IMG/VR virus record: IMGVR_UViG_2974574300_000001
Location: 1 to 64,000 of that record
Origin: a virus
Lineage: Duplodnaviria; Heunggongvirae; Uroviricota; Caudoviricetes
DNA: 64,000 bases
Direction: 5' to 3' (one strand)
Part shown: positions 1 through 64,000 of the stretch, in pieces
Layout of the letters: each line of letters opens with the position of its first letter
Position numbering within the stretch: position 1 is the stretch's first letter
Program-made: the position numbers and the translations under genes
Notes under the pieces: generated by a model
Databases searched by the model: none
Told to the model about the DNA's origin: nothing
What the model saw: the letters and a program-made list of their open reading frames with translations, nothing else

Positions 1-118
1 AAATACTTAGAAGATAACTTAAAAGGTTCCTCTAAAAAGGCTATTTAAACAGATATCTTTCTGGATATCTATCTTTTATCTTAAAAGCCTTTTAAGAGGT
101 CTTATAAGAGGTATACCA

Positions 119-490
119 ATGAAAAACAGAACAAACAAAGGCCAGTTTAAAAAAGGCCAGTCTGGAAACCCATCTGGAAGACCAAAAGGCTCTCGTAACA
201 AAAGCTCACTCGTAAAAGCTCAACTGACCATTGATAATTCTGCTGAGTTTGCTGCAAAGTTGTTTGAAGCGATTGTTACAAGGGACGCTGCTAAGCTTGC
301 AGAGTTCGGGTTAAACACAGACGACGTAACCATCAAGAGCATGATTGAGGTCGGTAAAACTATCATGACTCACTCAGCAGGTGAGATGAAAGCCATTGCA
401 GCAGACACTAAGAAGACTCCTGATAACGGTGGTCAGTCTCAGACAGATAGCAAACCAACGTTCTCTGCTGTTGCAACCCTCAAAAAATAA
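119..490 (+). CDS. hypothetical protein with Gly/Lys/Arg-rich N-terminus
   Basis: ORF with AAGAGG RBS upstream of ATG; N-terminal KGQFKKGQSGNPSGRPKGSRNK basic low-complexity segment typical of small phage proteins. Confidence 0.6.
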   Translation: MKNRTNKGQFKKGQSGNPSGRPKGSRNKSSLVKAQLTIDNSAEFAAKLFEAIVTRDAAKLAEFGLNTDDVTIKSMIEVGKTIMTHSAGEMKAIAADTKKTPDNGGQSQTDSKPTFSAVATLKK

Positions 491-572
491 TTTTAAAAGA
501 TGTTGACAGACTCTATAAAGTTACTCTAAAGTCTGTCACATCAACAAACAAAATGAGAGAAGAGAGTAAAAT

Positions 573-1988
573 ATGAGCGAATTATTTAAACATGCGCACC
601 TTCATGCAGGTCGAACTGAAAATGGTGCTGTAAACCATACTTCATCAATGTCTGCTCTTGTAGACTTTTACAAAGCTGCTGGTTCGAGTCGTAGCAATGT
701 AGAAATCTTACCAGACCTGTTCTACAAAGCTTTGCGTGAGGATGTTGATGTTGCAGTTCGTATTTTACTGCATATGCGAGATGTACGAGAAGGTATGGGT
801 GAGCGTAAAGCCTTCAGAACTGTTTTGCTTCAAGCAATTGAAGATAAAGTTTTAGAACCTACACAGGTTCTTCGCATTATGGATAAGATTGCAGAACTTG
901 GTCGTTTTGATGACTTCAAAATCTTCGTAGGTACTCGTTTCGAGACAGATGCCTTCAAACATTTAGAAGCAGCATTACTAGACCCTGCAACAGCAGGTTT
1001 GGCAGCTAAGTGGTTACCACGAGTCAAACCACGTCATAAGCAGTTTGTAAAACGTTTCTGTAAGTTTGCCAACTTGAGTGAGAAAGATTATCGCACACTG
1101 TTGTCTGCGCTCTCTGATACAGTTGAGCAAAAAATCTCTGCTAATGAGTTTGGTAAGATTGACTACAGTAAGATTCCTTCACTTGCTGCTGCACGTTACC
1201 AAAAACTGTTTAACCGCAAAGATGGAGAACGCTACAAAGCTTACATCGAGTCCTTATCAAAGGGTGAGACTAAGATTAATGCTGGTGCTGTTTACCCATA
1301 CGATGTGATTAAGTCTGTTAAGTATGGTAATGCAGATGTTGCTAATGAGCAGTGGAAAGCACTACCAAACTGGATGGCAGAGGGTGAAAACATCTTATGT
1401 ATGACTGATGTTTCAAGCTCAATGTCTTGGGTGAATTTTGGTTCAATCACTGCTCTTGATATTGGCGTATCACTTGCCTTGTATGTAGCAGAACGCAATA
1501 CAGGTTGCTTTAAGGATGAGTTGATGGTTTATTCAACAAACCCTCACTTCATTGAACTGAGTGGTGATTTACGAAACCGTCATCGTCAGGTGATGCGACA
1601 CGTTGAATATGGCTCAACTAACTTACAAGCAGCTTTTGAACGCATTCTTGAGATAGGTAAGAGAAACAACTTGACTCAGAAAGATATGCCAAGTAAGCTT
1701 ATCATCTTCTCCGATATGGAGTTCAATCAGGTTGATGGAGCTAACGGTCGTACAAACTTTGAAGCAATTCAGAGTAAGTACAAGAAAGCTGGATACGAAA
1801 TGCCACAACTGGTATTCTGGTACTTAGCAAACCGTAATGGTACTTGCGAAGTATCTGTTAAGGATAACGGTGTAGCAATGGTATCTGGTTTCTCTCCAGC
1901 CACTTTAAAAGCTCTGCTTGGTGGTGAGAAGTTTGACCCAATCAGCGTAATGCTCAAAGCAGTAATGATTGACCGTTATATCTGGTAA
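573..1988 (+). CDS. vWA-domain protein with MIDAS motif (Ro60/TROVE-like or DUF2828-like candidate)
   Basis: 471 aa ORF; helical N-terminal half then DVSSSM (DxSxS MIDAS) and downstream acidic IIFSDMEF strand typical of von Willebrand A fold. Confidence 0.6.
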   Translation: MSELFKHAHLHAGRTENGAVNHTSSMSALVDFYKAAGSSRSNVEILPDLFYKALREDVDVAVRILLHMRDVREGMGERKAFRTVLLQAIEDKVLEPTQVLRIMDKIAELGRFDDFKIFVGTRFETDAFKHLEAALLDPATAGLAAKWLPRVKPRHKQFVKRFCKFANLSEKDYRTLLSALSDTVEQKISANEFGKIDYSKIPSLAAARYQKLFNRKDGERYKAYIESLSKGETKINAGAVYPYDVIKSVKYGNADVANEQWKALPNWMAEGENILCMTDVSSSMSWVNFGSITALDIGVSLALYVAERNTGCFKDELMVYSTNPHFIELSGDLRNRHRQVMRHVEYGSTNLQAAFERILEIGKRNNLTQKDMPSKLIIFSDMEFNQVDGANGRTNFEAIQSKYKKAGYEMPQLVFWYLANRNGTCEVSVKDNGVAMVSGFSPATLKALLGGEKFDPISVMLKAVMIDRYIW

Positions 1989-2006
1989 AAAGTTTTAAAA
2001 AGGGTA

Positions 2007-2035
2007 TTGACAATGTGTTTGATACCCTTTAATAT
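2007..2035 (+). promoter_or_regulatory. sigma70-like promoter (TTGACA-17-TAATAT) overlapped by GGGTAT/ATACCC inverted repeat
   Basis: TTGACA at 2007-2012, 17 nt spacer, TAATAT at 2030-2035, immediately upstream of tRNA array. Confidence 0.6.
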
Positions 2036-2097
2036 GTTCTACATAGAAACGAAACGAGAGCTTTTCTAAGATACTGAAAAATATTTTAAAAAAGTTC

Positions 2098-2127
2098 TTG
2101 ACAATCACTAAAAAATAATGTTAAAGT
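2098..2127 (+). promoter_or_regulatory. possible sigma70-like promoter (TTGACA-17-TTAAAG)
   Basis: TTGACA at 2098-2103; weaker -10 element. Confidence 0.35.
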
Positions 2128-2153
2128 GGTTACATAGAGTTTGAAAAGTTTAT

Positions 2154-2230
2154 CTCTGTTTAGCTCAGCTTGGTAGAGCGTTCCGTTTGGGGCGGTAAGG
2201 CCGGAGGTTCAAGTCCTCCAACAGAGACCA
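2154..2230 (+). tRNA. tRNA-Pro (anticodon TGG)
   Basis: 7 bp acceptor CTCTGTT/AACAGAG, D-arm GCTC..GAGC, anticodon loop TTTGGGG, T-arm GGAGG-TTCAAGT-CCTCC, encoded CCA. Confidence 0.75.
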
Positions 2231-2237
2231 AATTAAT

Positions 2238-2315
2238 GTTCCAGTAGACAAAATGGTATAGTCACCACTCTTTCAAAGTGGATATTTGAGGGTTCAAATC
2301 CCTTCTGGAACGCCA
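2238..2315 (+). tRNA. tRNA-Glu (anticodon TTC)
   Basis: acceptor GTTCCAG/CTGGAAC, anticodon stem CCACT/AGTGG loop CTTTCAA, T-arm GAGGG-TTCAAAT-CCCTT, CCA. Confidence 0.7.
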
Positions 2316-2406
2316 GTTTTGACAGAAGACCAATTACAGCAAACTTAATCTTATTCATCTGAAGGTAAATCGGACAAAGAAGAGATTTGGTCTGGTCATT
2401 AAGAAT

Positions 2407-2483
2407 TGCGGGTATAGAGAAAGGGCGTCTCACATGTCTCATTAGCATGGTATCGGCAGGTTCGACTCCTGCACCCGCCTCCA
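2407..2483 (+). tRNA. tRNA-Met (anticodon CAT)
   Basis: anticodon stem CATGT/GCATG loop CTCATTA, T-arm GCAGG-TTCGACT-CCTGC, acceptor with 1:72 mismatch, CCA. Confidence 0.6.
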
Positions 2484-2566
2484 AATTTACAGAAGACCGT
2501 TTACAGCAATATTTATTAAATTTTTAGCGGAAAAATTGAAAGATACGGTCTGGTAATACTAAACAT

Positions 2567-2643
2567 GGTTAGGAAGCACATAAGGTATGTGCGGTCGCCT
2601 GTTAAGCGAATGGCACAGGGTTCGAATCCCTGACTAACCGCCA
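2567..2643 (+). tRNA. tRNA-Asn (anticodon GTT)
   Basis: acceptor GGTTAGG/ACTAACC, D-stem GCAC/GTGC, anticodon loop CTGTTAA, T-arm CAGGG-TTCGAAT-CCCTG, CCA. Confidence 0.7.
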
Positions 2644-2712
2644 AATTTAGGAGAGAAGCGATTGCTCACCGATTTGTAAGGTGCAAGTCCTTAGCCTGAA
2701 TAGAAATTAAAT

Positions 2713-2800
2713 GTGTCGTTATCCCGTAGATGGTAGCGGTGGGGACTGTAAATCCCTTGTCATTGAGACTCGGTAGGTTCGACTCCTACACGGCACACCA
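2713..2800 (+). tRNA. tRNA-Tyr (anticodon GTA), long variable arm
   Basis: acceptor GTGTCGT/ACGGCAC, anticodon stem GGGGA/TCCCT loop CTGTAAA, long variable arm, T-arm GTAGG-TTCGACT-CCTAC, CCA. Confidence 0.7.
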
Positions 2801-2805
2801 ATAAA

Positions 2806-2882
2806 GGTTATGTAGTTTAATTTGGTTAAAATACTCCCTGTCACGGGAGATGATGAGGGTTCAAATCCCTTCGTAACCGCCA
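2806..2882 (+). tRNA. tRNA-Asp (anticodon GTC)
   Basis: acceptor GGTTATG/CGTAACC, canonical Asp anticodon loop CTGTCAC (weak stem), T-arm GAGGG-TTCAAAT-CCCTT, CCA. Confidence 0.6.
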
Positions 2883-3310
2883 ATTTTGAGAGGGCTATTT
2901 AGCCCCTCCCTTAAAGAGTTCTTACGAGTATTCTTTAAAGGAGCAGAAGACCAAATTCAGCAAGTTACTTAAAATTTCAAGCCAATTTAATTTTGAAAAA
3001 TTTAAAACTTGGTCTGGCTCAACAAATTTACAGAAGACCATTTACAGCAAAACTTAAACAATCTATTTCTCGGTAAAGAAAAGGAGAAGGTTCGATTCCT
3101 TCACTCGGCAGGTGTCGAGTTGGTGTAATGGTAGCACTTAAGATGATAAACAACGGTCTGGTAATTATCTTTGTAGATAAGTTATTAAGCTTACCTGTGA
3201 GTATGCGACCACAAAGGGTGAAAGGGTAAATTCTAGATTTAAACCCAAAAAGGCACATCGCTACAGACCTTAAGCAAGTCTGGGTAGCTTATCTACAAAG
3301 ATAATTTAAT

Positions 3311-3386
3311 GGAAGTGTAGCAGAATGGTGATGCGGCAGACTTTTAATCTGACAGGCGATGGGTTCGAATCCCTCCACTTCTACCA
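3311..3386 (+). tRNA. tRNA-Lys (anticodon TTT)
   Basis: acceptor GGAAGTG/CACTTCT, anticodon loop CTTTTAA, T-loop TTCGAAT, CCA. Confidence 0.65.
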
Positions 3387-3390
3387 ATAT

Positions 3391-3467
3391 GGTTCAGTCG
3401 CAGATAAGGTAATGCAAGGGTCTCATAAGCCCTATGAATGTGGGTTCGATTCCCATCTGAACCTCCA
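3391..3467 (+). tRNA. tRNA-Met or tRNA-Ile2 (anticodon CAT)
   Basis: acceptor GGTTCAG/CTGAACC, anticodon stem AGGGT/GCCCT loop CTCATAA, T-arm GTGGG-TTCGATT-CCCAT, CCA. Confidence 0.7.
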
Positions 3468-3469
3468 AT

Positions 3470-3544
3470 TGTGGGTTAGCATAAATGGTAATGCAAACGG
3501 CTGATAACCGTTAGAAGAGGGTTCGATACCCTCACCTACAACCA
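3470..3544 (+). tRNA. tRNA-Ile (anticodon GAT)
   Basis: acceptor TGTGGGT/ACCTACA, anticodon stem AACGG/CCGTT loop CTGATAA, T-arm GAGGG-TTCGATA-CCCTC, CCA. Confidence 0.7.
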
Positions 3545-3559
3545 ATTTCAATAAAGTTG

Positions 3560-3588
3560 TTGACATTGAGATGTGACTACTTTATAGT
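3560..3588 (+). promoter_or_regulatory. sigma70-like promoter (TTGACA-17-TATAGT) inside tRNA array
   Basis: TTGACA 3560-3565, 17 nt spacer, TATAGT 3583-3588. Confidence 0.6.
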
Positions 3589-3880
3589 AACTAAAATACT
3601 TCAGAATATGTATAATTCAAACACCAATACATGAGCGTTAGACGTAACACAATGTGGGGAAATTTGTTGTACATATTCTGAATAGTTTTCGTTGCGTAGC
3701 GTCTATTTTGCAAATTTAAAATAAATGCAAACGACAATGTTTTTCTGGCAGTAGCTTGATAGGCTAAACACCAGTGAGGTCTTCCAATCCCTCATCAAAG
3801 AATTTGGCGTACTAGCCACGGTATGATTAATAAGGTGGGCATCTTTAAGGGCTTTCTAAGAGAGTCTTTAAAGATAATTA

Positions 3881-3962
3881 CGGGGCGTATCTCAGCGGTC
3901 TTCTAAACCGCCGTTAACCGAGTAAGTGGAGTATGCGGGTTCGAGTCCTGCCGCCTCGACCA
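3881..3962 (+). tRNA. non-canonical tRNA-like gene (anticodon-like hairpin with TCT, no clear D-arm)
   Basis: acceptor CGGGGCG/CGCCTCG, T-arm GCGGG-TTCGAGT-CCTGC, CCA; only a 5 bp/7 nt hairpin GCGGT-CTTCTAA-ACCGC placed where the D-arm should be, followed by 23 nt extra region. Confidence 0.45.
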
Positions 3963-4104
3963 ATTAGTTAGCAGATTACTTAGACGACCTAAGCGGGTCT
4001 TCCTGTAGGGAGGTGGTCTGTATCTCATGTTTTCCAGAACATGTAAATAATCTGAGAAGGGGCTTTACAGTGTTGAGATAATACGGTAAGCTTCGAATTA
4101 TAGT

Positions 4105-4187
4105 ATGGGACGATGTTAAGACTCTAAGGCATGAGCAACGGCTTCCAACACCGTTTCAAAGGGGTTCAACTCCTCCGTCCCATGCCA
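4105..4187 (+). tRNA. non-canonical tRNA-like gene (aberrant D region; anticodon uncertain, possibly CCA)
   Basis: perfect 7 bp acceptor ATGGGAC/GTCCCAT, T-loop TTCAACT, CCA; 26 nt between acceptor and candidate anticodon hairpin ACGGC-TTCCAAC-ACCGT. Confidence 0.45.
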
Positions 4188-4200
4188 AAGTCTTATTAGG

Positions 4201-4288
4201 GGTAGGTAGCGGCTAATGGTAGCCAAACTGTCTTGAAAACAGTTGCCACTGTAGAGATACGGTGAGGGTTCGACTCCTTTACTTACCG
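4201..4288 (+). tRNA. tRNA-Ser (anticodon TGA), type II
   Basis: acceptor GGTAGGT/ACTTACC, 3 bp D-stem, anticodon stem ACTGT/ACAGT loop CTTGAAA, long variable arm, T-loop TTCGACT; CCA not fully encoded. Confidence 0.7.
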
Positions 4289-4545
4289 CCTAATAAGATT
4301 TAAAGCCAAGCTTCATTCGGATGTTGCTTTGGTATCCCTCGTGTATTGTCGTACACACTGATAAAACACCTAGTAGGTGTCACGGAGAAGAGATAATATC
4401 AAGCTCTCCAAAGGTTCTAGTCACCGGATTAAACAAGACTATGCAAAGACCTTTTTAGGTCTTTTTAGAGGGCTTCTAAGGTTATTACAGCTTGTTGTGG
4501 AACCTTGTTGCTTAGGTTCTTAGAAGTTCTCTAAAAAGATTTAAT

Positions 4546-4623
4546 GGGAGATTGACGGTAATTGGTAAACCTACCTCGCTTAGAACGAGGTGTTTGAGGG
4601 TTCGAATCCCTTGTCTCCTACCA
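4546..4623 (+). tRNA. tRNA with anticodon TAG (Leu by anticodon) but short variable arm
   Basis: acceptor GGGAGAT/GTCTCCT, anticodon stem CCTCG/CGAGG loop CTTAGAA, 5 nt variable loop, T-arm GAGGG-TTCGAAT-CCCTT, CCA. Confidence 0.6.
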
Positions 4624-4630
4624 AATTAAT

Positions 4631-4706
4631 GCAGGTGTAGCAAAATGGTTATGCGGCTGACTCTTAATCAGTAAGACGATGGGTTCAATTCCCTCCACCT
4701 GTACCA
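4631..4706 (+). tRNA. tRNA-Lys (anticodon CTT)
   Basis: acceptor GCAGGTG/CACCTGT, anticodon loop CTCTTAA, T-loop TTCAATT, CCA; paralog of 3311-3386. Confidence 0.6.
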
Positions 4707-4712
4707 AACATT

Positions 4713-4788
4713 GGGGATGTAGTTTACATGGTTAAAACATAAGTTTTGCAAACTTGGGAACTGAGTTCAATTCTCAGTGACTCCACCA
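4713..4788 (+). tRNA. tRNA-Ala (anticodon TGC)
   Basis: G3:U70 in acceptor, anticodon stem TAAGT/ACTTG loop TTTGCAA, T-arm CTGAG-TTCAATT-CTCAG, CCA. Confidence 0.6.
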
Positions 4789-4794
4789 ATTAGT

Positions 4795-4869
4795 GCATCC
4801 ATAGTTTAAACGGGAAAATTACAGTCTTCCAAACTGAGGTTGAGGGTTCGATTCCCTCTGGATGCTCCA
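4795..4869 (+). tRNA. tRNA-Trp (anticodon CCA)
   Basis: acceptor GCATCCA/TGGATGC, anticodon loop CTTCCAA, T-arm GAGGG-TTCGATT-CCCTC, CCA. Confidence 0.7.
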
Positions 4870-4875
4870 AACAAT

Positions 4876-4952
4876 GCTGCTTTCGTATAATTGGCTATTA
4901 CACATCCCTTGTAAGGATGGAAATGCAGGTTCGAGTCCTGTGAGCAGCACCA
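4876..4952 (+). tRNA. tRNA-Thr (anticodon TGT)
   Basis: acceptor GCTGCTT/GAGCAGC, anticodon stem CATCC/GGATG loop CTTGTAA, T-arm GCAGG-TTCGAGT-CCTGT, CCA. Confidence 0.7.
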
Positions 4953-5047
4953 ATTCAGAGGTCAAGTGAAAGACCGCTGGTGTCAACTGAAGACCGTAAC
5001 AAATTCCACGGAGTTGAGTTAGCGGCACAACTTCAGACCTCTTTCAC

Positions 5048-5122
5048 ACTCGCTTAGTTTATATGGTAAAACATCACCCTTACAAGATGAAGAAAAAGGT
5101 TCAAGTCCTTTAGTGAGTACCA
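5048..5122 (+). tRNA. tRNA-Val (anticodon TAC)
   Basis: acceptor ACTCGCT/AGTGAGT, D-stem GTTT/AAAC, anticodon loop CTTACAA, T-arm AAAGG-TTCAAGT-CCTTT, CCA. Confidence 0.65.
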
Positions 5123-5123
5123 T

Positions 5124-5202
5124 GTTCCAGTATCCCAATTGGCAGAGAGGCCAGACTTAAAATCTGTGTTATGTATCGGTTCGAATCCGATATGGAGTAC
5201 CA
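5124..5202 (+). tRNA. tRNA with anticodon TAA (Leu by anticodon), short variable arm
   Basis: acceptor GTTCCAG/ATGGAGT (6 of 7 pairs), anticodon stem CCAGA/TCTGT loop CTTAAAA, T-arm ATCGG-TTCGAAT-CCGAT, CCA. Confidence 0.5.
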
Positions 5203-5207
5203 ATTTT

Positions 5208-5283
5208 AGCGGTATAGCATAACTGGCAATGCAGCAGTCTCTGAAGCTGTCCTATTAAGGTTCAAATCCTTATGCCGCTGCCA
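5208..5283 (+). tRNA. tRNA-Gln (anticodon CTG)
   Basis: acceptor AGCGGTA/TGCCGCT, anticodon loop CTCTGAA, T-arm TAAGG-TTCAAAT-CCTTA, CCA. Confidence 0.6.
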
Positions 5284-5314
5284 CTTCTAAGGGTTCTTAC
5301 GAGAGTCCTTAAAT

Positions 5315-5390
5315 GTGGCCTTATCATAAACGGTAATGACCCATGCTGTGAACATGGTCTATACGGGTTCAAATCCCGTAGGTCACCCCA
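5315..5390 (+). tRNA. tRNA-His (anticodon GTG)
   Basis: acceptor GTGGCCT/AGGTCAC, discriminator C, anticodon stem CCATG/CATGG loop CTGTGAA, T-arm ACGGG-TTCAAAT-CCCGT, CCA. Confidence 0.7.
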
Positions 5391-5396
5391 ATTTAT

Positions 5397-5472
5397 AGTC
5401 CAAGTAGCTTATATGGTTAAAGCGCGTGTCTGAAAAACATGAGAAGAGGGTTCAAATCCCACTGGACTACCA
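5397..5472 (+). tRNA. tRNA-Phe (anticodon GAA)
   Basis: D-stem GCTT/AAGC, anticodon stem CGTGT/ACATG loop CTGAAAA, T-loop TTCAAAT, CCA. Confidence 0.65.
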
Positions 5473-5489
5473 ATTTTCAAAGGTGCTTA

Positions 5490-6224
5490 ATGAAAGAGAT
5501 GACAGGACAAGGTAAGGAGATTTTTAATCTCTTAAAAACCGGTAAAGGGTTTTCTAACCCACTTATTACTGGTGCAGTAGTTCTCGGTGGAACCGTAGCT
5601 GCCTCTACATCACTTGTAAGCTCTATTAGCTCTGTAACAGACCCTACAATGAAGGAGAAGCTTGTTGCTGCTGGACTCACAACAGTCCTTCTAAACAGCT
5701 TTACAACAAGCCTGACAAGCACTACAGCAACTACTAAGACCCTAACAGACTATGGTCAAAAGTCTATTGATGAGTTTTCATCACGTATGCAGGTAGCAAA
5801 GGGGTATTCCAATGTTATGGGTGCAGCAGGAGAACAAGTTGGTTGTACACCATTTAGTGGTATTATGGGTGTTGCTACAGAGTATGGTCAGCAAGCTATT
5901 GACACGATTAACAGCACACTAGACAGTGTTAACGGTGTGTTAAGTGACTTACAAGACGCTATTGATAAGGGTCTTGATACTGTTTCTGATTTAGCTAACC
6001 AAGCTGTTAGCAAGATTAATGAAGGTATCTCAAAGATTACAGCTTATGCAGATGAAGTTGTGCAGATGATTGAAGAAGAAGCTGCCCTTATTGCAGAGTA
6101 CCTTAAAACGAATATCAATGGGTTCTTAGCAGGTATCTTACCAGACTGGTTTGATGATGCTTGGAAAACTGGTGTAATCGACACTATTGCAACACCAGAA
6201 ATGAAGAACGCATTACAGAAATAA
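5490..6224 (+). CDS. hypothetical protein (Ser/Thr-rich N-terminal half)
   Basis: ORF track 5439-6224 trimmed to first ATG after tRNA-Phe; AGGTG RBS. Confidence 0.5.
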   Translation: MKEMTGQGKEIFNLLKTGKGFSNPLITGAVVLGGTVAASTSLVSSISSVTDPTMKEKLVAAGLTTVLLNSFTTSLTSTTATTKTLTDYGQKSIDEFSSRMQVAKGYSNVMGAAGEQVGCTPFSGIMGVATEYGQQAIDTINSTLDSVNGVLSDLQDAIDKGLDTVSDLANQAVSKINEGISKITAYADEVVQMIEEEAALIAEYLKTNINGFLAGILPDWFDDAWKTGVIDTIATPEMKNALQK

Positions 6225-6225
6225 T

Positions 6226-6318
6226 GGAAGATTAACCCTAAAAGGTAAGGGAGCAGTTTGCTAAACTGCCAGTAGCTGAGAAATCGGTGTACCAGTTCAA
6301 GTCTGGTATCTTCCTCCA
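6226..6318 (+). tRNA. tRNA-Ser (anticodon GCT), type II
   Basis: perfect acceptor GGAAGAT/ATCTTCC, 3 bp D-stem CCC/GGG, anticodon stem GCAGT/ACTGC loop TTGCTAA, long variable arm, T-arm ACCAG-TTCAAGT-CTGGT, CCA. Confidence 0.75.
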
Positions 6319-6322
6319 ATCT

Positions 6323-6398
6323 GAATCCGTGACAGAAATGGATATGTGCCTGTCTGCAAAACAGGTTTATAAGGGTTCAAGTCCCTTCGGATTCTCCA
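6323..6398 (+). tRNA. tRNA-Cys (anticodon GCA)
   Basis: acceptor GAATCCG/CGGATTC, anticodon stem CCTGT/ACAGG loop CTGCAAA, T-arm AAGGG-TTCAAGT-CCCTT, CCA. Confidence 0.75.
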
Positions 6399-6435
6399 AG
6401 TTATTTTACTCTCTCTCAATTAAAATAATAATAAT

Positions 6436-6495
6436 GCCCTGCTATAAGTATTCTTCCTTTCGCTACCGAAGAGTATTTTTAGACAGGGCTTTTTT
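6436..6495 (+). terminator. long hairpin followed by T6 (possible terminator after tRNA array)
   Basis: GCCCTG ... CAGGGC closing stem with nested AGTATTCTTC/GAAGAGTATT stem, then TTTTTT. Confidence 0.4.
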
Positions 6496-6560
6496 ACAGA
6501 GTTATACTTTATAGGAAGACTTATACAGTATGTCTCTGACGTACATTGTGGTTTCTCCTT

Positions 6561-6586
6561 GACGGTCTCTGTGCCGTCTTTTTTAA
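6561..6586 (+). terminator. rho-independent terminator
   Basis: GACGG-TCTCTGTG-CCGTC hairpin followed by TTTTTT. Confidence 0.65.
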
Positions 6587-6620
6587 GGGGAAACAAGATT
6601 TATTATTTGGAGAAAACATA

Positions 6621-6821
6621 ATGAGCGAGAACGTTTATAAAGAACTTTATGAAGCTAACAAGAAGTTAGAGTTTATGCAGAATACTATCATGGCAATTGC
6701 AGACAGATTATCTGTAGCAACAGGCATTGATATTAAAGAAGCATCTATGGATGCACTTCTTGATGCTGTTGATGCAAAGTTCGAAGTTAAGAAAGAAGAG
6801 ACTGCGACAGACTCTGAATAA
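6621..6821 (+). CDS. small hypothetical protein upstream of terminase
   Basis: 67 codon ORF with GGAG RBS; position directly before large terminase. Confidence 0.45.
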   Translation: MSENVYKELYEANKKLEFMQNTIMAIADRLSVATGIDIKEASMDALLDAVDAKFEVKKEETATDSE

Positions 6822-6842
6822 TTCTATTTGCGGAGGCGCTTA

Positions 6843-8444
6843 ATGGACTTAAATGCTGTTAAGCAGAAGCGAGTGGAAGATGTTAGGAAAGTCCTAGCTG
6901 GAGAGTTGGGGCTTTCTGATGAAGTAAAAGAAATTATCAAATCATTCGGTAAAGACCCCTCTAAATTCCTTCCAACTCAAATTCTGACTTTATTAAGATA
7001 CACACCAGACCAAGTTCGCCTTATCTTTAAATTGATGACTGATAAGAACTATGTAGCCCCTCAGCCGGGTTCTCAAGAGGTCTTTTTAAACACTAATGCT
7101 GACTTGGTTCTCTATGGTGGTGCTGCTGGTGCTGGTAAGACTGCTGCATTGTTAATGGACTCTTTAAGATTTATTGAAGACCCTAACTATAATGCTGTGT
7201 ATTTCCGTCGAAACACAACACAGTTACAAGGTGGTTTATGGCCTGCTGCAAAGAAACTATTTGGTAAGTTTGGTGGGATTCCTCACGAGCAGAAAATGAC
7301 TATCACATTCCCTTCTGGGGCGACTATCAAGTTTACCTATCTAGAACTTGAAAAGCACGCTGAAGGTCATCAGGGTATTGAATACTCAGCTATTTACTTT
7401 GACGAAGGTACACACTTCTCTGCTTCACAGATTTCATACCTACAAACCCGTCTACGTTCTGGTGCTGAAGGTGATTCATACATGAAGATTTCCATGAACC
7501 CAGACAGAGACCACTTTATTTATGATTGGGTAGAGCCATTCTTAGATGAAGGAGGTTATCCAGACCCTGAAAAGTGTGGTCGTATTCGTTGGTATGTAAT
7601 GAATGATGGTGTGATGGTTTCTGATTGGGAGAGAGACAAGATTCTTGAAATGTTCCCTCTTGAGATTCCTCAAACATACACCTTTATCTCTGGTACGATT
7701 GATGATAACCCAATCCTTGACTTCTTAGAACCAAAGTATCGCGGTAAGCTTGAAAACAACACCCCTGTAAACGTTGCAAGACTTCGTTTCGGTAACTGGA
7801 AGGCTCGTGCAGAAGGTTCAAACTATTGGCAAAGACAATGGTGTGAGATTGTTGATTCACTTCCAGAAGATGTATTCGATGTTAGAGCATGGGACTTAGC
7901 AGCAACTTTACCATCTGAGATTAACCCTAATCCAGACTGGACAGCGGGTGTTAAGATGGGTAAATCTAAAAAAGACGGTTGCTATTATATCATTGATGTA
8001 GTAAGATTTAGAGATAGACCCTCTGGAGTCGAAACACAAATTAATTTGACTGCTGAAAGTGACGGTAAGCGAACTGGTATTTTTATCCCTCAAGACCCAG
8101 GCGCTGCTGGTAAATCCTACGCAACATCCCTCATCAGGAAACTTGCCGAGAAAGGCTATCGTGCAAGAGCTAAACCAACAAATAAAGATAAAGTTACCCG
8201 ATTTGCGGGGTTTTCTTCTGCTTCTGAAGCTGGACTTGTAAAAGTTTTGAGAGGTAGTTGGAATGAAGCTTACTTTCAAGAACTTGAAGGCTTTTGTGGT
8301 GATGGTAAAACTAAAGATGACCAAGTGGATGCTACCAGTGATGCTTTCAACAGTCTTAACGAAGTTAAATTATTCAAGCCACCATCAATGGGTGCTCACA
8401 CAGACTTAGTGAGAGGAAATCCATATGAGGGGCTTAGACGTTGA
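6843..8444 (+). CDS. terminase large subunit
   Basis: Walker A-like VLYGGAAGAGKTAAL near N-terminus, acidic nuclease-type motifs in C-terminal half; GGAGG RBS before ATG 6843. Confidence 0.85.
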   Translation: MDLNAVKQKRVEDVRKVLAGELGLSDEVKEIIKSFGKDPSKFLPTQILTLLRYTPDQVRLIFKLMTDKNYVAPQPGSQEVFLNTNADLVLYGGAAGAGKTAALLMDSLRFIEDPNYNAVYFRRNTTQLQGGLWPAAKKLFGKFGGIPHEQKMTITFPSGATIKFTYLELEKHAEGHQGIEYSAIYFDEGTHFSASQISYLQTRLRSGAEGDSYMKISMNPDRDHFIYDWVEPFLDEGGYPDPEKCGRIRWYVMNDGVMVSDWERDKILEMFPLEIPQTYTFISGTIDDNPILDFLEPKYRGKLENNTPVNVARLRFGNWKARAEGSNYWQRQWCEIVDSLPEDVFDVRAWDLAATLPSEINPNPDWTAGVKMGKSKKDGCYYIIDVVRFRDRPSGVETQINLTAESDGKRTGIFIPQDPGAAGKSYATSLIRKLAEKGYRARAKPTNKDKVTRFAGFSSASEAGLVKVLRGSWNEAYFQELEGFCGDGKTKDDQVDATSDAFNSLNEVKLFKPPSMGAHTDLVRGNPYEGLRR

Positions 8445-8460
8445 TAGCTAGGTGAGAAGA

Positions 8461-9927
8461 ATGGCAGATATTACAGAAACACAAGAAAGCTTACCACCAT
8501 TTAGAATGGGTGAAGTAGGTTCTTTGGGTCTGAAGGTTAAGAATGGAAGAATCTATGAAGAACCTCGTCAGGCACTAAGGTTCCCTGAAAGTATTAAAAC
8601 TTTCCAATTAATGATGCGTGACCCTGCTGTAGCAGCATCTGTAAATATTATTAAGATGTTTGTCAGAAAAGTCAACTGGAGATTCGTACCTCCAAAGGGA
8701 AAAGAGCAAGACCCTAAAATGCTTGAAAGAGCAGACTTCTTTAATTCTTTAATGGATGACATGGAGCATGATTGGGCAGATTTTATTAATTCTGTAATGT
8801 CATTCTGCACTTATGGGTTCTGTGTTAACGAAAAAGTTTATAAGAAGCGTCAGGGTAAGAAAGGGAAGTACCAATCAAAATTTGATGATGGTTTAATCGG
8901 ATGGGCTAAATTGCCAATCAGAAACCAGTCAACGCTTGATAAGTGGTACTTTGACGAAGACTTTAGAAAAGTTACTGGTGTTAGACAGAATCTGAGAAAT
9001 GTTTCACATATTGCTGGAGCAATTAATCTCGGAGAAAGACCACTAACAAGAAAACTTCCACGAGCTAAATTCATGCTGTTTAAGTATGACGATGAATATG
9101 GAAACCCAGAAGGTCGTTCACCATTACTTAATGCTTATGTACCGTGGAAGTATAAAGTTCAGATTGAAGAATATGAAGCTGTTGGTGTTTCAAGAGACTT
9201 GGTGGGTATGCCAAAGATTGGTTTACCACCAGATTATCTGGATGAAAATGCAGAACCTGAAAAGAAAGCTTTCGTACAATACTGCAAAACTGTTGTCAAT
9301 GACATGATTGCTAATGACAGAGCAGGTTTAATCTGGCCTAGATATATTGACCCAGACACTAAAGAGGATATTTTTGAGTTCTCATTAGTCTCTAGACAGG
9401 GTGCTAAAGCATACGATACAGGTTCTATTATTGATAGATATTCCAAGCAGATTATGATGGCATTTATGTCAGATGTTCTTGCTATGGGTCAGTCAAAATA
9501 CGGTTCATTCTCTCTTGCAGATTCTAAGACAAGCTTACTAGCGATGTCGGTAGATATTCTGCTGAAGCAAATTAAGAACGTAATTAACCGTGATTTAGTT
9601 GCACAGACTTATGCTCTTAATATGTGGGATGATGAAGAACATGTACAAATCACATATGATGATATCGAAACTCCAGACCTTGAAGCAATTGGTTCTTATA
9701 TTCAGAAGACTGTTGCAGTAGGTGCTTTGGAAGTTGACAAAGAGCTATCTAACAAGCTTAGAGAGCATATTGGTCTTCCTCCTGCTGATGAGTCTCAGCC
9801 AGTATCTGAAAAGCTTTCTCCAAATAGCCAAAGCCGTTCAGGAGATGGCTATAAGACTGCTGGAGAAGGTACTGCAAAGACACCTTCAGCGAAAGACCCA
9901 AGCACAGCAAATAAGGCAAATAAATAA
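8461..9927 (+). CDS. portal protein (putative)
   Basis: about 490 aa ORF immediately after large terminase, acidic/Ser-rich C-terminus; assignment by gene order. Confidence 0.55.
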   Translation: MADITETQESLPPFRMGEVGSLGLKVKNGRIYEEPRQALRFPESIKTFQLMMRDPAVAASVNIIKMFVRKVNWRFVPPKGKEQDPKMLERADFFNSLMDDMEHDWADFINSVMSFCTYGFCVNEKVYKKRQGKKGKYQSKFDDGLIGWAKLPIRNQSTLDKWYFDEDFRKVTGVRQNLRNVSHIAGAINLGERPLTRKLPRAKFMLFKYDDEYGNPEGRSPLLNAYVPWKYKVQIEEYEAVGVSRDLVGMPKIGLPPDYLDENAEPEKKAFVQYCKTVVNDMIANDRAGLIWPRYIDPDTKEDIFEFSLVSRQGAKAYDTGSIIDRYSKQIMMAFMSDVLAMGQSKYGSFSLADSKTSLLAMSVDILLKQIKNVINRDLVAQTYALNMWDDEEHVQITYDDIETPDLEAIGSYIQKTVAVGALEVDKELSNKLREHIGLPPADESQPVSEKLSPNSQSRSGDGYKTAGEGTAKTPSAKDPSTANKANK

Positions 9928-10427
9928 TGGCTGAAGTTATCTCTATTTCAAATGCTACACGAGTGCATTCGTATAGAGGTGTTCTTATTATCACTGACAA
10001 ATTATCTGTAGAGGCTGGCTCAAGGGTCAGCCTTTCAGGTTATGTAAGTGATGGTGGAACCTCTGACGTTTTCACTATTTGCAGGTTACTTGATGCACCA
10101 ATGAGTGGAAAACCGTTTATTTCAGGAAATTGTAGTGAAATTGTTAAAATTCCATTTGACAGTTCATGCCTTTTGGGTGTAAAGTTATATAACTGCGAGA
10201 ATAAACGTATCAATGTTAATAGCATTGAAGCCGCTTTCATTACCCTCGACACTGCATTTCAATCTCCAATGACAGTTAATAAAGAAACAAACAGACTTGA
10301 ATACATTTTTTCACAAAATGATTACAAAGTACTTGTCAAAGGCAAAGTATATGATATGATTGTAAATGTGGTAGATGAATCTGGTAACCATTCAACAGTC
10401 CTTAAACAAAAAGTAAGGTTTAATTAA
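9927..10427 (+). CDS. hypothetical head-associated protein
   Basis: ORF in head module, start overlaps portal stop. Confidence 0.45.
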   Translation: MAEVISISNATRVHSYRGVLIITDKLSVEAGSRVSLSGYVSDGGTSDVFTICRLLDAPMSGKPFISGNCSEIVKIPFDSSCLLGVKLYNCENKRINVNSIEAAFITLDTAFQSPMTVNKETNRLEYIFSQNDYKVLVKGKVYDMIVNVVDESGNHSTVLKQKVRFN

Positions 10428-10759
10428 TGGGAACATTAACTATTGATGGTAAGAACAAAATCCTCGCCACGCTAACCCCAACGACTATTATTTTACACAA
10501 TGTAGACCCAACGGCAGACCCTACAGCAAATAAGGTTACTCAGCCAGTGGCTATTTATTTTTCTGAACCGGATAATGGCTTAATTGCCTCAGAAGACACA
10601 GTTAACATTACTGTTCCAGCTTCTGCAACGGTCTCACACTATAGCTTGTGGGATGCTAACGATAAATGCGTGGCAACTGGTGCTCTTAGCAAACCTCAAT
10701 TCTTTGCTGAAGAAGGTATCTATGTTATCTCTTCAGTCTCTGTAGATTTAAACAAATAG
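10427..10759 (+). CDS. hypothetical protein
   Basis: ORF with start overlapping upstream stop. Confidence 0.45.
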   Translation: MGTLTIDGKNKILATLTPTTIILHNVDPTADPTANKVTQPVAIYFSEPDNGLIASEDTVNITVPASATVSHYSLWDANDKCVATGALSKPQFFAEEGIYVISSVSVDLNK

Positions 10760-10770
10760 GGTGAGTAAAA

Positions 10771-12117
10771 ATGAGTTCGAATATCTTCAGACTTGCTGAT
10801 AGATTATTCAACCAACCTTTACTAGCCACTGAATCATTAGCTCACTCAGCAGCAACTTATGTGAATAACAGATTGCTGGGTGATGTCCAAGCAGCAGTAA
10901 ACTTTGATAAACCCAAAGGTGAAGCAAGAAGTCTTTTAAAAGTAAAAGATGACATTGCTATTATCCCTATTATGGGTGGTTTAACCCATCGTATGACATT
11001 CATTGATGCAATGTGTACAGGTGGATTAAGCTCTTATGAGGGTTTACGTAGAGGCTTTGACGAAGCTTTAGCAGATGAGTCAATTAAGACTATTGTTCTG
11101 CACATCGATTCTGGTGGTGGTGAAGCTTCAGGTTGCTTTGAATTAGCACGTCACATTATGGCTTCAAGAGGCCAAAAGAAAATTATTGCTTATGTAGATG
11201 AGTTCGCTTGTTCCGCTGCATACGCTCTTGCATCTTCTGCTGAAGAAATTATTGCATCACCAGATGCAGATGTTGGTTCTATTGGTGTAATTATGGTTCA
11301 TCAGGAATTAACTAAAGCATTTGAAAAGAATGGCGTAACAATTAACGTCATCAAAGCTGGTGAGTTTAAAGGTATGGGTTCACCATTCCAAGCACTTTCA
11401 GAAGAAAGCAAAGAAAGACTTCAAAAGAGAATTAATGATACCTACGCAACCTTTACAGGTTTTGTAGCTGAATCTCGTAATCTCTCTGAAGAAGCTGTAA
11501 AGAATACTGAGGCGAATGTTTATTCTGCTCAGGAAGCTCTTGAACTTGGTTTAATTAACTCAATCATGTCTCAAGATGATTTCTTAAATTACTTACAAGG
11601 TTCTGAAGAGGCTCCTGTAAGTTTAAACGTTAACAATTCAGGTGAAGAAATGACTGAACAAGAAAAGCAAGAACTAGAAGCTTTGCGTCTTCAGGTTGCT
11701 CAAATGAAAGCTAAAGAACAGGAAGCTGCTTTGTCAGATTTGACTAATAAGATTTCTGCTTCTGCTGAAGCTTTTGGATTTGATGCAAAAGAAGCTGCAA
11801 CGACTATTTTAGGTGCTGGTCTTGATAACCCTCTGAGTGTTCTGTTTATGAATGCTATGGAAGGTGCTAACCAGAAACTTAATGAAACTATCGCGTCCCA
11901 TGCTTCTGCAATGGAAGAAAAAGAATCAGAAATTACCAAGCTGAAAGAAACTGCTGGTGCTGTTCTTGAACATTCCAATGCTATGGAAGAAGTGGGTAAT
12001 GACGGCGAAGCTGATTTGGTTGAAGAAGAAAAAGAACCAGCTAAGAATGCTTCCGAAGACACCGCTGAACAACGCAAACTGGCTCTCCAGAATGCTCTAA
12101 AATCTCTTATCAAATAA
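10771..12117 (+). CDS. prohead protease (S49/SppA-like) fused to scaffold-like coiled-coil domain
   Basis: IDSGGGEASG and CSAAYALASSAEEIIASPDADVGSIGV resemble S49 serine peptidase core; C-terminal Ala/Glu/Lys-rich helical region. Confidence 0.7.
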   Translation: MSSNIFRLADRLFNQPLLATESLAHSAATYVNNRLLGDVQAAVNFDKPKGEARSLLKVKDDIAIIPIMGGLTHRMTFIDAMCTGGLSSYEGLRRGFDEALADESIKTIVLHIDSGGGEASGCFELARHIMASRGQKKIIAYVDEFACSAAYALASSAEEIIASPDADVGSIGVIMVHQELTKAFEKNGVTINVIKAGEFKGMGSPFQALSEESKERLQKRINDTYATFTGFVAESRNLSEEAVKNTEANVYSAQEALELGLINSIMSQDDFLNYLQGSEEAPVSLNVNNSGEEMTEQEKQELEALRLQVAQMKAKEQEAALSDLTNKISASAEAFGFDAKEAATTILGAGLDNPLSVLFMNAMEGANQKLNETIASHASAMEEKESEITKLKETAGAVLEHSNAMEEVGNDGEADLVEEEKEPAKNASEDTAEQRKLALQNALKSLIK

Positions 12118-12128
12118 GGAACACAATA

Positions 12129-12506
12129 ATGGCATATCAAGGTTTTACTAAGTTAGGTAACAGAGAACCTCTGAATGATATCATTCTTTGGGAACAGGTT
12201 ACCCCAACAGGTCACTCTCGCAAAGAGTACACTCCGGTTGCTTCAACAGAATACCGTGTAGGTGAAGTTCTGAAAGCAGATGGTACTAAGGTTACAGCAG
12301 GGCAAGAAGCTCAGGCTGATTCAGTATGTATCGTTAACTTTTATGCAGACCTGCAACTGTCTTATCATGGTCAGTTGAAAGTTGTTGGTATCCACCGTGA
12401 TGCAGAACTGAAAGACATGCTGACTCTTGAATCAAGCGTTGATGCTGATGCAGTCAAGGCAGCTCTAGCCGCTAAAGGTATTGATTTCGTACCAACTGGC
12501 CTGTAA
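12129..12506 (+). CDS. hypothetical head protein (possible decoration protein)
   Basis: 125 aa ORF between protease and capsid genes, AAGGA RBS. Confidence 0.45.
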   Translation: MAYQGFTKLGNREPLNDIILWEQVTPTGHSRKEYTPVASTEYRVGEVLKADGTKVTAGQEAQADSVCIVNFYADLQLSYHGQLKVVGIHRDAELKDMLTLESSVDADAVKAALAAKGIDFVPTGL

Positions 12507-12539
12507 TAACAATAATAAGACATTCTGGAGAATTTTACA

Positions 12540-13616
12540 ATGTTGACTAATTCTGAAAAAAGCAGATTTTTCCTTGCTGACCTGACTGGTGAAGTCCAGT
12601 CTATCCCAAATACTTATGGGTATATTTCCAACTTAGGTCTGTTCCGTTCAGCACCAATCACCCAAACTACTTTCCTTATGGACTTGACTGATTGGGATGT
12701 TAGCTTGCTTGATGCGGTAGACCGTGATAGCCGTAAAGCAGAGACTAGCGCACCTGAGCGTGTTCGTCAAATCAGCTTCCCAATGATGTATTTCAAAGAA
12801 GTTGAAAGCATTACTCCTGATGAGATTCAGGGTGTACGTCAGCCAGGCACTGCAAACGAACTGACTACTGAAGCTGTAGTACGTGCTAAGAAGCTGATGA
12901 AGATTCGTACCAAGTTCGATATTACTCGTGAGTTCCTGTTTATGCAAGCTCTGAAGGGTAAAGTTGTCGATGCTCGTGGTACTCTGTACGCTGACCTGTA
13001 CAAGCAGTTCGACGTTGAGAAGAAGACTGTTTACTTCGACCTTGACAATCCTAATGCTGACATCGACGCTTCTATCGAAGAACTGCGTATGCACATGGAA
13101 GACGAAGCTAAGACTGGCACTGTAATCAACGGTGAAGAAATTCACGTAGTTGTTGACCGTGTATTCTTCAGCAAACTGGTTAAGCATCCTAAGATTCGTG
13201 ACGCTTATCTTGCACAGCAGACTCCACTGGCTTGGCAACAGATTACTGGTTCTCTGAGAACTGGTGGTACTGACGGCGTTCAGGCTCATATGAACACCTT
13301 CTACTACGGTGGTGTTAAGTTTGTCCAGTACAACGGTAAGTTCAAAGACAAGCGTGGTAAGGTTCACACTCTGGTGAGCATTGATAGTGTAGCAGCAACT
13401 GTTGGTGTTGGTCATGCCTTCCCTAACGTATCTATGCTGGGTGAAGCTAACAACATCTTCGAAGTGGCATATGGCCCATGTCCTAAGATGGGTTACGCAA
13501 ATACACTTGGTCAGGAACTGTACGTATTCGAATACGAAAAGACCGTGACGAAGGTATTGACTTCGAAGCTCACTCTTACATGCTGCCATACTGCACTCGT
13601 CCTCAGTTGCTGGTAG
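12540..13616 (+). CDS. major capsid protein (putative)
   Basis: 358 aa ORF after protease/scaffold, strong RBS, high codon-usage regularity; assignment by position. Confidence 0.6.
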   Translation: MLTNSEKSRFFLADLTGEVQSIPNTYGYISNLGLFRSAPITQTTFLMDLTDWDVSLLDAVDRDSRKAETSAPERVRQISFPMMYFKEVESITPDEIQGVRQPGTANELTTEAVVRAKKLMKIRTKFDITREFLFMQALKGKVVDARGTLYADLYKQFDVEKKTVYFDLDNPNADIDASIEELRMHMEDEAKTGTVINGEEIHVVVDRVFFSKLVKHPKIRDAYLAQQTPLAWQQITGSLRTGGTDGVQAHMNTFYYGGVKFVQYNGKFKDKRGKVHTLVSIDSVAATVGVGHAFPNVSMLGEANNIFEVAYGPCPKMGYANTLGQELYVFEYEKTVTKVLTSKLTLTCCHTALVLSCW

Positions 13617-13661
13617 ATGTTCGCGCTGACGCTAAAGGTAGCTAATAAACTTAGGAGGGTT

Positions 13662-14114
13662 ATGAATGTGTTATACAGCGACCCAGCCAATAACCCTCTT
13701 GATAGAGTAAGAATCCTCTGCACAGACACTAATAATGATGAAATTCTTATTGAGCAGTCTGTGCTAGAGTGGTTCTATCTAGAATCTGGAAAGGATGAAA
13801 AGAAAGCAGCCATCAAAGCTCTTAAATATTTACTCTTTCAAGTAGCCAAGATGGGAGATGAGAAGGTTGGTGGTGTTTATTTACGTAACTCTTCCAGATT
13901 CAAGTCTCTGAAAGCTGTTTATGACGACCTTGTTAAAAGCTCTGTTTCAGGACTACCCTATGCAGGTGGTATTAATCAGTGTGATATTGACATGCGTCGT
14001 CAGAATCCTTGCTCTGTCAAGAAATACACAGAATATGGTGATGCTGCCAGATACGAAGGCAGAGATTACTGCAACCGTGTTAATGGCGTATTTATTATCG
14101 AGCGAGATGAATAA
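13662..14114 (+). CDS. hypothetical protein (head-tail region)
   Basis: ORF trimmed to ATG with AGGAGG RBS. Confidence 0.45.
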   Translation: MNVLYSDPANNPLDRVRILCTDTNNDEILIEQSVLEWFYLESGKDEKKAAIKALKYLLFQVAKMGDEKVGGVYLRNSSRFKSLKAVYDDLVKSSVSGLPYAGGINQCDIDMRRQNPCSVKKYTEYGDAARYEGRDYCNRVNGVFIIERDE

Positions 14115-14596
14115 TGGTTAAAAGGGTTATTCACCCCGCTAGAGCAAAATTAGTCGGGGCTATGAAGAACTTGCAAACGGCTAATGCTCAAGTTGGGTAT
14201 TTTCAAGAACAAGGTCAACATAGCTCTGGTTTTTCTTATCCTGCTTTAATGTATTTACAAGAAGTTATTGGTGTTCCTTCAGCTTCTGGTAAAGTATATC
14301 GTAGGTTGTTTGAAATCACTATGATGCTAAACAAACAGGCCTTGTTAGAGCAGACTAAGAAGAATCTATATAAGCAACTTAGCAGTCTCAACACAGACCC
14401 TTCAAATACCTTAGAAGCATTTGCAAAGAATGCTCAAAAGGCAATTAAAAGGGGCTTTGGTAATTCTGCTATCCTCCCTCCTAACGCACCTTCCACAGTC
14501 AAGAAAAAAGGCTTTAATGCACCTCTTGTTGAGACAGGTGACTTAAGAGATAACCTTGCTTATAAAATTTCTACTAAGAAGGGTATTAAGAAATGA
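14114..14596 (+). CDS. hypothetical protein (head-tail connector region)
   Basis: ORF, translationally coupled. Confidence 0.45.
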   Translation: MVKRVIHPARAKLVGAMKNLQTANAQVGYFQEQGQHSSGFSYPALMYLQEVIGVPSASGKVYRRLFEITMMLNKQALLEQTKKNLYKQLSSLNTDPSNTLEAFAKNAQKAIKRGFGNSAILPPNAPSTVKKKGFNAPLVETGDLRDNLAYKISTKKGIKK

Positions 14597-14994
14597 GACT
14601 CTTAAACAGACACAGCTTTGTAGTAAAGCGTAAAGTCTCTGAAGACGGTTATTACAATGATGATGGTGATTGGGTAGCTTCACAAGATATTGTAGAGGTT
14701 AACTGTAAAGGTAATATCCAGCCATATATCAAAGGTTCTGTAAAGAATGGTACACAGATTGCTTTACCGGAAGGTATCAGACTTACCGATACAAGAATCC
14801 TGTATACTACATATAAACTTAGAACTTCAGATGATGTAGAGTGGAATGAGTCTGATATTGTTATGATTGATGGTCATGAGTATGAAGTATTTATGACTAT
14901 GGATTGGTCACAGCAATTAGCCCATACGTCCCATTATGAATATATCATTATTAGAAGGGATAAAATGAATGCAGTTAGAAACAGCAGAACTTGA
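14593..14994 (+). CDS. hypothetical protein (head-tail connector region)
   Basis: ORF overlapping upstream stop. Confidence 0.45.
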   Translation: MRLLNRHSFVVKRKVSEDGYYNDDGDWVASQDIVEVNCKGNIQPYIKGSVKNGTQIALPEGIRLTDTRILYTTYKLRTSDDVEWNESDIVMIDGHEYEVFMTMDWSQQLAHTSHYEYIIIRRDKMNAVRNSRT

Positions 14995-15568
14995 AAAAGG
15001 TCTAGTTAGAACCTTAGTGGATGTTATTGGTCACAGACTGGCTCGTGATAAAAATAATAGACCGAATGTAATTAGAGCTTACCCTTCTGATAACTCAAAT
15101 GACAAAGGTTTAAAACCTGACCAGCCATTTATTACCGTATACTGTCAAGATGCTGCAACACCTTATGGTTGGGTTCTTGATAAGTTTGTTGAGGATGATG
15201 TAGTTTGCTACAGAATTGCTTTTCAGATTCCAGTATTAATTACGGTGAATGGTAAAGGTGCTCACAGTATTATGCTTGAGCTTAAACAACGATTAGAGAT
15301 GAGTTCAGTCAGAGATTTAATCCTTGAAGAGACAGGAGCTACAGTACTAGACACTGGAGCTATCCCGAATGACTATACTTATCTCAATACAGATTTCGAA
15401 AATTCTGCGCCTCTTGTTGTAACTCTTGTAAAAAACTCAGTCCTGAAGGATGAACGTGGAAGTATTATTGAGCGTGTCATTGTTGATGGTGAGTTGGTTT
15501 ATGAAGAAGGACAAGAGCCACCAGAATATACTATCCATCTAGATGTAGACTCCAAAGGGGTAAAATAA
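14969..15568 (+). CDS. hypothetical protein (tail completion candidate)
   Basis: ORF preceding sheath-like gene. Confidence 0.4.
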   Translation: MQLETAELEKGLVRTLVDVIGHRLARDKNNRPNVIRAYPSDNSNDKGLKPDQPFITVYCQDAATPYGWVLDKFVEDDVVCYRIAFQIPVLITVNGKGAHSIMLELKQRLEMSSVRDLILEETGATVLDTGAIPNDYTYLNTDFENSAPLVVTLVKNSVLKDERGSIIERVIVDGELVYEEGQEPPEYTIHLDVDSKGVK

Positions 15569-16921
15569 ATGTGGAATCCAATTGTTAATGTAGATATTAC
15601 ATTGAACACCGCAGGAACTACAAGAGAAGGTTTTGGTTTGCCACTATTCTTAGCTTCAACAGATAACTTTGAAGAAAGAGTGCGTGGTTACACTTCCTTA
15701 ACTGAAGTTGCTGAAGATTTCGATGAAAATACTGCTGCATATAAAGCTGCTAAACAACTTTGGAGTCAGACTCCTAAAGTAACTCAGCTTTATATCGGTA
15801 GACGCGCTATGCAGTACACTGTATCAATTCCTGATGCCGTTACCGAAAGTACAGACTACTCAATTACTGTAGCTGCTGGCGGTGGAATTTCTCAACCATA
15901 CCAGTACACAGCACAAAGTTCAGACACTGCTGAGGTAGTGTTACAACAGTTTAAAACACAGATTGAAGCTGACCCAACAATCAAAGATAAGGTTTCTGTG
16001 AATGTAACTGGTAGCAATGGCTCTGCCACAATGATTATTACCAAAGCTGGTGATAATGACTTTGTGAAAGTAACAACCACAGCACAGACTGTATATATTG
16101 CAAGTACAACTGCCGATACAGCAGCAACTGCTCTGGCAGCCATTGAAGCTTATTCTACTGACTGGTATTTCATTGCAGCAGAAGACAGAACTCAACAGTT
16201 TGTCTTAGCAATGGCTTCTGAGATTCAGGCTCGCAAGAAAATCTTCTTTACAGCTAACTCCGATGTAACAGCCCTGCAAGGTACAGAATTAGCCAGTGCA
16301 AATGATGTTCCAGCACAGCTTGCTAAGAATATGTACACTCGTACAGTTTGCTTGTGGCATCACGCAGCAGCAGAAGATTACCCAGAGATGGCATACATTG
16401 CTTATGGTGCTCCATATGATGCAGGTTCAATTGCTTGGGGTAATACTCAGCTAACTGGTGTAGCAGCTTCTCTACAACCATCTAATCAGAGACCTCTGAC
16501 AAGTATTCAGAAGTCTGCTTTAGATGTACGTCACTGTAACTTTATTGACCTTGATGGTGGTGTTCCAGTGGTTCGTAGAGGGATTACTTCTGGTGGGGAA
16601 TGGATTGATATCGTCCGTGGTGTTGACTGGTTAGAATCAGACCTGAAAACTTCTCTGAGAGACTTGCTAATTAACCAGAAGGGTGGTAAGATTACTTATG
16701 ATGATACTGGTATTACCCGTATTCGTCAAGTCATTGAAACCTCTCTGCAAAGAGCAGTCAACAGAAACTTCCTGTCATCTTACACAGTTAATGTTCCTAA
16801 AGCCTCTCAAGTTGCTTTAGCAGACAAGAAAGCTCGTATCCTGAAAGATGTTACCTTCGCAGGTATCTTAGCAGGGGCTATCTTGGATGTTGACTTGAAA
16901 GGTACAGTGGCTTACGAATAA
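15569..16921 (+). CDS. tail sheath or major tail protein (putative)
   Basis: 450 aa ORF followed by 148 aa tube-like gene, chaperone pair and tape measure. Confidence 0.5.
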   Translation: MWNPIVNVDITLNTAGTTREGFGLPLFLASTDNFEERVRGYTSLTEVAEDFDENTAAYKAAKQLWSQTPKVTQLYIGRRAMQYTVSIPDAVTESTDYSITVAAGGGISQPYQYTAQSSDTAEVVLQQFKTQIEADPTIKDKVSVNVTGSNGSATMIITKAGDNDFVKVTTTAQTVYIASTTADTAATALAAIEAYSTDWYFIAAEDRTQQFVLAMASEIQARKKIFFTANSDVTALQGTELASANDVPAQLAKNMYTRTVCLWHHAAAEDYPEMAYIAYGAPYDAGSIAWGNTQLTGVAASLQPSNQRPLTSIQKSALDVRHCNFIDLDGGVPVVRRGITSGGEWIDIVRGVDWLESDLKTSLRDLLINQKGGKITYDDTGITRIRQVIETSLQRAVNRNFLSSYTVNVPKASQVALADKKARILKDVTFAGILAGAILDVDLKGTVAYE

Positions 16922-16936
16922 TAGAGGTAAATTGGA

Positions 16937-17383
16937 ATGGCTATGTATCAGCAATATTCCCCTAAAGACGTTGTATGTAGCTGGAATGGTATTGCCATTG
17001 AAGGCTTTGCCCCAGACTCATTCTTGCGTCTACAGAGAACATCACCACTTGTGACACCAGTTGTTGGTGCAGGTGGTCAGGTTGCTCTGACAAGAAATGC
17101 AGACAAGACAGGTACTATTGAGATTGAGCTAATGCAGACTTCTCTCTCTAACCAGATGCTTTCTGCAATTCAAGCTAAACAAGACAATATGGAACTTGAA
17201 GTAGATATCTCTTCTAACTTCGTAATCTACGACCCATCAGGCTCTGTTCTGGCAACTGGTATTAATGCTTGGTTGCAGGAGTTGCCACAGATTGAACTTG
17301 GTCGTGACCAGAACTCTAAAACTTGGATTTTTGGTTGTGAGAAGCTAGACTATACTTCTACAATTCCAGCGTCAAGTGTTTAA
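16937..17383 (+). CDS. tail tube protein (putative)
   Basis: 148 aa ORF after sheath candidate, followed by terminator. Confidence 0.5.
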   Translation: MAMYQQYSPKDVVCSWNGIAIEGFAPDSFLRLQRTSPLVTPVVGAGGQVALTRNADKTGTIEIELMQTSLSNQMLSAIQAKQDNMELEVDISSNFVIYDPSGSVLATGINAWLQELPQIELGRDQNSKTWIFGCEKLDYTSTIPASSV

Positions 17384-17395
17384 TAAATCCTATAA

Positions 17396-17428
17396 GGGGG
17401 AGACTTTAAAAGGTCTTCCCCTTTTTTG
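17396..17428 (+). terminator. rho-independent terminator
   Basis: GGGGGAGAC-TTTAAAAG-GTCTTCCCC hairpin followed by TTTTTTG. Confidence 0.7.
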
Positions 17429-17456
17429 TTTCTTTTAAAAGTATTAAGGAATCACA

Positions 17457-17855
17457 ATGAAAACAGAATTTAGAGTAATTAATGGTAAGAAAGTAAATAT
17501 CGTTCTGCTTGGGGCAAGAGATGGTATTAAGATGTCTATGAAGTTGGGTAAAATTGTTGTCCCAACCTTTGCACAGATGCTATCAAGTCTGACTGACAAG
17601 GGTAAGAAAGAAGCTCCGATGGTTCCATTTAAAGAACTTGTTGAAGCTTGTTTTGACAGAATTGAAGAGATTAACCTTGAAGAGATGGCAACCCTGTTAT
17701 TTCAAGGGGCAACTGTTGATGACTTCCCACTTAATATTGATACGTACTTCCAAGCAAACTATGGTGAGTTCATTGATTACTTAGCATTTGCGCTGGAGGC
17801 AAACTTCGGAAGTTTTTTCGAAGCAAGCATTTTCAAAAGCCTAACTTCTCAGTAA
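17457..17855 (+). CDS. tail assembly chaperone (gpG-like)
   Basis: 132 aa acidic ORF directly upstream of tape measure; TTTTTTC slippery heptamer near 3' end. Confidence 0.55.
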   Translation: MKTEFRVINGKKVNIVLLGARDGIKMSMKLGKIVVPTFAQMLSSLTDKGKKEAPMVPFKELVEACFDRIEEINLEEMATLLFQGATVDDFPLNIDTYFQANYGEFIDYLAFALEANFGSFFEASIFKSLTSQ

Positions 17856-17857
17856 AC

Positions 17858-18096
17858 ATGGGTAATACTCTACAGACACCACTGACTGATGCTGCTGTAG
17901 AGGCAACCTATGAAGAAGCAGACGAGATGAAATTTGTGCTTGCTATTTATGGTATGGAAGGGTGTAAAGAAACACTTGACCAACTCTTTGCTATGACATT
18001 CTCTGATTTATTATCATTGAGACAATTTCTTGAAATTCAGAGGTCGTATAAAGAGGAAATTGCTTACAACGAACTTAGAAGAGCAGGAAAAATGTA

Positions 18097-18097
<1 letters not shown>
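17858..18097 (+). CDS. tail assembly chaperone T-frame segment (-1 frame, open from 17777)
   Basis: frame is -1 relative to 17457-17855 and overlaps it. Confidence 0.5.
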
Positions 18098-26113
<8,016 letters not shown>

Positions 26114-26115
26114 TA

Positions 26116-27282
26116 ATGGCAGTAGGTGAAATTCAAATTAGTGCCTTGCCTCAAGCAGCCTTACCAATTGACCTTAGTGATATCTTCCATCTTAAGCAGG
26201 GTATTGAGGATAAGAGATGTACTCTTGAGCAATTACTTGCTCCACACTCAAGCCTAAGAAATAACCCTCACGGTGTTACTAAAACACAAATTGGTTTAGA
26301 TAATGTTATCAATGCTCTTCAGTTAGTTGCTGCAAATAACTTATCAGATGTTGCTAATGTCACTGAGGCAAGAGCAAATCTACAGATTATGTCTTCAGAA
26401 GAGGTTAATAGTCTTGTTCAACAGCATATTAATGATAAAAGTAACCCACACAATACAACTAAGGCACAGATTGGTTTGAGCAATGTCCAGAACTGGACAA
26501 CATCTAATCTTTATAATGAAGATGCAGATAAGTACGCTACAGCAAGAGCAGTAAATAACTTGTACAAGGCTGTTCAGGCTTCTTATCCAGTAGGTACTAT
26601 CCATCTCTCTATGAATCCTGCAAACCCTTCTACATATTTAATTTGTGGGGGTACTTGGGAGTTAGTTTCAAGAGGAAGAGCACTTGTAGGTTATGATAGT
26701 GATTCTAGGCCAGTTGGTAGTAACTTTGGCTCAAGTAGTGTTAGCTTATCTAGTAACAACCTACCATCACATAGCCATTCAATCTACCTAACTGGTGGTG
26801 GACACACTCATGGTGCTGCTATTACTATTGATGGCTTTGATTACGGCAATAAGAGCACAAACAGTTTCGATTATGGAACAAAGACCACTAATAGCACTGG
26901 TGCTCACACCCACTCAGTGAGTGGTTCAACAAATACCACAGGTAATCACACACATACTGTAGGTGGTCGTTATGGTGGTGACTCTATCGGTGGTAAACCG
27001 CGTGTTCAGGTATCTGGTACAGAACAGGTTTCCAGTGTAGCTGGTGACCACTCACACACTATTAGCGGTTCAACAAATACCACAGGCAATCACCAACACA
27101 CTGTTGCAATTGGTGCTCACACGCATACTGTTGCAATTGGTGCTCATACCCATAAAGGCACAGTAACTTTGCAGTCATCTGAGCATACTCACTCAGGTAC
27201 TACAGGTACTACAGGTGCTGGTCAAGCATTCAGCGTTGAACAACCATCCTTTGTGGTTTATGTATGGCAAAGAACCGCTTAA
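26116..27282 (+). CDS. tail fiber protein with C-terminal HxH repeat tip domain
   Basis: repeats GAHTHSVSG, GNHTHTVGG, GDHSHTISG, GNHQHTV, GAHTHTV; shares near-identical nucleotide blocks with 28741-29676. Confidence 0.7.
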   Translation: MAVGEIQISALPQAALPIDLSDIFHLKQGIEDKRCTLEQLLAPHSSLRNNPHGVTKTQIGLDNVINALQLVAANNLSDVANVTEARANLQIMSSEEVNSLVQQHINDKSNPHNTTKAQIGLSNVQNWTTSNLYNEDADKYATARAVNNLYKAVQASYPVGTIHLSMNPANPSTYLICGGTWELVSRGRALVGYDSDSRPVGSNFGSSSVSLSSNNLPSHSHSIYLTGGGHTHGAAITIDGFDYGNKSTNSFDYGTKTTNSTGAHTHSVSGSTNTTGNHTHTVGGRYGGDSIGGKPRVQVSGTEQVSSVAGDHSHTISGSTNTTGNHQHTVAIGAHTHTVAIGAHTHKGTVTLQSSEHTHSGTTGTTGAGQAFSVEQPSFVVYVWQRTA

Positions 27283-27295
27283 AAATTCTTTTACA

Positions 27296-27318
27296 GGGGG
27301 CTGTACAGCCCTCTTTCT
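27296..27318 (+). terminator. possible terminator hairpin after fiber gene
   Basis: GGGGGCTG-TACAG-CCCTC hairpin followed by T-rich TCTTTCT. Confidence 0.35.
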
Positions 27319-27332
27319 AGAGGACAAAAATA

Positions 27333-28694
27333 ATGGCAGATTACAAATTGAGTGAATTAAACTCAATCGATACAATCCGTTCAGACGACCTTCTTCATGT
27401 CAGGGTTAAAAAGAGACCTGAAATGCTGGGTGATGAAGACCGTCGAATGACCTATCAAGACTTCTTAGCATCTTTTAAGCTTGAAAGATTTGTTCAGATT
27501 GCTGGTAGTACTATGACTGGTGACTTAGGGATTGTTAAGTTACTTTATGGTGGTAAGGCAGTCTTTGACCCTACAGGCTCTTCCGAGATTACTATGGGGG
27601 ATGTTTTAAAGACTTTTAAAATTAATGCAAATGGTCTTAAACTAACTATTGCAGATGCTTCAAGGTCTGCAACTGTTTATCATACTCTTAATAAGCCAAG
27701 TCCTAATGAGCTTGGGATGAGAACTAATGAAGAGAATGATGCAAGATATGCAAGGCTTGCTGTCACAAACACATTCTCTGGGACTCAGAACATTCAAGGT
27801 GATGTTAACTTACTTCGCCTTAGAAACCAAAATGCAAATAATGCACAATATATTGAAGGTGTAGACCTAGATGGCTCGGCTAGATGGTTGGTTGGTATTA
27901 GTAAAAATGGTTCTGATGCAGTGCAGTTGTACAATAATAAATATGACTCAGCTTTGACTATTGCAAGTAATATCTCTGTTAATAAGTCTTTAGCAATCAC
28001 TGGTCAAGTCCAACCTTCGGATTTCTCTAACTTAGATGCTAGATACTTTACTCAGACAGTTGCTAATCAGAGATTTGCACAGTTAGCTGGGAATAACACT
28101 TTTACAGGTGCTAATACTTTCACTAACCTTGTTGTTAAGAAGAATGCTAATGCTATTACTTTGCAGAATACTGATGCAGGTACAGCACTTTATATTCTCG
28201 GTAAGAGGTCTGATGGAACAAATAAATGGTATGTTGGTACAGATTCTGATGAGACACGTCTGAACATTTATAACTACCTTACAGGTTCACAGGTTTCACT
28301 AGGGACTACTATTGGTATTAATAAAACCGTGCAAATCAATGGTCAAGTTCAGCCATCTGATTGGACTAACATTGACTCTAGATATATTCCGGCAGCAACA
28401 TTAAGTACAATTGCAAGAACTAATGCACAAAATACTTTTAATGGTGCGCAAACAGTTGTTAGTGATGGCGAAGGTTTAGTTATTAAAAACTCTACTCAGA
28501 ATAGGCCATTGTATATTCGTGGTAAGGACGCTGCCAATGTATCAAGATGGTGGTTAGGTGTTGGTGACCCAAATTCTACTGATGTAGCCTTAAACAACAG
28601 CTTCTCTGGCACTCAGTTAATTTTAGGTAACTCATCTGCAAGTATCAATAAGACATTAACCCTAGCAGCAGATTCAACCTTCAGATTTCTCTAA
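27333..28694 (+). CDS. tail fiber protein (shaft) with repeated QPSDxxNxDxRY linker motifs
   Basis: 453 aa; internal repeats INKSLAITGQVQPSDFSNLDARY and INKTVQINGQVQPSDWTNIDSRY; third copy is split between frames at the 3' end. Confidence 0.65.
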   Translation: MADYKLSELNSIDTIRSDDLLHVRVKKRPEMLGDEDRRMTYQDFLASFKLERFVQIAGSTMTGDLGIVKLLYGGKAVFDPTGSSEITMGDVLKTFKINANGLKLTIADASRSATVYHTLNKPSPNELGMRTNEENDARYARLAVTNTFSGTQNIQGDVNLLRLRNQNANNAQYIEGVDLDGSARWLVGISKNGSDAVQLYNNKYDSALTIASNISVNKSLAITGQVQPSDFSNLDARYFTQTVANQRFAQLAGNNTFTGANTFTNLVVKKNANAITLQNTDAGTALYILGKRSDGTNKWYVGTDSDETRLNIYNYLTGSQVSLGTTIGINKTVQINGQVQPSDWTNIDSRYIPAATLSTIARTNAQNTFNGAQTVVSDGEGLVIKNSTQNRPLYIRGKDAANVSRWWLGVGDPNSTDVALNNSFSGTQLILGNSSASINKTLTLAADSTFRFL

Positions 28695-28740
28695 CTTAGA
28701 TGCTAGATATTACACGCAATCTACCGCAAACTCTAGGTAT

Positions 28741-29676
28741 ATGCTTGCTTATTCTTCTGGCACTGGTACAGAGGTAGGTGATAGTGATGGCATTGCTTGG
28801 AATGCTAAAACTGGTCTGTATAATGTTACAGGTTATAGTGGAGGCTCAACACAGCTTGTTTTCCAAATGTATCAGGGTGCAAGCTCTACTCCCTCTGCTC
28901 AATTAAAATTCAACTACAGGAATGGGGGTTTTTGGTATAGGTCATCAAGGGATGGTTTTGGTTTTGAAGAGGACTTCACACAAATTTATACAGAGAAGTA
29001 TAAACCAACTCCTTCAGCTATTGGTGCATACACTAAAGCAGAGACTGACCAGAAGATTGCAGAAGCGATTAGTGACTCTACAGACCTTAATAAAATCTAT
29101 CCAGTAGGTATTGTAACGTGGTTTAACAGTAATGTTAACCCTAATACCGCACTTCCTGGATTAACTTGGACGTACCTGAACAATGGTGTAGGTAGGACAA
29201 TCAGGGTTGCAGCAGCTAATGGTTCAGATGTTGCTACAACTGGAGGCTCAGATTCTGTTACGTTAGCAGTTGGAAACTTACCTTCACACACTCATAGTTT
29301 CTCTGCGACAACCTCTAGCTTTGACTACGGTACTAAAACCACTAACACTACTGGTGCTCACACCCACTCAGTGAGTGGTTCTACTAACAACACTGGTGCT
29401 CATACACATACAGTTGGTGGTCGTTATGGTGGTGACTCTATCGGTGGTAAACATCGTGTTCAGGTCTCAGGGACTGAACAGGTATCTAGCTATGATGGTG
29501 CTCACTCTCACACTGTATCTGGTACTGCTGCCTCTAACGGAAACCATGCTCACACAGTTGGTATTGGTGCTCACAGTCATACAGTTAGTGGTAACACTGG
29601 TGGTACAGGTTCTGGTTCAGCATTTAGTGTAACTAACCAGTTCTATAAGCTGATGGCTTGGGTAAGAACTGCTTAA
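28741..29676 (+). CDS. tail fiber distal tip with HxH repeats (probably continuous with 27333-28694)
   Basis: C-terminal GAHTHSVSG/GAHTHTVGG/GAHSHTVSG/GNHAHTV/GAHSHTV repeats; frame open from 28666 encoding QQIQPSDFSNLDARYY upstream of the ATG. Confidence 0.65.
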   Translation: MLAYSSGTGTEVGDSDGIAWNAKTGLYNVTGYSGGSTQLVFQMYQGASSTPSAQLKFNYRNGGFWYRSSRDGFGFEEDFTQIYTEKYKPTPSAIGAYTKAETDQKIAEAISDSTDLNKIYPVGIVTWFNSNVNPNTALPGLTWTYLNNGVGRTIRVAAANGSDVATTGGSDSVTLAVGNLPSHTHSFSATTSSFDYGTKTTNTTGAHTHSVSGSTNNTGAHTHTVGGRYGGDSIGGKHRVQVSGTEQVSSYDGAHSHTVSGTAASNGNHAHTVGIGAHSHTVSGNTGGTGSGSAFSVTNQFYKLMAWVRTA

Positions 29677-29755
29677 TCCCTTATTGACTGATTGTTAAGA
29701 TGGTGTTAATATTCTTTATGGGTATTCTCACCATCTTGGCTGATGAGGTGATTAA

Positions 29756-29950
29756 ATGCCTACAATCCTAGCAATTCTCCTAAAAAATCTAGGTAGCTTC
29801 TTCTGGAAACTCATTTTATCCCTTCTAAGTGAATACATGATTGAGAAAGTGTTCTTTAAGCTTGCAAGATACCTTGCGGGTAAGACAGACACACCTATTG
29901 ATGATGAGTTCGTAGATAACTTAGAAAAAGCTTTTAAGGGGGAGAAATAA
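29756..29950 (+). CDS. small hydrophobic protein (possible membrane protein)
   Basis: 64 aa ORF with hydrophobic N-terminal helix. Confidence 0.4.
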   Translation: MPTILAILLKNLGSFFWKLILSLLSEYMIEKVFFKLARYLAGKTDTPIDDEFVDNLEKAFKGEK

Positions 29951-30316
29951 ATGAAGTGGCTAGAGGAAGCTTTTAAAAATAATATTGGTGCAATTGTTGT
30001 TGGTATTTTTAGTGTTATTGGGATGTATACCACGATGCAAGTTTCAAGTGGTAAGCAAGAAGTGTCTGTCACAACAAAGTTACAGCAGCTAGATAATTAT
30101 TCCAGAAGTAACTATTCAGCTATTCGTGATTTACAGTCTGACATGAGACTGATTCAGCTAGGGATGGAGAACCAGAAAGTTCAGTTAGAGAATGTTAAGG
30201 GTGAAAACGCAAAACTTACCAAAACCCTTGATAAATTCTCTGACAGTGTAAATAATCTGGCTCAATCAGTATCAGCCCTCCAAGCTATTACTGAGAAGAA
30301 CACAAAAGAACACTGA
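29951..30316 (+). CDS. membrane-anchored coiled-coil protein (possible holin/spanin-like)
   Basis: N-terminal TM helix IGAIVVGIFSVIGMYTT followed by coiled-coil rich sequence; located after tail fibers. Confidence 0.4.
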   Translation: MKWLEEAFKNNIGAIVVGIFSVIGMYTTMQVSSGKQEVSVTTKLQQLDNYSRSNYSAIRDLQSDMRLIQLGMENQKVQLENVKGENAKLTKTLDKFSDSVNNLAQSVSALQAITEKNTKEH

Positions 30317-30329
30317 AAATAAAATTTTA

Positions 30330-30360
30330 AGGCTCCTTTTTACGGGAGCCTTTTTGTTTT
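30330..30360. terminator. bidirectional rho-independent terminator between convergent modules
   Basis: AGGCTCC-loop-GGAGCCT hairpin with T-run on plus strand and A/T-run on minus. Confidence 0.65.
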
Positions 30361-31258
30361 ACTTACCTACTGACAAAGGTGCTTCAATCTTCCCTGCGTG
30401 TTTGTAGTTGTTAATACCACCAATAAAATCACTCGCAGTAAGGTGTTTTAGGTCACTTAGCGTGTTAAGTGGTAGACCAATCTCAAAAGTTGGTGCATGG
30501 AACTCTTCATTATTCATCAATTCATAAACCTGCTTCATATGGTTCTGATAAATCTGAGTATCCCCAAAGACACCTATCAAGTATCGTGGAGTGTACCCAG
30601 TCATCTTGCAAAGTACTTCCAGAATAAAACCATAAGATGCAATGTTAAACGGAAGTCCTAAAAAGGTGTCTACAGAACGTTGATACCATTGTAAGTCAAC
30701 TTCACCCTCGTTAGTGATATAAATCTGAAACAGAACATGACAAGGTGCTAAAGCCATCGAGTTGGATGCAATATCTGCTGCATTCCAAGCATTAACAAGC
30801 ATGTAGCGGTCTGTGATATCACCTTTCATCTTCGTTACTAAGGTCTCTAACTGGTCTACAACACAACCATTATGACCTTCAAAGTTTCTCCACTGAACCC
30901 CGTAGATTCTCCCACCTGCATCTTCTAACCAATCTTGTTCAGAAGAATAATTAGAGCTTAACCAGCGTTTAAAATCATCTGACCAGATAGTCCAGCGTTC
31001 TCCATCATTTTCACCCCAAGTACGGTAACGGAGTTCACCAAGTTTATTCTCACCGTTCAGGAACCATAAAGCTTCCCCAATAACTTGCCGTGTAAACACC
31101 TGTTTAGATGTTAAGAGTGGGAAACCAGTACGCATATCAAAACGAAATTGTGGTGGAGCGAATGCAGAGATAACATCTCCAGTTCGTGTAGTACGCAGTT
31201 CACCAACGGATAAAACATGGTTCAGGATATTTTTGTAACTTGAATCTGCTTGTGACAT
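30359..31258 (-). CDS. thyA: thymidylate synthase
   Basis: conserved ThyA active-site region PCHVLFQIY and YQRSVDTFLGLPFNIASY. Confidence 0.9.
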   Translation of the reverse strand: MSQADSSYKNILNHVLSVGELRTTRTGDVISAFAPPQFRFDMRTGFPLLTSKQVFTRQVIGEALWFLNGENKLGELRYRTWGENDGERWTIWSDDFKRWLSSNYSSEQDWLEDAGGRIYGVQWRNFEGHNGCVVDQLETLVTKMKGDITDRYMLVNAWNAADIASNSMALAPCHVLFQIYITNEGEVDLQWYQRSVDTFLGLPFNIASYGFILEVLCKMTGYTPRYLIGVFGDTQIYQNHMKQVYELMNNEEFHAPTFEIGLPLNTLSDLKHLTASDFIGGINNYKHAGKIEAPLSVGK

Positions 31259-31259
31259 A

Positions 31260-31805
31260 TCAAAAGTGTCCTTTTACTTGTGGAACATAGATTTCAAAGG
31301 TTGCTTTACCATCATCTGAAGGTCTTGACTGTACCTTTGCAAACACACGGCTATCATACAGTTTATCGAAGAAGTTTTCAAAAGGTAAATACACAGTGGC
31401 CTCTTCAGTAACTTTATGGAAAACTGTATGGAAAACTACACCAGCATACGGTAAAGCATCGACAAGAACACCTGCACCACCAATTACAAAGACATCTTCA
31501 TCAATAGAGCTATCAAGATACTTCAAAAATGCTCCAAAGGACTCTTTGCTGGCCTTAGCATACATTACATCATCTTTGTCAAAGTCTATACCTAAATATG
31601 GTACAGAATTTGTTAAGATGAGGTTTGTACGTTCTGGTAAAGGTTTACTACCCAGAGTCTTAAAAGTCTCATTACCCATCACTACTAAATTATCTTTAGT
31701 GAGTCTCTTAAACTCTTGCATATCCTGTTTATGTCGAGGCCACGGCATACCAGTTGGAGTACCAAACTCTCCATTTTCACCACTTGCAAAGATTAATTTA
31801 ATCAT
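31260..31805 (-). CDS. folA: dihydrofolate reductase
   Basis: N-terminal DHFR motif IFASGENGEFGTPTGMPW and NLVVMGNETFKTLG..PLPERTNLILT; adjacent to thyA. Confidence 0.85.
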   Translation of the reverse strand: MIKLIFASGENGEFGTPTGMPWPRHKQDMQEFKRLTKDNLVVMGNETFKTLGSKPLPERTNLILTNSVPYLGIDFDKDDVMYAKASKESFGAFLKYLDSSIDEDVFVIGGAGVLVDALPYAGVVFHTVFHKVTEEATVYLPFENFFDKLYDSRVFAKVQSRPSDDGKATFEIYVPQVKGHF

Positions 31806-32062
31806 TTTGTAAACCCTTTCTTAATGAACCAGTTGATAACATTCTTCACAGCTTTATTGCTATGGTAGATTAAGTGCGGTGTGGGTTGGTATGAACCATA
31901 AGCCCAGAAAGCAATGATTTCATTACATCCTGTACACCTTGTACTCTCTTCAGCAATATGACCGTTGGCTATTTCACTTACCTCACCTTGTAAGTCTGTA
32001 CACCCACAATGTGGACATCGGATAGGTGTTCCGTCAGACTCACAGCAGTGTTCAATTTTCAT
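31802..32062 (-). CDS. zinc-ribbon protein
   Basis: CPHCGC...CTGC cysteine pairs. Confidence 0.45.
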   Translation of the reverse strand: MKIEHCCESDGTPIRCPHCGCTDLQGEVSEIANGHIAEESTRCTGCNEIIAFWAYGSYQPTPHLIYHSNKAVKNVINWFIKKGFTK

Positions 32063-32578
32063 TTACTTAACCTCAAAAACTGGCTCAAGAACCAATATAA
32101 AGTCTACACAGTCATCTTCTTCATCCAGAATACCATCAAAGTTCTTAGGAACGAAGTCGAAGAGGCTCATAACAAAACAGTCAGAAGTGACCCTGATAGT
32201 TCCTCCCATGTTCTCTACAGTTAACACTGTACGACTTTCTTTTACCTCCCTCAGAAGATTACTCACAAAGTCATCTAAGAAATACTTCATTAGTGACTTG
32301 AAACCTTTAGGGTAATCTGTACCAGAGTATGTTTCAATCTGCGGTACAAGCTTAACATTTATACTAGTCTTTGTTAAGAATGTGCTAGAGAACATGCTAT
32401 CAGGTAACTTACAAACAGTCTTTCCAGTACCTTCATGCTCAATCTCAACAAAACCAGCTTCATCGCCACATGTAACTATTTTAAAAGATGCTTCATTCTC
32501 ATACTGTGAAGCCATAAACTTTTTAAGCATCACTTTAAGGAAATCTGCATGAGCATCTTGTAAGTAGATATCAATCAT
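32063..32578 (-). CDS. hypothetical protein
   Basis: ORF in operon. Confidence 0.45.
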   Translation of the reverse strand: MIDIYLQDAHADFLKVMLKKFMASQYENEASFKIVTCGDEAGFVEIEHEGTGKTVCKLPDSMFSSTFLTKTSINVKLVPQIETYSGTDYPKGFKSLMKYFLDDFVSNLLREVKESRTVLTVENMGGTIRVTSDCFVMSLFDFVPKNFDGILDEEDDCVDFILVLEPVFEVK

Positions 32579-32591
32579 AGTTAATCACCTA

Positions 32592-32951
32592 TTATGGGAA
32601 CAAGCACTTAATGTCATCGTTTTTGAAAACAAAACTTGTGTAGTTGTGACCGTCAACATCCAGCCAAACAGCCTGAACATCTACACCATCAAGATTCTGG
32701 TAAAGCTCTTTGATGAAGTGGTCTTTTACAATCTGACTGCTAGTTGTTTCCAGCTTAATGTTCGAGATTGCTGAACCTACAGCCATATAACCCATGACAC
32801 GTTTCTTCTCAGTATGCTTAATCTTACCATCTTTGTAAGCCATAATGAGATTGGAAAGAATCTTTACACCATAATACTTTTCAAGGTGAGTAGGTACACC
32901 ATAAAAGCCTAATGCGAAGTTTTCAGAGTGGATAATGTTTTCACGTTTCAT
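32592..32951 (-). CDS. hypothetical protein
   Basis: ORF in operon. Confidence 0.45.
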   Translation of the reverse strand: MKRENIIHSENFALGFYGVPTHLEKYYGVKILSNLIMAYKDGKIKHTEKKRVMGYMAVGSAISNIKLETTSSQIVKDHFIKELYQNLDGVDVQAVWLDVDGHNYTSFVFKNDDIKCLFP

Positions 32952-32952
32952 A

Positions 32953-33282
32953 TTAGTCTGCCAACCTTAAATTGAAATTAACACCAAATTTTTCACATAC
33001 TTCCAACATATACTCAAGGGAAACATTACCAGTGAGGTGGATTATGTTGGATACACGAGCCTGAGAGATACCGCAAATTTTAGCAACTTGTTCTTGAGAA
33101 AGACCTCTGGATTTAATCTCTCTCTTAAAACGATGTGCAACGAAGTCTCTCATTTCGTCTACATCCATTGGACAAATATAACTCTCCATTTCAGCCTCTC
33201 TATCAGCCTCCCAATCATCTTGTGGGGCATAAGGGTCAAAAACATCATTCATCTTTCTTCTTCCGTTTGCGTGAAGTGTCAA
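32953..33282 (-). CDS. helix-turn-helix DNA-binding protein (XRE-like)
   Basis: RGLSQEQVAKICGISQARVSNI HTH motif. Confidence 0.55.
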   Translation of the reverse strand: MTLHANGRRKMNDVFDPYAPQDDWEADREAEMESYICPMDVDEMRDFVAHRFKREIKSRGLSQEQVAKICGISQARVSNIIHLTGNVSLEYMLEVCEKFGVNFNLRLAD

Positions 33283-33457
33283 TCAATGAATCTATGTTTG
33301 TAGCCCTAACCTTTTCACGTTCATCGTTAAGATAATCATCAAGAACCTTTTCAATCTGTGAATCATCTTGACAGATAACTGTAAAGACTGTAAAGCCGTC
33401 TGTATCATCAATTATCTTACCATAACCGCTTCTGGGATGTAACTTTTTAAGAGCCAT
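33245..33457 (-). CDS. hypothetical protein
   Basis: 70 aa ORF overlapping neighbours. Confidence 0.3.
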   Translation of the reverse strand: MALKKLHPRSGYGKIIDDTDGFTVFTVICQDDSQIEKVLDDYLNDEREKVRATNIDSLIDTSRKRKKKDE

Positions 33458-33458
33458 A

Positions 33459-33842
33459 TCAAATACCTGTGCAGCTTCTGTTTTCTAAGAAATACTCAAC
33501 ACCATACATAGCTTTTTGCATCAAATCTTCTTTAAACTGGATACGATGGTTGCGCATAGCCTGTACATCAATATCATCATGGTGCTTCTCTTTAATATTT
33601 GCAGATTGCAGGAAATACTCTCCAAGAACGCGATACTGATAGTCAGTTACCTTATCAGTCATCTCTGTTAAAGACTCTTCAGAGATTGGTTTCAGTAGCT
33701 CACCATTAGCTAGAGCAAGACCTTTAACAATCTGGCAAGTGTCTTCTGGAACACCTGATAAGTCCACATTTGGAAGTTCTGTTGCATTGACTGGTAAATT
33801 CATTGCCATAACCATTGCAGCAGCTAATAAAATCTTTTTCAT
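33459..33842 (-). CDS. secreted protein with signal peptide
   Basis: N-terminal MKKILLAAAMVMAMNLPVNA signal peptide-like sequence. Confidence 0.5.
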   Translation of the reverse strand: MKKILLAAAMVMAMNLPVNATELPNVDLSGVPEDTCQIVKGLALANGELLKPISEESLTEMTDKVTDYQYRVLGEYFLQSANIKEKHHDDIDVQAMRNHRIQFKEDLMQKAMYGVEYFLENRSCTGI

Positions 33843-34124
33843 AATGACCTCAAAGTTATATTAAATTTTGTATTACATTGAGTATAAAAATAAGCTATAA
33901 CACCTGACTTGTCAACAGATTTTATAGCTTATTTGGCAGATTTTTTATAAGGCTACTGCCATCCTTCCATACCAGACTACGCCATGCCAGACCAGACTTC
34001 ACATCACCTTACCGTGCAATACATCGCTTAAAACCCTCTTAGAAGACTCTTAAGTGATGCTGGTGAGTACCCGTTGGTTCATGCTGCTCAGTATACTCAC
34101 CAAATTTTCTATGTCAACAACTTT

Positions 34125-35231
34125 TTATTCGTAATCTCGAATAACTAGCCCAACAGGGAACTGTAAAGACCCCTTACGAGTCATCTTCTGGAACTGAACC
34201 GTCAAAGGTTTCCCGATAAACTCTTCAGGATGCTCAGCAAGATACTGTTTCTTCTCATGAGTAGTTTTCCATGAGACATCTACAAAGACGTTAGGAAGAG
34301 TCTCTACAACGAACTTGCCATGACCACGTTTATCGGTCTTTACACCAGTCACTTTAAACTCTTCAGTGTGCATCTTCTTGTGCTTAATCAAGAAGTAGGA
34401 ACGGTGACCACACTCGTAGAAAGATTCTTCAGAGATTGAGCGGTACATTGCACCTTCAAACTTAGCTTCAACCCACTTATCATGAGCTTCATCAAACTCT
34501 TCCCAAGAATTTACACGACGAGACTTAACAGGAACAACTTTACAGCCGTCTCTAAAGTCATTCAATGGTGAAGTCTCAATAATATCTCTACGCTCAGGCC
34601 ACGTCTTAGTACTGTCACAGATATCATACCAGTAAAACTTGAGTAGATGTCGGTCAGGATTGTCTTCATTTTTAATCATGGAGACAATATCTTCTAAGTC
34701 CAACCCATGAGCATAGATTTCACCATCAAATTCATCAACATCTTTATGGAGCCTCAACATTGCCATAATGTCAGGTATTAGCTCAGTAGGAATTTTATAA
34801 ATAGTGTTCTCACGAGAATATGCTGTAAATACACTGCCAATACTTAAGTGTCTTGAAATTCTACAACGGACACCATCAAGTTTTGGTTGAGCATCAGCAG
34901 GGAACTTCAGATACTTTGCATGGCTAACCTTTGCAGCATCATGAGCAAGCTGTACACCTACCTTCTCAGTATTCTGTGCAGACTCTTTTGTGTAAGCGTA
35001 ACCTTTACGGTCTACTTGTTTCTTGTACTTAGCAGAAACTTCAAAGAGAGCTTGCTGTTCAGCGTTACGCTCATTCTTTTTACCGATGTTCTTAGGCTCT
35101 GCTGTGTACTCTTCAAACATCATCTTGCCATTTTCTTTACCGTAGGTTGTAATAACTTTGTCACCTACAGCAACACATGACCAGACGTTAAAAGAGCCGT
35201 CTTTATTTTGTTTGTATAGGATTGTCATTTT
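34125..35231 (-). CDS. ATP-dependent DNA ligase
   Basis: adenylation motif KLDGVR (KxDG); size typical of T7-type ligases. Confidence 0.8.
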   Translation of the reverse strand, partial: KMTILYKQNKDGSFNVWSCVAVGDKVITTYGKENGKMMFEEYTAEPKNIGKKNERNAEQQALFEVSAKYKKQVDRKGYAYTKESAQNTEKVGVQLAHDAAKVSHAKYLKFPADAQPKLDGVRCRISRHLSIGSVFTAYSRENTIYKIPTELIPDIMAMLRLHKDVDEFDGEIYAHGLDLEDIVSMIKNEDNPDRHLLKFYWYDICDSTKTWPERRDIIETSPLNDFRDGCKVVPVKSRRVNSWEEFDEAHDKWVEAKFEGAMYRSISEESFYECGHRSYFLIKHKKMHTEEFKVTGVKTDKRGHGKFVVETLPNVFVDVSWKTTHEKKQYLAEHPEEFIGKPLTVQFQKMTRKGSLQFPVGLVIRDYE

Positions 35232-35421
35232 ATTCCTCTGAGTGATACCAAGTATTGCAAGCATTACATGCGTAAAGCTCTAAGTCATTTTTATCTGGTT
35301 TGTGGAAACAGTTGGCTCCGCAGTGGCAACGAAATGGCTTTCCACCAACTGTCAGGATGAAGGACTGAACCTTTCCATCAGGAGTTCGTACAGCATTTTT
35401 ATGCTTATCTTCTTTGTTCAT
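35230..35421 (-). CDS. small zinc-ribbon protein
   Basis: CHCGANC...CNACNTW cysteine motifs. Confidence 0.4.
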   Translation of the reverse strand: MNKEDKHKNAVRTPDGKVQSFILTVGGKPFRCHCGANCFHKPDKNDLELYACNACNTWYHSEE

Positions 35422-35624
35422 TTTCTCTTACCACCAATCTCTACGTCGATAACTTGAACATCGCCAGCAACATCAAACTTATGAATGATGCTTTCAACAG
35501 TGTAAGTCCAACCATCAATGCGAACCAGCTCACCTTCTCGTGGAACTATTGGATTACGTTGAGCTACGGTTGTAGTGGAGTGAACAGCATCATAACAGTA
35601 GATATAGTTTACTAGGACTTCCAT
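35418..35624 (-). CDS. hypothetical protein
   Basis: ORF trimmed to ATG with GAGGT RBS to avoid overlap with lipoprotein gene. Confidence 0.35.
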   Translation of the reverse strand: MEVLVNYIYCYDAVHSTTTVAQRNPIVPREGELVRIDGWTYTVESIIHKFDVAGDVQVIDVEIGGKRK

Positions 35625-35634
35625 CGTGAAAACC

Positions 35635-35892
35635 TCACTCAATAACCGTAGTATGTGATTCCCCATTTTTGCCATAGCTGTAAGATGTTGTTGTTTGAGA
35701 GTTTGGGCATCTGACAACAACAATATCTCTGCTTATAGCATCACCATGTAACTTGTATACTCTGCAATCTTGCATCTCTGGTGGGAGGCTGTAAGAAGCA
35801 TTTTTATCTTCATAAGAAGGGTTGCAGCCAGATAGAAAAATTACTCCAAGTGCAACCATTGCTTTCACACAACTCTTAACCTTATTGTTCAC
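35635..35892 (-). CDS. small lipoprotein
   Basis: signal peptide with lipobox LSGC. Confidence 0.5.
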   Translation of the reverse strand: MNNKVKSCVKAMVALGVIFLSGCNPSYEDKNASYSLPPEMQDCRVYKLHGDAISRDIVVVRCPNSQTTTSYSYGKNGESHTTVIE

Positions 35893-36024
35893 GATAGTCT
35901 ACCTCTCTGTATGTTTTTAAATAGTGAGTGATGAGTTCTGGTAATTCACTACGTTTAACGTTTGAACGAAGAAGTGTCCAGTCAAAACCTTTACCAACCC
36001 TTCCCCAGAGACTGTACATTTTCT

Positions 36025-36258
36025 TCATAGCAACTCCAGAATATCAATACGTTCACCTTTGAGTACTCCAGTACGGTCTCTTGCAATCTTACCATCAACA
36101 ATAAGAATGTGCGCAGACTTTAAAGCCTCACGATTAAAACCTTTTACGAACTTACTAGGCATCACTACAATGTACATCTCCTGAATCAACTCTGGAGTAT
36201 AGCAATTGTCATGAAGTTGCTGAATAACGTCTGCAAGTGTCATTTTTGATGTCTCCAA
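36025..36258 (-). CDS. hypothetical protein
   Basis: ORF. Confidence 0.4.
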   Translation of the reverse strand: METSKMTLADVIQQLHDNCYTPELIQEMYIVVMPSKFVKGFNREALKSAHILIVDGKIARDRTGVLKGERIDILELL

Positions 36259-36449
36259 TACTCAATGTCAATAAGTTCTTGTGCAATGCTTTTCAGATTA
36301 CCTTTCAAGAAAACCTTCTCAGAACCTGAAAGAGATGAATTGTCAATTAACCTGTTCATCCTCTCAAACAACTTCTGCTTACGGTTCTTGATAGTTTCCT
36401 TTGAAGCACCTTTCATCATTGCTGCATGGGTTCTTCCACGGTGGCTCAT
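36240..36449 (-). CDS. hypothetical protein
   Basis: ORF. Confidence 0.4.
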   Translation of the reverse strand: MSHRGRTHAAMMKGASKETIKNRKQKLFERMNRLIDNSSLSGSEKVFLKGNLKSIAQELIDIEYWRHQK

Positions 36450-36500
36450 AAGCCCTCCTATATAAGATACAGTATAAGGTACTCTTCCCTGAGCACCTTG

Positions 36501-37016
36501 TCAACTTAGTTTTGCAAACTCTCCGTGGAGTTTAATAGCAGCTTCACAGTAAGCTTTATGGGCTTCTTCTTCCGTTGTGTATGTTCCTATATGTATAGTC
36601 TTGCCATTATGGTTAATCTGGGCTATCCACTTACCAGACTTGCTTCTACTTGTACCTTTTAAGTTTTTTGATGTTCTGGGTTGTCTCCTATTAGACATGT
36701 TCTGCTCTTTTGTGGCCTCTCTTAGATTGTCCCAAGCGTTATTCAAACCATCTCCATCTTTGTGGTCAATGTGTTTATCAGGCCACTTACCTGTCATCCA
36801 GAACCAAGCAATTCGGTGATTACCTGTCCTGTATCCTAAAATCTGTGTGTGCATATACACACCAGACCTTGTGCGCTTAATTGCTCCGGCTTGGCTTCCA
36901 ATGACCACCCTACTACTATGTGGAGGTCTCCCAATCCATGTTAAGACCCCTGTTTCGGGGTCATAATCTAACCAAGACTTTAACTGTTCATGTGTGAATC
37001 CACAATCTCTCATCAA
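36501..37016 (-). CDS. HNH homing endonuclease with AP2-like DNA-binding domain
   Basis: HIDHKDGDGLNNAWDNLREAT HNH motif and C-terminal GKWIAQI...GTYTTEEEAHKAY AP2-like domain; paralogs at 47411 and 60835. Confidence 0.75.
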   Translation of the reverse strand: MMRDCGFTHEQLKSWLDYDPETGVLTWIGRPPHSSRVVIGSQAGAIKRTRSGVYMHTQILGYRTGNHRIAWFWMTGKWPDKHIDHKDGDGLNNAWDNLREATKEQNMSNRRQPRTSKNLKGTSRSKSGKWIAQINHNGKTIHIGTYTTEEEAHKAYCEAAIKLHGEFAKLS

Positions 37017-37567
37017 TGTACCTCATACCAGCTCTTACCAACTTTACCAGTACCAGTTACAAGCGTTTCCTCCTTAAGACCTAAGTTTCTTGATGCCTGA
37101 CCATACATCCAGTCAATTACTGCTTTAACATCCTGTGTCATCTCTTCTGGGCACTCCCAACTATTCTCGTCGTGGTATGCTAAAAGCAATCTAGCACCAA
37201 TAGCTGGTTTTCGACCATTCAGCTTTGTAAGACCCTCTTCACAAGCCCTTCTACAAGCAAGGTTGATAGCTTCATTCTGAACCTGACTTTCCGAACCCAT
37301 GAGCAAGTAATTTAAAAGTTTGTGCGGAGATTTACACCACAACCATGCACCTGCTACCTTTACAAAACCACCCTTAGAGATTGCAGCAGTCTTACCAAAC
37401 ACCTCTTCAAGAGCCTTCTTAGTGGCTTTGAAGTCTGCTTCCAAATTATCTATCAACTTTTTAATCTTAGGAAGGCGTACAAAGTAAGTTTGCTTAGTTA
37501 AAGCACCCTCTTCAGTAGTTGCAGCTTTAATCGTCTTAGCAAACTTCTCGTCACCTGCCCCAAACAA
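37013..37567 (-). CDS. DNA polymerase (family A, T7-like), 3' exon
   Basis: begins with FGAGDEK continuing motif B; contains motif C LLAYHDE. Confidence 0.8.
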   Translation of the reverse strand: MFGAGDEKFAKTIKAATTEEGALTKQTYFVRLPKIKKLIDNLEADFKATKKALEEVFGKTAAISKGGFVKVAGAWLWCKSPHKLLNYLLMGSESQVQNEAINLACRRACEEGLTKLNGRKPAIGARLLLAYHDENSWECPEEMTQDVKAVIDWMYGQASRNLGLKEETLVTGTGKVGKSWYEVH

Positions 37568-37569
37568 TA

Positions 37570-38370
37570 CATCTGGTCAATACACTCGCAAGGTGTACCA
37601 GTTCTCTTATGAACTTCTCCGCATTTCTACGGAGTGTCGGACTATATCACGTAGCAGTGCTGCTACCGTTGCGCTTGGGATGGTCATTAGCTTACCACCC
37701 TACTCTACTCAGTTCATACGTTAAGTATGCTTTTCGATAGTCTCTGAACGTTTCTCTGTTAGGAATCTCTATAATCATGTTATTTACTCAGGTAGTCAAT
37801 TGCCCTTTGCATATTATCAACGCTATCTGCAAGCAACCCCAAAGCTCTATTGCAATTGTGGCACAACATACCTCTTACTTTTCCGGTTTTGTGGTCATGG
37901 TCAACGACAAGTTTAGCCTTATGCCGTGAGCTATTCATGATAAAACCTTCACCGCCACAAATTTGACATTTGTAATCACAGTTACGAAGTAGGGTTTCAA
38001 CCTCTTCTCTTTCTAAACCATATGTTCTCAGGTAGTAATTCTTAACTCTACCTTTCTCTCCGCAATGCGAAGAACAATAAACTTGCCTTGCTGTTCTAGG
38101 CATGAACACCTTCTCACAGCTAGGACATTTCTTAGTAAGAACCCTATGTTCTGCTCTTCTGTCAAATTTTAATACGCAACTTCTGCACCGTTTTTGATTG
38201 TATTGGTATGGTTTAAACTCTGCACCACACTCAGTACACAATCTCTCTTTGTAACCTGCCATTGTCTCTCTCCTTTGTTTTAGGAGTCCTAACAGAGACT
38301 TCGCTGCTGATTACCATGTCTTTACAGACTTAGGCTTCCAGCAATTCACAACGTTTTACATGCGCCACTG
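37570..38370 (-). mobile_element. group I intron (putative) in DNA polymerase gene
   Basis: about 800 nt separating polymerase motif B halves (IYA.. | ..FGAGDEK); boundaries compatible with exon ending in U and intron ending in G; carries HNH ORF. Confidence 0.6.
37780..38262 (-). CDS. intron-encoded HNH endonuclease (endonuclease VII-like with zinc ribbon)
   Basis: DHDHKTGKVRGMLCHNCNRALG HNH/EndoVII signature plus CxxC pairs. Confidence 0.75.
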   Translation of the reverse strand: MAGYKERLCTECGAEFKPYQYNQKRCRSCVLKFDRRAEHRVLTKKCPSCEKVFMPRTARQVYCSSHCGEKGRVKNYYLRTYGLEREEVETLLRNCDYKCQICGGEGFIMNSSRHKAKLVVDHDHKTGKVRGMLCHNCNRALGLLADSVDNMQRAIDYLSK

Positions 38371-40513
38371 ACGCATAAATACCATTCTTGGCTTTCTTAC
38401 GACCCTTACTAATTTCTTGAAGAAGGTTTGTATCCTGAGTAGCTCGACAAGTCAAGATATCTTCCTCTTTATTAAGGCTGAAGTAGATACTATTTAAAGT
38501 ATGTGCATCAGTTCCTGAGTACACCACGTACAAGTCATTTTCCGAATCATAATGCAAATACTTGTCAATCTCTGGGTTTAGATACTGGTCAAAATGTTTA
38601 CAATAGTATCTACCATCCTCTTGTTTGACAAACTCAACCTCTTCTTTACCCTCTGTCACTGCTTTGGTGAACTCTTTATCACCCATAAAGTTACACAGCA
38701 GTACAAGTTGCGCGCTATTCATATCTGCTGAAACAATATTAGTCCCTTCTTCACAAGTCCACACCTCCCGCATAGGTGCTCCATAGACAGCAGCACCAGA
38801 TGGTACGTTTACAATACCATATTGTGTCATACGCCCAGTTGAAGTACCAAACACCATTGCACCAGCACTAAGGCGACCATCAGGACGAATCTGGTTCAAC
38901 CAACCTTTTTCATCATCCTTTGAGTTCTCAATAGTTCTGCGTCTGTGCATCAAAGTATAGTATTTAGCAATCTTCTGTCCAAGCTCACCTTCAATCGTAT
39001 CATAAGATGATTCAGTAAGTTTTGGCGAAGTACGGATTAAGCAAGGCTCAAGCAAATCTGTGTACTTCTTCACAGACCAGTTATGCTCAATGTACTGGAC
39101 ACCTTCATGTTCAACATAACTCAAACCACACCGCTCAACCATTTCCTGCCACTTAGGATGTTTTGTAATCATCTTTTTATTGTCTTTGAAACGACAAACT
39201 TTGACAGGACGACCATCTGAGTCTTTCTTGTAGTTCCAGTCATCTGGAATCCAACCAACTGATTTCAAGTAGTCTTTAACAACTGCTACCTGAGTCATAC
39301 GAGAAACTTCGAACTCAATTGGTGTATATGGTGCATCAATCAAACCTGTGTAGCGACTTGACTCAAGTTCAAAGTGGTTAACGACGTGGCTGTTATAGTA
39401 CTTCACAGTTTTGACTGTTTTTACTGGTTTCCAGTCTTTGCATTTCTTACCAATCTTTGCGTTCAACTCATTGCAAATTGCACGAGCATCCTTCATTGCT
39501 ACAAAGCCTTCCTTGTACTCTTCACCAGTTACAGTGTTGGTTGGTGTATAGCAATTTCTCTTTTCAATGTTAAAAATCTTTGTAGTTGGCTTACCAAATG
39601 GCTTGATTTCATAAGTTTGCATCTCACCGTTACGTACCTGCTGACGATACTTTGTTTTAGGGTACTTGGTAATTCTCTTCAGTCCATCTGCATGACCAAA
39701 TGTTTCAACATACTCATTCCAAGCTTTTGCAAACTCTTCTCCAGTGACTTTACCTTTGGTCTTAATAGTTGGAGGAAGATGTGGTTCAACCTCTGAAGCA
39801 AGCTCATTAGTCAACTTGTCAAGTTCCTTCACATGGAACTCCATAAGCTCTTTATCAGCTTTCCAACCATTGATAGCTTGTTGACTCATCCAGAAAGATG
39901 TTTCTTTAGCTCGCATGTAGGTTTCATAAGTGTCTATGCCACACTTCTTAAGCTTGAGATACTCATTATCAAGTGCCCGTTTAGTTTTGGCGTTAATACG
40001 GATATCTTCTACAACACGAGTGAAGATTTCTGCATTCCACACACCCCAATGCTCAATCTCTGGTTTACGAACACCAACACGAGCACCCCATGCAGCCAAA
40101 CCATGAGCACCTTTATAACCCTTTGGAGTTGGTCTATCCATCCACTGAACACGAGACTGGATAAGAGAATCCTGAAAGAAATTACTCCACGGCTTACATT
40201 TTGGATTATCAAAGTTCCATAAATCCGGTGCAATGTGATTGAAGACCCACCAGTCATAACCGAGGCCGTTATGGATACAAAGTCGTTTTGCCTTTAACGC
40301 AAACTCAACACCTTCACGTAAACCACCCTTAATGTACTTAGTGTACTTGTGACCGAGGATAGGCTCATCTGTAAAGACCCATACAGGTGGCTCTTCATCG
40401 TCAGATTTATAGTCTGCAAAGGCCATTACGTGAACTTTAGTGAACTCAAGGAGTAAACCATCAGTTTCTGTATCACCAACCAAATGTAAGTTTTTAAAAT
40501 CTACGTTTTCCAT
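38330..40513 (-). CDS. DNA polymerase (family A, T7-like), 5' exon with 3'-5' exonuclease domain
   Basis: exo motif GDTETDG, HNGLGYDW, and motif B start RKKAKNGIYA at the ORF end; reading frame continues into intron to stop at 38330. Confidence 0.85.
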   Translation of the reverse strand: MENVDFKNLHLVGDTETDGLLLEFTKVHVMAFADYKSDDEEPPVWVFTDEPILGHKYTKYIKGGLREGVEFALKAKRLCIHNGLGYDWWVFNHIAPDLWNFDNPKCKPWSNFFQDSLIQSRVQWMDRPTPKGYKGAHGLAAWGARVGVRKPEIEHWGVWNAEIFTRVVEDIRINAKTKRALDNEYLKLKKCGIDTYETYMRAKETSFWMSQQAINGWKADKELMEFHVKELDKLTNELASEVEPHLPPTIKTKGKVTGEEFAKAWNEYVETFGHADGLKRITKYPKTKYRQQVRNGEMQTYEIKPFGKPTTKIFNIEKRNCYTPTNTVTGEEYKEGFVAMKDARAICNELNAKIGKKCKDWKPVKTVKTVKYYNSHVVNHFELESSRYTGLIDAPYTPIEFEVSRMTQVAVVKDYLKSVGWIPDDWNYKKDSDGRPVKVCRFKDNKKMITKHPKWQEMVERCGLSYVEHEGVQYIEHNWSVKKYTDLLEPCLIRTSPKLTESSYDTIEGELGQKIAKYYTLMHRRRTIENSKDDEKGWLNQIRPDGRLSAGAMVFGTSTGRMTQYGIVNVPSGAAVYGAPMREVWTCEEGTNIVSADMNSAQLVLLCNFMGDKEFTKAVTEGKEEVEFVKQEDGRYYCKHFDQYLNPEIDKYLHYDSENDLYVVYSGTDAHTLNSIYFSLNKEEDILTCRATQDTNLLQEISKGRKKAKNGIYASVAHVKRCELLEA

Positions 40514-40709
40514 TTTTACTCCCTCTAAAATCATTAACCCCATACATTACTGCAAAAAATTATAAAAAGCAAGTTGACAATACACTTGACAAGGTGTTAA
40601 TCTTTGCGAAGTGGGTTTTTACTTAAAAGGTTACTTAACAGTTTAACTATACAGATACTTTAAAACTCTTAAAAGATTATTTAATAGCTTTTAAAAAGCT
40701 TTAAAGTAT

Positions 40710-40726
40710 AACGTATAGAATACGTT
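40710..40726. promoter_or_regulatory. palindromic operator-like site in divergent intergenic region
   Basis: AACGTAT-AGA-ATACGTT inverted repeat between divergent replication operons. Confidence 0.4.
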
Positions 40727-40769
40727 AAGATAAAAGATTAAACTTAATAGTTACTTAAAAGAGGCTTAC

Positions 40770-41192
40770 ATGCAGAAAATGTTTGTTCACCCAGACATAG
40801 CTGACTTTGTTAGAGCTTTGCAGAAGTTGGAAGAACTTGACATTGCTGCTCAACGGGAATATGCTCACCATCACAGGAGAATGGTTGATATACAACATGA
40901 AATAGAGTTGTCTGAAAACTATGAAGATGACTTAAAATGCTCTGTATTTGAGCATATGAAAGATGTTGCTACAGCGAGACGTAAAGCTAAAGACACAGTT
41001 GCTTTACTAGATTCTCTTAAAAAGAGGTTGCAAAGTGGTACAGACCTGTGTAATCTAGCGTCACTGATTAACGATGTTGAAACTTCTTGGGATAGGCACT
41101 ATTATCCACGTTCTGAAAAGACACTTGACTTTTCTTCATCCGAAAACTTAAAATGTTCTAGAAAGAAACTTAACCAACTGAGAGAGAAATAA
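40770..41192 (+). CDS. hypothetical protein
   Basis: ORF. Confidence 0.45.
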   Translation: MQKMFVHPDIADFVRALQKLEELDIAAQREYAHHHRRMVDIQHEIELSENYEDDLKCSVFEHMKDVATARRKAKDTVALLDSLKKRLQSGTDLCNLASLINDVETSWDRHYYPRSEKTLDFSSSENLKCSRKKLNQLREK

Positions 41193-41193
41193 T

Positions 41194-41994
41194 ATGAATA
41201 TCGATGTAGAAAAGATGCTTGAAGAAAAAGGTATTGACGAAGCGTTCTTAATCAATGCTGTAGAAAGCATGGCTATGATTCTTCGTGGTAACAACTACAC
41301 AGAACAGTTTATGCCTGCAAGCTATAACTTGCCTGAAGACAAGTCTGATAACGGTGCTTTTGCAGAACAGGTTAACATGATGTTGACAGACACTACACTT
41401 GCTCTAGCATCTATTGCTGTTGGTGTTGATGCACTTGCTGAGTTTATTTTTTATGAAATGCAAAAGAATGACTATATCAGGATGTCAGACGAAGATAAGG
41501 AACTGTTACTGACTAAGGATACTGATTTCCTTATTGACATGCTTATCTCATCAACAAGTGTTGTTATGGCTGCGCTTGAGAAGCGTATGGAAGAAAAGCT
41601 GTCACGATATGAAAAGCTTGATTGGGGCGTAGAAGAATTAAGCCCACGAATCAAAGAGATTATCCAGCAAACTAAAAAGTCTTTGGAAGAAGCTGTTGAA
41701 AATGACTCTGTAGCTGATATAGAGCCACTTCAGGTGAAAGTTGCGCTAATGATTCCAGCTATCTCTACGATGATGAATATCGTTGCACTAATCCAACTTT
41801 CACAGATGATGGGTATGAGTATTGAGTTCATTGAGGAGATGACTGGTGGTGTTAGTATGCAAGCAATCAATGATGTTTTGGTGAATATTGGTGCTTCAAT
41901 CATTGAAGAGAAACTACGCATTAACTTCGGTGATGATTTTGTGAAGCAACTCTCAGCTATGGCTGAAAAAGAGTCTGCTGAGCAACTGCACTAA
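41194..41994 (+). CDS. hypothetical protein
   Basis: ORF. Confidence 0.45.
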   Translation: MNIDVEKMLEEKGIDEAFLINAVESMAMILRGNNYTEQFMPASYNLPEDKSDNGAFAEQVNMMLTDTTLALASIAVGVDALAEFIFYEMQKNDYIRMSDEDKELLLTKDTDFLIDMLISSTSVVMAALEKRMEEKLSRYEKLDWGVEELSPRIKEIIQQTKKSLEEAVENDSVADIEPLQVKVALMIPAISTMMNIVALIQLSQMMGMSIEFIEEMTGGVSMQAINDVLVNIGASIIEEKLRINFGDDFVKQLSAMAEKESAEQLH

Positions 41995-42011
41995 GCCTTT
42001 ATAAATCTTAC

Positions 42012-42037
42012 AAGCCTCCTTAGTTGGGGGCTTTTTA
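42012..42037 (+). terminator. rho-independent terminator
   Basis: AAGCCTCC-TTAGTT-GGGGGCTT hairpin followed by TTTTT. Confidence 0.55.
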
Positions 42038-42055
42038 GTAATTAATGGAGATAAA

Positions 42056-42799
42056 ATGAGTAAAATCATCGCATTTACTGGAAAGGCACGTTCTGGAAAA
42101 GACACCTCGTGCTCTATTGTGAAGAACATCTTAGAGGATGAGTACGGCTACAATGTTGCAGTAATGGCCTATGCAGACAACCTTAAGCTATCTGCATCAA
42201 AGATATTTGACCTGACTTGGAATGACCTGTATGGTGAAACTAAAGAGACTCCACAGGTTTTTGACTTATCATATCCTGAACTGATGTCAAAAGTTACGGA
42301 AGCTATGGAGTTCACCTTCAGAGATGAACGTTACCATATGGACTTCAAGCTTATGTCAGAGTTAACCGGACGATTGATTATGGAGCTTAAGAAGGTCGCT
42401 AAACCAACTCTATTGACACGTCTGGGATTTAGCAAGAAGTATAAATTCTCATCAAGACAAATTCAACAGATTTGGGGTACTGAAGTTATCCGTAAAGTTA
42501 TGGGTGACAAATTCTGGGCTAAAGACCTTGAAAAAAGAATGGTTAGATTCTATGAAATGTGCTCACTTAGAAATCAATATGGTTTTGTCTTAATCAGTGA
42601 TTTAAGATTTGACTCTGAAGCTGAATGGCTGAGTAGATTTGCACACCAAACTATTGAAGTAAAAAGAGACAATGTGGACAAAGTTTCATCACATGTTTCA
42701 GAAAATGGGATTTCTACAAAATATGAGCGTGACATTATTCATAATAATGGTACTCTTGCAGACCTTGAGAACAAGCTAAGAGCCATCATTAAAGTTTAA
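42056..42799 (+). CDS. deoxynucleoside monophosphate kinase (T4 gp1-like)
   Basis: N-terminal P-loop IAFTGKARSGKDT resembling T4 dNMP kinase. Confidence 0.65.
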   Translation: MSKIIAFTGKARSGKDTSCSIVKNILEDEYGYNVAVMAYADNLKLSASKIFDLTWNDLYGETKETPQVFDLSYPELMSKVTEAMEFTFRDERYHMDFKLMSELTGRLIMELKKVAKPTLLTRLGFSKKYKFSSRQIQQIWGTEVIRKVMGDKFWAKDLEKRMVRFYEMCSLRNQYGFVLISDLRFDSEAEWLSRFAHQTIEVKRDNVDKVSSHVSENGISTKYERDIIHNNGTLADLENKLRAIIKV

Positions 42800-42807
42800 A
42801 AGAGAGA

Positions 42808-43008
42808 ATGAAGATGAGAGTAAAAGACAATTTTAAAGTTATTGACCACCGTTTAGTGGAACTCTCATCTCTTTCCAATGAGGTAATGATTGAACGTCTT
42901 AAGAGAGTTGAATCACGAAGGAAAGAGATTGCAGATGAAATTCATGAACTGGACAAGATTGAAAATGGATTGAAGGCAGAACTACAACGAAGAGGTGCTA
43001 ATGTCTAA
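42808..43008 (+). CDS. hypothetical protein
   Basis: ORF. Confidence 0.4.
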   Translation: MKMRVKDNFKVIDHRLVELSSLSNEVMIERLKRVESRRKEIADEIHELDKIENGLKAELQRRGANV

Positions 43009-44986
43009 AGGTCGTAAATTGAAAGAGGCTGGTCAGTTTATTGGTCATTGTGCATGTCCACGTTGTGGTTCATCAGATGCTGGTTCAATCTACCATCATG
43101 ACGATGATTCTTATTCGATGACTTGCTTTAGCTGTAACAAAGGTTTCCCAGAGTGGGATTTTGATAAAGGACAAATCGTGAGCACTTATTCTACTGGTTC
43201 AGACAATAAAAACCGTACTTTCCGTGGAATGGATTTAGAAGATGTAAAAGAAAACCTTGAAGCAATGGACTTGAAAGACAGGAAGATTCCTGCAAAAGTT
43301 CTTGAGCGTTTGGGTATCAAAGTTGACATTGACAGTGACGGTGAAATTGACGCACATTTCTACCCAACTTACAAACGCAATGAAGATGGCAAGCTAGAGC
43401 ACGTTGGTTACCGTGTACGTCATCGTTATCCAGAAGACCATCCAAAAGAACACCTACGAGGTAAGCTAAAAGACTTTTCAGGTGGTGTTGGAGACATTAA
43501 AGGTGAACTGGCAATGTTCGGTTCATGGATTGCTCCAGAAGGTGGTAACCGTCTATTCATCTGGGAAGGTGAGATGGAATGTGCGACAGCAATCTATATG
43601 ACTTCTCTTGCGATTAAGGACAAGTCTCGTCGTAAAAATTACTGTCACGTATCTGTTCCATCAGGTGCAAACATCAAGTCTATCAAAGATAACTATCAGT
43701 ACATTACATCATTTGATGAAATCTACTTGTGCTTTGATAACGATGAAGCAGGTGCTAAAGCTACCAAAGAGGCTGCTGGCATTCTCCCTATCGAGAAGGT
43801 TCGTTTATTCCAGTATCCAGAGGGTGTAAAAGACCTTAACGAATGGTGGACAAAGTTCTATAAAGAGAAAGATACAGTTCTGGAAGGATTTAAGCAGCGT
43901 ATCTACAATGCACCCCGTTACTGCCCTGCTGGTATCAAGAACTTCGCAGATGGTTTTGAGGCAATGAAGAACCGTGGTCAGATTCCATTGATTCCTTTCC
44001 CAGAATCATTCGGAGATTTGAACAGACTGACTTATGGTGGTTATGGGCTAGGTGAGATTACAACTCTGGCAGCACCATCTTCAGTGGGTAAATCAGCATA
44101 CACTCGTGAAATGATTTACACAGCTTGGAAAGATACCGATTACAATATTGGTGTAATTCCTGTAGAGGATACCTATGAAGAGTTGATGGAGATGCTCTGT
44201 GCAATCCACCTGAGCAAGCAGATTTCTGAGATTCCTTATGACGAACGTGATTGGGATGAATTGAAGGAAGCACACGCAGAACTATCTAAAGGTCGTCGTA
44301 TCCACATCGTAGACCATCAAGGGGCAATTGACCAAGATAACTTGCTGGAGTTTGTTGACTATCTTGTTAATAGCCTTGATTGTAAGATTATTATTCTTGA
44401 CCCTATTACGTTGGCTCTGTCACGTTCAGATACGGATGAAGAGGAAGTTTTGTCTGAGCTATTGCGCCGTTGCAAACGCTACCAGTATGCACAGGTGAAC
44501 GTCTGCCACGTTCGTAAAAGTGCAGGTGGTCAGAAGGCTAACTCTGAAGGTGGAGATATCTCTGAAGAGGATATTAAAGGTTCTGGTGCGTATTTCCAGA
44601 TTTCTATGAACAACATTCTGTTAATGCGTAACAAGGTTGACCCAGACCCTGTTAAGAAAAACCTGACAAAAATCAAGTTAACTAAATGTCGTCGTCACGG
44701 TAAGTCAACGGGTATTGCTGGTCATACTTGGTACAATCCAGATACAGGACGCCTCATCAAAGCATCTGGTTGCGGAGTTGACATTGATGGTGCAGCAGAG
44801 AATATTCGCCAACAGTTTGGTATTGGCGAAGCTGAAGACCATTACGATGACTCTTTGCCACATTATGAGGATGAAGTGTTTGACCGTGAGACTGGTGAAG
44901 TCTATACTGAAGAGCAGCGTCAAAGCTCAACGATTCCACCTGTATTAAGTGAGGATGCAGATGACTGCCCATTCGAAACTGAGTGA
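43001..44986 (+). CDS. DNA primase-helicase (T7 gp4-like)
   Basis: N-terminal zinc-binding CPRCGSSD...CFSCNKGF, primase core, Walker A PSSVGKSAYT in helicase domain. Confidence 0.8.
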   Translation: MSKGRKLKEAGQFIGHCACPRCGSSDAGSIYHHDDDSYSMTCFSCNKGFPEWDFDKGQIVSTYSTGSDNKNRTFRGMDLEDVKENLEAMDLKDRKIPAKVLERLGIKVDIDSDGEIDAHFYPTYKRNEDGKLEHVGYRVRHRYPEDHPKEHLRGKLKDFSGGVGDIKGELAMFGSWIAPEGGNRLFIWEGEMECATAIYMTSLAIKDKSRRKNYCHVSVPSGANIKSIKDNYQYITSFDEIYLCFDNDEAGAKATKEAAGILPIEKVRLFQYPEGVKDLNEWWTKFYKEKDTVLEGFKQRIYNAPRYCPAGIKNFADGFEAMKNRGQIPLIPFPESFGDLNRLTYGGYGLGEITTLAAPSSVGKSAYTREMIYTAWKDTDYNIGVIPVEDTYEELMEMLCAIHLSKQISEIPYDERDWDELKEAHAELSKGRRIHIVDHQGAIDQDNLLEFVDYLVNSLDCKIIILDPITLALSRSDTDEEEVLSELLRRCKRYQYAQVNVCHVRKSAGGQKANSEGGDISEEDIKGSGAYFQISMNNILLMRNKVDPDPVKKNLTKIKLTKCRRHGKSTGIAGHTWYNPDTGRLIKASGCGVDIDGAAENIRQQFGIGEAEDHYDDSLPHYEDEVFDRETGEVYTEEQRQSSTIPPVLSEDADDCPFETE

Positions 44987-45242
44987 TAGTTATAAAAGAG
45001 AGGGGTTCACACCCTTCTTTGAAGAAAAAAGTTTAAATAAATTTCAGGAAGAGTGTTTGACAAAGATTGATAGGTTCTATAGAATGCTCCTTATGAAATG
45101 CGATGGGGAAGTTGAGATAAAAGAAGATTTCCACCAAAGCATAATTACAGTCATCATTGCGCTGCCTCAGCATAATATTAGTTGGCTGTTTATAATTAAA
45201 GAAAATGTGTTTGAATATCAAGTATATCGGAGAATATCATGA
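44949..45242 (+). CDS. hypothetical protein
   Basis: ORF overlapping helicase 3' end; start uncertain. Confidence 0.3.
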   Translation: MRMQMTAHSKLSDSYKREGFTPFFEEKSLNKFQEECLTKIDRFYRMLLMKCDGEVEIKEDFHQSIITVIIALPQHNISWLFIIKENVFEYQVYRRIS

Positions 45243-45388
45243 AACACTCTAAAGCATTTGAAAAAGTTTTTGGGGATTCCTTAAAAGCCACTGCTGGAAA
45301 ACCAGCAAAATACTATGAAGAAAAACGTGTAAGAACTGGAAAAACTGCACGTAAAGCAGCTTCTAAAGATAAGCACAACTTCCAGTAA
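45239..45388 (+). CDS. small basic protein
   Basis: 49 codon ORF with GGAGA RBS, ATGA overlap with upstream stop. Confidence 0.3.
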   Translation: MKHSKAFEKVFGDSLKATAGKPAKYYEEKRVRTGKTARKAASKDKHNFQ

Positions 45389-45395
45389 TTAGTAT

Positions 45396-45424
45396 TTGAC
45401 AATAGAGTATCAACAAATTAGAAT
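45396..45424 (+). promoter_or_regulatory. sigma70-like promoter (TTGACA-17-TAGAAT)
   Basis: TTGACA 45396-45401, 17 nt spacer, TAGAAT 45419-45424, upstream of SSB-like gene. Confidence 0.6.
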
Positions 45425-45460
45425 TGGTACTCTTCATAAATTGAGATAGAGGTTTAAATA

Positions 45461-46324
45461 ATGTCTAAAGTTGTTAAAATGAAAGCTCCGGTAGAGAAGT
45501 ACAACGGTACTGAACGTCAAACTCTGCGTTACCTGCTGAAAGATGTCTGGTTTTATTACCTGAACACTTCACCACGTCCGGGAAAAGGTAAGTCTATTGA
45601 TAAGAAATTCCCAGGAAAAGACTGTAACTACAGCGTATCAATTCTGGCAGAAGACGGTAACAAACTGTTTAAAGAGTTTACTAAGTCTAAGAAAAATCCA
45701 GAAGGCTGGGATAAAGTTACTACTGAAGCAGTTGATGCAGATGACTTCGAAGAGAAGTTTGGTTGTAAACCACCTTTTGAAGCAGACACTTACTACATCT
45801 TGAAAGTAAGTCGTGCAGCAGCTTATAAAGATGGTGCTGTATGGACAGCTAAACAGTCATTCCCTGTTATGCTTATTGAAGAAGTAAATGGTAAGCGTGT
45901 AGCTGTTAAACAGCCGATGAAGAAAATCAAAGCTCAAGCATCTGATAAACATGAAGATGACAAGAACTATGATGTAATTCATCCAGATATTGCAGTTGGT
46001 AACGGTTCTTTTGGTAGTGTGATTCTTTCTACTCACTTCTACACTTTTGAGAACAATGTTCTGACAAAACCTATTCAGGAACAGTTTATCATTGATACTC
46101 TTGTACCTTACACTGGTGGTAACGGTGCTAATGGTGAACCTGAACTTGATGAAGATGAACTGGCTATGCTTGGTCTTGATGGTGTTGAAGATAACGGTGA
46201 AATCACTGAAGAAGACGCAACAGACCATAAACCTTCGAATGCTTCTGATGATGGCGATGGCGATGACGAAGACTTGCCAGACCCAGATGACGAAGAAGAT
46301 GAAGACTTCGATACAGAAGACTAA
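45461..46324 (+). CDS. single-stranded DNA-binding protein (gp2.5-like, putative)
   Basis: highly acidic C-terminal tail DDGDGDDEDLPDPDDEEDEDFDTED; located in replication module. Confidence 0.5.
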   Translation: MSKVVKMKAPVEKYNGTERQTLRYLLKDVWFYYLNTSPRPGKGKSIDKKFPGKDCNYSVSILAEDGNKLFKEFTKSKKNPEGWDKVTTEAVDADDFEEKFGCKPPFEADTYYILKVSRAAAYKDGAVWTAKQSFPVMLIEEVNGKRVAVKQPMKKIKAQASDKHEDDKNYDVIHPDIAVGNGSFGSVILSTHFYTFENNVLTKPIQEQFIIDTLVPYTGGNGANGEPELDEDELAMLGLDGVEDNGEITEEDATDHKPSNASDDGDGDDEDLPDPDDEEDEDFDTED

Positions 46325-46342
46325 TCTCTAAAAGTTACTTTA

Positions 46343-46371
46343 AAGCCCTGTACTTAGTATGGGGCTTTTTC
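46343..46371 (+). terminator. possible rho-independent terminator
   Basis: AAGCCC ... GGGCTT hairpin followed by TTTTT. Confidence 0.45.
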
Positions 46372-46386
46372 ATATGGAGAGCCATA

Positions 46387-47433
46387 ATGGAGAAGTACAC
46401 ATTAACAAAACTTCCCGATTCAGTTACACATGTTTTTATTGACTCTGACAGCATTGCCTATAAAGGTGCTTGTGTAGTTGAGAAAGCAAAATATAAATAC
46501 GTCAATAAACTCACAGCAGAAGAATCTGAACCATTTGACAATGCGAAAGATGCTGCAAGATGGTTAGCAGACCAGAGAATCCTTGTGGAAGAACTTGGCC
46601 TGACATTTGATGAAGATGAATGGGAAAGACAGACTTGGAAAGAAGCTAAGAGTGAGAAAGAAGCTATCATGGCGACTCAACAGGTGCTTCAGGAATGGCT
46701 TAAGGTTGTTGGGAAAGAGAGAACTTGGGTAGGTTATTTAACAGAGAAAGGTGTGCATAAACATAAAGACATTAAAGGTCTTGAGCACCAATATCAAGGT
46801 AACCGCAAAGATGCTGTCACACCAACACACTTAGTTGCTTGTCGTGAGTATCTTCTGTCAAGACCAGAGTTCAAATTGATTCTTGATGGATTTGAAGCTG
46901 ACTCTATCGTTATTGCTAAAGCTGAAAAAATGGGAAAAAAGGCTGCCTTAATGAGTATTGATAAAGACCTTCGCCAAGCTGAAGGGACTTACTGCATTGA
47001 TATGACCTATGAAAAGTCACCTTTGATTTTCATTGCTGACAACAACGTAGGTGAAATTTGGGATTGCCCAATAAAATCTACACCAAAAGCTAAGAAGACA
47101 GTCGGGGTAGGTTTTAAATTTCTTTGCTATCAAGCCGTGGCTGGTGATAATGCGGATAATTATTTTGGCTTAAAGGGTGTTGGCAAGGTTACTATAATGA
47201 AAGCCCTTGAAGGTAAAACCACCTACAAAGAGTGTCTTGATGCAATTTATGAGCTTTATGCTAAGAAAGAGTCATATACTTATGTCTCGTGGGATGGTCA
47301 AACAATTACCAGAACACCTTTAGAGTTAATGCAACAACACTTTTTCTTAGCTTATCAGGAAAGAAATAAGAAAGACGATTTCACTTTTGATAAGTATGGA
47401 TGGACACCAAATGTTAACCCAACAAACTCTTAA
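46387..47433 (+). CDS. 5'-3' exonuclease / flap endonuclease
   Basis: PIN-like acidic residues (FIDSDSIAY, IDKD) and H3TH motif GDNADNYFGLKGVGKVT. Confidence 0.7.
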   Translation: MEKYTLTKLPDSVTHVFIDSDSIAYKGACVVEKAKYKYVNKLTAEESEPFDNAKDAARWLADQRILVEELGLTFDEDEWERQTWKEAKSEKEAIMATQQVLQEWLKVVGKERTWVGYLTEKGVHKHKDIKGLEHQYQGNRKDAVTPTHLVACREYLLSRPEFKLILDGFEADSIVIAKAEKMGKKAALMSIDKDLRQAEGTYCIDMTYEKSPLIFIADNNVGEIWDCPIKSTPKAKKTVGVGFKFLCYQAVAGDNADNYFGLKGVGKVTIMKALEGKTTYKECLDAIYELYAKKESYTYVSWDGQTITRTPLELMQQHFFLAYQERNKKDDFTFDKYGWTPNVNPTNS

Positions 47434-47910
47434 AGAATACCTACACTATGACCCGAAACAGGGGTCTTTACTTGGTTAGTTGATAGAAAAGGTAAGGCCA
47501 AAGCTGGCTCAGTAGCAGGTTTTAAACACCATAGCGGTTATATCTATATAAAACTCTTCGGAAAAAGATATGCAGCACACAGGCTGGCATTCTTGTATAT
47601 GAAAGGATACCTCCCAAAATTTGTTGACCACAAGAATTGTATCAGATACGACAACTGGTTCGACAATTTGAGAGAGTGTAGCAGGTCAGACAACAACTGT
47701 AATGCAGTCAAAAGAAGAGATAATAAGTCTGGTGTGAAGGGTGTATATTACCACAAGCAAAGAGGTAGATGGGCTGCACAAGTTAAGCATAATAAAGTTT
47801 GCTACCATCTAGGTCTATTTGACTCTGTTGCTGAGGCTGAAGAAGTTGTCAAAAAGAAAAGAGAAGAACTTCATAGAGAGTTTACAAATCACGGAGAAGC
47901 TCATGAATGA
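47411..47910 (+). pseudogene. HNH-AP2 homing endonuclease gene disrupted by frameshift
   Basis: frame A MLTQQTLKEYLHYD then frame B PETGVFTWLVDRKGK...VDHKNCIRYDNWFDNLRE...GVKGVYY; junction at C-run GACCCG near 47450. Confidence 0.55.
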
Positions 47911-48407
47911 TTAAAGTTAAAGGTTTTGGGAGTTGTCCAACTTATGGACATTGGATTTCACTATGTGGTGAAGTTGACCCAGCAAAGCACTTTGGTTTTG
48001 TCTACCTAGTGTACTGCAAAAAGACTGGACAGTACTATTTGGGTAAAAAACAGCTTAACAGTGTGACCAAAAGAAAAGTTGCTGGTAAGACTCGGAAGAA
48101 GATAGTCACTAAGGAAAGTGATTGGATGACTTATGAGACTTCTTCTGAGTATATCAAAAAAGATATTGAAAGTTTTGGAAAAGAATTTTTTGACTTTTAC
48201 ATTATCCAAACCTACTACACAAAAGGTGGTCTAGTTTATGGTGAAGCAAACCTTCAACATAAGTTCGATGTAATGACAAAAAGGATTGACTCGAAGCTCA
48301 GACTCTTCTACAATGCCAATATTGCAGCAATTAAGTTTATTACCAAAGAAACTTATGAAGATGCTGAAAAAAGAATCCATAAGGTAATGAAAGTAAATTG
48401 TGCTTGA
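47907..48407 (+). CDS. GIY-YIG endonuclease-like protein
   Basis: FGFVYLVYCKKTGQYYLGKK resembles GIY-(10)-YIG motif. Confidence 0.45.
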   Translation: MIKVKGFGSCPTYGHWISLCGEVDPAKHFGFVYLVYCKKTGQYYLGKKQLNSVTKRKVAGKTRKKIVTKESDWMTYETSSEYIKKDIESFGKEFFDFYIIQTYYTKGGLVYGEANLQHKFDVMTKRIDSKLRLFYNANIAAIKFITKETYEDAEKRIHKVMKVNCA

Positions 48408-48428
48408 TAACTATTAAGAGAGAATAAA

Positions 48429-48677
48429 ATGTTTAACAAAAGTAAAGCTGTAAGTCATGTAGCAAAAGTTGACAGCAAGATTGAAGAACTTGAGCGCATC
48501 CTTGCAAATGCTAGAGAGTCAATAATTAAAGAAGTTGAAGCTGTTGAATCTCAAATGCAGCATCTAATGCTTAAACGTCAAGAGCTACGTGAGCATCTAG
48601 AATATATTGAAACACGAGAGCTAAAGGTTAACAAATATTTTAAGGAGTCCGAATGTTTAACTCAAGAGAATCAGTAA
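48429..48677 (+). CDS. hypothetical protein
   Basis: ORF. Confidence 0.4.
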   Translation: MFNKSKAVSHVAKVDSKIEELERILANARESIIKEVEAVESQMQHLMLKRQELREHLEYIETRELKVNKYFKESECLTQENQ

Positions 48678-49408
48678 AAAACTGGAACCTTCGTTGTGGA
48701 AACACTCAAAAGCAACCTTACAGTGATGAGTATTGGGAATCTTTAAAATCTCAATCTCTGTGTATGCTTGAAGAAGCAAAAGAACTTGTAAAAGCAATTG
48801 AAGAGGAAGACCCCATTGAGACACTGGATGCTCAGGCAGATTTACAATATGTTCTTGACGGCTTGATTTACCTGTCACAACATGACCATAACGGTGCTAT
48901 GAAAGCTGTTTGTCATAATAATGACCTGAAGTACACAGATGATTATGAAGAAGCTTTAAAACGTCTTGCAGACATTGAAAAGCGTACTGGTCAAGAGTGT
49001 ATTATCAGAATGTCAGTAGTTGATGGTAAAGAGTGGTATGCGATTGTTCGTGCAGCCGATGGGAAGATTATGAAGCAATCAAATCTCCCTAAAGTACAGC
49101 TTGGTGAATACATTGTAGAGCTTGAAAGCCAAGAACTTTTTGTGGTAGTATCTGAGACATGCGTTATCTGCAAAGGTATTGTAGGTAGCTTAAAGGATTT
49201 GGGTGTAGATGGTTTTGTAGAAGTTAATCCAATTACCTCTAAAGCAGATAAAGATTTCTGTAAAGAGAACGGACTATGGATTGCAGATATTGTCTACTAT
49301 GATGGTGAGCAGTTCCATGTAACCTCATACCCGAAACTGAATTATGATGCTAATAACCTGAAGTGCTGGTTAAAAGGGGTTGGTTATAATGGATTCACAG
49401 AACATTAA
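48653..49408 (+). CDS. hypothetical protein (possible MazG-like pyrophosphohydrolase)
   Basis: N-terminal region with EEAKELVKAIEEED and downstream acidic helices. Confidence 0.35.
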   Translation: MFNSRESVKNWNLRCGNTQKQPYSDEYWESLKSQSLCMLEEAKELVKAIEEEDPIETLDAQADLQYVLDGLIYLSQHDHNGAMKAVCHNNDLKYTDDYEEALKRLADIEKRTGQECIIRMSVVDGKEWYAIVRAADGKIMKQSNLPKVQLGEYIVELESQELFVVVSETCVICKGIVGSLKDLGVDGFVEVNPITSKADKDFCKENGLWIADIVYYDGEQFHVTSYPKLNYDANNLKCWLKGVGYNGFTEH

Positions 49409-49712
49409 TAAAGAGGGTGTGGCTCAGAAGAGCCACTTCTCAAACTACAATATTTCTATGACGGTGTTTATGAATGACCCGTTACTAGAAAAATATAGTG
49501 AGACTCCAGATACACTTCTGGACAATGAACAAGTTTTAAAAGCAGTCCTGTACAAATACGGGATTGATATTGAGAAAGAGTATTCCTTTGAAATCTGCCA
49601 ACACAGGAATACTTTCGGTAAAGTTGTGATGGCTCCACTCTTTATGGGTGTAGAAAGGACTGACTATGGTTGGTTGTATCTAAAAAGAAACTTGGAGAAA
49701 TACCGTGTCTAA
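49389..49712 (+). CDS. hypothetical protein
   Basis: ORF trimmed to ATG. Confidence 0.35.
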   Translation: MDSQNINKEGVAQKSHFSNYNISMTVFMNDPLLEKYSETPDTLLDNEQVLKAVLYKYGIDIEKEYSFEICQHRNTFGKVVMAPLFMGVERTDYGWLYLKRNLEKYRV

Positions 49713-50043
49713 AGCAAAAAAGCTATCTTATGATGACATTATCTCAGGTGCTAAATTAGGTGTTGATAGTATCGGACAAGATGTTAAGCACGGGGACACA
49801 GTTATGTACTGTGATGACCGAAGAGGCAGAAGTGCAATCTTGTTTGGAAGAATTGTTTGCAAGATGCGAGGTAATTACGTTGTTGCAGACATGGATGTGA
49901 ACGTTACACAAAAACTTGAAACACTTATGGATGATAATACACCATCATGGTTCTCCCTGAATTGTATGCACACTTCTTCAGTCACAAGAGTAAGTGATAA
50001 GTTTTACGATATGTGGCAGAATGAGCAAATTTTCAAGATTTAA
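49705..50043 (+). CDS. hypothetical protein
   Basis: ORF. Confidence 0.4.
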   Translation: MSKAKKLSYDDIISGAKLGVDSIGQDVKHGDTVMYCDDRRGRSAILFGRIVCKMRGNYVVADMDVNVTQKLETLMDDNTPSWFSLNCMHTSSVTRVSDKFYDMWQNEQIFKI

Positions 50044-50047
50044 ACTA

Positions 50048-50072
50048 GGGAGCCTCTTCGGAGGCTCTTTTC
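50048..50072 (+). terminator. rho-independent terminator
   Basis: GAGCCTC-TTCG-GAGGCTC hairpin followed by TTTT. Confidence 0.65.
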
Positions 50073-50089
50073 ATCTGTAGGATTCGAAA

Positions 50090-52324
50090 ATGATTAAGAC
50101 AATTAAAAAATCAAACGGTACAGTAGTAAGCTTTGACCCAGAAAGACTGAATAAGTGGGCATCATGGGCAGATAAGCGTGGAATTATCTGGTCAGAAGTC
50201 ACTATGGAAGCCATGAAACGTGTCTATGAGGGTTGCACTACAAAAGAGATGCACCAAGCCATGATTGATGTTTGTGTTGATAAACAAACTCAAGAGTACT
50301 CAGATATGGCTGGACGGCTGCTTTTGGGTATTATCTACAAAGAAGCCTTTGGAGGCTTTACTAAGGTTCCTACGCTGGTTACCTTCGTTAAAAATATGGA
50401 GAGAGCAGGACTTTGGGAGAAGATGGATTATTCACAGGAAGAGCTTGAATACCTGCAAGGTTACATCGTACACTCAAAAGATATCTCTTACGGTTATGCA
50501 GTCTTGAAACAGTTCAGAGACAAGTATGGTATCCGTGATATTAAAACGGGAAGACTTTTTGAGTCACCACAATTTATGTTTATGGGTATGGCTATGAAAG
50601 CCTTTGAGAAGCAACCAAAGCACCGTAGACTGCAAGATGTTATCAAGCTGTACACTTACCTATCTGACCTGAAGATTAACGCTCCTACGCCTTATTTAAA
50701 TGGTTTAAGAGCAACTAAATCAGGTTATGCGTCATGCTGTTTGATTAAGGCAAATGATACTGCTGAGTCTCTCGGTATTGCTGCAAAGGTTGCTTATGAT
50801 ATGACCACAAAGCAAGCTGGTATTGGGATGCTGATGGAGACTCGCACTATTGGTGATGGTATCCGTCAAAATACGATTGAGCACATGGGTAAGCTACCTT
50901 ATTACAAGCTTGTACGTTCATCTGTAGAGGCAAACAAACAGAAGAGTCGTGGTGGTTCAGCTAATAACTTCTACACTGCTCTAGACCCGCAGATTGAAGA
51001 TTTACTGCGTTTGAAGCACCCTACAACGGTTCCTTCTAAACGTATTAATGAGATGGACTACTCATTCGGCACAAACGATTATTTCTGGCAGTGTGTTCAG
51101 TATGATACAGATTGGTTGCTATTCTCTTACAAAGATGCACCAAAACTCTATGACATGTTCTACACAGCATCTGCTGATGAGTTTGCTATGGCAGTTGGTC
51201 ACGCAGTACATTCAGGAGTTAAGCACAGACGAGTAAAGGCTCGTGAAATTGCTAAGCTGTTTATTCAACAGCGTTATGCTACAGGTCGTGTGTATCCATT
51301 CTTCACAAATAATGCGAACACACATACACCATTTAAAGAACCATTGAAGATGTCAAATCTTTGTATGGAAATTGTGTTGCCAGTGTATGGTTTTGAGAAA
51401 GAGACAGACCTTTACAGAGACGATGCTGTGAAAGAGGATGGTGAGGTGGCTCTTTGCTTCCTAGCTAGTTTGGTTGCAGGGAGAATTTCAGAAGATGAAT
51501 ACGCTGACGTTGCTTATTATGCTCTTGCAATGGTTGACTCCGTTATTGACCTTATGGATTATCCGTATCCGTCGATGCGTAACCATGTTCAGAAGCGTCG
51601 TTCTGTTGGGATTGGCCTTACAAATGTGGCTCATTACCTTGCGAAGAACTACGTGAACTACTCTTCACGAGCAGGTAAAACAAAACTTCATGAACTGGCA
51701 GAGATGCACTCTTACTATCTGCATGAAGCCTCTCTGAGACTTGCTAAAGAGCGTGGCGTTCCAGAGTACATGAAGTTCACTAAGTATCCTGAAGGCTGGG
51801 TTCCTCCAAAGACAGCTAACAAGAAGATTGATGAAAAGCATGATGCAAAACTACGATATGATTGGGATGACTTAGCACAACGTATCAAAGAAAATGGTGG
51901 AATCCGAAACTCTGTATTAGAAGCTTACATGCCTAATGAGAGTTCTTCACTAGCAACTAATACGACAAATGGCTTGTACCCAATTCGTGACTTTATTTTA
52001 ACTAAAAAATCTGCAACTGGTAACGTACTATTTATTGTTCCAGATTATGAAGAGTTGAAGTATGTCTATGAGATTGCTTGGGATATTGACACCTTTGATA
52101 TGATTGATTGTTATGCAATTGTTCAAAAGTTCACTGGTCAAGCTATCTCTTCAGACTTCTATGTTGACTATGCAAAGTCTAAGAAGGTATCATTGGCTCA
52201 AGCTTTGAAGTACATGATTTATGCCAACTCGGTAGGTATGAAAACCATGTACTACCTTAACAGTCGCATTGGTGTAGGTAAATCTGCACTGCAAGATGCT
52301 TATTGCGAGGGTTGCGGTGTTTAG
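50090..52324 (+). CDS. nrdA: ribonucleotide reductase class I large subunit
   Basis: 744 aa, active-site region SNLCMEIVLP and catalytic cysteines. Confidence 0.85.
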   Translation: MIKTIKKSNGTVVSFDPERLNKWASWADKRGIIWSEVTMEAMKRVYEGCTTKEMHQAMIDVCVDKQTQEYSDMAGRLLLGIIYKEAFGGFTKVPTLVTFVKNMERAGLWEKMDYSQEELEYLQGYIVHSKDISYGYAVLKQFRDKYGIRDIKTGRLFESPQFMFMGMAMKAFEKQPKHRRLQDVIKLYTYLSDLKINAPTPYLNGLRATKSGYASCCLIKANDTAESLGIAAKVAYDMTTKQAGIGMLMETRTIGDGIRQNTIEHMGKLPYYKLVRSSVEANKQKSRGGSANNFYTALDPQIEDLLRLKHPTTVPSKRINEMDYSFGTNDYFWQCVQYDTDWLLFSYKDAPKLYDMFYTASADEFAMAVGHAVHSGVKHRRVKAREIAKLFIQQRYATGRVYPFFTNNANTHTPFKEPLKMSNLCMEIVLPVYGFEKETDLYRDDAVKEDGEVALCFLASLVAGRISEDEYADVAYYALAMVDSVIDLMDYPYPSMRNHVQKRRSVGIGLTNVAHYLAKNYVNYSSRAGKTKLHELAEMHSYYLHEASLRLAKERGVPEYMKFTKYPEGWVPPKTANKKIDEKHDAKLRYDWDDLAQRIKENGGIRNSVLEAYMPNESSSLATNTTNGLYPIRDFILTKKSATGNVLFIVPDYEELKYVYEIAWDIDTFDMIDCYAIVQKFTGQAISSDFYVDYAKSKKVSLAQALKYMIYANSVGMKTMYYLNSRIGVGKSALQDAYCEGCGV

Positions 52325-52379
52325 TTTTAACAACTATGAGGGTCGTAAAAGACCCTCTAAAAATAACTTTGGAGAGACC

Positions 52380-52637
52380 ATGAAAGATTTAATAGAAAAA
52401 CATGAGCGACCAATATACTTGCTCCACAAGCCTCGGAAAACGATGTACTATGTGGGTAGCACAGACATGATGATAAAGCAAAATGATGACTCATGGGTTG
52501 CTGGTATCTCTTACATCTCTACAGCAGATGGTAAAATTTATGCAAGACCTTATGAGATGTTTAACAAAGAAAATTGGGAAGTTTTAGACAGAAAACAAGC
52601 CTTAGAAATGATAAAGAAAGGAGAAATCACACTATGA
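52380..52637 (+). CDS. hypothetical protein
   Basis: ORF between nrdA and nrdB. Confidence 0.4.
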   Translation: MKDLIEKHERPIYLLHKPRKTMYYVGSTDMMIKQNDDSWVAGISYISTADGKIYARPYEMFNKENWEVLDRKQALEMIKKGEITL

Positions 52638-53707
52638 TTAACCAGCACCCAATCTTTTTAGGTGGTGAGAGAAAAACTTTTGACTCACTTAATAAACACT
52701 ACCCAAAAATCTTTGAGCTTTATAAACAACAAAAAGCACAAGATTGGTCAGAAGATGAGTTCCCTTTTGAACAATCACGTCTTGATTTTGAGAGTGTCCC
52801 AGCATCAATGTCAGGTGTAATGCTTGAGATTCTTAAGTGGCAATGGGAAGCAGACACTCAAGTTGCTAAGAGCTTGGCATTTGCCTTTGCACCCTTTATC
52901 TCTGATGACATCTATGCAACTGCAATTATGAAGCAGTCTGAGATTGAAAACCTACATGCTCTTACTTACTCAGAGATTGTAAGACAATGTATTAAAAACC
53001 CTGAAACAATCTTAGATGAGATTAACCAGAATGTTGCTGTGCAAGACCGATTAAAAACTGTGAATCGTGTTCTTGAAGAATTACTGGATGAAGGGATAAA
53101 CTACCGACTGAGTTATGTCCGTGATTCACTTCTGGACAAAGACCCTTTACACTTCCATAAAGTTATTCTGAAAGGTCTGTTTGCAGTGACTGCACTTGAA
53201 GGTATATCTTTTATGGCATCCTTTGCATGTACCTTTGCACTTGATGCTCAAGATAAATTTCAGGGTATTGCTCAAGCTGTCCAGAAAATTATGCTTGATG
53301 AAATCCTTCACACTAAAATTGATATTGAAGTTTTAAAAGAAACTTTAAGAGATGATGAGTGGCAGAAAGCTTTTCAACAAATTCTTCCAGAGATTAAAGT
53401 AATCTTAGATGAAGTAGTTGAAAGTGAAGAAAAATGGTCGTATTATATCTTCTCCGAAGGACGTGCTGTAGTAGGCTTAAATACAAAGCTTCTTCATGAG
53501 TGGGTTTACTATAATGCTGCCCCACTGTATGATATGTTTGGCATTCAAAGAGATTTTGTAGCTCCTAAAGAACCACCTTTGAAGTATATGATTAAGAAGA
53601 TGGAAATTGATAAAGAGCAGAATGCTAATCAGGAGCAACAGAACGGTGCGTACCTATTGAATACTGTTGTAGATGATTTGAATAGTGGATTTTTAGAGGT
53701 TCCTTAA
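52634..53707 (+). CDS. nrdB: ribonucleotide reductase class I small subunit
   Basis: di-iron ligand-like E/H motifs, position after nrdA. Confidence 0.8.
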   Translation: MINQHPIFLGGERKTFDSLNKHYPKIFELYKQQKAQDWSEDEFPFEQSRLDFESVPASMSGVMLEILKWQWEADTQVAKSLAFAFAPFISDDIYATAIMKQSEIENLHALTYSEIVRQCIKNPETILDEINQNVAVQDRLKTVNRVLEELLDEGINYRLSYVRDSLLDKDPLHFHKVILKGLFAVTALEGISFMASFACTFALDAQDKFQGIAQAVQKIMLDEILHTKIDIEVLKETLRDDEWQKAFQQILPEIKVILDEVVESEEKWSYYIFSEGRAVVGLNTKLLHEWVYYNAAPLYDMFGIQRDFVAPKEPPLKYMIKKMEIDKEQNANQEQQNGAYLLNTVVDDLNSGFLEVP

Positions 53708-53949
53708 TGACTTATGTAATTTACTCCAAAACTGGATGCCCTCAGTGCGAGACCGCAAAGAATTTTGCAAAAGCTCGTGGTATTGACCATGTTGTGAGAA
53801 TGTTAGGGCAGGATTATGAGCTATCAGAACTAATGGATATTGCACAGATGCCAGTTCGTCAGATGCCATTCATCATGAAAACTGATGGACAAAACCTAAA
53901 ACCTGTTGGGACGCTACAGAATTTTATGGCAGAGGTGAATAATGCTTAA
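53707..53949 (+). CDS. glutaredoxin / NrdH-like redoxin
   Basis: CPQC active site at N-terminus. Confidence 0.65.
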   Translation: MTYVIYSKTGCPQCETAKNFAKARGIDHVVRMLGQDYELSELMDIAQMPVRQMPFIMKTDGQNLKPVGTLQNFMAEVNNA

Positions 53950-54148
53950 ACGCCTTTGGGAAGGTTTGGTTGTTGATGCACCAGCTATTGTGATTGGTAT
54001 GCTTATTGTTAACCTATTTACTGACTTTGAACAAGGTTCATTGTTTGGAGCCATGTTACTATGGGTTATCTTTGAAATATTAGAGATACAGTTAGGTATC
54101 ACTGAAAACCTAAGAGAACTCTTTGCGAAGTTTTCTAAAAAGATTTAA
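53942..54148 (+). CDS. small membrane protein
   Basis: hydrophobic 68 aa ORF. Confidence 0.4.
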   Translation: MLKRLWEGLVVDAPAIVIGMLIVNLFTDFEQGSLFGAMLLWVIFEILEIQLGITENLRELFAKFSKKI

Positions 54149-54155
54149 AATGAAA

Positions 54156-54178
54156 GGGTCTCTTCGGAGACCTTTTTA
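54156..54178 (+). terminator. rho-independent terminator
   Basis: GGGTCTC-TTCG-GAGACC hairpin followed by TTTTT. Confidence 0.65.
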
Positions 54179-54196
54179 GCATGTAAAGGGGCAATA

Positions 54197-55393
54197 ATGA
54201 ACAAAGTACAGATTATTAAAAAGAATGGCTCACTCGAAGAACCTGATATCAAAAAAGTTTTAGCAGCAGTCACAAAGTCAGCTAACAGAGTTGGTTATAA
54301 AGAGCTTCCACCAGATGTTACTCAAGCTCTTGAGTCAGCATTTATGAGGATTCTGGTAAAGTCCACTAAGCAGAATAATTTACTCATTTCAGTAAATGAT
54401 ATTCACAGTATTGTTGAGGGTGCTTTGGCAGAAGTCAATCACGAGATTTATGAGTCTTACTCAACATATAGAAATTACCGTAAAGAAGTTGCTCAGAATT
54501 GGGATGAACTCTACCAGAAGACCAAAGATACACTCTTCTTAGGTGACCGAGAAAACGCTAATTTTGACAGCAGTTTAATTTCTACAAAAGGTTCAATTAT
54601 TCGTGGTTATCTGACTAAAGAAATCTTTAAACAGTACCATTTAACACCAGAGGAACTTGAAGCCATTGAAAAAGGGTTTATCTATATCCATGATTTAAGA
54701 GACCTAATTTTTGGTGGTATCAACTGTTGCCTGTTTGACATTGGTAAAGTCCTGAAAGGTGGCTTTGAAATGTCTGGCATTGAATATTGTGAACCGAAGT
54801 CTGTACTGTCAGCCTTACAGGTTATTGGTGACGTAGTTCTTTCAGCAACTGCACAGCAATTTGGTGGCTTTACTTTAGCAGAGATTGATAAGGTACTTGT
54901 GCCGTATGCTAAGAAGTCTCTACGCTATCATGCTGAGAAAGCAACAGCTTATGGTATTCCTAAAGAACATTACCACAACTATGTCATGGAGCAGCTACAG
55001 ATTGAATTAACTCAAGGTTTTCAGTCTCTTGAAATGAAACTAAATACTGTACCTTGTAGCCGTGGTGATTTTGCATTCACAACTTTGACATTCGGGTTGC
55101 TTGACTCAGATATGTCTAATGAAGATAACCGACTGCAATACATGATTGCGAGCACTCTCCTAGATGTTCGTATGAATGGACAAGGTAAGAGCAAGAAGCC
55201 TGTTGTATTCCCTAAATTGGTTTATATTTATGACCAGAAGAGACACAATGAGAATATCTGTCAAGGCCACCTGTACAGTAAAGCTATTGAGTGTTGCTCT
55301 AAAGCTATGTATCCAGATTTCTTAAGTGTATCTGGACATGGTGCTGTAGCAGAGGCTTTTGAGCGTTCTGGCAAGGTAATTTCCCCGATGGGT
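54197..55393 (+). CDS. nrdD: anaerobic ribonucleotide reductase (class III), 5' exon
   Basis: ORF ends ...VISPMG then stop inside intron; downstream exon continues CRAFLSPY. Confidence 0.8.
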
Positions 55394-56135
55394 TAACAGG
55401 CTCTATAGCTCATCTAAAACGTGCCTAAACAGGGAAACTCTACAGATGTAGACAATCCTGTGCTAAATGATGTACGATGTAAGAAACTATACAACATAGG
55501 AGTCTTACATGCCAAACTATCACGTCACTGAAGATGGAAAAGTCTTTAGGGAAAATGGTGTAGAGCTTACGCAGTGGAAATCCAACACTGGGTATATGAA
55601 AGTGAGGTTTTACGGTAAGAAGAATCGTGACATGTATGTCCACAGGTTAGTTGCTGAGAAATATGTACCTAACCCAAATAATCTTCCAATTGTAAAACAT
55701 AAGGACGATAACAAACTAAATAACCACGCATCTAACTTAGAATGGGGTACTCATTCTGAGAATGCTAAAGAAGGTTATGAGAACGGATGCTACAAGTTCC
55801 ACAAGCGTTCATATGCCGTGAAAGCCACACACAAAGTGACAAAGGAAGTTATTGTTGCTAAGTCAATACGAGAGTTATCCAATATACTTGGACACAATCG
55901 CAAGACCATCTCTTCAATATTGAAGGGTGTAAAAGAGCATAATAACTTCGAATATGAGTTTGAATACATCTAAATGCCGAACGACTAACCGTGATGAATG
56001 TAGCGGTGTAGGGTCAAGCGACTCGAAATGGTACGCTACTTAGAAATAAGTAGAAGATATAGTCTGGACTTACTGGCGACAGTAAGCAGCTTGAATAAAG
56101 CGGGGTAAGCTTAGCGAACTTACCTGAACAACAAG
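55394..56135 (+). mobile_element. group I intron in nrdD
   Basis: exon ends with T, intron ends with G, in-frame join PMG|CRAFL; 5' core CTAAACAGGGAAACTCTACAGATGTAGACAATCCTGTGCTAAAT is, as best I recall, close to the T4 td intron core. Confidence 0.7.
55509..55973 (+). CDS. intron-encoded HNH homing endonuclease
   Basis: HKDDNKLNNHASNLEWGTHSEN HNH motif; located inside nrdD intron. Confidence 0.7.
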   Translation: MPNYHVTEDGKVFRENGVELTQWKSNTGYMKVRFYGKKNRDMYVHRLVAEKYVPNPNNLPIVKHKDDNKLNNHASNLEWGTHSENAKEGYENGCYKFHKRSYAVKATHKVTKEVIVAKSIRELSNILGHNRKTISSILKGVKEHNNFEYEFEYI

Positions 56136-57083
56136 TGTAGAGCATTTTTATCACCATACCATAACGAATATGGTGAAGAGTTTTATGTAGGTCGTGCTAA
56201 CATTGGTGCTGTATCTTTGAACTTACCAATGATTTACCAGTATTCTAAAGAGAATGGCTTAGATTTCTGGAAAGAGCTTGATAAGTACCTAGAAATGATT
56301 CGCAGCTTCCACAAGAAACGTTACGAAATGATTGCTAATATGCCAGCAAGTTCTAACCCTCTTGCATTCACACAAGGTGGTCTGTACAAAGGGAATAAGA
56401 AACCTACTGACAAGGTTGGCTGGGATATCGTGAAGTCCTTCACAGCTTCTTTTGGGGTTACTGCGCTTGATGAGCTAGATGTTCTTGCTGAAGGTAAACG
56501 ACTTCATGAAGTTGGAAGCTGTAGTTTTGCATATGATGTTCTGGAATATATCAACATGAAGACTGAAGAGTTTAAAAATGAAGATGGCTTCTTATATGCA
56601 GTCTATGGCACTCCAGCAGAATCACTTTGTGGAACTCAGCTAAAACAGTTCAGAGATATGTTTGGCGTTATCAAAGGCGTTTCTGACAAGGAATACTTTA
56701 CAAACAGCTTCCATATGAATGTTGCAGCCGACATTACACCATTTGAGAAGCAGGACTTAGAAGAACCCTTCTTCCATATCTGTAGAGGCGGCAGAATCCA
56801 GTATGTAAGAGTGGCTAATCCAGAAAACTTACCAGCACTTAAGAGTTGTATTACAAGAGGGATGTTGAAAGGTTTCTATCAGGGACTTAACTTTGACTTA
56901 GCAATCTGTGAGCATTGTGGCAACAGACCAAAGGCTGATGTTGAAGAATGTGAGGTTTGTCATTCACACGATATCTCTGTGATTAACAGGGTGTGCGGGT
57001 ACTTGTCATTCACAAAAATTAAAGGTCAGTCTCGAATGAATGACGCTAAGATGGCAGAAATTAAGGATAGGGTTTCTATGTAG
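56136..57083 (+). CDS. nrdD: anaerobic ribonucleotide reductase (class III), 3' exon
   Basis: C-terminal zinc ribbon CEHCG..CEVC and glycyl-radical motif RVCGYLS. Confidence 0.8.
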   Translation, partial: CRAFLSPYHNEYGEEFYVGRANIGAVSLNLPMIYQYSKENGLDFWKELDKYLEMIRSFHKKRYEMIANMPASSNPLAFTQGGLYKGNKKPTDKVGWDIVKSFTASFGVTALDELDVLAEGKRLHEVGSCSFAYDVLEYINMKTEEFKNEDGFLYAVYGTPAESLCGTQLKQFRDMFGVIKGVSDKEYFTNSFHMNVAADITPFEKQDLEEPFFHICRGGRIQYVRVANPENLPALKSCITRGMLKGFYQGLNFDLAICEHCGNRPKADVEECEVCHSHDISVINRVCGYLSFTKIKGQSRMNDAKMAEIKDRVSM

Positions 57084-57090
57084 AATACAA

Positions 57091-57648
57091 ATGAATTACG
57101 AACTAATATATAATGCAATTATTAAGAAGGCACATTCTGAAAGGGGTGTGCCTCTTACATACTACAAATGTCAAGGTAAGGGTTATGAAAGACACCATAT
57201 CATACCAGTGTGTCTAGGTGGCGATAAAATTAGTGGAGATAATATTGCTTTACTTACACCTAGAGAGCATTATGTAGCTCATAAATTACTGGTTAAGATG
57301 TATCCAAACAATCATAAGTTATGGTTTGCATGGAACAGGTTAGCTCATGATGGCCTAGATAGGAAAATATCATCCAGAGACTATGAAAAGGTAAGGGCTT
57401 TGAACTCGAAAGCTTCATCCATTGTGAATAAAGGTAGGGTTTTCACTGAAGAACATCGAAGACGATTAGGAGAATCTCAAATAGGTAATACAAAATCAAA
57501 AGGTTGTAAAAGGTCTATAGAAACAAGGAAGAGGATGTCAGAAGCCGGAAAAAAGCCAAAGAAAAAGAAAACTTGCCATCATTGTGGTATGACTGGTGGT
57601 GCTGGTAACATGACTCGATATCATTTTGACAATTGTAAGAAAAAATAA
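57091..57648 (+). CDS. HNH endonuclease with NUMOD3-like repeats
   Basis: ERHHIIPVCLGGDKISGDNIALLTPREHYVAH HNH motif; C-terminal basic repeats and CHHCG zinc finger. Confidence 0.55.
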   Translation: MNYELIYNAIIKKAHSERGVPLTYYKCQGKGYERHHIIPVCLGGDKISGDNIALLTPREHYVAHKLLVKMYPNNHKLWFAWNRLAHDGLDRKISSRDYEKVRALNSKASSIVNKGRVFTEEHRRRLGESQIGNTKSKGCKRSIETRKRMSEAGKKPKKKKTCHHCGMTGGAGNMTRYHFDNCKKK

Positions 57649-57722
57649 CCTTATGTAAAACTTGACAAGGCGGTGTAGGTCTTGATAGGCTTACATCACC
57701 TTTTTATTGGTGAGGTAACTAT

Positions 57723-58208
57723 ATGAATTACATGGAGATTAGACCATTTGACACAGCTAATGGTGAAGGGGTTCGTGTAAGCCTCTTCGTAGCTGGTTGT
57801 AAGCATCACTGTGAAGGCTGCTTTAACAGGGAGTCTTGGAAGTTTAATGCTGGTAAAGAGTTTACTTATGCAAACCTTTACGGGATTCTAAGACTTTTGG
57901 AAGATGATTCTTTAAGTGGATTATCTATTCTTGGTGGAGAACCACTAGATGACCGTAACGTTGAAGAGGTCACAAAGATTTGCCAGAAGGTAAAGTCTAT
58001 CTACCCAGAAAAATCTATCTGGCTCTGGACAGGTTTTCAGTTACACGAAAAAATTCACCTAGATGTGATGAAATATGTTGACGTGGTGATTGATGGTAAG
58101 TATGATTCATCTAAACCAACAGTTAAACCATATCGTGGTTCTGATAACCAAAACCTCTGGAGAAAAGAGTATGGGTGGCAAGGTGATTGTCAGTGGAGAG
58201 CCGAGTAA
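57723..58208 (+). CDS. nrdG: anaerobic ribonucleotide reductase activating protein
   Basis: radical SAM cluster motif CKHHCEGC near N-terminus; adjacent to nrdD. Confidence 0.8.
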   Translation: MNYMEIRPFDTANGEGVRVSLFVAGCKHHCEGCFNRESWKFNAGKEFTYANLYGILRLLEDDSLSGLSILGGEPLDDRNVEEVTKICQKVKSIYPEKSIWLWTGFQLHEKIHLDVMKYVDVVIDGKYDSSKPTVKPYRGSDNQNLWRKEYGWQGDCQWRAE

Positions 58209-58548
58209 GTCTCGTCGTAGAGTAGGTTACGGAAAAGGTGAGATAATGGTTCTTTCTTTTAACAGTGCTTTATTAGGTACTTACAAAGTTAAGACCGAAC
58301 TCCTTGATGAGTGGAGAAAGTATACAAACTCACTTTTCGGTAATGTTGGAATGGAAGCCTTAGCAGAGATTGAGAAGGCTGGAACATTTGAAGTTGTCGG
58401 TAAAGGTAACTACACAATGTTCTACAAAACAAATTTAAACGTTGGTGACAGTATTGTTGGTGTCACTGAAGAAGAACTTAAAACATTTTGTGAAAAGATT
58501 GAGAGAGATACGAAATGGGACTCTGGAACAGTTTTAAATCAAAAGTAA
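58171..58548 (+). CDS. hypothetical protein
   Basis: ORF trimmed to ATG with GGAGA RBS. Confidence 0.4.
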   Translation: MGGKVIVSGEPSKSRRRVGYGKGEIMVLSFNSALLGTYKVKTELLDEWRKYTNSLFGNVGMEALAEIEKAGTFEVVGKGNYTMFYKTNLNVGDSIVGVTEEELKTFCEKIERDTKWDSGTVLNQK

Positions 58549-58772
58549 AAGCAGCACTAGCTTCATTAGGTATGCTCACTGGTGTTGATGTGACTCATCT
58601 TATGCAGAACTTTAAGATGGATGAGAAGCTGGCTAATGAGATTATGAAAAGTATCTATGTAGGCCGTGGTAAAGGTGGTAAGAAACAAGCCCATCGTCCG
58701 TCTGGTGCAGCAGCTATTAAACGAGCAGCTAAGAAAGCTCGTAACCGTAAACGTAATAAGAAGGCTAAATAA
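58515..58772 (+). CDS. small basic protein
   Basis: Lys/Arg-rich C-terminus. Confidence 0.4.
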   Translation: MGLWNSFKSKVKAALASLGMLTGVDVTHLMQNFKMDEKLANEIMKSIYVGRGKGGKKQAHRPSGAAAIKRAAKKARNRKRNKKAK

Positions 58773-58774
58773 TC

Positions 58775-59095
58775 ATGAGCAAAATCTATAACACTCGCAA
58801 ATTACAGATTTTCGTACTGTGCCAGTTTATGGCTAAAGAATATAACTTCTACTATTGTGGTACAGGTTTTATTAGTGATGATGATGGTTCATATCTACCA
58901 TTTAAAGAAGCTGTGAAGCTCTTTAATGAAGAGAAAAACTCTAAGAAAGATATTGAAAAGGTTAAGCTAACCTACAGCAAGAAAGATAAGAAGATTATCT
59001 GCCTAGATAACTTTGTAAAAGTTACTGGAGAAGCAAAAGAGTTTATGGATGAGAGTGAGATTTCATTCACAAGCATCTTGAAAGTAGCTCAGTAA
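58775..59095 (+). CDS. hypothetical protein
   Basis: ORF. Confidence 0.4.
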   Translation: MSKIYNTRKLQIFVLCQFMAKEYNFYYCGTGFISDDDGSYLPFKEAVKLFNEEKNSKKDIEKVKLTYSKKDKKIICLDNFVKVTGEAKEFMDESEISFTSILKVAQ

Positions 59096-59107
59096 ACAGA
59101 TACTATA

Positions 59108-59137
59108 AGGGAACTGTAAAGGTTCCCTTTTTATTTT
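59108..59137 (+). terminator. rho-independent terminator
   Basis: AGGGAAC-loop-GTTCCCT hairpin followed by TTTTTATTTT. Confidence 0.6.
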
Positions 59138-59146
59138 GGAGATAAA

Positions 59147-59662
59147 ATGTATCTGTCAAACCTGAAACGTTCGGCTGCAATGTCAGTCCTAAGACTCAGC
59201 TTTGAGGAACGTCAAGAGTTCATTGACTCCCACCAATACGACCCTTCTAACTCGAATCACATGGTTCTTTGGAATCGTGATAACTTCCGTGAAAGAGCAC
59301 TTGTCCGTTATTACCCACACTACACAATAGATAACCTGTATGAATGGTGTGTTGTGAAGAACACTATTGCAACACTGAACAATCTTTGCAGGTATACAGG
59401 TAAGCAAGCATTTACATTAGGCCACCACAAACCTGTTACAAAGGGTGGTGAGCATCACTGTGCAAACTGGTTTATCCAGACTAAGCTCGATAACCAGAAG
59501 CAAGGAGATAACCTTCTAAGCACACCTAAGATGACCTATGAAGAGCAAGAGAAATATATCAAAAATAATATGCCAGATGTGCTTGACAACAACTATACAG
59601 ATTTGGCAATATCTCTCCTGTTGAAGTTCGAGACAGTTTATAGGGCAACTTATAATGGCTAA
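59147..59662 (+). CDS. HNH nuclease-like protein
   Basis: LGHHKPVTKGGEHHCANW...N..K motif resembling HNH. Confidence 0.4.
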   Translation: MYLSNLKRSAAMSVLRLSFEERQEFIDSHQYDPSNSNHMVLWNRDNFRERALVRYYPHYTIDNLYEWCVVKNTIATLNNLCRYTGKQAFTLGHHKPVTKGGEHHCANWFIQTKLDNQKQGDNLLSTPKMTYEEQEKYIKNNMPDVLDNNYTDLAISLLLKFETVYRATYNG

Positions 59663-59933
59663 AGAGAAGTGGAAGATTTTACCATTAGTCAGTGAAGGTG
59701 GTAATGGTTGTGAAATGTACATGATACGTGGTCATGTTCCAGAACCAATTGCACTTGAGATGGTAAACAACTTTACAGATGGCTCTTACAAAGACTTAGG
59801 GGAGCCAACTATAAAGCAGCAATGGGTAAAGCCTGTACCAGACAGCACAGGTAACTGTAGTGTACTTTATCACGTTGTAGACCCTGCAAAATGCAAATCT
59901 GCAATGGCAGTAACAAACGTAACTTTTGATTGA
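59655..59933 (+). CDS. hypothetical protein
   Basis: ORF. Confidence 0.4.
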   Translation: MAKEKWKILPLVSEGGNGCEMYMIRGHVPEPIALEMVNNFTDGSYKDLGEPTIKQQWVKPVPDSTGNCSVLYHVVDPAKCKSAMAVTNVTFD

Positions 59934-59944
59934 GAGAGAAAACT

Positions 59945-60826
59945 ATGAAAACATCTATCCGTGTTACAGTTCATTCACCAACTAAAGGGACTCATGAAGA
60001 AGAGTTTAACATCGTCCAATTTCCTTCTGGTGAGATTGGTGGACATTTTTCACCAGAGTTTGTTGATTTTACTGCTTATGCTGCATCATCCATCAACAAC
60101 GTGATTATGATTGTAAAGGGTTATGACAAAGACACATTATTTGCTGTGGCACTTGCTAAAGAGGCAATTGATGATTTAGTACCTCATAAGTTTGCTATGA
60201 AGACTGCTATCTTTTACTATTTGCCAAATGCACGTTACGACCGTCACATGTTTAAAGGCGATGCAGCAGCTTTGAAAGTGTTTGCACAACAGGTTAATGC
60301 AATGGGTTTTGATGCAGTCTGTGCAGTTGACCCTCATAGTTACGTTCCAGATAACCTTTTCAACTGCTTCCAGAGTATTCCTCAAAAGGAGATTGCAGTC
60401 CACTATGCAAATGACCCTCTGATTGATTACTTAGTAGCCCCAGATGCAGGTGCTTCTAAGAAGATTGCAGAGACTGCTAAAGAGGTGGATAAACCATATA
60501 TCACAATGTCTAAAGTACGCAACCTTAAGACTGGTGAAATAACTGGTATGCGAATCCTTGATGATGTTGATTTGACAGATAAAACTGTCATGATTCTTGA
60601 TGATATTTGTGATGGTGGTCGAACCTTCGTAGAAGCAGCGAAACATCTTCGTGAAGCAGGTGCAAAACGTGTGGAACTTTATGTAACACATGGTATCTTC
60701 TCTAAAGATGTTGAAAACCTTCTTGACAATGGTATCGACCATATTTACACTACAAACTCTTTAGGCGAAGCTAAAGACCGTGGCTTAACACATTACAGTC
60801 AAGTTACTGTAGCAAACCTTGATTAG
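59945..60826 (+). CDS. prs: ribose-phosphate pyrophosphokinase (PRPP synthetase)
   Basis: PRTase motif VMILDDICDGGRT, VDPHS and APDAGASKK regions resembling Prs. Confidence 0.7.
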   Translation: MKTSIRVTVHSPTKGTHEEEFNIVQFPSGEIGGHFSPEFVDFTAYAASSINNVIMIVKGYDKDTLFAVALAKEAIDDLVPHKFAMKTAIFYYLPNARYDRHMFKGDAAALKVFAQQVNAMGFDAVCAVDPHSYVPDNLFNCFQSIPQKEIAVHYANDPLIDYLVAPDAGASKKIAETAKEVDKPYITMSKVRNLKTGEITGMRILDDVDLTDKTVMILDDICDGGRTFVEAAKHLREAGAKRVELYVTHGIFSKDVENLLDNGIDHIYTTNSLGEAKDRGLTHYSQVTVANLD

Positions 60827-60834
60827 GTAACAGT

Positions 60835-61326
60835 ATGAATAAGGGTTATTTTGAAAGATACCTAATATATGAACCAGATACAGGTTTATTAATTTGGAGA
60901 GTAACCCTTTGCAGTACCGCTATTGCTGGTAATGTGGCTGGCACAAGGTCTAAGAAGGGTTATATCCAAGTCCAGATAAATAAGAAGAGGTACTATGCAC
61001 ATAATATTGCATGGATTATGTCTGGAGGTGAGATACCAAGTGGATATGAGATAGACCACATAGACCTTGATAAATCTAATAATAAGTTGGAGAATTTAAG
61101 ACTTAGCACAAAGTCACAAAATCAGAGGAATAGGGGTATATACAAGAATAATAAAACTGGTGTGAAGGGTGTAAGTTTTTGTAAACAAACAGGTCTTTAC
61201 AAAGCAAGAGTCATGCTTTACCATAAAGAATACTTTTGTGGAAGATTTAAAACGGTAGAAGAAGCAAAAGAAGCTGTAATTAAAAAGCGAATAGAACTTC
61301 ATGGTGAGTTTGCAAGACATAACTAA
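60835..61326 (+). CDS. HNH-AP2 homing endonuclease
   Basis: EIDHIDLDKSNNKLENLR HNH motif and C-terminal AP2-like GVKGV...EEAKEAV...LHGEFA. Confidence 0.75.
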   Translation: MNKGYFERYLIYEPDTGLLIWRVTLCSTAIAGNVAGTRSKKGYIQVQINKKRYYAHNIAWIMSGGEIPSGYEIDHIDLDKSNNKLENLRLSTKSQNQRNRGIYKNNKTGVKGVSFCKQTGLYKARVMLYHKEYFCGRFKTVEEAKEAVIKKRIELHGEFARHN

Positions 61327-61340
61327 GAGAGAGATAAAAT

Positions 61341-63122
61341 ATGAGTAAGTCACTTTACGCAGTACCAGCAGGTCTTAATGCAGATGCTTACAAGGCATCA
61401 CATATATATCAGTATCCAGATGCTACGCAATATCTTATGTTGAACCTGACACCACGTAGTGATAAATGGTTTAACAGTCCTTTAGCAATTGACGGTGTAG
61501 TGGCTTTTGGTATTCAACGTTTTGTTAAAGATTACTTGATAGACCACTGGAACGCCACTTTCTTTGAACGTGATAAAAAAGAAGCAATTGATGAAATCTT
61601 AGAAGTCATGAATGGTGTTCTGGGTAAAGATGCTATCGGTCGAGAGCATTGGGAAGCACTTCACGACTTAGGTTATCTACCAGTTGAAGTATACGCTGTA
61701 GAAGAAGGCACAGTTGTCCCTATGCGTGTTCCAATGATTGTCTTCCAGAACACTGTTTCAGGTTTCCATTGGGTAGCAGGTTATCTGGAAGATGCTTTCT
61801 CTGCTGAGATTTGGAAGGCTTGCACCATTGCGACTATCGCATTGCACTACAAACGTATCTGTAAGAAGTGGGCTGACCTTACTTGCGACAACGACTTACA
61901 TTTACCTTATCAGTGCCATGACTTTGCTATGCGTGGTATGTCCGGCTTTACTGATGACGCATTTAATGCTGTAGGTCACTTAACCAGCTTTAAAGGGACT
62001 GATAGCTTCCCTGCTGTATACACAGCTAAACGTATCTATGGACAGTCTTGCCCAATCTCTGATATTGGCAGTTCTGTACCAGCCACTGAACACTCTGTGA
62101 TGTGTGCAAACATTGCTTGGGAAGGTGGTAACGAGTTGGTTGAAGAAGAAAGACGATTTAAAGGTGAGTTGCAAACCTTCCGTCGTTTCTTAACAGAAAC
62201 TTACCCAACTGGTATTGCAAGTATTGTTTCAGATACTTATAACTTCTGGAGAACTGTGTCAGAAATCTTACCAGCACTTCGTAAAGAAATTATGGAACGT
62301 GATGGTAAGCTGGTAATTCGCCCTGACTCTGGAGACCCTGTACATATTGTCACAGGTTATAAAGCAATCCACTTAGAGTGTGCTAAAAAGGCTTACTACG
62401 AGCACCTAAGCAAGCTAGAGGCAAGTGATACAATGCTGAACTCTGTCCTGAACATGAAGCTTGAAAACATTAGTTACGGTATTGCTGGATGGCTACTGTC
62501 AGAAGGCTACGAGATGGTTGTTGACAGAGAAGACTTTGGAGTTGCTGATACAGTGATGTTGAAAAATGCTTATATGGTTGGTTCTGCAAACGTTGTAACA
62601 CGTCCTGTAGCTGAAATTGATGGAGCTATTAAGACACTGTACAACATCTTTGGGGGAACTATTAACTCTAAAGGATTTAAGGTACTTGATGAGCACATCG
62701 GCCTTATCTATGGTGACTCTATCACGCTGGAACGTGCAAACGAAATCCTGAAGCGTCTGTATGAAATGGGTTTTGCAAGCTCTAACGTAGTGTTTGGTGT
62801 AGGCTCTTACACTTACCAGTACATGACTCGTGACACCTTTGCATTTGCTGTCAAAGCAACTCTTGCAAGCATTGGTGGTAAAGAGATTATGCTTGCAAAA
62901 GACCCTAAAACAGATAGTGGTGTTAAGAAGTCTGCCTTTGGTGGTGTAGCACCCATGTGGGATGGTGATAAGCTGAAAGCTGTAGATGGCTATGGATTCC
63001 GGAGTTTTGCAGATGTACTTGACCACCCAGCTTGTGCTTTACGTTTAGTCTTTAGCGACTCTGAGCAGTTCGGTTATACAACTCTTGGTGATATTCGAAA
63101 CAATATTGACAAGCAGCTTTAA
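61341..63122 (+). CDS. nadV: nicotinamide phosphoribosyltransferase
   Basis: conserved Nampt blocks DAYKASHIYQYP, HDFAMRGMS, FKGTDS, VPATEHS, VSDTYNFW, VIRPDSGDP. Confidence 0.85.
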   Translation: MSKSLYAVPAGLNADAYKASHIYQYPDATQYLMLNLTPRSDKWFNSPLAIDGVVAFGIQRFVKDYLIDHWNATFFERDKKEAIDEILEVMNGVLGKDAIGREHWEALHDLGYLPVEVYAVEEGTVVPMRVPMIVFQNTVSGFHWVAGYLEDAFSAEIWKACTIATIALHYKRICKKWADLTCDNDLHLPYQCHDFAMRGMSGFTDDAFNAVGHLTSFKGTDSFPAVYTAKRIYGQSCPISDIGSSVPATEHSVMCANIAWEGGNELVEEERRFKGELQTFRRFLTETYPTGIASIVSDTYNFWRTVSEILPALRKEIMERDGKLVIRPDSGDPVHIVTGYKAIHLECAKKAYYEHLSKLEASDTMLNSVLNMKLENISYGIAGWLLSEGYEMVVDREDFGVADTVMLKNAYMVGSANVVTRPVAEIDGAIKTLYNIFGGTINSKGFKVLDEHIGLIYGDSITLERANEILKRLYEMGFASSNVVFGVGSYTYQYMTRDTFAFAVKATLASIGGKEIMLAKDPKTDSGVKKSAFGGVAPMWDGDKLKAVDGYGFRSFADVLDHPACALRLVFSDSEQFGYTTLGDIRNNIDKQL

Positions 63123-63136
63123 AAGTATATGATAAG

Positions 63137-63160
63137 AGGCTCCTACGGGAGCCTTTTTAA
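63137..63160 (+). terminator. rho-independent terminator
   Basis: AGGCTCC-TACG-GGAGCCT hairpin followed by TTTTT. Confidence 0.65.
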
Positions 63161-63175
63161 TTTCTGGAGAAAGAC

Positions 63176-63511
63176 ATGAAAATCAAAGAGATGAATATTA
63201 ACGTTGTCTTGGAAGAACGCTGGGAAAACATTAAGAAACCTGAAGATGGTAAAAAGTTTCTTAACAAAATTTTAGTAGCAGCTAAAGAAGAACTGACGGG
63301 TAAGGTTGCAGCAGCAATCACAATAAAGGTTTGTGTAAAAGGTCTTCCACAACATCACCAATTTGCACTTGACGAGTTTAAAGAAAGCTTCTACAATCCA
63401 AACAAACAGATGCTTGAAAGTAACTTTGCAGTGTCTACAAGTATCGTCCATGACAGAAGCTTTATCCTTTACAAAAACATGAGAGGTGAGTCATGCAAGC
63501 ATATTGGATAG
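63176..63511 (+). CDS. hypothetical protein
   Basis: ORF. Confidence 0.4.
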   Translation: MKIKEMNINVVLEERWENIKKPEDGKKFLNKILVAAKEELTGKVAAAITIKVCVKGLPQHHQFALDEFKESFYNPNKQMLESNFAVSTSIVHDRSFILYKNMRGESCKHIG

Positions 63512-63669
63512 AAATTTTACTGTCACTTGGTAGTGTAGCAGTATTTGTTTACCTTCTTTGCAAGTACTATGCAGAGCACAAGAAGTGTGACTACTGCAAC
63601 GGAGAAGGGTATACAAGAGCAGGTTGTTGCCCTATGTGTGGCGGTTCTGGTAAAATGTTTAATAAGTGA
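63493..63669 (+). CDS. small membrane-anchored zinc-ribbon protein
   Basis: 58 codon ORF, hydrophobic helix then CDYCNGEG...CCPMCGG. Confidence 0.3.
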   Translation: MQAYWIEILLSLGSVAVFVYLLCKYYAEHKKCDYCNGEGYTRAGCCPMCGGSGKMFNK

Positions 63670-63697
63670 TTTAACAGTAAACTAAGAGGAAAGTATT

Positions 63698-64000
63698 ATG
63701 CGCATGGTAAACGACCACGCAGAAGTGATTAAGAGTTCAACTTCTTTAGAGACGTCTCAAGCACAGATTACAATGACACCTGAAATGTTCAGCCTTCTGA
63801 GTTCTGGTGTATACACATTCAAAGAAAGGGCAGTGATTCGTGAGCTGTCATGTAATGCAGTAGATGCTCAGAAAGAAGCTGGAAAAGAGAACATCCCATT
63901 CCATGTGCATTTACCTACTCGATTTGAGCCTTACTTTGAAGTCCGTGACTTTGGAACTGGTTTAACCCATGACAAAGTAATGAGTTTGTACCTGAACTAC
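63698..64000 (+). CDS. partial ORF, GHKL ATPase-like N-terminus (possibly rIIA-like), truncated by window end
   Basis: RBS AAGAGGAAAG before ATG; IRELSCNAVDA resembles GHKL N-box. Confidence 0.3.
   Translation, partial: MRMVNDHAEVIKSSTSLETSQAQITMTPEMFSLLSSGVYTFKERAVIRELSCNAVDAQKEAGKENIPFHVHLPTRFEPYFEVRDFGTGLTHDKVMSLYLNY

Follow-up and report, generated by a model that had tools for sequence, protein, structure and literature searches.

Free-standing homing endonucleases of the T4 type (seg and mob) are intergenic cassettes near essential genes, with recombination boundaries at their edges. Proteins that combine an HNH nuclease with an AP2 DNA-binding domain are recognised as a family of homing endonucleases (Magnani et al. 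2004, as cited in PMC10448857), one that includes IPA-HNH genes in the Vibrio phage ICP1. Genes of this family are reported to mark recombination boundaries and, in isolates, to carry frameshifts frequently, and in ICP1 gp115–gp116 the HNH and AP2 parts are split by a frameshift, which has been taken as the mark of an inactivated homing endonuclease gene (PMC10448857). The Felix O1 genome contains six HNH endonuclease genes (PMC3185647). Felix O1 ORF106 (NP_944978.1) and its orthologs in Mushroom, PMBT20, VSe11 and other phages lie between an exonuclease gene and a GIY-YIG gene, the same position as that of the locus described here.

The window, that is, the whole 64,000-nt stretch analysed (positions 1 to 64,000 of IMG/VR record IMGVR_UViG_2974574300_000001), was compared with known phages. 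A 1.5-kb query around the locus returned 247 phage records, essentially all Felixounavirus, with a top identity of 98.1–98.2%, and a 24-kb query returned the Salmonella phage PMBT20 and VSe102 at ~97% identity. Felixounavirus comprises Felix O1-like myoviruses that infect Salmonella, E. coli and Shigella. On these matches the window is a Felixounavirus genome, and it is a distinct member of the genus, because no record identical to it was present among the phage records matched.

By homology, the gene at 47411–47910 (plus strand, as are all features of this locus given below) is a free-standing HNH-AP2 homing endonuclease gene of the Felix O1 ORF106 type ("type A"), and thus an already known element. 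Unlike ORF106, however, it is without one C and its ORF is split, and its first 33 nt, together with the exonuclease gene, resemble those of E. coli phages. The sequence-only reading had placed the N-terminus and the remainder of the protein in different frames, and the translations agree. The 5′ fragment as written (47411–47479) consists of an ATG, 22 codons (MLTQQTLKEYLHYDPKQGSLLG), of which only the first 14 represent the true N-terminus, and a TAG at 47477–47479. In the frame one base back, a TGA at 47449–47451 is followed, from the CCC at 47452, by PETGVFTWLVDRKGK and so on to a TGA at 47908–47910. This −1-frame remainder (47452–47910; PETGVFTW...HGEAHE) holds 152 codons plus the stop, and restoring one C gives a single ORF of 166 aa. 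As written, the uninterrupted ORF of an HNH-AP2 enzyme is missing; since translation from the ATG at 47411 stops after 22 codons, neither the HNH nuclease nor the AP2 DNA-binding domain could be made. The rest of the gene is, on alignment, intact and identical to functional-looking relatives.

Profile searches with the repaired protein bear out the assignment to the HNH-AP2 family that had been made from the letters. The HNH_3 nuclease domain (PF13392; 47569–47697, residues 54–96, with the VDH...N...N motif inside) scored 45 bits against a Pfam cut-off of 24.8, and D73, H74, N82, N86, N95 and N98 of the HNH motif were invariant among the five homologs aligned. The putative AP2-type DNA-binding domain (PF00847; 47728–47838, residues 107–143) scored 31.2 bits, just under the Pfam cut-off of 33.3 (E = 2.7e-7). 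PF00847 is listed in precomputed Pfam assignments for a 98%-identical cluster (P0001), and one of the two paralogs in the window (36504–37016) passes the AP2 cut-off with 38.1 bits. The full length of the repaired protein matched PHROG 99, "HNH endonuclease" (E = 3.9e-74), and 1246 homologs were found at E ≤ 1e-20, most of them with both Pfam domains. Only one change, Y10H, separates the repaired protein from that of Felix O1 (99% identity); the repaired protein is 58% identical to the alternative allele (that of pinkbiff) and 37–40% identical to the two paralogs. Like the ICP1 members of the family, it has an N-terminal HNH and a probable C-terminal AP2 domain in ~165 aa, and its gene is free-standing beside essential DNA-metabolism genes and variably present among close relatives. 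Whereas the ICP1 proteins need profile-profile searches (PMC10448857), the HNH domain of the window matches Pfam HNH_3 directly; and in contrast to gp115–gp116, the apparent break comes before both domains.

Alignment of the junctions with two empty-site genomes delimited the HNH cassette at about 47389–47902, where ~514 nt stand in place of the ~24 nt (AAGAAATATAATTGGGAGCCGTGT) of the HNH-less relatives LinBro and phiWec172. The upstream neighbour is a 5′–3′ exonuclease gene (46387–47433), whose last 23 nt are shared with the beginning of the HNH gene and whose C-terminal 14 codons are supplied by the cassette and differ from those of the HNH-less form. At 46250–46255, within the ORF that precedes the exonuclease gene, GATGGC is duplicated in tandem and in frame in the window. 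The downstream neighbour is a SegE-like GIY-YIG homing endonuclease gene (47907–48407; Pfam PF19835, E = 1.2e-26), whose ATG overlaps the HNH stop (ATGAATGA) and which has its own GGAG at 47893–47896, six bases before the ATG. Its orthologs are labelled "NAD synthetase" in many relatives, the Felix O1 RefSeq record included, and this label is apparently a propagated misannotation.

The allelic states of the site were surveyed with a single query made up of 600 nt from either flank, and the span between the flanks was measured in related genomes. A span of 2219 nt, with a type A HNH gene and the GIY-YIG gene, was found in Felix O1, PMBT20, adrianh and others; one of 2210 nt, with a type B HNH gene and the GIY-YIG gene, in pinkbiff, VpaE1, FSL SP-012 and others; and one of 1725 nt, with the GIY-YIG gene only, in LinBro, phiWec172, REP11/12, tootiki, Meda and many others. 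The HNH gene is thus polymorphic in presence at a fixed site among close relatives, and the GIY-YIG gene was present in all sampled genomes with both flanks joined (loci L009–L015). The type A (166 aa) and type B (163 aa) alleles encode 58% identical proteins at one site, and the first 66 nt of their ORFs match nearly exactly, after which nucleotide identity drops to ~60%. Like seg and mob of T4, the cassette is intergenic, has essential neighbours and shows a recombination boundary at its edge; unlike them, it pairs another nuclease with another DNA-binding domain and occurs as two HNH alleles with a common 66-nt 5′ end. The locus appears to behave as expected of a free-standing homing endonuclease gene, and the recombination boundary at the cassette edge would be the sole, indirect sign of cleavage or homing.

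The break itself lies at the CCC run at 47452–47454, which is CCCC in the relatives, in agreement with the earlier proposal that one C had been lost near 47450. The window reads GACCCGAA at 47450–47457, and Felix O1, Mushroom and FG1m read GACCCCGAA in the nucleotide alignment; in the longer context, TATGACCCGAAAC stands against TATGACCCCGAAAC in the same three phages. The paralogs that had been called intact, at 36501–37016 (minus strand) and 60835–61326, are so, and read DYDPETGVLTW and IYEPDTGLLIW across the shift point, which includes the DPETGVLTW and EPDTGLLIW quoted for them. The proposed nucleotide-level comparison of the paralogs points to the same base: the first of them carries CCCC in an identical 23-nt patch (36943–36965, minus strand; counterpart 47447–47468). 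From 47452 to 47910 the window is 100% identical to Felix O1, Mushroom and ST11, and all five genomes aligned agree throughout the stretch between the shift and the stop except for FG1m, which has its own A5-to-A4 deletion and hence a different frameshift within the same HNH-AP2 gene. The sequence-only reading had offered a decaying endonuclease or a homopolymer error. Both alternatives remain, but "decaying" finds no support beyond the one lesion, as there are 0 substitutions relative to Felix O1 over 458 nt and no further disabling or unconstrained changes. Since the gene downstream of the shift is identical to that of Felix O1, it bears no sign of long-term decay.

The two alleles of the run were counted with 32- and 33-mers, every 28-base seed being forced to span the C run. 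CCCC was found in 121 phage records (132 places), at 10 places in eight IMG/VR contigs and in three metagenome contigs (JGI/ENA), whereas CCC was found in a single phage record (ST11) and in none of the IMG/VR contigs, metagenome contigs or GTDB genomes, the last of which were scanned for the CCC allele alone. The search for independent occurrences of CCC in these three collections was thus negative. On these counts the lesion sets the window apart from more than 120 relatives by one specific base and is not a chance pattern. The exception, ST11 (MF370225.1), has rIIA, the tail fibre, NrdG and NadV genes in pieces and four pseudo-tRNAs, and relative to PMBT20 it shows ~20 uncompensated 1-nt deletions in short homopolymers, another C4-to-C3 among them. 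Its CCC allele is best explained by these many deletions; ST11 is not a trustworthy witness, and its frameshifts should not be taken as biology. An ST11-like donor as the origin of the CCC allele was also considered and rejected: the nearest 1 kb has no discriminating sites, and at the next four on the right the window agrees with PMBT20 and not with ST11. A 103-aa truncated HNH product occurs in only three NCBI records, namely two UNVERIFIED, error-rich drafts and FG1m, and exact-protein look-up found it in no Logan or ENA assembly. The same look-up of a 105-aa HNH remnant and of the truncated head protein described below found neither on record.

To judge the accuracy of the assembly, the whole window was aligned to PMBT20 and every indel was listed. 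Nearly all indels were compensated pairs in divergent stretches, intergenic, or common to ST11, and only two were unique, uncompensated and located in conserved genes. One was the HNH lesion and the other an A5-to-A4 change at 13537–13541, which shifts the major head protein gene (12540–13616; PHROG 29). As a result, the conserved C-terminal ~30 residues, which form part of the family profile, are replaced, and the original frame is open to the normal stop at 13643–13645. A viable phage with such a head protein seems unlikely, so that at least one homopolymer under-call is probable in the record. The head-gene run is A5 in 158 phage records and A4 in four, two of them UNVERIFIED drafts and the others CL1 and C600M2, which carry the A4 on a different haplotype; either the run is miscalled repeatedly or the A4 is a genuine variant that recurs. 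Among homopolymers of at least 5 nt, only 2–3 of ~186 comparable runs differ in length from PMBT20, the longest run in the window being 6 nt, and the assembly appears otherwise accurate in homopolymers. At 13678/13679, just past the start of the gene that follows the head gene, PMBT20 has an extra G that leads to another start codon; the window and ST11 are without this G.

The lesion also coincides with a change of parentage. From ~39 kb to 47443 the window diverges from the Felix O1 group by 2–4.7%, and likewise in the 3.4 kb before the junction; then comes the missing C at 47452, and from 47453 to 48172 there are 0 mismatches to this group in 720 nt, the next difference being at 48173. On the left, the haplotype is the one found in E. 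coli phages, and it covers the exonuclease gene and the first 33 nt of the HNH gene. A Logan contig (L016, from ERR2241665), retrieved by exact look-up of the exonuclease protein, shows 100% identity to the window over 47080–47475 apart from its CCCC, and it continues into a type B HNH gene. The contigs that encode the exact exonuclease protein do not come from the same phage as the window, as they differ at synonymous sites. On these matches the window is a mosaic of an L016-like left arm and a Felix O1-like right arm, with the switch confined to 47444–47475. These 32 nt are common to types A and B, and the missing C is the sole difference from both parental types within them. The lesion at the junction could be a scar of repair or recombination, or its position could be a coincidence; the overlap was spotted post hoc.

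Could the missing C be an error of the record and not of the phage? From the sequence alone, a real mutation and an assembly error are inseparable, and the estimated rates of both are similar, each ~1–3% for the HNH-AP2 gene. Our preferred reading, with a probability of about 0.55, is a homopolymer under-call in sequencing or assembly, in which case the phage itself would carry an intact and presumably active endonuclease. The lack of any substitution after the shift fits a recent or an artefactual lesion, as do the 121 CCCC records against one from the error-rich ST11 and the absence of CCC from the IMG/VR, metagenome and genome collections. A miscall in particular is favoured by the restriction of the truncated product to three records, of which two are UNVERIFIED drafts, and by the second unique homopolymer deletion of this assembly, in the head gene. 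On the other hand, this deletion may not be a clean indicator of error, because CL1 and C600M2 share the A4 on another haplotype; the assembly is otherwise clean and a C4 run is a short target; a random miscall would rarely land within the 32-nt crossover patch; and phage isolates commonly carry homing endonuclease genes with frameshifts (PMC10448857), FG1m bearing another frameshift in this very gene.

A genuine, very recent 1-nt deletion, which would leave a newly dead homing endonuclease gene, is quite possible, at somewhat under even odds; such a lesion, we infer, would date back at most a few generations in the lineage. In its plain form it would be replication slippage in the C4 run. It could also be the scar of a recombination that swapped a type B cassette (or the left flank) for the Felix O1-type A form, with a crossover or repair-synthesis priming out of register in the C run (CCCC/GGGG) of the shared patch, although this version is unlikely. 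The general accuracy of homopolymers in the assembly argues for a genuine lesion, and so does its position, since the flank identities, to the type B-carrying L016 on the left and to the Felix O1 group on the right, bound the only 32 nt in which the switch is possible; the frameshifts and recombination boundaries typical of these genes (PMC10448857) are in keeping with it. Set against this are the lack of the allele in any independent assembly besides that of ST11, to which the discriminating sites on the right do not tie the window, the suspicious deletion that the essential head gene also holds, and the fact that its coincidence with the junction was recognised only post hoc. Homologous recombination, moreover, is normally accurate, which counts against a scar. 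A functional arrangement is highly improbable. It would consist of programmed −1 frameshifting at C-CCG, where a tRNA-Pro slipping from CCG back to CCC would give the exact wild-type sequence, or of an internal AP2 DNA-binding product of 103–105 aa devoid of nuclease activity, started at TTG 47593 or ATG 47599, and gene-calling programs predict the 103-aa ORF in three other records. Frameshifting was rejected, as the X XXY YYZ slippery heptamer is absent, the downstream 100 nt fold no better than shuffled sequence (z = −0.02) and the gene is a single frame in over 120 relatives; the internal starts are not preceded by a Shine-Dalgarno sequence, and their product would be without the first strand of the HNH_3 domain. 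Taken together, all explanations other than a miscall or a genuine lesion would account for a few chances in a hundred.

In kind the lesion is trivial, being a very recent mutation or a miscall in a known element. In annotation, the locus should carry the label of an HNH-AP2 homing endonuclease gene with a frameshift, as a pseudogene or as "sequence needs checking", in place of two hypothetical ORFs, and since the head gene holds a second homopolymer deletion, the record merits read-level checking before its frameshifts are read biologically. If the lesion is genuine, no HNH-AP2 protein would be made, and translation would end 430 nt before the GIY-YIG gene and not on its start codon; the GIY-YIG gene need not be affected, because its own GGAG precedes its ATG. 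If the lesion is a recombination scar, the incoming endonuclease would have been killed on arrival, the point of exchange would be pinned to 32 nt, which might also contain a cleavage or repair-initiation site, and cassette swapping alone could inactivate homing endonuclease genes. With two HNH alleles, an empty state, a near-universal GIY-YIG gene and a sharp crossover, the site offers a convenient natural system for homing endonuclease turnover.

Two observations concern the paralog at 36501–37016. Its protein is only 37% identical, yet it has the exact 23-nt patch (TATGACCCCGAAACAGGGGTCTT) in common with the Felix O1 form of the gene, and several relatives (HY02, dune, bumzen and SPJ41) have two copies of the 33-mer around this patch. 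The shared patch suggests gene conversion between endonuclease genes or a constrained 5′ element. This paralog also adjoins a DNA polymerase gene in pieces, of which a 184-aa C-terminal DNA_pol_A fragment (37013–37567) is followed directly by the HNH-AP2 paralog (together 36501–37567, minus strand); in PMBT20, an endonuclease VII gene lies between two polymerase CDSs. The polymerase region, from 36501 to ~40600, is the part of the window most divergent from its relatives, at up to 20% per kb.

Follow-up and report, generated by a model that had tools for sequence, protein, structure and literature searches.

The nrdD gene of a Felix O1-like Salmonella phage is interrupted by an insert that, as judged from its sequence and predicted fold, is most probably a group I intron (IA2 type, as in T-even phages) that is mobile and self-splicing and carries the gene for an HNH homing endonuclease; we place the probability of this reading at about 0.88. 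In the folded intron, a single guide would pair with both exons, forming P1 with the final 7 nt of exon 1 (U·G at the splice site) and P10 with the initial 8 nt of exon 2, and guanosine-initiated splicing would join the exons to give the mRNA for a 714-residue NrdD. In mixed infections, the I-HmuI-like HNH protein would cut or nick copies of nrdD that lack the intron, close to the site of insertion and probably on the side of exon 2, and repair from the intron-bearing genome would copy the intron together with ~54 nt of the flanking exon 2. Group I introns that carry a homing endonuclease are ordinary mobile elements in phages, and the present one is typical of them; it is no new kind of element.

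Previous reports on Felix-like phages mention a 'split nrdD' that is interrupted by a homing endonuclease (PMC4837284), frequent endonuclease insertions (PMC3728262) and 'two introns' recognized in a scan for noncoding RNAs (PMC9951933). In the open-access literature we found no description of the structure, function, site or relatives of the nrdD intron, although one may exist elsewhere.

The insertion site in nrdD

The window (the entire 64,000-nt stretch of viral DNA that was analyzed) is from a Felix O1-like Salmonella phage. In the nrdD region, its sequence is 99.4% identical to those of VSe11 and Mushroom, both Felix O1-like Salmonella phages; its intron is 100% identical to that of Salmonella phage SBA-1781 and is also identical to that of Mushroom. 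The order of the genes around the intron is that found in Felix O1 (nrdA, nrdB, glutaredoxin, a small membrane protein, nrdD and nrdG). Elsewhere in the window, 21 tRNA genes are clustered on the + strand (positions 2154–6395), as expected in Felix O1-like phages.

The initial annotation placed the end of the nrdD reading frame after VISPMG (55393) and its in-frame resumption at 56136 with CRAFLSPY; both the list of open reading frames and the Pfam NRDD profile agree with this, with profile positions 1–250 located in exon 1 and positions 264–560 in exon 2, that is, the exons encode consecutive parts of the same protein. The open reading frame that contains exon 1 (54197–55396) is terminated by a TAA with which the insert begins. 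When the exons are joined, the 714-residue product aligns end to end with the solved structures of NrdD and is unbroken through the PMGCRSFL motif; the polypeptide encoded by exon 1 is 97–98% identical to the corresponding part of the NrdD from Felix O1.

The junction, GGT|TG(C/T), was located by alignment with the continuous nrdD from Felix O1. A one-base ambiguity is present (T on both sides); the shifted version yields the same spliced product and an intron that ends in T. We prefer 55394–56135 as the boundaries because the exonic U that precedes the intron and the terminal G fit the rules for group I introns; these are also the boundaries first proposed, with an insert of 742 nt preceded by an exonic T (55393) and ending in G (56135).

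The insertion is located at the Gly|Cys boundary of the conserved PMG|CR motif (the features are collected in Table 1). The Gly and Cys align with G289 and C290, respectively, of the NrdD from T4; the sequence of the latter was rebuilt from the genome, with the expected 1033-nt intron and 605-residue protein, and the Cys of its PMGCRSF motif is residue 290. From structural and mutational work, we take C290 to be the catalytic thiyl-radical cysteine; the Felix-type intron is therefore positioned exactly before the codon for the catalytic Cys.

Table 1. Positions of the nrdD exons, the intron and its structural elements, and other genes for endonucleases in the window.
Feature	Position	Strand	Description
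nrdD exon 1	54197–55393	+	399 codons; ATP-cone (Pfam ATP-cone) and N-terminal part of NrdD; ends with ...VISPMG
Group I intron, subgroup IA2 type	55394–56135	+	742 nt; phase 0; between the codons for Gly399 and Cys400
P1	55387–55414	+	exon GAUGGGU (55387–55393) pairs with guide GCUCAUC (55408–55414); 7/7 pairs
P10, guide strand	55400–55407	+	GCUCUAUA pairs with the first 8 nt of exon 2 (UGUAGAGC, 56136–56143); 8/8 pairs
P3, 5' strand	55420–55425	+	CGUGCC; partner GGUACG (56030–56035)
P4-P5-P4'	55429–55461	+	P4, 55429–55434/55456–55461; P5, 55439–55443/55448–55452; from Rfam alignment, covariation and MFE fold
P6 and P6a, 5' strands	55462–55474	+	GC, then GAUGUA; partners 55965–55970 and 55976–55977
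Hairpin at ribosome binding site	55477–55510	+	covers part of the Shine-Dalgarno sequence (AGGAG, 55498–55502) and the AT of the ATG start codon
Intron ORF	55509–55973	+	154 residues; I-HmuI-like HNH homing endonuclease (putative)
3' core	55983–56064	+	P7, 55983–55987/56060–56064; P7.1, 55988–56007; P7.2, 56011–56024; P3', 56030–56035; P8, 56036–56053; J8/7 AAGAUA, 56054–56059
Intron 3' end	56069–56135	+	P9, 56069–56086 (GCGA loop); P9.1, 56089–56101; P9.2, 56104–56124
Intron 3' tail	within 56069–56135	+	GAACAACAAG, then terminal G (56135)
nrdD exon 2	56136–57083	+	first codon Cys (CRAFLSPY...); glycyl-radical domain (Pfam Gly_radical)
Intron-linked tract in exon 2	56136–56189	+	54 nt; ~10 mostly synonymous substitutions; 11 alleles compared
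Free-standing HNH/NUMOD3 endonuclease gene	57085–57648	+	between nrdD and nrdG
HNH_3+AP2 endonuclease gene	36501–37016	-	directly after the polymerase gene
Split family-A DNA polymerase gene	37013–40543	-	N-terminal part, 38330–40543; C-terminal part, 37013–37567
Endonuclease_7-type ORF	37780–38262	-	in the gap between the polymerase parts
Short HNH_3+AP2 ORF	47593–47910	+	looks truncated
SegE-type GIY-YIG gene	47907–48407	+	adjoins the short HNH_3+AP2 ORF

Structure of the intron RNA

The insert contains the elements that characterize a group I intron, that is, a U·G pair in P1, a terminal omega G together with P10, helices P3 through P8, the P3/P7 pseudoknot and J8/7. The wobble pair at the 5' splice site is U55393·G55408. 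All seven pairs of P1 are also found in the introns inserted at the same site in other phages (vide infra) and in the T4-like nrdD intron; the outermost pair shows a compensatory change. The P10 strand of the guide directly adjoins the P1 strand, and the T at position +3 of exon 2 (TGT, not TGC) completes P10. P3 retains six of six pairs in all eight introns that were compared; it has seven different sequences in these, with five of the six pairs changed on both sides. In the same eight introns, P7 (GACUA/UAGUC) and the J8/7-P7 motif GAUAUAGUC are invariant. P6a is re-formed with other sequences in the F96, Vequintavirus, Phapecoctavirus and td introns. The presence of P7.1/P7.2 between P7 and P3' and of P9.1/P9.2 at the 3' end marks subgroup IA2, the type found in T-even phages; in the window intron, P7.1, P7.2, P9.1 and P9.2 are found in the MFE or centroid fold together with covariation. 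P2 is absent, as it is from the nrdD intron of T4.

For the analysis of covariation we used eight introns: those from the window, T4 td, a T4-like nrdD, an Aeromonas phage terminase gene, a Vibrio phage polymerase gene and three nrdD genes with an intron at the same site. Across these, the 57 core pairs are paired in 94.5% of the cases, vs ~38% when the partners are slid (33–40% for slides of 1–3 columns); in 33 pairs both partners are changed, and no shuffle out of 500 attained any of the observed measures. P1, P10 and P6a were excluded from the formal count because MAFFT loses their register between introns with and without P2. Without guidance, the MFE fold of the ORF-less form of the intron (a natural allele, vide infra) contains P3–P6a, P7.1, P7.2, P8, P9 and P9.2 (z −2.92); P9.1 is present in the centroid fold only.

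When the entire window was searched with Rfam at the gathering threshold, only tRNAs were matched, that is, Intron_gpI (RF00028) was not; with a relaxed threshold, two pieces of RF00028 flank the ORF (33.1 and 15.6 bits; E 1.8e-06). The gathering score of this model is 50 bits, and the match in the window, which falls below it, is divided by the 465-nt ORF. Such a score is normal for an ORF-bearing intron because the T4 td intron with its ORF, our control, scores only 40.3 bits. The ORF-less allele from Salmonella phage MBP4696116, which is 99.4% identical to the matching parts of the Mushroom/window intron, exceeds the threshold (53.3 vs 50 bits; E 7.8e-13). The resemblance of the core to those of T4 group I introns, noted in the initial annotation, is thus above chance by the E-values from Rfam and by the shuffles in the analysis of covariation.

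The intron-encoded HNH protein

That the insert encodes an HNH endonuclease was proposed initially and is confirmed by a match to Pfam HNH_3 (E 1.3e-10; 41.2 bits vs a cut-off of 24.8); the ORF also matches PHROG 59 (E 2.7e-42) and, over residues 3–151 of 154, the structure of I-HmuI (PDB 1U3E; E 4.1e-09), with which it shares the two-domain layout. I-HmuI is the intron-encoded HNH nickase of phage SPO1; the two proteins are similar in that both are HNH_3-type products of intron ORFs that align over their whole length, but they differ in the host gene, in the host phages and in the residue at the position of Asp74 in I-HmuI. Within the HNH motif, His64 and Asn align with their counterparts in I-HmuI; however, Asp74 in I-HmuI aligns with Lys63. 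In I-HmuI, Asp74 is a ligand for the metal ion; with Lys in this position, nuclease activity cannot be asserted from the sequence alone.

The ORF, which begins with an ATG behind a Shine-Dalgarno sequence of its own, occupies the loop of P6a; the 3' strand of this helix is made up of the final codons and the stop codon of the ORF. Among the alleles from Felix-like phages, in which the nucleotide divergence is ≤10%, we find 30–39 synonymous and 7–9 non-synonymous differences; the resulting dN/dS of ~0.06 shows that the HNH protein is maintained by purifying selection. The hairpin that covers the ribosome binding site is not distinct from shuffled sequence (−11.4 kcal/mol, z −1.49); it is also present in the fold of the whole ORF-less intron. 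Comparable hairpins cover the translation starts of intron ORFs in T4 (PMC2988022), and the hairpin in the window resembles these, as a weak analogy. A scan for promoters and terminators identified 9 promoter-like sites vs 10.6 expected, with none above chance near the ORF.

Relatives of the intron

The core of the intron was initially described as similar to that of the T4 td intron. The assignment to the T4 type stands: the stretch quoted as evidence is P4-P5-P4' (55429–55461), which aligns with the P3-P4-P5-P6 region of td and matches it closely, and which is closer still to the T4 nrdD intron. However, td is not the nearest relative in T4; the nrdD (sunY) intron is closer, with 80% identity in the 5' half vs 70% for td. 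With this correction, and apart from the remark about a second RNR-associated intron (vide infra), the analysis supports the initial interpretation as sound.

The window intron and the T4 nrdD (sunY) intron, which encodes I-TevII, share the host gene, an IA2-type core, the absence of P2, the guide GCUCAU and an almost identical P7.1. They differ in site, with the T4 intron located in codon 180 (AYE|YEV), ~110 codons upstream in the T4 numbering, and in the ORF, which in T4 encodes a GIY-YIG enzyme and is located in the 3' P9 region, whereas the HNH ORF in the window is located in P6. The T4 td intron, which encodes I-TevI, shares with the window intron the IA2 core with P7.1/P7.2 and P9.1/P9.2 as well as an ORF looped from P6a; the 3' halves are 71–72% identical, and the quoted P3–P6 stretch is nearly the same. 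The td intron differs in its host gene (thymidylate synthase), in the presence of P2 and in its GIY-YIG endonuclease.

Homologous introns with an HNH ORF are inserted at the same MG|CR site in Krischvirus JSE, a Vequintavirus (the 'Campylobacter phage A13b' record), Phapecoctavirus nieznany and Vibrio phage F96. All four are similar to the window intron in lacking P2, in the guide GCUCAU and in having the HNH ORF in P6a. The cores of the same-site introns are 66–80% identical (with the 5' part of the Phapecoctavirus intron left out), the intron ends are 71–80% identical and the HNH proteins are 40–54% identical, while the NrdDs encoded by their host genes are only ~29–34% identical to that encoded by the window (JSE not included); this distribution points to horizontal transfer into a conserved target. 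In the records and the open-access literature that we searched, the introns in these four groups are neither annotated as introns nor described as such. Introns in the nrdE of Twort (I-TwoI) and the nrdB of T4 (I-TevIII) are HNH group I introns located beside conserved functional residues of ribonucleotide reductase (PMC3653736); the likeness to the window intron is by description, and those host genes encode class I reductases.

Several other features of these records are evident. Krischvirus JSE is related to T4. The nrdD of Vibrio phage F96 has a further, upstream interruption (225–1383) that contains a second, larger HNH gene (327–1256), and its exon 2 has an apparent in-frame stop in the tblastn alignment. 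Several unverified 'Campylobacter phage' records (MG065677 etc.) are either Vequintavirus or 96–99% identical to Felix-like coliphages; their host labels look doubtful.

A broader reading, which we offer as tentative and regard as less probable than not, is that an unnamed and widely travelling intron/HNH unit targets the boundary that precedes the catalytic Cys in at least five unrelated phage groups, together with two proposals about its history and action. In the first, the window intron and the T4 nrdD intron, despite sites that are ~110 codons apart, may have a recent common ancestor; the two share the guide sequence, the absence of P2 and the 5' exon end AUGRGU. The intron may have jumped between the two sites in nrdD, by reverse splicing or illegitimate homing, and then gained a different endonuclease. 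In the second, the intron-linked tract in exon 2 (vide infra) may confer immunity to an I-HmuI-like nickase whose recognition is confined to exon 2; if so, the element would act in the competition between co-infecting Felix-like phages and would not be a simple parasite.

Alleles and evidence for homing

We identified 228 phage records that contain the exon-1 segment; the intron is present in 92, and 59 of the latter have the full ORF. In Felix-like phages, three forms are found: intronless, intron with the ORF and intron without the ORF. The ORF-less alleles (MBP4696116, 1501–1816, and ~30 other records) have in common one recurrent in-frame deletion of 426 nt that leaves a 12-codon remnant (MPNNFEYEFGYI) in an intron of 316 nt; a different, shorter variant of 292 nt is found in one phage, vB_SAg-RPN213.

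The 11 alleles that were compared also differ in exon 2: a tract of substitutions (Table 1) accompanies the intron, with or without the ORF, and is absent from the intronless alleles of Felix O1, wV8 and AYO145A (and mostly absent from SUSP2). In these alleles, no intron-linked tract is found in exon 1, and the sequences converge beyond position +54 in exon 2. Such a tract is the expected signature of co-conversion and, to the extent that it can be read from the alleles, indicates homing; alternatively, the tract could be a variant of exon 2 that keeps the endonuclease from attacking the phage that encodes it. Enzymes of the I-HmuI type place their nick in exon 2; I-HmuI and I-HmuII also cut intron-containing DNA (PMC3428280); by analogy, nicking in exon 2 fits a one-sided tract.

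Homing is, therefore, an interpretation supported by the presence/absence polymorphism in near-identical phages, by the tract in exon 2 and by the purifying selection on the ORF. The initial annotation suggested active homing for a different reason, namely a second RNR-associated intron in the window; this was mistaken, with the other intron in the window located in the DNA polymerase gene (vide infra).

We consider it unlikely that the intron splices while the HNH protein no longer drives homing (the protein being inactive, or serving to aid splicing or exclude other phages), with the intron spread by ordinary recombination and descent. The Lys at the position of Asp74 in I-HmuI agrees with this possibility, as does the lack of the ORF in approximately one third of the intron-bearing records by way of one in-frame deletion; also, the tract in exon 2 could be explained by the shared ancestry of the intron-bearing alleles instead of co-conversion. 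However, the low dN/dS at ≤10% nucleotide divergence shows that the protein is under selection, the His and Asn of the HNH motif are present, and descent cannot account for the presence of the unit at one site in five phage groups that are only distantly related.

The alleles constitute a natural series (intronless, with the endonuclease, and with the endonuclease deleted) to which the same-site relatives in four other phage groups can be added; this series is usable for studying the life cycle of homing introns, co-conversion and the recognition of targets by HNH nickases.

Splicing versus a split gene

It is very improbable that nrdD is split without splicing, that is, that an endonuclease cassette divides the gene and the two parts, each translated on its own, come together as a working enzyme. 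Such an arrangement reportedly occurs in Aeromonas phage Aeh1, in which nrdA is split by mobE and the pieces assemble into active enzyme. The GenBank records do list two nrdD fragments and an HNH gene, not a spliced gene, with the second fragment beginning at an internal TTG (56217), and the term 'split gene' is used in the literature (PMC4837284). However, the product initiated at this TTG would lack 27 conserved residues, the catalytic Cys among them, and the junction has neither a start codon nor a ribosome binding site. In addition, the insert contains all of a group I core, supported by covariation, as well as P1, P10 and the terminal G, and the 316-nt RNA core is intact in the ORF-less alleles. 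A split gene of the Aeh1 nrdA/mobE type was rejected, given the group I core and the fact that the only downstream start omits the catalytic Cys.

It is just as improbable that the intron is a dead relic within an nrdD pseudogene: aerobic growth in the laboratory does not require NrdD, so the formation of plaques alone is no proof that nrdD is expressed intact, but both exons are open and encode a protein 98% identical to the uninterrupted NrdD of Felix O1, all of the core helices are intact, and the intron RNA is 95–100% conserved over ~90 records. An intein was also rejected; the first three bases of the insert are a stop codon, and the HNH ORF is in another frame, with its own signals for the initiation of translation.

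The assignment of a spliced intron would correct the annotation of ~90 public Felix O1-like genomes, several of them from candidate biocontrol phages; as annotated, the second nrdD fragment omits the catalytic cysteine.

Other introns and endonuclease genes in the window

The genes for the class I reductase provide no second RNR-associated intron: nrdA (50090–52324) and nrdB (52574–53707) are uninterrupted and have no intron-like match in Rfam. The ORF between these (113 residues, 52296–52637) has no match in Pfam; it is a conserved gene in Felix-like phages. Apart from the nrdD intron, the window has a single intron-like match, within the DNA polymerase gene (near 37568–38329, minus strand), where the gap between the two parts of the gene contains the J8/7-P7 motif GUGAUAUAGUCC and a sub-threshold match to Intron_gpI (26.2 bits). 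In related phages, three classes are again found at this location (with the ORF, without the ORF and intronless). The intron in the polymerase gene is the real second intron in the window.

The protein encoded by the free-standing HNH/NUMOD3 gene is 29% identical to MobC from T4 (E 9e-14), the gene for which likewise lies between nrdD and nrdG in the T4 genome. At this location, Felix O1 has other small ORFs.

Follow-up and report, generated by a model that had tools for sequence, protein, structure and literature searches.

What does a phage gain from a gene pair that resembles a ribose-phosphate pyrophosphokinase (Prs) and a nicotinamide phosphoribosyltransferase (Nampt), and which reactions do the encoded enzymes carry out? 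This question is raised by positions 59,945 to 63,122 of a 64,000-nt stretch of Caudoviricetes DNA (positions 1 to 64,000 of IMG/VR record IMGVR_UViG_2974574300_000001; hereafter, the window). The window is from a Felixounavirus, a Felix O1-like phage: Salmonella virus VSe11 is 99.5% identical to it over 4 kb at the module, and the locus matches 259 related records, nearly all of which are Felixounavirus-type. Three open reading frames (ORFs) are found here, all on the plus strand: 59945-60826, 60835-61326 and 61341-63122. They are spaced by gaps of 8 and 14 bp, so that only the middle ORF, an HNH endonuclease gene, separates the outer two, as the first-pass annotation had described; 514 bp lie between the stop of the first gene and the start of the last.

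The locus is very likely the NARP1 NAD+ reconstitution operon of Felixounavirus, a function that we assign from orthology and conserved residues; the pathway and the pair are already known and described in this lineage. NARP1 would come into play when a SIR2, TIR or SEFIR effector of a host defense system splits NAD+ into ADP-ribose (ADPR) and nicotinamide. Adps, the predicted ADP-ribose pyrophosphate synthetase (59945-60826; Prs-family, NARP1 enzyme 1), would then pyrophosphorylate ADPR with ATP, resulting in ADPR-PP. Subsequently, the predicted nicotinamide ADP-ribose transferase Namat (61341-63122; Nampt-family, NARP1 enzyme 2) would grip the adenine of ADPR-PP by a clamp, formed by the K42/W43 loop and the GSYTYQYMTRD helix, and swap the pyrophosphate for nicotinamide, directly producing NAD+. 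PRPP, NMN and NMN adenylyltransferase (Nmnat) are not involved in NARP1.

The functional evidence for this pathway comes from orthologues, in vivo from Bas63 and in vitro and structurally from SPbetaL1. NARP1 was discovered in genes 79-80 of Bas63 (Osterman et al., bioRxiv 10.1101/2024.02.11.579819). In the same study, Bas63 without genes 79-80 showed a ~20-fold drop in plating on SIR2-HerA, and ADPR-PP was seen only when wild-type phage met the defense system. A host without pncC and nadR did not keep Bas63 from overcoming SIR2-HerA, so the product that matters is not NMN. When either g79 or g80 alone is deleted from Bas63, plating falls 10^4- to 10^6-fold. The Prs-like enzyme of SPbetaL1 converts ADPR into ADPR-PP, and a control reaction with another substrate instead of ADPR (ribose-5-phosphate according to the figure legend, PRPP according to the main text) gave no detectable product; the Nampt-like enzyme makes NAD+ from ADPR-PP and nicotinamide (bioRxiv 10.1101/2024.02.11.579819). 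This in vitro Adps enzymology was performed with the SPbetaL1 enzyme, which is 35% identical, and not with Bas63 Adps. The earlier proposal that Prs and Nampt together make NMN thus gives way to a route in which the orthologues go via ADPR-PP to NAD+, independently of host pncC and nadR.

The close relatives of the window phage are already placed in this pathway. In the supplement of the discovery paper, proteins of VSe11, VSe102 and Mushroom appear both among the Adps that have a Namat nearby and among the Adps-associated Namat, and the VSe11 locus is scored 'Yes' for Namat near adps (bioRxiv 10.1101/2024.02.11.579819). In the sequence shown there, the VSe11 protein of the Adps table differs from window Adps by one residue, and the VSe11 genes in these tables are numbered _00139 and _00141, with the HNH gene passed over. 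Across the Adps clade, 97% of the genes have a Namat homologue in their immediate vicinity (bioRxiv 10.1101/2024.02.11.579819), and the window locus has namat near adps as well. By orthology with Bas63 NARP1, the general idea of the first-pass annotation, a module restoring NAD+ to counter NAD+-depleting defenses, was therefore right.

The adps gene (59945-60826, 293 aa) starts at an ATG that is preceded by a GAGAGAGAAAACT leader and agrees with the annotated start of relatives (MKTSIRV); an alternative TTG lies further upstream, at 59930, where it overlaps the stop codon of the ORF before it. Its product matches the ribose-phosphate diphosphokinase subfamily model TIGR01251 with 125.9 bits (cutoff 113), as well as PF00156 and PF14572. 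The equivalog-level Prs models scored 42-106 bits against cutoffs of 296-536, the best reaching 105.8 against 296. BLASTP with window Adps gave 149 bits for Ro1 Adps, 99 bits for SPbetaL1 Adps and 66 bits for E. coli Prs. Identity (80% at the amino acid level to Bas63 Adps, with equal lengths), the supplement listing, these bit scores and the missed equivalog cutoffs support membership of the Adps clade. Among solved structures no close Adps homologue was found, the best match being Sulfolobus Prs (2.1e-19). The N-terminal two-thirds of Adps are encoded by a divergent allele relative to Bas63 (56-68% nucleotide identity), so a shifted substrate preference is formally possible.

The residues of Adps point in the same direction. 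K190 aligns to K162 of SPbetaL1 Adps, the mutated catalytic lysine that corresponds to K197 of B. subtilis Prs, and R97/D99/R100, H131, D167 and D219-D220 are kept as in Prs. The phosphoribosyl-binding loop (MILDDICDGGRTF, 60590..60628, plus strand) is altered: the window and Bas63 read DDICDGGRT, SPbetaL1 Adps reads DDLSSFGGT and E. coli Prs reads DDMIDTGGT. The ribose-5-phosphate loop D-T-G-G-T of cellular Prs is thus absent from window Adps, which has D-G-G-R-T in its place, and we infer that this change may be tied to binding of ADPR versus ribose-5-phosphate. A cellular Prs identity was rejected on the match to the broad subfamily model only, the equivalogs far below cutoff and this loop. 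The coordinates and the Prs family of the first-pass annotation hold, with TIGR01251 in support, but the enzyme is an Adps orthologue instead of a Prs.

The namat gene (61341-63122, plus strand) encodes 593 aa and matches NF006629 (470 bits, cutoff 405), PF04095 and PF18127; profile searches thereby bear out both families beyond chance, with only the equivalog-level Prs models missed. Its product is 97% identical to Bas63 Namat, with equal lengths. Among solved structures, SPbetaL1 Namat (9W5W/9W5X) matches best (1.8e-129), ahead of Xanthomonas Nampt (7.6e-52) and human NAMPT (~1e-41). Aligned to SPbetaL1 Namat, the catalytic core is kept (D15, Y17, F195, R198, D221, H251, R327 and D329); the reference core residues of SPbetaL1 are F189, D215, R306 and the catalytic histidine, with R306 corresponding to window R327.

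What sets Namat apart from Nampt is a predicted selectivity clamp consisting of a loop (SCL; TPRSDKWFNSPLAIDG, 61449..61496) and a helix (SCH; GSYTYQYMTRD, aa 488-498, 62802..62834, translation verified), both located by comparison with characterized proteins. When the third position of the clamp loop is Lys or Tyr, adenine is stacked by the residue at the fourth position; Bas63 is such a case (Nucleic Acids Res. 2026, PMC12774641). The window loop has the same sequence as that of Bas63, and its K42-W43, which align to SPbetaL1 R40-V41, provide the predicted adenine-stacking residue. The helix fits the published Namat consensus G-S-X-phi-X-phi-X-phi-T-R-D, where X is aromatic (PMC12774641), with Met at phi3 instead of the more common Asn or Val; the same position reads GSFTYQYNTRD in SPbetaL1 Namat and GGALLQKVDRD in the true Nampt of Xanthomonas. 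Here too, coordinates and family of the earlier call hold, but the clamp is that of a Namat and not of a Nampt enzyme. Window Namat further contains an 88-aa lineage-specific insertion (aa 340-427, 62358..62621, plus strand) between the RPDSGDP strand and the next helix, present in Bas63 and missing in SPbetaL1 Namat. A tblastn search with this insertion returned 252 records, all of them Ounavirinae-type phages, in two divergent forms. The alignment shows a second, smaller insertion at aa 258-278 (62112-62174, plus strand).

Could the pair instead run a NARP2-type or classical salvage route, in which the Prs-like enzyme generates PRPP, the Nampt-like enzyme generates NMN, and a phage or host adenylyltransferase completes NAD+? 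The names given by Pfam, NCBIfam and PHROG are indeed Prs and Nampt, and TIGR01251 is matched above its cutoff. Moreover, the PRPP-to-NMN activity of Namat in vitro is about half that of human Nampt (PMC12774641), so some NMN formation is possible. Nevertheless, we consider this route very improbable. NARP2, as found in Vibrio phage KVP40, consists of Nampt and Nmnat and starts from PRPP without a Prs component; 94% of phages with a KVP40-type Nampt have an Nmnat in their genome, and no phage with both NARP1 and NARP2 was found in the discovery paper, which puts the present lineage under NARP1 (bioRxiv 10.1101/2024.02.11.579819). The NARP2-type label was thus misplaced, as the window pair is orthologous to the Bas63 NARP1 genes. 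The two systems share a Nampt-family enzyme and the restoration of NAD+ against NAD+-depleting defenses; the KVP40 route leads from PRPP to NMN, depends on a phage-encoded Nmnat and increases NAD+ even in the absence of defense, whereas the window has Adps, a Namat-type clamp and no Nmnat that could be found.

The latter was addressed by a Pfam scan of 24 + 28 ORFs, namely the non-structural ORFs of at least 110 aa without an assignment (nrdA/B/D/G being among those assigned), in the window and in a further 21 kb that complete the genome, for which the sequence of VSe11, a 99%-identical relative, was used. Within this set, no CTP_transf_like or NadR family was found that would indicate a PF01467-type Nmnat, and the NMN adenylyltransferase envisaged elsewhere in the genome did not turn up; six families of the first ORF set were not displayed, all with E > 0.0036. 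Also against salvage, no equivalog-level Prs model is reached by 59945-60826, no product of the SPbetaL1 enzyme could be detected in the control without ADPR, and the Bas63 orthologues make ADPR-PP and work without host pncC and nadR. Namat has the adenine-clamp motif and lacks the Nampt-type one. Membership of a PRPP-using Nampt clade was rejected on its association with Adps, this motif and the much closer structure of SPbetaL1 Namat than of true Nampts, a judgement made against SPbetaL1 Namat and Xanthomonas and human Nampt.

A role in general metabolic support, in which the module raises NAD+ for replication in any host and has no part in anti-defense, is even harder to credit. The module sits within a nucleotide-metabolism block with nrdA/B/D/G upstream, and KVP40-type salvage raises NAD+ even without a defense system. 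NARP1, however, yields ADPR-PP only under active defense and no excess NAD+ in defense-free cells, and Bas63 can do without genes 79 and 80 on plain hosts, whereas on Sir2-HerA hosts it strongly depends on them.

The NARP1 pair of the window is interrupted by a cassette (60827..61340, plus strand) made up of an 8-bp leader, the 163-aa ORF at 60835-61326 and 14 bp with the namat ribosome-binding site (RBS). The ORF matches PF13392 HNH_3 (69.6 bits, cutoff 24.8) and phrog_99 HNH endonuclease (2.9e-68); its AP2 assignment is tentative because the match to PF00847 (20.9 bits, E = 4.5e-4) is below the gathering score of 33.3. Its own RBS is weak, and 60 of the 259 locus-matching records carry it. 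At the same site, the endonuclease-free genomes of Bas63, Alf5 and Shy contain a conserved GC hairpin within a spacer of 45-46 bp. We regard the ORF as a predicted free-standing HNH homing endonuclease gene in a former intergenic spacer that left adps and namat intact, in agreement with the insertion proposed in the first-pass annotation.

Over namat nt 1-90, the endonuclease-carrying genomes (window, Felix O1 and Moogle) are 93-98% identical among themselves, but only 76-81% identical to the endonuclease-negative genomes Bas63, Alf5 and Shy (78% for Bas63 and the window). This allele tracks the endonuclease even across genera in the six-genome sample, unlike nt 91-330, where identity follows phylogeny. 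Database-wide, the window-type namat allele occurs in 86 records and the Bas63-type in 32, so the linkage between allele and endonuclease is imperfect. A variable segment co-segregating with the HNH gene (namat nt 49-102, 61389..61442, plus strand) is a candidate endonuclease target or immunity region. Judging from the allele pattern, the endonuclease probably cuts genomes that lack it within the initial ~100 nt of namat or close by, and spreads by recombinational repair, carrying the 5' flank of namat along.

Free-standing homing endonucleases are familiar from phage T4, e.g. the seg and mob genes. The window gene resembles these in being an intergenic ORF with a weak RBS, in being present in some close relatives and absent from others at one and the same site, and in the short flank of the neighbor gene that is co-inherited with the endonuclease. 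It differs in that the link between flank allele and endonuclease is imperfect database-wide and the cleavage target here is a candidate only.

Despite this insertion, adps and namat most likely still form a single expressed unit between predicted hairpins at 59107 and 63134; promoter and terminator calls here are consensus matches only. The upstream boundary is a terminator-like hairpin with a T-run (AAGGGAACTGTAAAGGTTCCCTT then TTTATTTTGG, 9 pairs, 59107..59129, plus strand). The unit would end, 12 bp past the namat stop, at a strong terminator-like hairpin (63134..63157, plus strand) with a 10-pair stem followed by TTTTTAATTT (-16.6 kcal/mol, z = -4.0 versus shuffles). The consensus scan found no convincing terminator between adps and namat, hence the single-unit reading, and each gene has its own GAGAGAGA-type leader. 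Two context genes on the plus strand precede the pair, outside NARP1. The first (59147..59662, 171 aa) is 92% identical to bas63_0077 and matches phrog_3500 and, weakly, an HNH-endonuclease PHROG; Bas63 gp77 was reported to counter retron Ec67, with a 10-fold EOP effect (bioRxiv 10.1101/2024.10.10.617714). The second (59655..59933, 92 aa) is 99% identical to its orthologue bas63_0078 and matches phrog_4726 (unknown function), with no match in a Pfam scan.

That the endonuclease uncoupled or silenced the operon, leaving the pathway non-functional in this phage, is the least probable reading of all. It would fit the disappearance of the conserved spacer hairpin and the 514 bp between the two genes. 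Yet neither ORF is truncated, each retains its own leader and every catalytic residue that was tested, the scan gave no convincing terminator in the stretch between them, Namat is still 97% identical to the Bas63 protein, and both genes are annotated in the ten HNH-carrying rows that list the annotation of the whole 4-kb query (VSe11, VSe102, PMBT20, two Mushroom, GEC_vB_B1, GEC_vB_BS, GEC_vB_NS7 and two VpaE1 records; for Felix O1 and Moogle, the junction sequence only was examined). Loss of the inter-cistronic hairpin in endonuclease-carrying genomes could have changed the relative expression of Adps and Namat.

Among known NARP1 systems, that of Bas63 (Escherichia phage JohannRWettstein) is the nearest. 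It belongs to the same genus, its genes 79-80 encode 293 and 593 aa and lie at the same position, after nrdD/nrdG and genes 77-78 and before rIIA/rIIB, and its Namat agrees exactly with that of the window in the clamp loop, the clamp helix motif and both insertions. Bas63 differs in its 45-bp GC-hairpin spacer, where the window has the 492-bp HNH endonuclease gene, in the adps 5' two-thirds and in the namat allele over the initial ~90 nt. The NARP1 system of Bacillus phage SPbetaL1 (genes 190-191; 9W5W/9W5X, PMC12774641) shares the two-gene order, the Adps catalytic lysine, the Namat catalytic core and the GSxTYQYxTRD clamp helix, at 35% (Adps) and ~42% (Namat) identity. Its Namat has 491 aa without the 88-aa and ~21-aa insertions and R40 in the clamp loop versus K42-W43 of the window, and its adps and namat overlap with nothing between, whereas the window has an intervening gene. 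An extra gene between or beside adps and namat is also found in NARP1-AP (Adps-Adpp-Namat, Vibrio phage Gary) and in RyDEP-containing NARP1 loci (bioRxiv 10.64898/2026.01.28.702374 and 10.64898/2026.05.28.727677). There it encodes an ADPR-processing enzyme (a Macro-domain phosphatase or RyR-domain glycosidase), in contrast to the homing endonuclease of the window, which has no link to ADPR chemistry.

NARP1-AP is defined by a Macro domain within two genes of NARP1, and no Macro domain was found in the window ORFs flanking the NARP1 genes. A single Macro protein turned up, VSe11 gp012, encoded ~7.5 kb downstream, outside the window. It shares 28% identity (E = 2e-14) with Adpp of Vibrio phage Gary, a validated ADPR-1''-phosphate phosphatase, and 34% with a Macro protein of phage PN09 that is linked to NARP1. 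The published survey looked only within two genes of NARP1 and would therefore miss a dispersed arrangement. The link to NARP1 is weak, as this Macro family also occurs in many phages seemingly without NARP1, including T4-like myoviruses. We thus put forward, as a speculative and rather unlikely option, that Felixounaviruses run a dispersed NARP1-AP, in which the conserved Macro protein would convert ADPR-1P into ADPR, thereby feeding Adps and Namat. If true, this dispersed pathway would extend the protection of these phages to RES-type defenses.

Three adjacent ORFs that the first-pass annotation had called from sequence as a ribose-phosphate pyrophosphokinase (Prs), an HNH-AP2 endonuclease and a nicotinamide phosphoribosyltransferase (Nampt) were confirmed by ORF calls and family matches: adps (59945-60826, 293 aa), the endonuclease gene (60835-61326, 163 aa) and namat (61341-63122, 593 aa). 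All three lie on the + strand, which carries every gene between 59.1 and 63.2 kb of the window. The first ORF scores 125.9 bits (cutoff 113) with TIGR01251, a Prs subfamily model, and also matches PF00156 and PF14572; it reaches no equivalog-level Prs model (top score 105.8 bits versus a cutoff of 296). The third matches NF006629 (470 bits, cutoff 405), PF04095 and PF18127. The 4-kb region is matched by 259 phage records, nearly all of Felix O1 type, and is 99.5% identical in Salmonella virus VSe11. When mapped onto VSe11, the window runs from position 20,900 through the last base and on into the first 319 bases of the permuted genome.

The pairing of Prs and Nampt Pfam families in genes 79 and 80 of Felixounavirus Bas63 (Escherichia phage JohannRWettstein) was the starting point of the work by Osterman et al. 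(bioRxiv 10.1101/2024.02.11.579819), in which the annotation-based chemistry of these genes was shown to be wrong. Bas63 still overcomes SIR2-HerA in a host without pncC and nadR, and the build-up of ADPR pyrophosphate (ADPR-PP) in infected cells needs the defence system and both phage genes. The purified gene 79 homologue of SPbetaL1 pyrophosphorylates ADPR, while a control reaction with another substrate in place of ADPR (ribose-5-phosphate in the preprint figure legend, PRPP in its main text) gave no detectable product; the gene 80 homologue of SPbetaL1 forms NAD+ from ADPR-PP and nicotinamide. These proteins were named Adps and Namat, and their pathway NARP1 (bioRxiv 10.1101/2024.02.11.579819). 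In contrast, NARP2 of KVP40 pairs Nampt with Nmnat; it takes PRPP as its starting substrate and includes no Prs. In a high-throughput knockout study, deletion of either g79 or g80 cut plating of Bas63 on Sir2-HerA 10^4- to 10^6-fold (bioRxiv 10.1101/2024.10.10.617714).

The window proteins fall on the NARP1 side of this division. Adps and Namat are 80% and 97% identical to Bas63 gp79 and gp80 (MZ501086, the accession in the supplement of the discovery paper), with equal lengths. Adps scores 149 bits against Ro1 Adps, 99 against SPbetaL1 Adps and 66 against E. coli Prs, and its K190 aligns with K162, the catalytic residue mutated in SPbetaL1. The top solved structures for Namat are those of SPbetaL1 Namat (9W5W and 9W5X, 1.8e-129), against 7.6e-52 for Xanthomonas Nampt and ~1e-41 for human NAMPT. 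Namat proteins carry the signature G-S-X-phi-X-phi-X-phi-T-R-D, where X is aromatic, and a clamp loop with a stacking residue (Nucleic Acids Res. 2026, PMC12774641). The window protein reads GSYTYQYMTRD at aa 488-498 and has K42-W43 in the loop, as does Bas63, whereas Xanthomonas Nampt has GGALLQKVDRD at the clamp-helix position; the catalytic core (D15, Y17, F195, R198, D221, H251, R327 and D329) is conserved. Thus, the features of NARP1 that can be tested on sequence are present, and both features of NARP2 are absent.

The first-pass annotation had proposed a NARP2-type module in which Prs and Nampt make NMN from nicotinamide and ribose-5-phosphate, and had suggested looking for an Nmnat elsewhere in the genome. 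A Pfam scan of ORFs of at least 110 aa that were neither structural nor already assigned detected no Nmnat-type domain in the window or in the 21 kb of VSe11 missing from it. The PRPP/NMN salvage chemistry is contradicted by the orthologues, which convert ADPR to ADPR-PP and then to NAD+ (Osterman et al.), and it was suggested by database names (ribose-phosphate pyrophosphokinase, nicotinamide phosphoribosyltransferase, nadV) that point to this wrong pathway. The idea of an anti-defence module that rebuilds NAD+ was correct in spirit, and its NARP2 label and chemistry give way, on orthology, the clamp motif and the Nmnat result, to NARP1. Judged from orthology and conserved residues, the locus very probably encodes NARP1 function in the window phage. 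The finding itself is already known, as the discovery paper tabulates this locus for near-identical phages. Its supplement lists VSe11, VSe102 and Mushroom; VSe11 _00139 is given there as an Adps that has Namat nearby, and _00141 as an 'Adps-associated' Namat (bioRxiv 10.1101/2024.02.11.579819); the number skipped between the two is the HNH gene.

Conservation is uneven along the operon. Compared to Bas63, the 5′ two-thirds of the window adps is a divergent allele with 56-68% nucleotide identity (window 59945-60500 versus 27747-28300 of the Bas63 record), whereas its 3′ third and namat are >90% identical, a pattern that indicates allele replacement or recombination inside adps. The records of the phage collection split by Adps identity into one group of 154 at 90% or more and another of 97 at 60-90%. 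The window Namat has two insertions that the crystallised SPbetaL1 protein lacks, one of 88 aa (aa 340-427; 62358-62621) and one of ~21 aa (62112-62174), neither of which argues against function because Bas63 has them too. The longer insertion contains no Pfam domain and was found by tblastn only in Ounavirinae-type phages (252 records), in two forms that are ~50% identical. Elsewhere, the 547-aa phrog_12872 profile is matched by Adps at 52-224 and by Namat at 236-534, which suggests that some phages encode Adps-Namat fusion proteins, and phrog_16547 and phrog_15800 look like families of split Namat halves.

The gene between adps and namat was considered as an ADPR-processing accessory of the kind found in NARP1-AP and RyDEP loci, and this was rejected since it encodes a clear HNH_3 endonuclease and is polymorphic for presence. 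Its product matches HNH_3 at 69.6 bits and, strongly, PHROGs of HNH endonucleases, while its AP2 match is sub-threshold (20.9 bits versus a cutoff of 33.3). The gene occurs in 60 records, Felix O1 and Mooglevirus Moogle included, versus 259 with the locus. In Bas63, Alf5 and Shy, which do not have it, the same site is occupied by a spacer of 45-46 bp whose conserved GC hairpin (-11.5 kcal/mol) precedes the GAGAGAGA namat leader. In the window, the endonuclease cassette fills the stretch between the adps stop codon and the GAGAGAGA leader, leaving both adps and namat intact.

The 5′ end of namat varies in a way consistent with homing and flank co-conversion. In a six-genome comparison, endonuclease-positive genomes, Moogle included, agree with each other at 93-98% over nt 1-90 of namat and with endonuclease-negative genomes at just 76-81%, whereas the following 240 nt track phylogeny, and there Moogle is 82-84% identical to every other genome. 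Because of this pattern, namat nt ~49-102 are a likely candidate for the target or immunity region of the endonuclease. A strict tie of the namat 5′ allele to the endonuclease gene was rejected, as the window-type allele is present in 86 records and the gene in 60. Database-wide, the Bas63-type allele occurs in 32 records, so further alleles exist.

The three genes share a predicted transcription unit with orthologues of Bas63 genes 77 (59147-59662, + strand; 92% identical) and 78 (99% identical). This five-gene unit is bounded by terminator-like hairpins at 59107-59129 and 63134-63157, and no convincing terminator was found between adps and namat in the window. At both ends, sigma-70-like promoter matches end exactly where the hairpins start (59078-59129 and 63106-63157): TTGAAA-17-TACTAT just before 59107 and TTGACA-16-TATGAT, with 11/12 matches, just before 63134. 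As consensus matches, these suggest compact terminator/promoter junctions at both ends of the NARP1 unit. Bas63 gp77, described as GIY-YIG, is reported from the knockout screen to counter retron Ec67 (bioRxiv 10.1101/2024.10.10.617714); its window orthologue instead has weak matches to an HNH-endonuclease PHROG and to DUF7167. Together, the knockout results for g79/g80 and gp77 make this a neighbourhood rich in counter-defence genes. Between the gene 78 orthologue and adps, Escherichia phage ESCO50 has four extra genes of 131-154 aa (positions 644-2370 of its record) with no informative Pfam match, which makes the position immediately 5′ of adps a spot for variable cargo.

Several further endonuclease-like ORFs mark this genome as rich in homing endonucleases. 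The anaerobic ribonucleotide reductase gene nrdD, annotated as a join in Bas63, is found in two ORFs (54197-55396 and 56217-57083) with an HNH ORF (55509-55973) in between; a group I intron match inside nrdD (55906-56086) is sub-threshold (33.1 bits versus a gathering score of 50, E = 1.9e-6), and Rfam at gathering threshold gave no match in window 53000-64000. A homing-endonuclease-like ORF at 57040-57648 (NUMOD3 motif; phrog_655, 9e-57) lies between nrdD, whose 3′ end it overlaps, and nrdG, and at other places in the window the Pfam scan detected a GIY-YIG SegE-like ORF and one more HNH_3/AP2 ORF.

A Macro-domain protein is encoded beyond the window by VSe11, gp012 (positions 6943-7728 of its record, 261 aa), whose gene lies ~7.5 kb downstream of namat when the permuted genome end is crossed. 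It is annotated as 'phosphatase', and its match to PF01661 scores 30.1 bits (cutoff 22). The protein shares 28% identity (E = 2e-14) with Adpp of Vibrio phage Gary, which acts as ADPR-1''-phosphate phosphatase in NARP1-AP, and 34% (E = 5e-19) with a Macro protein linked to NARP1 in phage PN09. The family occurs in 2810 phage records, of which T4-like and other large myoviruses contribute many.

The endonuclease data provide a small, testable case of a selfish element that sits beside an anti-defence operon and moves part of it between phage genera. The main value of the result is the correct annotation of the locus. Filed under NARP1, its predicted substrates become ADPR and nicotinamide, and the pathway would be active only once a defence system has cleaved NAD+, with a known predicted weakness, failure against RES-type defences that make ADPR-1P. 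Felix O1-type phages are used in Salmonella typing and biocontrol. For these phages the filing matters because the host defences that they can override would become predictable.
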